A model generated the notes under the pieces. The model made no database searches. It was not told the DNA's origin and saw nothing but the letters and a program-made list of their open reading frames with translations. The position numbers were made by a program, and so were the translations under genes. This document shows, piece by piece, positions 1-64,000 of a stretch of 64,000 nt of DNA. Every line of letters starts with the position of its first letter. Position 1 is the first letter of the stretch. This DNA is from Macrostomum lignano (Eukaryota). The stretch spans positions 692,859 through 756,858 of the forward strand of contig NIVC01000221.1 of NCBI GenBank assembly GCA_002269645.1, given 5' to 3'.

Positions 1-396
1 TGGGGTTGGAGCAGTCTGTAGCGACATGGCTGGATCGGAGACAGCTTGGCTGGGTACTTAAACCAAGGGAGATTCTACTCATACCGGCCTACTCAAAACC
101 TGGCACTTCCATTTTTCTGCTTCTCTGTCTGTACTCCTACGCGATTGGTTGACTCTGAGCCCTCGCGCGGCGGCTTGGGCAGAGGCCAGGAGGGTTGAGA
201 CCGGTGAAGGGAAGGGAGAGAGAGAGAGATGCTGTGCGGGCGTACGTGAGTCTGCAGCTCATTTCTTGATTCGATACAGCAGAGCTGCTCTACTAGAAGA
301 CGGACTAATGGAGCGACCTCTTCTTCTCTAACGCACAAGATTTTCCTGATTCCTTCTAGAGTTTCAGTGAAGAAAGTGCACTGCGGTTGTGACTGT

Positions 397-638
397 GTCA
401 GTCAGTCAGTCAGTCAGTCAGTCAGTCAGTCAGTCAGTCAGTCAGTCAGTCAGTCAGTCAGTCAGTCAGTCAGTCAGTCAGTCAGTCAGTCAGTCAGTCA
501 GTCAGTCAGTCAGTCAGTCAGTCAGTCAGTCAGTCAGTCAGTCAGTCAGTCAGTCAGTCAGTCAGTCAGTCAGTCAGTCAGTCAGTCAGTCAGTCAGTCA
601 GTCAGTCAGTCAGTCAGTCAGTCAGTCAGTCAGTCAGT
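397..638. repeat. (CAGT)n microsatellite
   Basis: Perfect tetranucleotide run of about 60 units; accounts for the SQSV-repeat ORFs. Confidence 0.98.
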
Positions 639-854
639 TAGCCAGCCAAATGCCTATTTTATATTAATACTTGCTTAACTGAAGTCGAAGGCACTCTCAC
701 TGCTCAGCTGAACAAACATTGGCAGAGCTGAGGGTGAGGCGAAAGTTTGGAGAGCAAATTACAGGCAGTTCAAGCATGGCTTAAAAAGCGCAGCTTACAA
801 CGTGTATTAACTTTTAATGACATTAGAAATTGTTAGAAAGTTAAAAAAAAATTG

Positions 855-905
855 ACAGACAGACAGACAGACAGACAGACATACAGACAGGCAGACAGAC
901 AGACC

Positions 906-965
<60 letters not shown>

Positions 966-991
966 TACCGACAGACAGACAGACAGACAGG

Positions 992-1029
<38 letters not shown>

Positions 1030-1047
1030 GGCAGACAGACAGACAGC

Positions 1048-1100
<53 letters not shown>

Positions 1101-1103
1101 CTA

Positions 1104-1152
<49 letters not shown>

Positions 1153-1190
1153 CTAAGACAGACACTAAGACACTAAGGCACTAAGACAGA
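855..1190. repeat. (CAGA)n microsatellite, imperfect
   Basis: GACA/CAGA run with point variants and CACTAAGA units at the right end. Confidence 0.97.
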
Positions 1191-2077
1191 CTGCTCAAGT
1201 TCATATATTTTTTCTACTCAAGTTTATAACTGTTATGGGGTACAGGTGACCCATGACTAGAAAATAAAACCAATGCTTTAAAGATTGCTGCTGAAGATTC
1301 ACGCAGCCAAAGCCCCTCTGTGTGCTAAAACGCATTCAATAAAACCCCAAATCAACCAAGTCTACCGCACTTCACAATTGGGACACACAACTTTTCCCTT
1401 CTGTAGCTCAGCTTTCACTCTGCTCAACCTCTGTCACTCTTCCTTGAGCGGATGTCGGGCCTCTCCAAGCCACATTGAGCTGAGCATAGATGCGTTGGCA
1501 TCATAAAAAGTGAGCAATGACTGCCCACAGTAGCCAGTAAATCTGAGCCGTTCTGTTCCAGTGGGGGGAAGACGTTTTTTCGTCCCAGTTTCCCCTCCAC
1601 AGCTTTGCATGCGCGCATGGACTGTGCGCCAGGGACTTTCATAGTTAATAATCCTGGTTTGGAAACTTCGCTTTACAAACTAAACTTCTGTGCCTTTGGG
1701 GTTGCCATGACAATAGCAATAATGAGACTGGTGACTCTGACTGGCCGTAATTCTAAACTCCGCGGTGAACGCTTCCTCGGAGCGTCTCAATGAGTTTCAA
1801 AAATAGAGCTAGCAAAAAATGCCAAGAGAAGTTGAGAAGCTTGAGAAGCTTGGGGCTTTGTAATTATAGGGCTGCAATGAATTCCAATACAAAACGATCG
1901 ATTGCACTACTTTAGTTGGGACTGTCATCGGCTTAGCCAGGTGCCGAGATTAAAGAGACTGAGACACGGTGCTTGCATCAATGCAATGCATACACTGATG
2001 ATTTCGCTTTGCTAGGCTTGGTTATTTTCAACAGCATTATTCAAATTGAAGCACATTTCCAGTGCCTTGCCTCTTCT

Positions 2078-2790
2078 ACCCTCTCTCCTCTCTCTTCTCC
2101 TCTCTTCTCTCTCTTCTCCTCTCTCTTCTCCTCTCTCCTCTTTCTTCTCTCTTCTCCTCTCTCTTCTCCTCTCTCCTCTCTCCTCTCTCCTCTCTCCTCT
2201 CTCCTCTCTCTTCTCTCTCTTCTCTCTCTTCTCTCTCTTCTCCTCTCTCCTCTCTCATCTCCTCACTCCTCTCTCTTTTCCTCTCTCCTCTCTCTTCTCC
2301 TCTCTCTTCTCCTCTCTCTTCTCCTCTCTCTTCTCCTCTCTCCTCTCTTCTCTTCTCTCTCCTCTCTTCTCCTTTCTCCTCTCCCCCCTCTCTTCTCCTG
2401 TCTCCTCTCTTCTCCTCTCTCTCTCCTCTCTCTTCTCCTCGCTCCTTTCTCTTCTCCTCTCTCCTCTCTCTTCTCTCTCTTCTCTCTTCTCCTCTCTCCT
2501 CTCTCTTCTCTCTCCTCTCTTCTCCTTTCTCCTCTCCTCCCCTCTCTTCTCCTCTCTCCTCTCCTCTCTCTCTTTCTCTCTTCTCTCTCCATTCTCTTCT
2601 CCTCTCTCCTCTCCTCTCTCCTCTCCTCTCTCCTCCCCTCTCTCCTCTCTTCTCTCCTCTCTCTCTTTCTCTCTTCTCTCTCCATTCTCTTCTCCACTCT
2701 CCTCTCCTCTCTCCTCTCCTCTCTCCTCCCCTCTCTCCTCTCTTCTCTCCTCTCCTCTCCCCTCTCTTTTTCTCCATCCTCTTTTGTCAC
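2078..2790. repeat. CT-rich polypyrimidine low-complexity tract
   Basis: About 700 bp of almost only C/T on the + strand (CTCTC/CTCTT units); source of the spurious Leu/Ser and Glu/Arg ORFs. Confidence 0.96.
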
Positions 2791-3382
2791 CTCTTCCTTC
2801 TTCGCTATATTTTGGATTCAGTGTCACTTTGTAAAAATCCGCTTGCCCCCATAATTAATGAAGTATTCATCCTTTCAGCCTCTGCTTTTTCTCCTCTTAG
2901 TGTCCATTAAACGACCCTTCCTGCAGTATTTTAGCGCGGCCGCGTGATCGTAACTTCCAAGTTTTCTATTTAGATTACATTTTAAAATAGTATAATATAT
3001 GTGCCTCAACACTGCAAGAAATAAAGCAGGTTTTGCACAGAAATCTAATAAGCCGATAAAAAATCTGTTTCTGAACTTCGCACCCCGCATAAGCCGCGAC
3101 GACAGATCGATAAGAAGGTTAACTGATAGTAAAGCTTTATTGTAACATTGAGCCTTCAACTGGTAGATTTTTTAATTAAGAGAATTTTTCCTCTGCTAGC
3201 AGTAAAATCCAAAGTAATTTAAAATGAATAATCTCGGGGTTCTGATATGCTTTTTATTGGAATTTTAATGAGTTATTGTTTTTGTCTACAGATTTATACA
3301 ATCTGCTGTGATGAATTTTATAAATGTTTTGAGCCATTAGTTTGTTGGTGAATTGTGAGATTTATAATTCTGGACTGGAGTA

Positions 3383-3965
3383 AGACGAGAAGAGAGAGGA
3401 GAGAAAGGTGAGAGGAGAGAGGAGAGAGAAGAGAAACGAAAGATGATAGGGGAGATATGAAAGGTTAGAGAAGAGAGGAAAGCGGTGAGAAGAGAGAGGA
3501 GAGAGGAGAGAGGAGAGAGGAGAGAGGAGAGGTGAGAGAAGAGAGAAGAGAGACGGGACACTAGGGGAAAGAGGAGAGAAGGGAGAGGGGGAGGGAAGGG
3601 GGGAGAGGTGAGAGGGGAGAGGGGAGAGGGGAGAGGGGAGAGGGGAGAGGAGAGAGGAGAGAGGAGAGGTGAGAGAAGAGAGAAGAGAGACGGGACACTA
3701 GGGGAAAGAGGAGAGAAGGGAGAGGGGGAGGGAAGGGGGGAGAGGTGAGAGGGGAGAGGGGAGAGGGGAGAGGGGAGAGGAGAGAGGAGAGAGGAGAGGT
3801 GAGAGAAGAGAGAAGAGAGACGGGACACTAGGGGAAAGAGGAGAGAAGGGAGAGGGGAAGGGAAGGGGGGAGAGGGGAGAGGAGAGAGGAGAGAGGAGAA
3901 ACGAGAGATGAGACGGGATGAGAGAGCAGACGAGAGGTGAGACGAGACAGGTGATAGAAGAGAAT
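3383..3965. repeat. GA-rich polypurine tract with internally repeated blocks
   Basis: GGAGA units; the block gagaagagagaagagagacgggacactaggggaaagagg occurs three times (near 3535, 3672, 3803). Confidence 0.93.
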
Positions 3966-4534
3966 GTAGAGAGAGATGAAGAGCAGAAAATATAAGCAGA
4001 ACGAACCCGTGAAGACGAGCACATGATGCACGCAGCACCGATTGAACCCTGAGGCTGGTATCGCTGAAAAGACAGCGATCAAGAGCCAGGAGGTCTGATG
4101 TTCTCCAGCCCATCTCCCAATCCCCTTGCAATTAGTGAGCCCAGTAATTCCACAAGGCTGCTCAATGGCTCTTCAAATTATATTTCTAGGGAGAAGAATA
4201 ATTTCAATAATTGCAGCCTCATCTCGCGATGCTCCGCGAGTTCGGGATCGCGACTCTGCAAATAATGCGAATCTCTTGAGCGGGTTGAAGTGCCGTGGGG
4301 AATTCAAGAATTGAGGATAAAAATTTTAAATATCGAGACATGACAAACCAGAGGGAGGCACTTGCCAAGTGGAATGCTCGTGTCGCTATGGATATTCGGG
4401 GTTGAAAGTATGGAAATCTAACATATGCATGTCTGTCGAAGGCGTCACGTTTTGGCCAGGTTTGTGTTAGACTGCTCAAAGTAGACACTTTGCATAATAC
4501 TTGGAATACGGAGCAAAATGACGAACTATTTAAC

Positions 4535-5205
<671 letters not shown>

Positions 5206-6031
5206 CAACAGTCGTCTCACCTTAGCTGCGGTCTGGCTTTCTCGTTCGCCGTTGCTTCCAGAAGAAAGCCACCATTGTTGGATTGCGACGAGATGGACAT
5301 TTTCACAGCACCTCTCGAGGCTCCTGTACTTGCTGTGTTGTCCCGATGTTTTAACAAACGGTCAAATAAATTTTCTTTACAAAACAAAAAAACAAAATTC
5401 TGAAGCAAAACAGACTTTCACTACTTTGATATTTGAGTCTTGGCTTTAAAAAGCTTATTAGAGCTGGAAAATCGATTGATTTGAGCTGCTGTATAGTCCC
5501 TATGGCAGAGCACTGCACTTCTTATAGAGTTGCGGTTCTCAGTTGTGGGCACACTGAGATCCTATTAATCTAAACGCAGCGTTGGATCTGCCTTTGAGCA
5601 CAAGTGCGCGAGTACACTGCAGTTAGAGATAAGGAATATCAAGCGCATATCGCATGCGTTTATGCAAAGCTGGGTGCGTATTTTTTACACCAATAGAGGA
5701 CGGCAGTCAGAGTCTCAAGCTTGCAACATATATACGAGTCTTGTAGCAGTTTGCTTTGTCAATACAGATAGACAATAGTGTGGCTGCCTTATTCCATGAT
5801 AGCACCGGCTCATATTGGTTCAGTGCTTCCATGTGCTTCTGCAAGTGAAGCCCATTTCCTGTGCTCACATTCTCACGGATTTAGCTACACAAAATTGAGT
5901 ACAAAATGAAACAATTTCCCAATACGCATTTCGCGTGTTCACATAGTCTCCTGGTCGACGTGATAACGAAATTTAGAGGTTTGGTAGGGCTGCTCTGAGG
6001 CGCAGGTCAAAGAGTACTCAAGTACTTCAAG

Positions 6032-7610
6032 TTTTTATAGAAAAATACATTGCGGAGATATTATAGGAGGTTTTCATTTCTTCAGCACCATAGTTGTTAT
6101 TGCTTTTGATAAAAGACAGACTCAATGTTCATCTTTTAATGTCTCCTTTCTTACAGGTTTATATATTGCTATTCATTACAGCTTTTCATTAAAAAAATTA
6201 GGATTCTATATGTTAATTTTATATCAAACGTACAATCCTACATGTCAAGTGCCTAAAATAAAAGAAATGTGTAACAGAATGATAAAATTGTGTCATAAAA
6301 CCATATGAGTCGAGCTCATAGGATAGGATAGGATAGCTTTTCGGTGAGGTGGCACCCAACGAATGGACGACGGCGCACATCGTCGTTATTCCGAAGTAGC
6401 CAGGCGTCACACGGCCTGAGGAGCACCAAGGTATCCGCCTGAAGTTCTGCGCTGCAAAGCTGTTCAACCGGATGCTGCTATCGCGGTAGCAGCCCGTACG
6501 TGCTGAATTCGTACTTGCGGCATGAGCAGAACGGCTTCCGGCCCCATCGCGGCGCAGTGGCACAGATCCTGGCTCTTCGCCGAGTCATCGAGGATGCGCG
6601 GACCCGCCAGTCAAGCCTGATTGCTCTCTTTATTGACTTCAGGAAGGTTTTCGACTCCGTCGTGAGGGCCATGCTCCCAATGGTGCTCCCAACGACCGGC
6701 GTTGCGACGAGCGTCGGCCTGGTGCTGAACACGCAGAAGACCGTCTTGCTCTGCATGCTGGACGACATCGAGGCTGCTATTTTCTACCTCGGAGGTCCGG
6801 TGCCTGACGTTCGCGAGGACCTGCGACGTCGCCGTGGACTTGCCTGGGCTGCCTTCCGTTCCGTGAGGGCTTTCAGTACGAGGCCCTGCCTGACCGCCAG
6901 TGGACGGCGTTGTTCTAGGCGGGGATCTAGATCGTCATGTTGTACAACGCCGAGACCTGGACTCTGACGGATTCGCTGGAACAGCAAGTCGATGAGGCGC
7001 ACGCTGGCCTGCTGCGCGCCGCCTTCAAGATCGGCTACGAGCGAGTCACCAATGCGGCACTCAATCGCCGCACTCGCCTGTTCCGTCCCATCAAATCGTT
7101 TCGCCGTCGGCGACTCCAGCTGGCAGGCCATAATATTCGAGCCGAGTCGTTCTGCCCACAACCGGTGCAGGAAGTGCTGCTGCTGACAATGCAGGCACCC
7201 TACTTCCAGGGACAGGCGCGCACTCGGCGTTTCGTCGACTACCTGTTGGCTGATGCCGGCGCCCCAGACACTGCGGCGGTGCGGCCTACGTTCGCGCCCA
7301 GGCCCTGAAACGCGCCCTGTGACGTTGTCCCACTCTTGACTGGCTGACAACGTATTTTGTTATTGTAGGATAACATAGAATCCTGTAATTTTCTAACCGA
7401 AAAGCTTTATGAATATCAATAGAGCAATAAGAAAGGCATGCAAGACATTTCAAAGATGAACATTGGGGCTCCCTTCTATCAAAAGCAATAGCGATTACTG
7501 TGCTGAAAAATGAAAACCTATCTCCGTAATGTATACATATTGTTTTTATAAAATCTGCCTCTTAAAAATTATAAAGAAACGTATAGTTTTCTGTCCTACT
7601 ACTTTAGTAG
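6032..7610. mobile_element. Degenerate inverted-repeat (foldback/MITE-like) pair enclosing an RT fragment
   Basis: 6053-6215 (cggagata..ggttttcattt..tcagcac..ttattgcttttgata..caatgttcatcttt..ggattctatatgtta) is the diverged reverse complement of 7371-7526. Related sequence recurs at 12355-12445 and 60940-61370. Confidence 0.75.
6330..7330 (+). mobile_element. Decayed non-LTR retrotransposon (RTE-like) reverse transcriptase fragment with internal deletion
   Basis: EQNGFRPHRG (RT domain 1) and LFIDFRKVFDSV (domain 2), then a jump to GLVLNTQKT/FYLG and the C-terminal LYNAETWTLT motif typical of RTE-clade ORFs. The QG/SP and YADD blocks are missing; stops and frameshifts present. Confidence 0.85.
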
Positions 7611-9751
7611 GGTCCTTGGGAGAAAAAACCTTCGCGATTAAGTTACTCTTTTGATGAAGAATTAAGGGATAGTGTATATGTCTAGTGTAGTCGGCATAGT
7701 CAGTCGGTCTTTAGAGACCATCAATGAAGGCAATAAGAAACGTGTCCAGTCTTTCTTAAATTTGATTTGTTGCTACATGTTCATTATAATAAGCCAAGCT
7801 TATAGCTTATTAAATACTTTGATGTAGTACTCAAAATACTTAAGCCTTAAATAATCTACATCATGTAGATGTGTTTGTTATGTGTTTCATATGTCTTACA
7901 AGTTAAACGCTACAAGTTACAAGTTGATTAGCGATTATCGCCACGTAGTGTTTTGCTCTACTGTGGTTTGCAATTCCATAAGGGAAATTATGATAACTAT
8001 ATATAAGCTTGAGTAAAAGACAAAGACTTTTTCTCAGCTTGTCAATTATTACACGCGTCGAGAATTGTAGACATTTCAAGACACTGCATAAAACGGATCG
8101 CTTGTAATTTTAATTTTATGAAACGAAATTTATTTGTCACTTGTCACTAGTCGTACTTGTAGGCACTATAGCTTACAAGTCGTATATGAACACCCCCTGG
8201 GGGGGCGTTTCATAGAGGTTATAAATTAAAAGCTACTACAAGCTTGTAGACTACAAACTACAAATGACAATTTACAATAGTATGCGTTTCAATACTTAAT
8301 TTGTAAGTTTGAGCGAATAGCCACAGGCTAAAATTTGTCAATCTACAAGTATCTATGGTTAAAATCTATTAAAAACAAGACTATATTAAAAGACGTTCTC
8401 GTTTTCAGCAGCCGCGGCCCATTCCTCAAGCTGCCAAACCCTTTTCCTACGCGAGCAAGAATGCCACTGTCTATCTTTGGAGAAGAAGATTGTATTAGAA
8501 AAAATAAAAGATATAAAAGATCATCTTAGTCTAAATCAAAGTTAAAGTTAACTCAATCCTTAAACGTGCGTCGGTGTTCCGGGGCGATTTCAACGTCACA
8601 GCGTCTCTATCACTATCTACGAGGTTGCAGGCTCGTACTTAGCATTATTATTCAGCATGAAGATACCATAGACGATTGAGCGCATTCATGGATTTTCTTT
8701 GCTAAAAATCTATGATCATCATTTTGTCTCTTGCGTATCCAATTCCGGTTTCGTCAATGTTCTATGTCGATGCGACCTTGGTTTCTGGAAAACACCCACT
8801 GAACAATTTCCTTATAAGAGTTTTGTTGCGACATCAATGACTTTAACCACAAAACGACAAATATTCAATTAGGGTACGTTTCTTCCTGCACAGAAATCCG
8901 AAATTGATGACATTGTGCTTTCACATAACATCAACTAATAACGAACGACGTCTGCATGCGTTGGCTGAACGTTGGTGTAATGTAAAAGTACATATCTGTC
9001 ATCAGTGTCATATTATTGTACGGGTCTATCGGCCTCGAACTCATTTCTAAGAAAATTGAACGTAATTAGCGTCCTTCCACTTCAGCGCACTGCCCAGTTG
9101 CCAAAACAACTTCAATGTATTCGTCTATTTTTAGCTTGAAAAACTGAAATCTTTTTTACATTTCTTTTCTTTTACCATGACTTTGTATTGTTGATTCTAA
9201 GAAAACAATGCGTTAATCGATTTGTAAAGAAAACAATGGTTCGCTTCTGCGGATGCGTTACTACCTACTTCTTTGTGTCTCGAATTTCCGCAACTTGCCT
9301 TCTCTGCACCAGTCTTAGACAGAGAGATGCCTTTGGGGTTGAACGCTGCATCAGCTACCCACAGGAAACGCTCTGAGACAATACAACGGATCTGCCTTCC
9401 AATTGCTGTTAGGGATATAGCTTAAAAGTGAATTTAAAAAAAACTTTTTATATTAGTTCAAAAAATTAATGACGAATTCGCCGAAATTAATATAGATAGC
9501 CAGGGCAAAAATTCAAAAGAAGGTTTGTATTTTCTGTTTCTCTAAAGCTACACAGAAATCAGATTTTGTTTCACTACTCAAAAGAATATTACGGGGCACG
9601 TTAGCATCAAACTTCATTCGAGGCCGGGAAAATAAAAACTCGATTTCAGGGTTAGCAGCAAATGTTCTTCATGGGTTCAATGTGTCGTTTTCAATAATCT
9701 TTTTTGCAGTTCTCTTCCGTATACAGTCTCTATAGCTCCTTCATCTACTAA

Positions 9752-9981
9752 GCCTTCACAGCTTCATCCCGACTCACTTAGCCTCACAGCTTCATCCAGA
9801 CCCACTCAGCCTCACAGCTTCATCCAGACCCACTCAGCCTCACAGCTTCATCCAGACCCTCTCAGCCTCACAGCTTCATCCAGACCCACTCAGCCTCACA
9901 GCTTCATCCAGACCCTCTCAGCCTCACAGCTTCATCCAGACCCACTCAGCCTCACAGCTTCATCCAGACCCACTCAGCCTC
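9752..9981. repeat. 28-bp tandem repeat (about 8 copies) derived from the last codons and stop of the WSC/PAN gene
   Basis: Unit cagcttcatccagacccactcagcctca; the copy at 9952-9979 encodes AEWVWMKL-stop on the minus strand. Confidence 0.93.
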
Positions 9982-10823
9982 GCTGGCCACCTCAGCGGGC
10001 ACAGCGGCGAATCTCAGCAGGCGGCACATGCGGCTCGAAGGCGCGAAGGCGCAGCCCTGACAGTCCGGGCTGCCGTAGCAGATGGTGGCGCATTCAACGG
10101 CACTGCTGGCTGCGATGCTGCGGTGAGTGATGGAGCTGGCGGAGGCTGTGATGTTCAGCAGAGACGTCACGGGCAGTTTCGACATCACTGGATCGACTGC
10201 AGAAGGTTTGGTTGAAAATAATTTTTAAATTTAATACTTTAATCGATCATATTTATTCGACTACTGCTCATAAATCGTCCAGCTCGAACTAAATTCAAAG
10301 ATGACTTAAGAACACTGCGTTTTTAAGTCGTCCTTGGGCAAAATTACCCTTGTGTTTACACTTGTACAAACTGCGTAAATCCGAAACGCTCACTTGATGA
10401 GTAAGTCAATTCGTAGATGGAATTTTTCAACACTCCACCGCAAATCTGAGACGAGTTTCCGCTGCAAGGTCTGCTGCAGTCGCCAGCCGGTGCGATGCCG
10501 TGCGATCCGTAGGCTAAGCCGCAGCAGCAGTAGCGCGAGGCCTGAACTCCAAAGTAGCGAAATCGGCCGTAAGAGCACATCTGGCTGCACAGTTGCAGTG
10601 TCATCTTTGCCTCATCGTAAAAAAATCCTGGGACATCGGGTTGAGTCTCAAACTGTCCGAACTTTTTCACCCCCTCCAGTCCTACAAGATCTCGGTTGCC
10701 ATTACCGCCATCCACGTAGCAGCCGACGTGGCGAAACTCCAACGGTTGAGGCGGCACGGAAGCAGCGGCGCAGCGTCCGGAACCGGCTGCCCAGCAGAGC
10801 AGCAAAGCGCAGAGTTTCAGCAT
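9952..10823 (-). CDS. Secreted WSC-domain + PAN/apple-like domain protein (2 exons, about 224 aa)
   Basis: Exons 10394-10823 and 9952-10196, GT-AG intron, phase 1, joining in frame as ..TYSS-I-DPVMSK... Signal peptide MLKLCALLLCWAAGSG; WSC pattern GCYVD..MTLQLCSQMC..YFGVQASRYCCCG..CSRPCSGNSSQICGG; PAN-like SAVECATICYGSPDCQGCAFAPSSRMCRL. Confidence 0.85.
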
Positions 10824-10949
10824 TGGGAAAAGAATCTCCGAGAGTGACCGAACTGCACTTTCTGAGACGCTTCTTCTGATTCAGGTAAGAAATTTAAGCA
10901 ATATATTTGCTGGAAGAAGCCAATGGAAAATCGCCCACCAAAGCTATGC

Positions 10950-12320
10950 ATGGATTGGCTGAGGTTTCACCTCGATGTGCATGAGAGATTTTCGACTGAT
11001 GGATAGCTTAATGGCGGACACCTGCGAGACTCGCCAAAAGGCGGTGTCAATTGTTTTTGTAGATTTCTGCAAAGCATTTGACCAGGTCAGCCGAGCGGCC
11101 ATTGACTGGCTCCTCCAGCAGCATGGAGTTCCTCAGCTACTGGTTCAGGCGATCATGGACCTCTACAGCTCGTCGAAGGCTTTTGTCCAGACTGACCACG
11201 GCCCTACATCTGAATTTGCCACCACCTTTGGGGTCCGGCAAGGTGACACCCTATCACCGTTTCTATTCGTTATTCTGATCGACTACGTCATGCGGCTGGC
11301 TCTGCGCGACGAAGACGGCTATGAAGTGGTGCCTCGCCGCAGCTTCCGCTTTCCCTGTGTCAAGCTGACCTGCCTCTCCTACGCAGACGACTTGGCGCTG
11401 ACCTGCTGCATTCCCGAAGCTGCGCAGAGGGCGGTGAGTCGGCTGGCTGACGAGGGGAAGCACGTGGGGCTCCACATCAACTACGGCAAGACAGAGGTGC
11501 TGCATGTTGGCATTGCCAACTCTTCACCGCTGCTTCTACTGGACGGCAACACCATTGCCCCGTGCAACCAGTTCAAGTATCTGGGCGTCCTGACTCGGAT
11601 GCCATTGTCAACAACCGCAAGCAGCTGGCGTGGCGGGCCTCCCACCTTCTCCGCTCCATCTTCAACTGCCGACTCGCCACCGACAGCCTGAAGGTCGCCC
11701 TCTTCCGCTCGGCAGTTGAGGCGGTGCTGACCTATGGGCTGGAAGCTGTTCCCATGACTGCCACTCGTGAGGCGAGCTTGGAGGCCTATCATCGTCACCT
11801 CCTGCTCAATGCCTTTGGGCATCCGATTCCCCGAGCGCGTGAGCAACGCTGAGCTGACGGCCCGGACCCGCGTGCCGCCCCTGGGTCGCACTTTGCAGAA
11901 GCGACACCAAATGTTGATAGGACTCTGCCTGCGAGCCCACACACGGGGCACCGGGCCCCTGATCGCCGACCTGCTGCTCAGGCCGCCCTGTGTGGAGACT
12001 CCGCCGAGGCAAGGCGCTGCACCACTCTGACTGACACGTCGGTTCTCACTGACTTGCCTAGGCTCTGGGCCTTAGCCCTCAGTCTGCAACTAGGCCGGAG
12101 TCAGCTGTTTTCCACCAGCGGGTGCTTCGCTGACCCCTGCGCCAGCGTCTGTTTGATAATAATAATAATAATAATAATGATAATAATAATGTTAATAATA
12201 ATAATAATGTTAATAATAATATAGTAATAATAATAATAATGTTAATAATAATAATAATGTTAATAATATAATAATGTTAATAATAATAATAAATAACAAT
12301 AAATAATATTAATAATGGCG
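10950..12320 (+). mobile_element. 5'-truncated RTE-like non-LTR retrotransposon with (TAA)n tail
   Basis: RT motifs IVFVDFCKAFDQV, GVRQGDTLSPFLF, LSYADDL, INYGKTE, FKYLG; frameshift near 11600 into a C-terminal VLTYGLEA region; TAA-repeat tail at about 12155-12315. Confidence 0.92.
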
Positions 12321-13205
12321 GAGGAGACTTTATCAGACAAATCTCTCTCCAGACAATTCATCTCCAATATGTATAATTTTTCGGTAAAACCTTTCTCCTA
12401 AAATTTTACAAGAAACGTATAGTTTCCCGTCCTACTTGAGTAGCTGTTGATACAGACATTGATGCTTTTGAAATTTTACTCAGACCTAAATAACTCCAAG
12501 GAAAATTGTAATTAAAATTCATACAGATTATTCTTTGCATGTACGTTTACATAAATTTCTGTATTAATTATAAATATTCTGGTAAAAAAATTGTTAGCTA
12601 CCCCATCCTATAATTAGGATTTTTACTTTTTTGATAGATTTTATCAAGGACCACTAGGAACACTTCGTTATATACTTATAGTCTAGTAGTCCTTGGATTT
12701 TATTTGTAAACCACAGATTTTTTATAGTAAGTTGAGATCTCGATCACTTCAGTAATGTAATGTATCTTTATATCTATTTTAAAAGCAATCATATTTTGTA
12801 TTTATTTCGCATTGTGCATTATTTGTATTTGTATTCTATGTATATTTTACTGTATGTACTTGTTTATTTTGCTTGACAGTTTATAATGAAGATTGAAGCT
12901 TGTTTTTAATGACTAATAATTAACTAATATAAATATGAATCATCGATTTTTTGGTAACAGTTCGCCGCTCTGATTCAGCATCTCTCGATTGAAAATTCAA
13001 ATTATGGTCTTTGGCTATTCAGTTCATTACAGTTTCATTACAGGAACAATACAAATCAACATCGGTGTTTACATTAACTTAACAAAATTATTTTTAGGAT
13101 CCGATTAGCTAAACAAATAAAAAGCTTGTTATATTTATTTATTAATAAATGTAGTAATAATTAGAAAATACAAGAAAAAATATGAAGTACAATATACTTC
13201 CCAAA

Positions 13206-13316
13206 GGCTATCCTGTAGTTTCGCACGTTAAATTATTTTACGGAATTATTTCGCCCTCTATTCAAGGGTGGTGGGGGTGGGGGTAATAATTTAACGTGCG
13301 AAACTACAGGATAGCC
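13206..13316. mobile_element. 111-bp MITE, Mutator (MULE)-like
   Basis: Perfect 31-bp TIRs (GGCTATCCTGTAGTTTCGCACGTTAAATTAT and its reverse complement) flanked by a 9-bp direct repeat CTTCCCAAA at 13197-13205 and 13317-13325. Confidence 0.9.
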
Positions 13317-14165
13317 CTTCCCAAATTATGAACTGTCAGAATTTTTCTTATTATAGTGTAGATCTAAACAGATATATGATTTTAGAGGCAAAAACAATAT
13401 TTGAATTTTTTATATTAAATACAATAAACTACAACACAGCCAAAAGCTTAAAAAACTAAAAAACTGCAGAAAGGCTAACAGGGGTTAAAAATGTTTCAAA
13501 ACAGCTAGACAACAAATATGATTGTGCAAGAATGGAAGCGAATTATGGGTAACATAATATATGAAATGGCAAGAAAAAATGAAAAAAAAATTATGAGAAA
13601 AACAAACGGAAAAAGCTTCTGTGAGCTTGCGGAAAGAGCTCTCAGAAATTTAAAGAATTAGCCACGTATCTTACGTACTACTGACAATGATAAGGAAGTA
13701 GTAAGATAGATAGATATGATTGTGGCAGCTAAAATTGTAGTTCGCAATTAATTAAATTACTGAGGTGCAACTGTTGACGTCCAGAAAGCTGACACAAATG
13801 ACAGAGAAGCGGCAGAAATAAAGTTTGTTCAAATTCATCAAACGTTCAAAATATTAAATAATTAATAATTCGTAAATAAAAATACCCACAACTGGACGAT
13901 TAAAACATCAAATAGACCCCGAACTGTCAGCAATTCGTAACCATCAGCTGTTTTAACAAACAATTAATAATAGAAGAATTAAGTCAACTTAATTTATAAT
14001 TAACCTTTACGAAAGGTTCAGAATTTAAGATTCTGTCCGTCCGGGCTTCAAAAATTAAAATGGTTCAAATGTTAAAATGGACCCACATTTTTTCTATTTT
14101 CAATCCGGTTTTAACTAATGTGCCTAAACTTGAATTCGTCGAATAGTAGTTATTACTGCAAAAAA

Positions 14166-36316
<22,151 letters not shown>

Positions 36317-37309
36317 GCGGTCTCGATCGTGTCCGTGGAGATTGAGGAATAGACTGTAAAAATATGGTGATGACGAGCAGGCGGAGTCTGGTAAAGAAGT
36401 CAGACAACTACCATAAACTGGGCTTGTCTGTCTCTCCAAAACAGCCTTCAACCTTTACCGCCACGCTAGCCTATGGCTATATTTATATACAGAGATAAAC
36501 AGCATTTGGTCTGAGGCAGAAGTACATTCACGTTTGAGCTCTCAGCTCTGCTCAACGGTGGTTGGACCCTCTCGAGGCTTCTGGGGTGAACGGAGGGCTT
36601 TGAGAGGGCCCTCCCCGACTCTCCCCGACTCTCCCTTTCTCTCCGTGCGGTCACAATCCAGTGCGCAAAAAAGCCGAGGAACTGAGTCCCCATTCAAATC
36701 CCTTAAGCTGTCAATTTTCCCCTTCCCTTTCCACCCTCTCTCTCCTGCAGGCCAAGTCTCAATTAGACCCATGCAGACTCTATCTGTAAGTGTATCTCCC
36801 AAGCCATGGCGACTTTCAAGGCCTTCTCACATGTACTAGCAAAGCTCGCGTACTAAGAGGGAAGACAGATTGGGAGACGTCTGAAGGTATGGATTTATAG
36901 TGTACTCAGTGGCCCTCTCCATCTTTACACATGGCTCTGTTCGCCTTCTCTATCCGTGCCAAGCTGCACGCCATTGGGGAGGAGTATACAGCTCAGGCCC
37001 CGAGACAGAGACAGACGGACAGATAGATTAGGATTCTGCTGTACAGTGTTAAAACCGGATGGATCTGGCGACGGCTGGACTGGGGCGTTTTTAGCTCAGC
37101 TCCTCCTCAGTTAGTTATATTTTTCTCAATCCAACATGCATCTTTTTGCAGTGGCTACTGAAAAATCAGCATTAGTACTGTAGTGTACTTGCGCAGAGGA
37201 GCATGTCACAACTTTATCAAAATTTACCTTCAATCTTGAACCCACTAGGACTAAATATCACATTGATTGACTTATACACCATAGATATACCACATAGACA
37301 GCGTACCCC

Positions 37310-38860
37310 TAAATGCCACACACCATAGATCCCAAACCCCACAGATCCCACACCCCATAGATGCCATACCTCATAGATCACACAACCAATGGATCACCCA
37401 CCCTATAGATCCCGCACCCCATAGATCACACACCCCATGGATCCCACCAGGGGCGTAGCCAGGAATTTTGATTGGGGAGGGGGCCGTGAGTTAGGGGGCG
37501 CCAGCTTCTTAAAGGGGGGCGCCAGTTTCTTTTAGGGGAGGGGGGCGCCAGTTTCTTTTAGGGGGGGGGCGCCAGTTTCTTTTAGGGGGGCGCCAGTTTC
37601 TTATAGGGGGGGCGCCGGTTTCTTTTAGGGGGGAAGGGGCGCCAGTTTCTTTTAGAAGGGGCCGGGGGCACCAGTTTCTTATAGGGGGGGGGGGGCGCCA
37701 GTTTCTTATAGGGGGGGGCGCCAGTTTCTTTTAGGGGGGGGGCGCCAAGGCCAAAGTTGGTGATTGGGGGGGGGGGCACGGCCCCCCTTGCCCCCCTCTG
37801 GCTACGCCCCTGGATCCCACACCCCATAGATTCCACACCCCATAGATCCCACAACCCCATAGATCCCACAACCCCATAGATCCCACATCCCATAGATCCC
37901 ACATCCCATAGATCCCACAACCCCATAGATCCCACACCCTATAGATCCCGCACCCCATAGATCCCACACCCCATAGATCCCATACCTCATAGATCACACA
38001 ACCAATGGATCCCACACCCCATATATCACACATCCCATAGATCCCACACCCCATAGATCCCACATCCCATAGATCCAACAACCCCATAGATCCCACACCC
38101 CATAGATCACACATCCCATAGATCCCACAACCCCATAGATCACACACCCCATAGATCACACATCCCATAGATCCCACAACCCCATAGATCACACACCCCA
38201 TAGATCACACATCCCATAGATCCCACAACCCCATAGATCACACACCCCATAGTTCCCACAACTCCATAGATCCCACACCCCATAGATCCCACAACTCCAT
38301 AGATCCCACACCCCATAGACCACACACCCCATAGATCCCACCCCCACAACTCCATAGATCCCACAACCCCATAGATCCCACACCCCATAGATCCCACATC
38401 CCATAGATCCCACATCCCATAGATCCCACAACCCCATAGATCCCACAACTCCATAGATCCCACAACCCCATAGATCCCACAACTCCATAGATCCCACACC
38501 CCATAGATCACACACCCTATAGATCCCACCCCCACAACTCCATAGATCCCACAACTCCATAGATCCCACACCCCATAGATCACACACCCCATAGATCCCA
38601 CCCCCACAACTCCATAGATCCCACAACCCCATAGATCCCACACCCCATAGATCCCACATCCCATAGATCCCACATCCCATAGATCCCACAACCCCATAGA
38701 TCCCACAACTCCATAGATCCCACAACCCCATAGATCCCACAACCCCATAGATCCCACAACCCCATAGATCCCACAACCCCATAGATCCCACATCCCATAG
38801 ATCCCACATCCCATAGATCCCACATCCCATAGATCCCACAACCCCATAGTTCCACACCTA
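37310..38860. repeat. 16/17-bp minisatellite (catagatcccacaccc)
   Basis: Tandem array upstream of TRPM, interrupted by a hAT-like MITE. Confidence 0.94.
37448..37812. mobile_element. 365-bp hAT-like MITE with internal GGGGCGCCA repeats
   Basis: 15-bp TIRs CAGGGGCGTAGCCAG..CTGGCTACGCCCCTG; 8-bp flanking direct repeat GATCCCAC (37440-37447, 37813-37820). Confidence 0.88.
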
Positions 38861-39649
38861 ATATATTTCACACGCATAAAATCTCAAACGTGAAAGTTGA
38901 ACTAGACTAGTTGAACTGATTCAAGCTACAATGAAAATAGTACATGCAATAAATTTGAAAGAATCAAATGAAAACAATGATTGGTGCTGCTAGGGGAAAC
39001 TATAGAAAAGCCAAAGAAAGTAAAATACTTTCATTTTGTGTAATTTTTTATTCAATGCAGCTGTTGTTGGGGGGGCTTTCAACACTCCGCTCAGACACTT
39101 TTCTTGCCTTTCACTGTCACCTTTAATCAGTCACTCACGCGGTTCTCATATACACAGTCACAATCAGCATGCAGTTAATAATAAACTGTGTTTTGGACAA
39201 TAAGCTCAGACTATATAGGAGTATTTAAGGAAGGTCTTCTGGGGGAGTTGCTGCTCGAGAGTTTCCTGCGACTTGTGACAGAGTTCAGTTCACACAGGCA
39301 CTTAAGAACTACACGAGTTTACATTATTTGACCCTTCACGTAAATTATAAGTAGTAGCAATACTTTTCCCAGCTAAAATTCCTGCAGAGAGAGTTAGTAT
39401 GAAGACAGAGCAAAATTTGCATTTATTTATTAATAATTTCTATTTTGACTGTAGGCTGGTACGAGATTTTGGCACATTGCCAAATTATATACATGTAGTT
39501 TTATAAAACATATATTTATAATTTACACGTCGCTTTATTGTACACTATACTCGTACATAGCTCAAAATGGCCAGATAAAGATAAGCTAGCAAATGACTGC
39601 AAGAGGATGTGAGAGTTGAGACTATACAGATCGCGAGAAGAGAGGGGCG

Positions 39650-40140
39650 AGAAAGGAGATGAGATGAGAGATAGGATGAAAGGAGAGAGAGAGGTAGAAG
39701 AAAAAGAGAAAGGCAAAAAGAGAAAAGATGAGAGATGAAAGATAAGATTTGAAAAAAGAGAAGAGAGGAAGGATGAGATAGATGAGAGATGGGATGGGAA
39801 AAAGAGAAGAGAGGAAAGATGAGACAGATGAGAGATGGGATGGGAAAAAGAGAAGAGAGGAAAGATGAGACAGATGAGAGATGGGATGGGAAAAAGAGAA
39901 GAGAGGAAAGATGAGACAGGTGAGAGATGGGATAAGAAAAAGTGAAGGGGAGGAAAGATGAGAGAGACGAGAGATGGGATGAGAAAAGGGAAATGGAGGA
40001 AATATGAGAGATGGGATGAGAAAAGCGAAGGAGAGGAAAGATGAGAGAGATGAGAGATGGGATGGGGAAAAAAGAACAGAGGAAAGATGAGAGATGGGAT
40101 GAGAAAAGGGAAGGAGAGGAAAGATGAGATGAGATCGCGA
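39650..40140. repeat. GA-rich purine repeat (gatgagagatgggat..aaagagaagagaggaaa)
   Basis: Imperfect purine-rich tandem units. Confidence 0.85.
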
Positions 40141-40291
40141 TGATTGATGGGATAAGAAAACGAGAAGAGATTAAATATTAGAGATGATCAATGTGATGGG
40201 AAATATGGGAAAGATGAGAGAAGAAAGCTAAGAAGAGCCGGATCGCTATTCGCACGAAGCTTTAAAAGAACCCATGGGCCGTGGGGTGGGT

Positions 40292-40750
40292 TTCACAAAC
40301 GCGAAATTTCACAACCGCGAAACTTCACAAACGCGAAACTTCACAACCGCTAAATGTCATTTACTTTCACAACCGCTAAATGTCATTTACTTTCACAACC
40401 GCGAAACTTCATAACCGCGAAACTTCACAAACGCGAAACTTCACAACCGCGAAACTTCACAACCGCGAAATTTCACAACCGCTAAATGTCATTTACTTTC
40501 ACAACCGCGAAACTTCACAAACGCTAAAATTTTTGCATTTACTTTCATATACAACAAACAGTCTTTTTAGCGGTTGTGAAGTTTCGCGGTTGTGAAAGTA
40601 GATGACATTTAGCGGTTGTGAAGTTTCACGTTTGTGAAGTTTAGCGCTCATGAAAGTATGTGATTTAGCGGGTTGTGAAGTTTCGCGCTTATGAAGTTCG
40701 CGTTTATGAAAGTAGGTGATTTACAGTTGTGAAATTTCGCGTTTGTGAAA
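40292..40750. mobile_element. Foldback element: inverted arms built from tandem TTCACAACCGCGAAA units
   Basis: Left arm 40292-40525 has (tt)tcacaaccgcgaaac repeats; right arm 40568-40750 has the reverse complement gtttcgcggttgtgaa; short spacer between. Confidence 0.8.
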
Positions 40751-41559
40751 GCAACCCGGGCCGCGGATAGAGAGGCTTCGCAGTTTGCCAACCTTATACT
40801 ACTGTAGAGTTTCTGCATTTCCATTGTGAATGCTTTAGCCGTCAAGCCGTCTCATTAATTAAATACTAAATAATGGACTTCGCCTATCTCATTGGCAGTA
40901 AATGCACATTTAGCCAAGACACAACATTAGCAAAAAGCAACCCAGAACCCAGTAATTGCTAGAAATAATGGTCATTTGACCCAGCTCCTAAAGGGACTAC
41001 GAATTTTGTAAAGCCAAATTTACATAACAGGTGTGGCTTGCATCTATATATACGACTTCATGTATATTTATATACATCATTGCACTGATAGCATACCCCT
41101 AGGTATGTGAATGTGTTGTATTGATTTTTATGTAGGGTGTGGCTATTTTGTACGGTATGGCTCAGAACTCGACTTGACAATCTTGTTGAGCCCTCAAAAG
41201 CATGAGCAGGTCATACTGCAAGCTCAGTAGGATCTTCGCCAATGTTAATTAATCCCCACTAGCTACTATAAAGTCTGCCAACACTTGAAAAACGCATGCA
41301 GTGTGCCAATCATGCCAAATCCGAGTGCTTGCCAACAGCAACACTCAGGAAATGAAGTCAATAAAACTTGTTAAGCGGGGATCGTTCGATCCCAGCGGCC
41401 ATAATTCACAGTTTATCATCAAATATTCAGACCCAGACCGTGCCTGCATGCTCAAAGTACATATACATGTAAGATCTCTACAAAATCAGATCTCGTTGAT
41501 GCTACTAGCAAGTAGCCTGAACAAGTTTTCAACTCTAAAACGACGTACGAGATGTCACG

Positions 41560-41870
41560 GTTACAAGTCGCTCAAAAGACGTCAGAGTCAATTTGAAGTG
41601 TTTTATGGTCTGCGACTATGGGGCCATATAGAGTCGTATTTGAGGCGTGCTAGAGTCGACTGTATCTAGTCACTAATTTGTGTTTGAAGCGCATTTGCGT
41701 CGCTTGATCGACGAATTAGAGTCACATCTCTGGCGAAATTGAGCGCCATCGCAACGATTCTTGGACGACCCTTTCGCGACTCTTTTAGGATTCTACAAGT
41801 CACGCGACGCAACAGACAACTCTCCGTCACATTGGACGTGCTTGAGTCATTAAAAAGTCACAATTGAGTC
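41560..41870. repeat. Dispersed repeat (second copy near 48545-48860)
   Basis: Shared collinear blocks atgtcacggt.., agagtcgtat(t/c)tgaggcg, gcgactcttt, ctctccgtc.catt, ttgagtc.ttaaaaagtca. Confidence 0.75.
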
Positions 41871-42137
41871 GCTAGTAGATTCACTAGAGAATTTTTTGCG
41901 ACTAGCGATTATTGTCACGGTATCGTTTTCAACGAGCCATCTTTAAATTGGGGTTTAAGAGGTTAAAAATGAAATAACAGAAACTCAGAAAAATCCATCA
42001 AAAATATTTTCGAACGCAGAATTTTTCTTAAGACGTGGTTCAACAGCGAAGACTGTTTATTTACTATCGTAATTGTTGAATTTAAAACCCACGAGAAGCT
42101 GGAGCGAGAAAGTTTCACAACAATGAAATGCCAGGAC

Positions 42138-44334
42138 TCAGTTACTGTTGCCTTTCTGCCGAACGTTTGCCACTTTAAGCGACTTTTTCTTTGCTAAAGC
42201 CTTGCTGACACCTTTGGGTCGCTTCTTGGGCTTCTGGTGCTTGCTAGAAGGCCTGGAAGGCCCAGCTGCACTAGCTCCATCCTCCTGCATCATGAGCTGG
42301 CGCTGGCACTCAACAAACTGCTGCTTCTCTCTGCGCTCCTCGCGTTTCTCATCAAACCTGAGCTCGTCAAGCCGGATTTCCGCTTCGCGACGGGCGACCA
42401 CAACATCCGTAACAATCTTGGCCACCTGCGCTTCATCAACTTTCATTTCTTCTAGGCGACGATCAATTAAGCGTTCGACATCTTTTAATAGGGCCAGTTC
42501 GAATTGGTTGGCAAGCAGGATGGCAGTGCCAGGGCGGCCAGCGCGTGCGGTGCGTCCGCACCTGTGCACATAGTCCTTGGGCCTTGTGGGCACGTTGTGA
42601 CTGATGACCAAGTCCACTAGGGGGATGTCAAGGCCGCGGCTGCCCACATCAGTGGAGATGAGTACGCGTACCTAAAATTGTCGGGGAAGATGCCACTAGG
42701 TACTGAGATGTGTTAGACATCAGGTAACACAGGTAAAGTAGGAAAGTAGTGACTTTCACTGTAAAGTCACATAATCTAGCGAAATTTCTTTATCAAATTC
42801 GAATCCAACACTCGCGCTAGCTAAACCTGGTTGGCTATGGTGTTTTTACAAAATTTATATATACTTTATCAGCTTACAATGGTTTGCTTATTGTCAGCAC
42901 AGCATGTCTGACTAGATGAGAAAGTCAAACTCGCTATATACCCGGTGTACTAGCTGGAAATTATTATGTGTTCGATGATCAGTGGAATGAAGCCAGACCC
43001 CAGTTTAGACCTCAAAAGTGAGCTGAGCTAGATTGGGCCTGCGCCCTAGGCTGAGTTTCGTCCGTCTGACTTTGCCCTCTCTCCTTGCTGCTCTCTCATT
43101 GGCGGAGCTAGATTGGGCCTGCGCCCTAGGCTGAGTTTCGTCCGTCTGACTTTGCCCTCTCTCCTTGCTGCTCTCTCATTGGCTGAGCTAGATTGGGCCT
43201 GCTCCCTAGGCTGAGTTTCGTCCGTCTGACTTTGCCCTCTCTCCTTGCTGCTCTCTCATTGGCTGAGCCAGATTGGGCCTGCCTCTAGACTGTGTTTCGT
43301 CCGTTTTGCGTTCATCTGTGTACATTCTTTAACCCAGATACTCCTGGGGCGGCTAACCTCGAGAAAGCCAGATTGGGCCTGCCTCTAGAATCTGTGTACA
43401 TTCTTGATACTCCTGCGGCTAACCTCGAGAAAGAGGAAATTTTTGGCTACCACATTAAATTTAAGTGACACTGCGCAGATACAAACTACTGAAAACCGAG
43501 TAAACGCTCTTTACTCGCAATTGCGAGTGACATACCTACATAAGTATGAACCTACAAAACACACACAGATGGAGTCTATCAGACCAAGCACCCACCTGGT
43601 TAGACTTGAACCTAGCCAGAGAGTCCAACCGCTGCCGCTGAGTCAGGGCGGAATGCAGCAGAGCAGAGTCCAGTCCAAGCGCTTTAAACATCAAACCAAG
43701 CAGGTGACACCATTTACACTTGTTAGTGAACACCACAATCAATGAAGTCGGATTCTTAGCCAAGAAATCCGACACAATGTGTATTAGAAACGCATCCTTG
43801 ACCTGGGCGGGCATCAGGCAGTAGTACTGGTTCAAGGACTCCGGCAAGCGCGCCCCCGAACTGCCCGACCCTGACGCTGATGCAGCGGAAATGTCGTCAA
43901 CTTCTGCAGCTGAACTGTTGAACACGAAAGGCGGCTGTCGACGTTTGGACTTCGCTTCTCCTTCATCGGTAGTTTCTCCGTCTTCTCCAGCTGCTGCAGT
44001 CGCCAGAGCTGCGCTCACCGCTTCTGTGTAGGTGGCGCTAAACAACAGCGTCTGTCTGTCTGCCGGCACGGCCTCAACTATGGCTGCCAGATCGCGACCG
44101 AAATTGTCTTCTAGTAGGCGATCGGCCTCGTCCAGTATGAGGTAGCGAAGGCTGGAAAAGTGCAAATCTGACGAATTGCTGCGCACGTGATCGGCGAGTC
44201 GGCCTGCGAGGATCAAATTAATGTCAATAATTCAAAATCAATGCATCTGTTCATTTGTCTTATGAGTACCTATCAATCAACCAAACGATCTGTCTGTCTA
44301 CCACTCTACCTGTCTATCTATCTATCTATCTATC

Positions 44335-44381
<47 letters not shown>

Positions 44382-44406
44382 CCTATCTATCTATCTATCT
44401 ATCTAC

Positions 44407-44440
<34 letters not shown>

Positions 44441-44481
44441 CTGTATCTATCTGTCTGTCTATCTATCTATCTATCTATCTG

Positions 44482-44512
<31 letters not shown>

Positions 44513-44589
44513 GTGTATCTATCTATCTATCAATCTATCTATCTACCTATCTATCTATCTATCTATCTATCTCTGTATCTATCTGTCTG

Positions 44590-44660
<71 letters not shown>

Positions 44661-44663
44661 GTG

Positions 44664-44732
<69 letters not shown>

Positions 44733-45348
44733 GTGTATCTATCTATCTATCTATGTATTTATCCAAATCCCCCTTCATACCAGGCGTCCCAACAATGAAA
44801 TGCGGCCTGGCTGCTAACATCCGGCCCTGCTCAACCACATCCCGCCCGCCAGTCACGGTGAGCAGTCGGAAGTTGAGCGCCTGGCACAGAACCCGCAGCT
44901 GATCAGTAATCTGAAAGGCCAGCTCCCTAGTCGGGGTGACAACCAGAGCGTACGGACCAACCGGATCGTCCAGCAGTTGGTGCATGATAGGCAGGGCGAA
45001 GGCCAGGGTCTTGCCGGAGCCGGTCTCAGCGCAGCCAATCACATCCCGACCAGCCAGCACAGCCGGGATGCAGGCCCTCTGCACAGGGGTTGGCTTTGTG
45101 ATTGACAGAGCCGAGAGCTGACTCAGCAGCCAAGGCTTTAAGCCTAACGACGAGAATTCGCTGGTTGATGACTGAAAAGTTAGGAGAGCAGAGACTAGGT
45201 GTGGCAAAGTTACGCGCAATACGGGCATATGATTTCTATGGCATCTAGTGTGGTCTGTGGTTTGACTCCGGCCCTCGAAGCCTCTCTATCCGGCGTTCGG
45301 GTCCTTTGAAACTTCACAATAGCAATCCGGCCCGATTAATGTTTGTGT

Positions 45349-45383
<35 letters not shown>

Positions 45384-45874
45384 AAAGATAGATAGATAGA
45401 TAGATGGATAGATAGATAGATAGATAGATAGATATAAAGATAGATAAAAAGATAGATAGATAGATAGATGGATAGATAGATAGATAGATCGATAGATAGA
45501 TAGAAAGATAGATACATAGATAGATAGATAGATACATAGATAGATAGATAGATACATAGATAGATAGATAGATACATAGATAGAAAGATAGATACATAGA
45601 TAGATAGATGGACGGGTAGAGTGGTAGACAGACAGATCGATTGGTTGATTGGTAGAGAAGAGCAAACCTTCTTAGCTCTCTGGCTCTTCTCAGTTCTCTT
45701 CTATCCTCTTTTTCCTCCTCTTATCTTCTCTCCTCGCCTCTCCTCTTCTCTTCCTCCTCTCCTTTCCTCTCTTATCTCGCCTCTCCTCTCCTACGAGTAT
45801 TTCCATATTTAATCTTTCCTCTTATCCCTCATTTATTTCCTCTCATTTCCCTTTCTCACCTGGCTCGCAGCCAT
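42138..45874 (-). CDS. DDX49: DEAD-box RNA helicase DDX49/Dbp8 (4 exons, about 515 aa)
   Basis: Exons 45860-45874 (MAASQ), 44781-45171, 43596-44203, 42138-42671; GT-AG and phase-consistent. Q motif (F..LGL..W..PTPVQ), [55 protein letters not shown]; C-terminal [12 protein letters not shown] as in Dbp8/DDX49. Confidence 0.9.
43022..43290. repeat. 80-bp tandem repeat (about 3.3 copies) in DDX49 intron
   Basis: gagctagattgggcct.. at 43025, 43105, 43185, 43265. Confidence 0.92.
44320..44760. repeat. (TCTA)n microsatellite in DDX49 intron
   Basis: Tetranucleotide run. Confidence 0.97.
45350..45610. repeat. (TAGA)n microsatellite in DDX49 intron 1
   Basis: Tetranucleotide run, reverse complement of the previous array. 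Confidence 0.97.
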
Positions 45875-46669
45875 GAGCTTGAATTCTTTATCTGGTCCTT
45901 GAGATAAAGAAATTTTGCCGCCCTTGGATTGGACCAACACACGATGCTACAAGGGTTGCTATTGTCACTATAAATCATTAACTAAAATAGCTATTGTATA
46001 ACAAATAGGAAAGCTTTTCAAAAACATTTTTAAGAAACCAGGTGCTCAGGAAGTTCATTTTTTTCTATAATAATTTTCTGTTAGTTACTACGTACATAAT
46101 ATTAGTTTTATCGTATTAAATGAATCGTAAACAAATATCTACACGAATATATTAATGACCGCAATGAATTTATTTGACACTTGCAAAGAAAGCAAATATA
46201 GCTCGTTAATAACTTAATCAGCGAAATTCGCTAAACTTTGAGCAAAAATCATACCTTTATTTTTAAGTACACTTAAAGTGCCAAAATAGTAAAGCAGTAT
46301 AAAAGTAATAAGTATATAAAAATGGTGATGGCATAATGGGATGATAGTAAGAAAGGAAATAACTATAGCTACCAAGTAATTAAACTAACCGACTTTACAG
46401 ACAAAGTAAAGGAAAAAAGAATCAATTAAAAGGATAAACAATGTTTAATAATAATTTATTGCACATCTTTTATCGTTAGGAATAAGTAAAAGAACAGTTC
46501 TGTGTACGATAAATGAGTAGAAAAATATCTACATTATATAAATAAATGAGAACGAATATTGCAAAAATTAGCATGATTCGAGTCGTAGTGGGGGGGGTGC
46601 ATATAAAACAATGAATCAGATTAAACTGGAGAATATGGAAATATATATTAATTTTCCATATGTACTTAA

Positions 46670-47040
46670 AATGATATTTTCTCTATAATGCACTGTTTTA
46701 ATGAGATCAGAAGCGACAGCTTTAACCATAGACAGTTGTAGACAGATGATATTTTCTCTATAATGCACTGTTTTAATGAGATCAGAAGCGACAGCTTTAA
46801 CCATAGACAGTTGTAGACAGATGATATATTCTCTATAATGCACTGTTTTAATGAGATCAGAAGCGACAGCTTTAACCATAGACAGTTGTAGACAGATGAT
46901 ATTTTCTCTATAATGAACTGTTTTAATGAGATCAGAAGCGACAGCTTTAACCATAGACAGTTGTAGACAGATGATATTTTCTCTATAATGCACTGTTTTA
47001 ATGAGATCAGAAGCGACAGCTTTAACCATAGACAGTTTCA
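46670..47040. repeat. 75-bp tandem repeat (5 copies)
   Basis: Period 75 (ctctataatgcactgttttaatgagatcagaagcgacagc..); near-identical copies. Confidence 0.95.
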
Positions 47041-47169
47041 GACAGATTAGAAAAAAACCACAACCATAATGAATAATAATAATGATAATAGGAAAAATTA
47101 CATCCGCTCTAAATGAAGGCTTCGTACGGCTGTTCAGTCCAAGGACTAAGGGGGGGGGTGGTTGCCACA

Positions 47170-47346
47170 CACACACATACCCTCAATTACCCCAACTAAT
47201 GCTGGCACCCATTTTACAGCTGGGTGAACTGAAGCAATGCAGAGTTAAGTGTCTTGCTCAAGGTCTTGCTTGTTTCGAGTGGGTCGAGAATCGAACCTCC
47301 GACCTTTCACTCGTGAGTCTGACGCTTTTAATCACTAGGCTACTAC
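47170..47346 (-). mobile_element. tRNA-derived CORE-SINE-like element
   Basis: Minus strand has an A-box-like TAGCCTAGTGATT and a B-box GGTTCGATTC, followed by the CORE-like CCTTGAGCAAGACACTTAAC..TTGCTTCAGTTCACCCAGCTGTAAAATGGG. Confidence 0.8.
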
Positions 47347-47412
47347 CCCTACCATAGAACTTTGAACTACACAGAACGGGCTCGTGGCGCAAGAGTCATA
47401 CAGTGCATGCTC

Positions 47413-49581
47413 TCAAATGTCGTAACTATTCGCATCGGAACTTGACTTCTCGATATTATCCGGTATGTTAGGCGTAGTGGACGTCTCATCAACAGTATCA
47501 ATTGACGGATTATTGGGCTGAAATGTAGGCTGAGGCCCGTCCTTGCTATTTAAACGCCTTTTTTCTTGGTCGCTTGACTCGTTGAAGCTGCTCTGACTCC
47601 TGAGACGCGTCCATCTACGACAGACAAACCAGAATGCGATACAAATAATAGCAGCGACTACAAGACAGAGCACCACGTATCCGATGATGTTCGAAATCGA
47701 AATATCCTGTTTTTGAATAACCGATTTAGCAAGTTTTTCGCCTTCAGTACTATTATCTACAGGATTCCGACACTGCCGCATAGCTGTGGTGTTGAAACAG
47801 GCGCGAGATTCTTTAAAAGCTGTGCACTTTTTAGCATTATAAATTGCCATATAGTGAGTTGGACAAGGCCAGCAGGCGCAGTAAGAATCGTAATAGAAAT
47901 ATCCAGATTCAATTGCACAATAAACTTTTCTGATATTCTTGCAGTCATTTTGGAAGTTTTTCGGCACCTGCAATCGAAAAATTATTTAACGAGCCTATTT
48001 TTAGAGCTGAATTTTAATTCGGTCTTTTTTTATTAGAGGCAGGGGGGTTGTGTGCACCCTGGCGCACTTTAAGCGACATAGGCACACAACCGGCGAGAGG
48101 CATTACTGCCCATTCCGCCGACTCCCCTGAGCAGGCATACAAGCGCGCGGATACGTACGCAGGCACACACTCACACAGAAGTGTACAGCGGCCCACGACT
48201 TTATTTATATTTAGGCATGTACACTTCACAGTGCCTTGGGGGTTGGCTCTCAAGGCCGTTAATTGCACGAGCAGAGCCAAGCCGAGATTCCAATTCAGCC
48301 CCAAATTAATGTGACTGCACTTGGAATCGAGCCTGGGTCGCTGGCACACCAGAGCAGCTGCGCTACCGCTGGGCTACGGCTCCCCTATAATTCGGTCTTT
48401 CGCATCGCGTAAATTCTCTAAATAATGACATCTTTTCAGTCATAAGGAGGCATCGAGGAGAGAAAAGTCACCCGAAAAAAAGTCATGTGTCGCTTCAGAG
48501 TCGTTGCAGGTAAACACAGGTAAAATCGGAAAAGAAGTGAATCTAAAACGACTACATGTCACGGTACAATTCGTCAAATAGTGGACTCTTTAATAGTGAC
48601 TCCAGGGCCTTAGAGTCGTATCTGAGGCGGGCCAGAGCCTTGCATCTGACTCACTTTATGAATTAGAATCGCACTTCGCGTTCATAAAACTCTATATTTA
48701 GTCTACTTGAGTTAGTAAAATGTCAAACACAAAAACGACTATTAGACGACTTTTGCGACTCTTTAAAGATACGGCAACTCATGTGATATGCGCTCGTGAC
48801 TCGACTTAACAGTCGCCTCTCCGTCGCATTACAGTCGTTTGAGTCGTTAAAAAGTCAAAAGAGAAGCCCGAGTCCAGGGGCGTCGCCATAGATTTTATGG
48901 TGGGGGGGGACAAAAGCCGAGAATTCTAAATGTACATTATTTCCGAATCGGTGTTGTCATTGATTTTTTTGAAACCGCAGGCACTCATTTTAGCGCCGCA
49001 TGCTCTCATTTTGGCGCCGCAGGCACTCATTTTGGCGCCGCAGGCACTCATTTTGGCGCCGCAGGCACTCATTTTGGCGCCACAGGCACTCATTTTGGCG
49101 CTGCAGGCACTCATTTTGGCGCCCTGAAGCAAATTGACTATTGATTTCCATAACGGATCAACAAGGTGGGAGGGGGACAAATGGACAAGCATCGGATGTC
49201 CCCCATTGCTTCTACTGGGGGGGGCACTTGTCCCACCCCCCAGTGGCGTCAGTGCGTCCCGACATTCTTGAAAAAGTTGTTGCCGAGGATTCAATGCTAA
49301 ATGGCACGAATATTCCATCACCAATGGCTCGCAATCGACGCAAATACAGTCGCCATTGTAATACTGCCGATCCAAATCGCATTCTGGCGGGAGGTAGCAA
49401 TCTAACTGGTTTTTAGGCGTGTCTACAAAACATCTGGCTCGGTTGCTTGACAACAGGAACAGCTATATTATAAATAGGTCCAGTTTTGAAATTTATTCAC
49501 CTTTACATCCTGCTGATCATTGCCGAAACACCGACAGATAATAACAGCAGCGGCAATTAGCAGCTGAATTTGAAGATGCAT
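47413..49581 (-). CDS. TNFR-like single-CRD type I membrane protein A (2 exons, about 211 aa)
   Basis: Signal-peptide exon 49501-49581 (MHLQIQLLIAAAVIICRCFG..VK|GT, phase 0) joined to exon 47413-47967 (acceptor TTGCAG). CRD C..C..YYDSYCACWPC..C..C..C, TM IIGYVVLCLVVAAIICIAFWFVC-RR, S/T/P-rich tail. The exon join is inferred. Confidence 0.7.
48875..49248. mobile_element. hAT-like MITE (CAGGGGCGTCGCCA left TIR, truncated right end) with an internal 21-bp repeat
   Basis: Left end resembles the TIR of the 37448 element; ctcattttggcgccgcaggca repeats at 48985-49120; only TGGCG of the right TIR remains, fused to the receptor duplicate. Confidence 0.6.
49246..49462 (-). pseudogene. Partial duplicate of the receptor B ectodomain (CRD only, no TM), inside intron 1 of receptor A
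   Basis: LFLLSSNRARCFVDTPKNQLDCYLPPECDLDRQYYNGDCICVDCEPLV.EYSC..L.PRQQL.QECRDALT is near-identical to the 54536-54753 region; homology stops before the last Cys, stalk and TM. Confidence 0.8.
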
Positions 49582-50227
49582 CTGATCAGCTGATTAGGGA
49601 AGATTTAAAATAGTAAGATGCCGCTACTACTCTTAAAAGTAGTAATTCATAGCGAAATCGTATCTGAAATGAGCGACAAAGGTGGCAGATAAATTTGAAA
49701 CTGATTAACTGAAAAAAACTGCGATTATCCTACTCACAAGTAGCCAAATAAAAAGTGTCAAGTCAAAAAACCGGTAAATGACTACAAAAATAGACTAAAA
49801 TTTACAATCTGGCAGGTGCATGGATGTGTATTTTGTTTGAAATGGCAACTGCTAAAAAGATAAAAATGTGGGAAAATTTCAAGTTGGCAAACTCGTCTTT
49901 TTTGCCTGAGAGATTTACCAGCGCAGTAAAACATGAACTCGCGGCACGTTAGTAAAGTGCATGGCTAAGCAGAGAATTAAAACTATTGTAAAATTTATAT
50001 TTAAACTCGCAATAGACAGTTTGTCAAGGCTCTTGAGATAAAGCAGAAGTCAAACGGAATTTACACTACTAATAAGTAGAAATGTAAAAAGAAAGAAGCA
50101 AAATTTAAATATATTGTAGAATTGTTTTAACAGTTGGCATTATCTGTAATTTTTCGTTGATTAAAAGACTATAATATATTCGTTAAAGTTTGAGTACACT
50201 AAATAAATTATTACGACAAGGAGCCTT

Positions 50228-51143
50228 CAGTCAGTCAGGCAGTCAGTCAGTCAGTCAGTCAGTCAGTCAGTCAGTCAGTCAGTCAGTCAGTCAGTCAGTC
50301 AGTCAGTCAGTCAGTCAGTCACCCACTCACTCAAGTCAGTCCAGTCAGTCAGTCAGTCAGTCAGTCAGTCAGTCAGTCAGTCAGTCAGTCAGTCAGTCAG
50401 TCAGTCAGTCAGTCAGTCAGTCAGTCAGTCACCCACTCACTCAAGTCAGTCCAGTCAGTCAGTCAGTCAGTCAGTCAGTCAGTCAGTCAGTCAGTCAGTC
50501 AGTCAGTCAGTCAGTCAGTCAGTCAGTCAGTCAGTCAGTCAGTCAGTCAGTCAGTCAGTCAGTCAGTCAGTCAGTCAGTCAGTCAGTCAGTCAGTCAGTC
50601 AGTCAGTCAGTCAGTCAGTCAGTCAGTCAGTCACCCACTCACTCAAGTCAGTCCAGTCAGTCAGTCAGTCAGTCAGTCAGTCAGTCAGTCAGTCAGTCAG
50701 TCAGTCAGTCAGTCAGTCAGTCAGTCAGTCAGTCAGTCAGTCACCCACTCACTCAAGTCAGTCCAGTCAGTCAGTCAGTCAGTCAGTCAGTCAGTCAGTC
50801 AGTCAGTCAGTCAGTCAGTCAGTCAGTCAGTCAGTCAGTCAGTCAGTCAGTCAGTCAGTCACCCACTCACTCAAGTCAGTCCAGTCAGTCAGTCAGTCAG
50901 TCAGTCAGTCAGTCAGTCAGTCAGTCAGTCAGTCAGTCAGTCACCCACTCACTCAAGTCAGTCCAGTCAGTCAGTCAGTCAGTCAGTCAGTCAGTCAGTC
51001 AGTCAGTCAGTCAGTCAGTCAGTCAGTCAGTCAGTCAGTCAGTCACCCACTCACTCAAGTCAGTCCAGTCAGTCAGTCAGTCAGTCAGTCAGTCAGTCAG
51101 TCAGTCAGTCACCCACTTACTCAAGTCAGTCCAGTCAGTCAGT
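50228..51143. repeat. Compound (CAGT)n array punctuated by a recurrent CACCCACTCACTCAAGTCAGTC spacer
   Basis: Eight spacer copies separate CAGT runs of variable length. Confidence 0.95.
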
Positions 51144-51629
51144 CACAAAGCCAAACAAATAAGATTGCATTCAGTATCAACTGAAAGAAAACAATCAATA
51201 ATTTCGCTAATGAAGAAAGGAATGCAAGGCAATACTGTACAAAGATACAAAGACAGATGTCTGTACATTACTAATGTCAGTGTCGGTATAACAAAATGCG
51301 TCAGTTGAATCACGCAATTACTATGAGCATGACAAAAACATTGATGACAGCTGAGTACTGTTGGCATCGGTGTAGAAAAGCAGAGACACAGAGATCTGCT
51401 TTAAAAAATCCATTGGCAGGGCAACTGATTGAAATATTACTATAGGTCTTGTACTAGAGTACATTATTGTGGTTAGAAATATTAATTCCTACTTTATATA
51501 ACTTTATTTCTATGAATATTGTCGTCTTATGCGAGATCCGGGATATATGATAGAATAGCTTTGAGATTTTATGTGAAATATTAGAGATCTCAAATGAAAT
51601 GTTAAAAATCTCATGAAAGATAATTAAGA

Positions 51630-51990
51630 CTTCATATGAGATTAGAGATCTCAAGTGAGATAAGAGATCTCATGTGAGATTAGAAATCTCATGCGGAAGA
51701 TTCGAGATCTCATATGAAAGATTAGAAATCTCATGAGATATTTGAGATCTCATATGAAAGATTAGAAATCTCATGAGATATTTGAGATCTCATATGAAAG
51801 ATTAGAAATCTCATGAGATATTTGAGATCTCATATGAAAGATTAGAAATCTCATGAGCAATTAGAGACTTTATGTGAGATTAGAGATCTCATGCGAGAGA
51901 TTCGAGATCTCATATGAAAGATTAGAAATCTCATGAAAGATAATTGGGACTTCATGTGGGATTAGAGATTTCATGTAAGATTCAGAATAT
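51630..51990. repeat. 40-bp tandem repeat (gagatctcatatgaaagattagaaatctcatgagatattt)
   Basis: Period 40 at 51721, 51761, 51801, 51841, with degenerate flanks. Confidence 0.9.
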
Positions 51991-52177
51991 CATATGTAGG
52001 AGATTTCAGCTCAGTTTAAAGTACAAAAAGTAACCATTTCAAATACAGCAAAAAACCTGAATGATTTAATTATTGAAAAGATAGTGAGCAGACAGAAAAA
52101 CTACAAAGTCAGTCTGAGAACAATATAATAAGCGGAGCTGATTATGCACATAAACAGACATGTCACATGATGTAGGA

Positions 52178-54786
52178 TCACACTTTTGATAGGATTTGGT
52201 CGCGGCACTTTAACCCATAAGCATTAGTAGCCGCAGGCGCCAGCATAGGCGCAGACAGATGCAGCAGGGGATTCAACTGCCTAACGATTGAGCACACGGA
52301 CATGCTAGACGCTGGTATGTTTGGCGCGAGAGCCTCCGATGAGGCACCGTCTTGTACTGAGCAGTTCTCGCTTAACCACTTCGAGCAACGTTGAGCGCCT
52401 TTGGATAAATATCTGCTGGACTGGTCTGGGCACTTTATTGGCTGACAGGTTCTACAGGGGCCGTTGCAGCCGCTGTCGGTGCCCCCGGAGTGCTCCACGA
52501 TGGGGGACTGCTCTCTGCAGGTGGGTTAATTATCAGAGATGATTGTTATCTGACTCAGGTAGGTTAATTATCAGATATGATTGTTATCTGACTCAGGTAG
52601 GTTAATTATCAGATATGATTGTTATCTGACTCAGGTAGGTTAATTATCAGAGATGATTGTTATATCTGACTCGGGTAGGTTAACTATCAGAGATGATTGT
52701 TATATCTGACTCAGGTAGGTTAACTATCAGAGATGATTGTTATCTGACTCAGGTAGTTTAATTATCAGATATGATTGTTATATCTGACTCAGGTAGGTTA
52801 ATTATCAGATATGATTGTTATCTGACTCAGGTAGGTTAATTATCAGAGATGATTGTTATCTGACTCGGGTAGGTTAATTATCAGATATGATTGTTATCTG
52901 ACTCAGGTAGGTTAATTATCAGATATGATTGTTATCTGACTCAGGTAGGTTAATTATCAGATACGGTTGTTATCTGACTCAGGTAGGTTAAATATCAGAG
53001 ATGATTGTTATCTGACTCGGGTAGGTTAACTATCAGAGATGATTGTTATCTGACTCGGGTAGGTTAACTATCAGAGATGTTTGTTATCTGACTCAGGTAG
53101 GTTAATTATCAGAGATGATTGTTATCTGACTCAGGTAGGTTAAATATCAGAGATGATTTTTATCTGACTCAGGTAGGTTAATTATCAGAGATGATTGTTA
53201 TCTGACTCAGGTAGGTTAAATATCAGAGATGATTGTTATCTGACTCAGGTAGGTTAACTATCAGAGATGTTTGTTATCTGACTCAGGTAGGTTAATTATC
53301 AGAGATGATTGTTATCTGACTCAGGTAGGTTAAATATCAGAGATGATTTTTATCTGACTCAGGTAGGTTAATTATCAGATATGATTGTTATCTGACTCAG
53401 GTAGGTTAAATATCAGAGATGATTTTTATCTGACTCAGGTAGGTTAATTATCAGATATGATTGTTATCTGACTCAGGTAGGTTAATTATCAGATACGGTT
53501 GTTATCTGACTCAGGTAGGTTAAATATCAGATATGGTTGTTATCTGACTCAGGTAGGTTAATTATCAGATATGATTGTTATCTGACTCGGGTAGGTTAAT
53601 TATCAGATATGATTGTTATCTGACTCAGGTAGGTTAATTATCAGATATGATTGTTATCTGACTCAGGTAGGTTAAATATCAGATATGGTTGTTATCTGAC
53701 TCAGGTAGGTTAATTATCAGATATGATTGTTATCTGACTCGGGTAGGTTAATTATCAGATACGGTTGTTATCTGACTCAGGTAGGTTAAATATCAGATAT
53801 GGTTGTTATCTGACTCGGGTAGGTTAATTATCAGATATGATTGTTATCTGACTCAGGTAGGTTAATTATCAGATATGATTGTTATCTGACTCAGGTAGGT
53901 TAAATATCAGATATGGTTGTTATCTGACTCAGGTAGGTTAATTATCAGATATGATTGTTATCTGACTCGGGTAGGTTAATTATCAGATACGGTTGTTATC
54001 TGACTCAGGTAGGTTAAATATCAGATATGGTTGTTATCTGACTCGGGTAGGTTAATTATCAGATACGGTTGTTATCTGACTCAGGTAGGTTAAATATCAG
54101 ATATGGTTGTTATCTGACTCGGGTAGGTTAACTATCAGATACGGTTGCTATCTGACTCAGGTAGGTTAAATATCAGATATGGTTGTTATCTGACTTAGAT
54201 AGGTTAATTGTCAGATAAGAGATATTACTTACTCATCGAGTTCATCAGTAGACTCAACTGACTCGTTTAATCCACCCTGACGCCCGACTCCGCTCCGGCC
54301 GCGAGCGCAGAACCGGATTATTATGACCGTAAATAGTATGGCCAATGCAAAAAAGCAGGCTAATAAACTGAATATCAAAGCCATATTGGAGTTCGAAGGA
54401 TGCTGAACTGTTATTGATGAAGACAACGTCGCAGTCGTGGTTGACATTTCAGTTGAAGTATGCTGAATACGCTCAGTGGTAGCGCCTGCCACTGGCGATA
54501 AGCTTACATTTCGCATAGTTGCCTGACAATAGCCCAGCGTCAGTGCGTCTCGACATTCTTGTAAAAGTTGTTGTCGAGGAATCAATGCTGAATAGCACGA
54601 ATATTCATTTACCAATGGCTCGCAATCGACACACATACAGTCGCCATTGTAATACTGCCGATCCAAATCGCATTCTGGCGGGAGGTAGCAATCTAACTGG
54701 TTCTTAGGCGTGTCTACAAAACCGCTGGCTCGGTTGCTTGACAACAGGAACAGCAACAATATGCTTAGTAGCATTCGTTGATCCAT
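52178..54786 (-). CDS. TNFR-like single-CRD type I membrane protein B (2 exons, about 296 aa)
   Basis: Exon 54233-54786 encodes signal MDQRMLLSILLLFLLSS, an 8-Cys CRD, a S/T-rich stalk and TM ALIFSLLACFFALAILFTVIII-RF. Phase-2 donor GA|GTAAGT joins acceptor CTGCAG|A at 52514, in frame with exon 52178-52514 (Cys-containing cytoplasmic tail). Confidence 0.78.
52525..54220. repeat. 38-bp minisatellite (about 44 copies) filling the receptor B intron
   Basis: Unit caggtaggttaattatcagatatgattgttatctgact, with an internal TCAGATA..TATCTGA inverted repeat. Confidence 0.96.
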
Positions 54787-55671
54787 GCTGTTTAAATCAA
54801 TCAATTGCCGCTAAGCCGTCACGTATTGGACATTTGCGTTGACGAAAGAAAAAGCCTCAACAAAAGCTCTTCTTGTTGTTAATGTTGACGACGGCTGAAG
54901 AGTAGACAGAACGAGAGGCTGGGTGAAGTGAAAAGGTTTCTAACAAAAATGATGAGCCTAGCATATAATCTGTAGCTATTGCGTTGGTAAGAGCGAGCCA
55001 GAGAGGTAGAGACTATATAGGAGTTGCAGCGGCAGAGAAGAGCGGTGAAGACGCAGTAGTAATAACAGAAAAAACTGCTTACGAAGTTCCCTCGAAGACA
55101 CTTTGTCAACAGCATCTCTAAAAGAAACAGCTCTCTATTCTAAAATTAACTATTAGACATGGTCCCCGCTACTAAAAATAGAACACTTGGTCTAGCTGTA
55201 AGCTTAAAAACGAAGCGGGTGATGCTATAATATAATACAAACTTCTTCTACTTATATAGCGTAATAACTGAACTCTAAAGTGGAACGATGCTTATTTTAA
55301 CAGAACCCCCCCTTCCCAAAGCCCAAGTGCGAGTTGATTCACTGCTAGCTGGTAACTACGCAATTGAAAGTAAAGTAGCGGAATTTATCTGGCGCAGATG
55401 CTAATAAATATGATAAATTTTTAGAGAAACAAAAACGTTTATTATTGCAGCGAGAGAAGTTATAATGCGCGATTAACAGTAAAATAGGGGCGCTATTATT
55501 AAATATTATAACAAATTTTGTAAATTTCTACAATGTAAAAGAGCGCATTGTGAGCTAGAAGACAAAAGATAAAAAGATAACTATTGATTTGAATATGCGG
55601 TTGGCGATGATTCTTCGATAGCAAAACCTTAAAGCAATACAATATAGTTAAAACAACACGAAACGGTCTCT

Positions 55672-56375
55672 GTGAGGAGGGGGCGCCAGTCTCTGTATGG
55701 GAGGGGGCGCCAGTCTTTGCGGGGAGGGGGCGCCAGTCTTTGCGGGGAGGGGGCGCCAATCTCTGTATGGGAGGGGGCGCCAGTCTTTGCGGGGGAGGGG
55801 CGCCAATCTCTGTATGGGAGGGGGCGCCAGTCTTTGCGGGGAGGGGGCGCCAATCTCTGTATGGGAGGGGGCGCCAGTCTTTGCGGGGGAGGGGGCGCCA
55901 ATCTCTGTATGGGAGGGGGCGCCAGTCTTTGCGGGGAGGGGCGCCAATCTCTGTATGGGAGGGGGCGCCAGTCTTTGCGGGGAGGGGGCGCCAATCTCTG
56001 TATGGGAGGGGGCGCCAGTCTTTGCGGGGGAGGGGCGCCAATCTCTGTATAGGAGGGGGCGCCAGTCTGTATGGGAGAGGGCGCCAGTCTCTGTATGGGA
56101 GGGGCGCCAGTCTTTGCGGGGGAGGGCGCCAATCTCTGTATGGAGGGGGCGCCAGTCTTTGCGGGGGAGGGGCGCCAATCTCTGTATAGGAGGGGGCGCA
56201 AGTCTGTATGGGAGGGGCGCTAGTCTCTGTATGGGAGGGGCGCCAGTCTCTGTATGAGAAGGGGCGCCAGTCTCTGTATGAGAAGGGGCGCCAATCTCTG
56301 TATGAGAAGGGGCGCCAGTCTCTGTATGAGAAGGGGCGCCAATCTCTGTATGAGAAGGGGCGCCAGTCTCTGCGG
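55672..56375. repeat. GC-rich GGGGCGCCA-based minisatellite
   Basis: Alternating gggcgccaatctctgtatggga and gggcgccagtctttgcgggga subunits; same core motif as inside the hAT-like MITEs. Confidence 0.92.
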
Positions 56376-57484
56376 GGCGGGGTGCCAGTTGCGACTGTAA
56401 ATAATTTTAAGACTTTGAGATTGCGGTAGCACTTTACCCGAAGGGGGCTAGCTAGTGTGTCCCGGGCCGGCTTGACTAATGATTCTGCGTCTTTGTCTGA
56501 GCTGCCTATCGTTCAAATAAAACAATTATGCGAACGACATTGTAATTTTAACAGTTAAATAAAGACGTAAGTAGGCACATTGTAAAAAGGGAAAAATGGA
56601 GGAGGGGCACAAAAAGGGATATCAACTGATTTAAACAAGCGTTTGGAGTGATTTGACAATAGAGCAATCTAAAACAATATACGAGCGTATTATACGAAGG
56701 AGTATGGATATGAGAACCACTGTTAGCAACAGAGCGTACTGATTTTTATAGCAAAAACTGCTCAAAATTTGCTTGCCTGCCAGTCTCTGAGGGCCACATT
56801 TAAGGGGGGGGGCGCCAGTCTAAGGGGCGAAGTCTCTTTGGGGGGGGGGGGCGCTAGTCTTGGAAGGGGGCGACAGTCTCGGAGGGGGGGGACGCTAGTC
56901 TCCGAGTTTCTGGGAGACAGGAAGACAGTCTCTGCGGGGAGGACGTTGTGAAATACTCTGTCTTCCAGCAGGGACTCGCTCTAGTATTGCTTTTTCGATC
57001 CAATAAACTTTTGAAGCCGCTATTGATCGCTAGATGATCTTCGTAGTACTGATAGAAAGAGGTTAGGCCCTTAAAATATTACTGGCAAGCTTAATATGTG
57101 CTTTCACTGATGGGTACAAACGATGCCGTTAAAATACCAATGACAATGACAAGCTCAACTGTGTGACGAATATAATATTCCTTAGTAAAAGTTTTCATAT
57201 ATGAATTGTTTCATTGCTAATCCGAGAGTCTTGGGTTCAGGTTGCCAACCGGAACGACGACCCAATTTCTTGTTTTTTTTCATCTATTTTTCTCGGAGTG
57301 ACTCATTAAATTGCTTGATACTATCTGCTGGATATCAAAGCGATCTAGAAAGCTAGCGACAAGAAACTTGCTGATAATAAGCGTTAAAATAGGCTTCGAA
57401 GCACTTAGCCTTTGGCGTGGCGAAAAATATTGTGCACTCTTCACTATTGTGCATTCCTATTGAGGAATGTTCAACCAACGATGA

Positions 57485-58297
57485 TTAAAATTTGACAGGG
57501 TTTAATTTGCTTTGCATGAACTGTTGCTCAGGCCGCCTAATCGCGTCAAACTGTTCATCACCATTCTGCGCACAGAGAGGCAAAGGTATAACTGGTGCCG
57601 CAACCTGCGGTTCCTGATCGGAAGTTAGAGCTTCCGTTGCAGTTTCAGCAGCCGGTTCATGCCAACCTTCGGAGGTGAGTTTAGTTGACGGTGACGCCGC
57701 CTCCGACTGAGACAGAGACTGTGCATCAATAGCTTGAGTATCTCCAGACTCAACTGCAGAAACGTCTTCGCCACTGTAGCATTGAGTAGCCCAATACCGA
57801 ATTTTAAAGGACAGAAGTTGACTAGATCGATTGAGTCGAAATACTAGCAAGGCAAAGCAAAATGAGACAAACAACAAGCCGAAAGCGATAGCAACCGGTT
57901 GAATTCCAAACGCTAAAGAGCGGTTATGCAACGGGAGGTCATTGCTTGGAATCATAGGCCGAGCAGAATTACCATTTTCAAATTTCTCTGGAAGACCAAG
58001 TCTTGATGGCAAAACCGATTCATTACAATAAGAATACCTCTTAATTAGAATACAGAATTCGTCTTTGGAACTATGCGTGCTAGTGCAAGATTGGAGGACA
58101 TCGTCGCAAGACTGACAATTGCATAGAAAGTCGTGGTACTGATTGGCCAAACAATGTACAAGGTTCTGCATAGATTCACTGCAATCTTCGCGACTTCGTG
58201 GAAAGCTGCCAATTGATTTAACTATGTTGAATTTAAAGTTTACAATCCATAGCCATAGTTGCTGATAATAAATAAGTTGATTGAAAAAGTTGCGCAT
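57485..58297 (-). CDS. TNFR-like single-CRD type I membrane protein C (single exon, 270 aa)
   Basis: Intact ATG ORF with a weakly hydrophobic N-terminus, CRD C..CLANQYHDFLCNCQSC..C..DEFC..YSYC, TM PVAIAFGLLFVSFCFALLVF-R and an acidic S/T/P-rich tail. Confidence 0.78.
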   Translation of the reverse strand: MRNFFNQLIYYQQLWLWIVNFKFNIVKSIGSFPRSREDCSESMQNLVHCLANQYHDFLCNCQSCDDVLQSCTSTHSSKDEFCILIKRYSYCNESVLPSRLGLPEKFENGNSARPMIPSNDLPLHNRSLAFGIQPVAIAFGLLFVSFCFALLVFRLNRSSQLLSFKIRYWATQCYSGEDVSAVESGDTQAIDAQSLSQSEAASPSTKLTSEGWHEPAAETATEALTSDQEPQVAAPVIPLPLCAQNGDEQFDAIRRPEQQFMQSKLNPVKF

Positions 58298-58534
58298 TTT
58301 TTGTACAAATCTGTTGACTTTACAGACCTTTGCGGTATGGCTCGAGCGCCATAAAATTCGTTAAAAACATAGCTAATTGTAAAGGTAAATGAGCAAGCGG
58401 TATGGTAGTGTGTGTGTGTGTGGACTCCCTAATCATTAGAATTCAATGAGATGTGTTCAACTTTAAGTGGGACAGCTTCGATATGGGAAAATGAGAGAAA
58501 AACAGTGATGCTTAACAAAGCATCAGAAGACTCG

Positions 58535-59717
58535 TTTGCCAATGCAATGGAGCTTTTGTCTATGGTAGCAAGGCTATGGCATTTAATTTGGTCCAACAAG
58601 CATCAATTTGGCCCAACAAGCACCAATTTGGTCCAACAAGCACCAATTTGGTCCAACAAGCATCAATTTGGTCCAACAAGCACCAATTTGGTCCAACAAG
58701 CATCAATTTGGTCCAACAAGCACCAATTTGGTCCAACAAGCATCAATTCGGTCCAACAAGCATCAATTCGGTCTAACAAGCACCAATTTGGTCCAACAAG
58801 CACCAATTTGGTCCAACAAGCACCAATTTGTCCAACAAGCATCAATTTGGTCCAACAAGCACCAATTTGGTCCAACAAGCATCAATTTGGTCCAACAAGC
58901 ACCAATTTGGTCCAACAAGCACCAATTTGGTCCAACAAGCATCAATTTGGTCCAACAAGCACCAATTTGGTCCAACAAGCATCAATTCGGTCCAACAAGC
59001 ATCAATTCGGTCTAACAAGCACCAAATTTGGTCCAACAAGCACCAATTTGGTCCAACAAGCATCAATTTGGTCCAACAAGCACCAATTTGGTCCAACAAG
59101 CACCAATTTGGTCCAACAAGCATCAATTTGGTCCAAAAAGCACCAATTTGGTCCAACAAGCATCAATTTGGTCCAACAAGCACCAATTTGGTCCAACAAG
59201 CACCAATTTGGTCCAACAAGCACCAATTTGGTCCAAAAAGCACCAATTTGTCCAACAAGCATCAATTTGGTCCAACAAGCCACCAATTTGGTCCAACAAG
59301 CATCAATTTGGTCCATAGCTTTATTTTCAACTGTTGCGAATGAGCAAGATCAGCCCCAGAATTGTGTATGATATGCTAGGCTGTTGAACCAATGTCATTG
59401 GCTTGCGATCGAAGCGCTCGACAGAGGTGAACACCAAAGGACATTGCAAGGCTGTTCAATGTAAAAGAAAGATGGTTTACAGCATCCAGCAGCGCTTTGA
59501 AACCACTGCCGGCAGAGTCGCCTGCGAAAAGAAAGATAAATTCTATTTGACGTTGCACAAAATGTAGCAGAATTTGAAGAAACAGTTCCAGTTGGTTATC
59601 AGATTTTTGACTATCGGTAGAGCTCTGGAAAAGCGTTTGACCGAAATTGATGCTTGTTGGACTAAATTAAATGCCGCTCTGACAGCCTCGCTACCATAGA
59701 CAAACATTGGCAAATGT
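58535..59717. mobile_element. Inverted-repeat element containing an expanded 20-bp minisatellite
   Basis: 58535-58615 is the diverged reverse complement of 59640-59717; the motif (c/t)caatttggtccaacaagca at the inner end of the left arm is tandemly amplified over 58590-59315. Confidence 0.72.
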
Positions 59718-60939
59718 GGATTAACTTAAGATGCGCGTAAATTTAAATAAGCCGCAAAAAAGCTATATTTGATCGAACTATGAGCTAAATTATACCTTTG
59801 CTGAAATTGAATGGTTAGGTCCTACAATGAATGGCGAAATGATTAACACGTAATTAGAACTTTTACCAAATTTTAAAGAAATATATACGGCTGTAATTTT
59901 ATTTACAAAATTTACGAATATATGGTATTATGATAGATACTTCTAACCTGCAAGAGTATATGTAGGTTAAAAATATTACAATGGGAAAATCAGTTAAGGT
60001 TAGTGTTGTTTGCATAAAAGAGAGTACGAGCGTATTCGACTATATATCGAAAGCTACACGTCATCTTCACATATATAAAAAGTGCGATAAAGTACATCAC
60101 AAATTGTGCCCCTAAGAAGAAAAATAATGCAAACATTCGAATCAAAACAAAAAACATTCGCTTCAAAAGTAGCAGTAATTAGTGATATTGGAGACTGCTA
60201 AAAGTACGAATTTCTGGACCTTTACGGCGTGTAAATTTAGTACCAAGGACGACTTAGGAATTGCAGGAAACTTCATTTCCTACAAACCTGAAAGGCTGGT
60301 CTTTAATACACTACTGAGTTAGGAACTGTTCGCTAAAAGGATAACAAGCTTCTTATACGCCATAAAACTTGCTTAGTACAAACTGGATATCCATTAAAGC
60401 GAGCACAGGTCGGTCAAACGTCTTCCATAGTTAATATGTGATAAATTGAAACACAAAAAATTCGAAGAGTGCCTGGAAAGTTCTGACACTTTTGATTCTA
60501 GAGCAAAACGTTAGCAGCTGCAGCACAACTTTGGTATCATTTTTAATGAATTCAGTCCGCGGTGTCATTTCATTCAAAAGTTATGTGTGAAAAACCATCG
60601 CAGTGCCCCTAAAATACCCCCCCCCCACTTCATTCCTCAACTTAAGTCTACCGCGGCGTAGCTAAGCGTCACTCGCAAATTGAGAGACTTTACCTGCACT
60701 CTCAAAAATGGCGACCACAAACGGAACTTCTGTAATGGCGAATTTCGATGTTATAAATTTTGTTATAAATTTGAATGAAATGACCAAAATACAGGCGACT
60801 AAACTCTATAAGTGTCAGACTTTTCCATACACCCCTCGTACACGTAGGCTGAAATTTTAGCCACAACTCATTGCACAGCTGCTCTATTATTGACTGGTAA
60901 AAACTGTAAAACTATTCAACATGCTGAGCACGGGTTATA

Positions 60940-61370
60940 CAACGACGTCTTAAGTAGAAGGATGGGAAAAATACACTACGGAGATAGGAAGTTTTCATTT
61001 TTCAGCACGAAAATTGCTATTGCTTTTGATAGGAGGCCGATCCAGTGTTCATCTTTGATATGTTGTGCCTTTCTTATTGCTCTATCGATATTATCGATAT
61101 TCATATGAATACTTTGAATATTGATATTGAATACTTATCTTAGGAGGCAGATCCAGTGTTCATCTTTTGATATGTTGTGCCTTTCTTATTGCTCTATCGA
61201 TACATAGTAGGTTACGAATGGCTATGATGGCTGAAAAATATGCACCATATTCGATAAAGCATAAGAAAGGCACAACATATCAAAAGATGAACACTGGATC
61301 TGCCTGGCAGAAAAACCTGCCTTCTCTAAACATTGCAAAGAAACGAGGTTTCCCATCCTTCTACTTGAGT
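60940..61370. mobile_element. Palindromic MITE-like element with a perfect 44-bp inner inverted repeat
   Basis: 61146-61189 and 61261-61304 are exact reverse complements; outer arms aagtagaaggatgggaaa / tttcccatccttctactt; same family as the 6032-7610 arms. Confidence 0.78.
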
Positions 61371-62248
61371 TGTCCTTGGGGTTATATATAACTATTTGAA
61401 CGCATTTGTCGCATACAACTTGCTGATGAATATCACAGGGAAAATTAACCGAAAAGTTGTGCAATTTGGTTTAGCAGTTTTACTATTCAATAGATCAACC
61501 TATGCAAGTTGTGGGAAAAGTTGGGTCGTTCACAGCAACTTTCGTAATTTATTAACGAAATATCAGCAATATGAACAGATAATACATTAAATAACTATTG
61601 CCTACACAAATAATTATTCAATTTATTACAAAAATGAAAACAATTTAGAATAAAAATTAGCGCCTGATAATTTATAAGTAGCATAAAACTGATTAAATAT
61701 GGCGCTTCATATTGTTAAAAAATTACCATAAGATACACAATATCAACATATAAGCGGAATGTGTACATATGGATTGTTTACTCGTAAATGGGCGCTAAAA
61801 TAAATCAATTTGTCCAAAAATACGCACGTGTTTTTAGAAAAAATTGCCAAGAACAGACACAACCATAACTTGTAGGCCATAAAATCACGCGGTTACCTCG
61901 TGGATTTGTTTCTTTGCTTTGCGCTCTGGTCCGCCCATTGCACTAGGATAAAAAGTGAGTTTGACATATTAGCTTGCCTCAGATCATAGAATATGACAAA
62001 GGCTTCCATTCTTGAATAAGTGAATAAATTTGGCATCCTCAAAAGCTACTAGTGGCATTGGCACTAGCAGATGCTGCCACTTTTTTGCGCGCATTGTCTT
62101 GATCGCGCCTGCTCCAGCGTAGCAGACTGTTGCTCGGTAGTGCCACTAGCTGGAATGCTGGCGTACTGCCCTGCCAGGACTGGATCCATCACGTCTAGTA
62201 GTTGCGCAGGCGGTGTCGTCTGAGTGACTCCGGCGCTTAGGCTGCGCG

Positions 62249-62906
62249 CTAGCAGCGGTCGGGACGACTGAGTCTGCTCTGGAGGCGATGACGGTACCGA
62301 AGCGGCCCGACGAATATGCGCCATTGTTGCATAAACTTTGGCAATCTCTTTGAGTATGTACGGCCAAGAAGCAGTGCTGCTACTAGTGCTGCGAAAATTA
62401 TAATTAATACCAAACCGATAGCAAGAAAGACAACATAATTTGGCTGCTCATAGTTTGTAGTTGACTGATAATTGTAGGCAGCTGCAGCATTATTATTAGT
62501 GGACGCAAATCTACTAGCAACCGAAGCGACACTGTTCAATGTGGAAAGATGGGTGATGGTGGAAGCTTCACGTGTTGTACTAGCGCTTGTAGAAGGCAAA
62601 GTAGTAGTTTGGTACTGTTGTCGCAGTAATACAATTCTTTTAATTTTGAACAAAACTCGTCACTAGGACGTGGCTGACTGCAATGCTGCCAAGTGGCCTC
62701 ACAATGTACACAAGTGCAGTGGACATCGTAGTACTCATTTTCGGAGCAATTTAGCATGTTCTGAGTTTGCCGGACGCACTCGTACCGACTCATTGGGTAG
62801 CTCAGTGGATTTTTACACTCATCGACAGAACCAAATTAGACATCAAGTTGATCTGAATCAGAGTTACAAAAGTCAGAAATTTCCAAATTTGGTTATTTGC
62901 TGCCAT
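62249..62906 (-). pseudogene. TNFR-like single-CRD type I membrane protein D with two apparent 1-nt frameshifts
   Basis: ATG at 62906 (MAANNQIWKFLTFVTLIQINL, signal-like); frameshift near 62835 into ..ECVRQTQNMLNCSENEYYDVHCTCVHCEATWQHC..DEFC..LYYC; frameshift near 62625 into a T/S-rich stalk and TM VVFLAIGLVLIIIFAALVAALLL-GR. Confidence 0.7.
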
Positions 62907-64000
62907 CACCAGACTTCTCCAGGGAAGAGAGCGCTATCGCAGCCCGTTTTAGCTCACATGCATGAAATTTTAGCAAGGCATTTAAAGAGAGCATATAGAC
63001 GACATTGATATACAAACAAGTAGGGGACACATTTAAAAATCATTTCGTTAAGATGAACAGAAACTGTAACTGAAAAAGTACAAAAAATCAACTCTTTACC
63101 AGTACTATTTCTGCATTAAAATTAAAAGTCTACCATTTGTCATCTTGCCTTATGAGACTATAAGGGCCTTTAATATTTTGTAGCCATAAATACTTATTTA
63201 AAGCAGTGAATTAAATTTAAAGACATCAATATTAAATTTATGACGTTTATTTTTACAAGCAAAATTTACAATGTTTACAACAGATCAAGTGGCGCTTGGA
63301 AGTAATAATTTAAATCAATAAAATAACGTGCAAACAAAAAAGACAAAAAACAACTGGCGGATATTAAATAAGCTTCTTTTGATTTTGATTAATTGCTTTC
63401 GTTATTTCAAACACAATAGTTTTTCGAAAACATATAAAAGTAATTCTCCAGCTACACACTAGCATTGAATGCCAAGTATAATATAAGCAGATATGAGAGA
63501 GCATATGCAAATAGGACGGAACGAAAACGCACAATTTAATATTTTGACATGGGCTCGCAATATGTTGTGCTTCGAATGTACAAAACGGAATAATATTTGC
63601 CGGTGAAAAAATGACGCATTATTAGATTAATATATGCCAATCCCACCGCCTAAAACATTGGGTTCATCGCTGCGAGTGGTCTGGTAGCGCATTAGCGTTG
63701 TCTTTTAAATGCCATAGCGCGAACGGGTGACGCAACACCTAGCACCATTTTCCTGGCCACGCTGGAAACCTGACCATCGCTATTAACAACAACAGCAACA
63801 TTGATAGTCAATTAGCAGGTTTTAAGTCACACTTGGTAATTTAGCTGTTTTAAAAACTAGAAAGAAAGACGCATAAAGACATTTAAATTTTTTAAGTACA
63901 GTGTACATTTTCTTTAGTGATATTTATCTGGTGCTGTTTAAAACAGAACAAGGCTTTTTAAAAATTCAAAAATTAAGAATTGGAATACTTCACACGATAT

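Follow-up and report, generated by a model that had tools for sequence, protein, structure and literature searches.

The locus described here, on contig NIVC01000221.1 of the Macrostomum lignano assembly Mlig_3_7, carries a genuine family of tandem genes for small cell-surface glycoproteins, each with one eight-cysteine domain. The single eight-cysteine domain may be a minimal TNF-receptor module, an identity that is supported in part by the evidence below. "The window" denotes the whole 64-kb stretch of the contig that was analysed.

Layout and exon structure of the array

In a six-frame translation of the 64-kb window, the motif [YF][YHF][DN]-x(1,4)-C-x-C-x2-C has exactly five matches (positions 47863, 49331, 54622, 58106 and 62701), all on the minus strand, which bears out the claim of the earlier note that clustered, related minus-strand copies lie here. 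The matches span 47.4-62.8 kb, and each falls within an ORF bearing sequences quoted in that note. Paralogous genes A, B, C and D are arranged head-to-tail inside the window, and another complete member, E, sits just past the window end; of the five-copy cluster proposed, the four co-oriented minus-strand genes A-D stand, but the fifth is a fragment of gene B, here called B'. The array is bordered by a 3-beta-HSD/NmrA-like gene on one flank and a DEAD-box helicase gene on the other, and minisatellites, from which long spurious ORFs arise, are abundant across the region. The features are:

47413..47967, minus strand: gene A exon 2, with the 8-Cys domain (47943..47770), a short stalk, the TM helix (47688..47620) and the stop
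47968..49500, minus strand: gene A intron, 1533 nt, acceptor ttttcgattgcag/GTG at 47968/47967
49246..49463, minus strand: B', a 218-nt copy of gene B from mid signal peptide to just past C7, inside the gene A intron
49501..49581, minus strand: gene A exon 1, signal peptide MHLQIQLLIAAAVIICRCFGNDQQDVK, donor AAG/GTGAAT
52178..52514, minus strand: gene B exon 2, the remaining cytoplasmic tail with a Cys-containing stretch, a PNIPAS motif and the stop
52515..54232, minus strand: gene B intron, nearly all 38-bp minisatellite (52518-54217, 44.6 copies)
54233..54786, minus strand: gene B exon 1, with the signal peptide, 8-Cys domain (54690..54526), S/T stalk, TM helix (54384..54310) and start of the tail
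57485..58297, minus strand: gene C, a single-exon ORF of 270 aa, with the 8-Cys domain (58183..58025) and TM helix (57895..57839)
62039..62906, minus strand: gene D, with the 8-Cys domain (62778..62623), S/T stalk, TM helix (62437..62366) and tail

A and B have two exons each. The two-exon translation of A is identical to the GenBank protein P0004 (PAA81060.1/PAA87695.1, 211 aa); its exon 2 encodes an acidic, S/T/P/N-rich tail containing PNIPDN, and, besides the B fragment, its intron contains a minisatellite of 21-bp units (48975-49123) and a stretch resembling a tRNA (48358-48380). Exon 1 of B agrees with P0001 (PAA65776.1) and with P0006, the window-haplotype model. The B donor (GA/GTAAGT) overlaps an in-frame TAA, and the acceptor (cctgcag/A at 52515/52514) yields a junction reading ...ELDEEQSPIVEH..., as in P0001 and P0006.

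B' had been taken for a CRD-only duplicate of B and a possible decoy. Its derivation from B is confirmed (93.5% identity over 217 nt; 88% as protein), but it is no more than a fragment and does not constitute a gene. It starts mid signal peptide without an ATG, with a TAG stop immediately upstream, lacks C8, the stalk and the TM helix, runs into a minisatellite and is covered by no gene model; the secreted decoy is not supported. B' is absent at the equivalent place in L001, the other haplotype (contig NIVC01001619.1), and present in L005 and L006.

Gene D, suspected earlier of being a pseudogene, is split over three frames in the window: single-base indels break it at about 62815, 62611 and 62312, and additional indels lie at 62171, 62159 and 62116. 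In three sibling contigs (L001/L003, L002 and L004), one of them of the same haplotype, it is an identical, intact ORF of 290 aa whose product is P0003 (PAA46071.1/PAA63852.1/PAA65777.1). The window copy departs from these only through indel events, namely four isolated indels of one base, of which three fall in base runs, and a single small complex change in which 2 substituted bases adjoin a 2-base gap; the indels are unique to NIVC01000221.1. Between the same-haplotype contig and the D-bearing stretch of the window contig there are about 80 gapped bases to 9 mismatches, a signature of consensus errors. Since the gene is intact in three sibling contigs and the indels are confined to the window, D is probably not a pseudogene, and its reading as a decaying copy is not supported.

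The eight-cysteine domain and protein architecture

The products of A, B, C and D are type I membrane proteins composed of a signal peptide, one 8-Cys domain, a stalk, a TM helix and a disordered tail. The common architecture claimed for them holds in outline, with the reservation that the signal peptide of A is on a separate exon, that of C is weak and D is read in three frames. A hydrophobic TM stretch is found in each of the four, the stalk is short or S/T-rich (S/T-rich in B, D and E), and the low-complexity tails are acidic, S/T/P/Q-rich, predicted to be disordered and without a recognisable domain, with a P-x-I-P-[AD] motif in common; the tail of C is long. Alignment of the four full copies revealed eight invariant Cys and one invariant Tyr, in the spacing C1-x5-10-C2-x9-12-C3-x-C4-x2-C5-x6-12-C6-x8-13-C7-x8-C8, followed in all four by an NxS/T N-glycosylation site. 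All eight Cys are unchanged in every copy. Of the five members, only C has the BCMA-type DxL tip.

C and D share the motif DEFC-x7-YC, just as the earlier note had it, and are significantly similar by BLASTP (E=8e-12, 38% over 61 aa); the A-B and B-C pairwise similarities are not significant by BLASTP (E 0.26-0.30). With subgroup HMMs the best non-self matches among 1016 six-frame pieces are reciprocal, the AB model finding D (E=0.0099) and the CDE model finding B (E=0.16). No Pfam family was matched at E<=10 in the scans run, and therefore no death domain was detected, consistent with the original observation that none is visible. Short matches to TRAF-type motifs occur only sporadically, as SDQE in A and C and as PAQLLD in D, no more often than chance would give.

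Transcript models, haplotype constraint and distribution

A, B, D and E match GenBank CDS (BOX15_Mlig000476g3/g4, Mlig002974g1, Mlig030720g8, Mlig030720g6 and Mlig032714g4). They are real genes, because these CDS exist and the GenBank annotation of Macrostomum lignano is derived solely from RNA-seq-based transcript models (PMC5730564). The splice junctions of A and B reproduce the database proteins exactly. C is without a GenBank annotation or transcript-derived model; in L001 its ORF is preserved intact, the 813 nt differing by 5 substitutions, 2 of them nonsynonymous, and by no indel, whereas the regions flanking it show 2.2-2.6% substitutions and many indels.

Constraint was assessed by comparing the window with the diverged copy L001. 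Over the 1704 nt of C and both B exons there are 17 substitutions and a single in-frame indel, against 47 substitutions and 20 gap openings over 2084 nt of the flanks; the coding regions are constrained relative to the flanks. In the comparison across alleles that had been proposed as a check, pN/pS was 0.19 in C, and in B exon 1 it was 0.41. For E, the haplotypes differ by 1 nonsynonymous and 2 synonymous changes in the CRD and by 15 and 3 in the tail. The L001 allele of A (P0005) carries 13 nonsynonymous and 4 synonymous changes, concentrated in the hairpin and in the juxtamembrane region; in the hairpin four positions differ between haplotypes (pN/pS 0.84).

When 1.84 billion representative proteins were searched with a profile, only the family itself was returned, and word-indexed searches found no homolog outside it. 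The family is lineage-restricted within the protein libraries searched, and this result and the tandem divergent paralogs uphold the lineage-specific expansion suggested earlier.

Identity of the domain and comparison with known receptors

The proposed TNFR identity finds partial support in the Cys spacing, the UniProt names and the predicted structures, and is not confirmed by Pfam, PDB profiles, hhalign or Foldseek. In UniProt, the automatic name of D (A0A267EXW8) and of a B-A fusion model (A0A1I8IZQ0) is "TNFR-Cys domain-containing protein", indicating that D and A or B passed the TNFR-Cys rule, which we take to be a curated PROSITE profile. The AF2 models of C (pLDDT 70.7) and D (63.4), of low to medium confidence, both have a beta-hairpin followed by two helices, in agreement with the BCMA fold; Foldseek searches with these models retrieved no TNFR and nothing below E=2.8. 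The Pfam profiles for BCMA, TACI and Fn14, named earlier as a check, and TNFR_c6 gave no match at E<=10 for any member, nor did a PDB sequence-profile search at the same threshold. With hhalign, the probability was 9.7% (P=0.0033) against BCMA/TACI, over a 20-column stretch covering the hairpin and CxxC, and 12 of 300 column-shuffled controls equalled the observed score; against nine canonical CRDs (TNFR1, CD40, NGFR) it was 0.2%.

We propose, with a probability of roughly 0.45, that the 8-Cys module of this tandem five-gene array belongs to the TNFR-type CRDs, in a minimal and divergent form. This is the most likely reading, and under it A-E would be cell-surface ligand-binding receptors or co-receptors. 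By analogy we infer that C2-C3 would close the hairpin, that C4xxC5...C6...C7 would form the core that follows and that C1-C8 would be an extra staple. Signalling would proceed through short linear motifs, not a death domain. Plausible ligands would be the TNF-family ligands of Macrostomum lignano itself, for which 4 genomic canonical ligands plus 6 more (PMC7519573) and six Eiger-like ligands (10.1101/2024.07.27.603686) have been described.

The domain might instead be an orphan, lineage-specific disulfide-rich module that mimics TNFR Cys spacing and is unrelated to TNF signalling, with possible roles in recognition between cells or gametes, in adhesion or in mucin-like protection. We give this a substantial chance, somewhat below even odds. 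It accords with the absence of homologs outside the family in the libraries searched, with zero Pfam, PDB or Foldseek matches of any kind, with hhalign scores near the shuffle background for BCMA/TACI and nil for canonical CRDs, with eight Cys instead of six, with the S/T-rich stalks, and with the fast haplotype divergence of the tails and the A hairpin, which is common in recognition and reproductive proteins. However, the spacing, the aromatic residue and polar-x2-C all sit where the TNFR pattern puts them, the UniProt names indicate that D and A or B pass a TNFR-Cys rule, and an N-terminal CRD and TM helix within about 100 aa resemble known single-CRD TNFRs; moreover, the species has several TNF ligands, yet only a single type of receptor is on record for each platyhelminth species (PMC7519573).

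A birth-and-death immune-receptor array, with B' as a secreted CRD-only decoy and D as a decaying pseudogene, is unlikely. Paralogs that are tandem yet extremely divergent, the real structural haplotype difference at B' and the variable A hairpin would suit it, but B' has the makeup of an intronic fragment, D is intact elsewhere with window indels that resemble consensus errors, and nothing in the analysis bears on immunity. It is very improbable that the ORFs are non-functional, being either products of chance or dead copies in DNA rich in repeats. The spurious minisatellite ORFs of the region, the unannotated C and the restriction of homologs to the family might suggest as much; the transcript-derived models of four genes, the splice junctions that exactly reproduce the database proteins, the invariant Cys and preservation across diverged haplotypes, with in-frame indels only and lower substitution rates, argue against it.

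The array differs from the platyhelminth NGFR-like SmTNFR family, the TNF-receptor type described for its phylum, which has several canonical CRDs, a predicted death domain and, as reported, one gene per species (Bertevello et al. 2020, PMC7519573); the array has one atypical CRD, no death domain and five genes. Classical TNFRs have two to six repeats and the array proteins a single one, for which C2 to C7 nearly fit the pattern C-x4-6-[FYH]-x-C-x0-2-C-x2-C-x-C-x-[DNEQSKP]-x2-C, with loop shortfalls of only one to two residues in C, D and A. The near-fit of these six Cys extends to the aromatic residue that follows the first and to the [DNEQS]-x2-C that precedes the last. The classical name is given by UniProt to D and the B-A fusion, but PF00020 (TNFR_c6) is unmatched and the predicted helices do not suit a classical B2 module. 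PF00020 also misses known single-CRD Grnd receptors (10.1101/2024.07.27.603686), in which they and the array proteins are alike. Drosophila Grindelwald (by description), Grnd-like proteins and Fn14 share with the array a small CRD, a nearby N-glycosylation site, a TM helix and a short death-domain-free tail, although the Fn14 profile (stn_TNFRSF12A) is unmatched; Macrostomum lignano is reported to have 1 Grnd-like and 16 Wgn-like proteins (10.1101/2024.07.27.603686).

The module has eight Cys, against six in BCMA/TACI and four in BAFF-R, the CxC and the outer C1...C8 pair being extra, and its hairpin is shorter by three residues. BCMA-Tall_bind and TACI-CRD2 are unmatched, profile similarity is barely above shuffled controls, and BCMA entries were not retrieved by Foldseek with the array models. 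BCMA, TACI and BAFF-R (TNFRSF17, 13B and 13C) are, like the array proteins, type I membrane proteins with one small ligand-binding CRD, a role that the array CRD would share, and a short, death-domain-free tail; in both groups the N-terminal half of the CRD is a Cys-closed beta-hairpin, predicted for the array proteins, with an aromatic-Asp pair (CSQNEYFDSLLHACIPC in BCMA, CSENEYYDVHCTCVHC in D), followed by CxxC.

Organization of the array and gene models

A six-frame search of the window for [YF][YHF][DN]-x1-4-CxCxxC gave five matches, all on the minus strand between 47.4 and 62.8 kb. Each falls within an ORF quoted in the earlier note, which had described a tandem cluster of TNF receptor (TNFR)-like genes. 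Alignment of the four full copies (genes A, B, C and D) shows eight invariant Cys residues (C1-C8 of an 8-Cys domain, or CRD) and one invariant Tyr, with an NxS/T site after the last Cys. A fifth full member, E, lies beyond the window end, and no further family copy was found elsewhere in the window by motif search or HMM search. The array runs in the order E-D-C-B-A with ordinary genes at both ends, a 3-beta-HSD/NmrA-like gene coming after E. Sibling contigs of the neopolyploid genome carry the same array (loci L001/L003, L002, L004 and L006); L001/L003 (NIVC01001619.1) differ from the window by about 2% substitutions in non-coding flanks, with a BLAST identity of 92-97%, and L002 (NIVC01005074.1) is the same haplotype as the window.

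Genes of the array and other features of the window
Gene A: exons 49581..49501 and 47967..47413, minus strand; translation identical, residue for residue, to P0004 (PAA81060.1/PAA87695.1)
Gene B: exons 54786..54233 and 52514..52178, minus strand; junction reproduces P0001 (PAA65776.1) and P0006, the window-haplotype model
Gene C: single-exon ORF of 270 aa, intact in L001, without annotation
Gene D: single ORF of 290 aa in L001, L002 and L004; P0003 (PAA46071.1/PAA63852.1/PAA65777.1)
Gene E: 258 aa (CKDKINVRLLQACSNQSENYFNSQCECQSC...), about 1.7 kb upstream of D, just past window position 64000
42138-45228 (42.1-45.2 kb): DEAD-box helicase
20235-24235: Ty3/gypsy-like pol
10975-11691: non-LTR reverse-transcriptase fragment, with others elsewhere in the window

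The members form two subgroups. Homology is clear between C and D (E=8e-12), and the signature S[YF]PxSxxxC leads up to C1 in C, D and E; in A and B the corresponding signature is PKN(F)Q(N/L)DC. Pairwise comparison of A/B with C/D gave no significant similarity. Among 1016 six-frame pieces, D was the top non-self match of an A+B HMM (E=0.0099) and B that of a C+D+E HMM (E=0.16), and the two subgroups are also alike in architecture, orientation and adjacency. Since MAFFT misplaced the Cys framework when E or longer flanks were added, we used alignments free of that fault together with a script-built Cys-anchored alignment.

A 38-nt intron linking exon 1 of A to B', a fragment of B inside the A intron, was ruled out; a 1533-nt intron gives P0004 exactly. 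The same intron contains a tRNA-like stretch at 48300-48380 (GCCGTAGCCCAGCGGTAGCGCAG...GGCTCGATTCC), which occurs once in the window and may be a tRNA-derived SINE; ARAGORN and Rfam scans of the window returned no match, this stretch included. The B intron (52515-54232, 1718 nt) consists almost entirely of a 38-bp minisatellite (44.6 copies). The donor of this intron, GA|GTAAGT, overlaps an in-frame TAA, and the product of an unspliced transcript would be 185 aa long, its tail very short. Exon 2 of B encodes a Cys-containing stretch, CNGPCRTCQPIKCPDQSSRYLSKGAQRCSKWLSENC (52400-52480), which is predicted to lie on the cytoplasmic side and has no Pfam match. A (Mlig000476.g3/g4) has the same id number as the downstream DEAD-box helicase (Mlig000476.g1/g5, 1614-nt CDS), D and B carry the ids Mlig030720.g6 and Mlig030720.g8, and UniProt A0A1I8IZQ0 is a B-to-A read-through model. 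The ids suggest shared transcription units, and taken with the read-through model could point to an operon-like array whose transcripts are trans-spliced.

The DNA of the window is of animal nuclear origin, with abundant mini-/microsatellites and retroelements. The Ty3/gypsy-like element comprises two long ORFs with gag zinc knuckle, RT, RNase H and integrase, at a GC content of 62-65% against a background of roughly 42%. A WSC-domain ORF with a signal peptide (10356-10823, minus strand; Pfam E=5.9e-14) adjoins the non-LTR fragment at 10975-11691. The first part of a 1909-aa ORF (25199-30928) is a true TRPM exon encoding the SLOG domain (30300-30928); from there the frame stays open across a 5-kb, 32-bp minisatellite (25228-30284), so that the length of the ORF is a minisatellite artefact; a second TRPM-like membrane exon is found at 17398-18426.

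Transcription, constraint and the supposed decoy and pseudogene

A, B, D and E are present in the GenBank annotation of Mlig_3_7, for which the only source was genome-guided assembly of transcripts, with evidence from trans-splice and poly(A) sites (PMC5730564). In comparison with the diverged copy L001, the 1704 nt of C and both B exons contain 17 substitutions and a single in-frame indel, and the 2084 nt of their flanks 47 substitutions and 20 gap openings; pN/pS between the window and L001 is 0.19 for C and 0.41 for exon 1 of B. Between E alleles the CRD has one nonsynonymous and two synonymous changes, and the tail 15 and three, respectively, plus two in-frame indels, with the last 19 residues identical. 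A is the exception, showing 13 nonsynonymous against 4 synonymous changes (pN/pS 0.84, window versus L001); four of its changes fall in the hairpin/CxCxxC stretch (ESGYFYYDSYCACWPC versus ETGNFYHDSYCACWHC), with every Cys retained. That the ORFs are non-functional is a reading to which we assign a very low probability.

In the predicted hairpin of A (47860-47910 versus ~16000 in L001), 4/16 residues differ between haplotypes or homeologs, and its juxtamembrane segment varies as well (VCRRWTRLRS versus FRRRRRRLSS). In the remaining members, the CRD hardly changes between haplotypes.

The earlier note had also proposed birth-and-death evolution, with B' as a possible CRD-only decoy and D as a possible pseudogene. 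The 218 nt of B' (49463..49246) are copied from B, to which B' is 88% identical at the protein level; the copy extends from the middle of the signal peptide to shortly past C7, has a TAG stop immediately upstream, and is without C8, stalk and TM. It is present in L005 and L006, and L001 carries unrelated sequence at its position. B' is a polymorphic gene fragment, and its reading as a decoy is not supported.

The window copy of D was compared with three mutually identical intact sibling copies, from which it differs by indel events only: four isolated one-base indels (A6->A5, A4->A3, GG->G and one more), among them a compensating pair, and one small complex change. Over about 6.8 kb compared with L002, a contig of the same haplotype, the window shows 9 mismatches against gapped bases that number about 80 and fall into roughly 70 openings. 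The gaps are concentrated at 59.4-64 kb, where for example 35 gap openings stand against 3 mismatches in 1.6 kb. Such a gap-rich, mismatch-poor pattern is the signature of consensus indel errors; the consensus at 59400-64000 thus looks locally unpolished and the source of the apparent frameshifts, and in the animal itself D is very probably an intact gene. A birth-and-death array with decoy and pseudogene appears improbable, if less so than non-functional ORFs; both readings are disfavoured.

Tests of a TNFR relationship

The designation of the modules as TNFR-like CRDs found partial support. In the classical TNFR repeat, six Cys follow an A1-B2 spacing with an aromatic residue after the first Cys and a polar residue at position -3 of the last. 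C2 to C7 of the family, with the aromatic residue and polar-x2-C, nearly fit this pattern; in our alignments C and D have loops shorter than the pattern by 1-2 residues, A has loops longer by one residue, C6-C7 is too long in B, and C1 and C8 are two extra Cys. UniProt automatically names D and the B-A fusion model 'TNFR-Cys domain-containing protein', which presumably reflects a PROSITE-rule match. AF2 models of C and D alike show a hairpin (15-17/23-25) followed by helices at about 26-32 and 40-50, at low to medium confidence (pLDDT 70.7 and 63.4).

Profile and structure searches, however, did not confirm the relationship. None of the TNFR-related Pfam families PF00020, PF09257, PF09305 and PF12191 matched A, B, B', C, D, E or the B-A fusion at E<=10, nor did any other Pfam family match any member at that threshold beyond TM-region noise. 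The family profile found 0 matches at E<=10 among PDB sequences, and Foldseek of the low-to-medium-confidence AF2 models against PDB and BFVD returned no TNFR match (best E=2.8). No signal came from an hhalign comparison with nine CRDs taken from TNFR1, CD40 and NGFR, whose sequences had been checked in PDB (probability 0.2%, P=0.38). Against BCMA/TACI (BCMA sequence verified), 20 columns covering the hairpin and CxxC were aligned with a probability of 9.7% (P=0.0033); the Cys-anchored score was 14.5, column shuffles gave 9.2 +/- 2.3, and 12/300 of them scored as high.

Among other folds, EGF was ruled out by reading, as three Cys would be needed before CxC. Laminin-EGF, somatomedin-B, PSI, Ly6/uPAR and thyroglobulin type-1 (CWCV) do not fit in spacing, and DSL begins alike (C-x3-4-YY-x-x-x-C) but continues differently; none of these was matched in Pfam at E<=10.

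As the earlier note stated, the predicted hairpin tip varies from gene to gene, being YDSY (A), YNGD (B), HDFL (C), YDVH (D) and, in the added member E, FNSQ. In contrast to the (F/Y/W)-D-x-L ligand-contact tip of BCMA, TACI and BAFF-R, DxL is found in C only. Also in agreement with that note, Pfam detects no death domain in any member. Inspection by eye showed short TRAF-type consensus matches in three members (SDQE in both A and C, PAQLLD in D) but not in B or E, which is at chance level. Four tails contain P-x-I-P-[AD]-[STN], which is not known to match a TRAF consensus:

47440-47520, gene A: PNIPDN
52310-52330, gene B exon 2: PNIPAS
~62150, gene D: PGIPAS
L004 ~8250, gene E: DIPDT

In E the motif sits in the sole tail segment that is identical between alleles.

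Proposed role and relation to known receptors

In the proposed reading, A-E would act at the cell surface as receptors or co-receptors, and the one 8-Cys module of each would be a minimal CRD of the TNFR type; we put this at a little under one in two (about 0.45). Ligand would be bound through the variable hairpin, and signalling would proceed via linear motifs in the disordered tail, P-x-I-P-[AD] being the motif in common. The main rival is an orphan 8-Cys domain serving another surface role, which we also hold to be a serious contender at somewhat less than even odds. The negative Pfam, PDB, hhalign and Foldseek results speak for it; the near-fit in Cys spacing and the predicted hairpin-helix-helix speak for the TNFR side. 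TNFR ancestry of the module is plausible. The observation made in the earlier note is confirmed and its interpretation upheld in part.

A profile search of 1.84 billion representative proteins recovered only the B ortholog and one coiled-coil false positive (P0002), and word-indexed homology searches with C, D and the five-protein alignment returned the family's own entries only. Exact-protein look-ups gave no match for B (185-aa form) and C, nor in the protein collection for the E alleles and the L001 C allele. The gene ids Mlig030720, Mlig000476, Mlig002974 and Mlig032714 are absent from the main text of papers, and the supplements of PMC5946080, PMC12896417 and PMC5816591 contain none of the family's ids; among the entries listed in PMC7336406, only the helicase genes Mlig000476.g1 and g5 occur, classed as non-specific. 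GenBank and UniProt already list the gene products, under hypothetical or automatic names; what is newly described is the array, its fifth member E, the 8-Cys framework and the gene models in corrected form.

Bertevello et al. (2020) described one NGFR-like TNFR per platyhelminth species, and for M. lignano canonical TNF ligands numbering 4 genomic and 6 further sequences (PMC7519573). With in-house HMMs, 6 Eiger-like, 16 Wgn-like and 1 Grnd-like proteins were counted in M. lignano, which may include A-E (10.1101/2024.07.27.603686, 2026 preprint version), and known Grnd receptors are missed by PF00020 (10.1101/2024.07.27.603686). A more far-reaching proposal, that the array is a private tandem set of single-CRD, death-domain-less, 8-Cys TNF receptors diversified alongside the expanded TNF ligands of M. 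lignano, with the ligand-contact hairpin of A hypervariable between haplotypes, seems to us rather unlikely. If true, flatworms could no longer be pictured as having one NGFR-like TNFR each, and candidate cognate receptors for their ligands would become available in a regeneration model open to transgenesis and RNAi. Should the modules not be TNFRs, the family would represent a compact 8-Cys ectodomain without detectable relatives in the libraries searched, a situation frequent among lineage-specific families and of narrower interest. If they are minimal TNF receptors, the five genes would be obvious candidates for the missing receptor diversity, given several ligands and one described receptor, and the single-CRD design known from BCMA and Grindelwald would then also occur in an early-branching flatworm, one amenable to RNAi and transgenesis.
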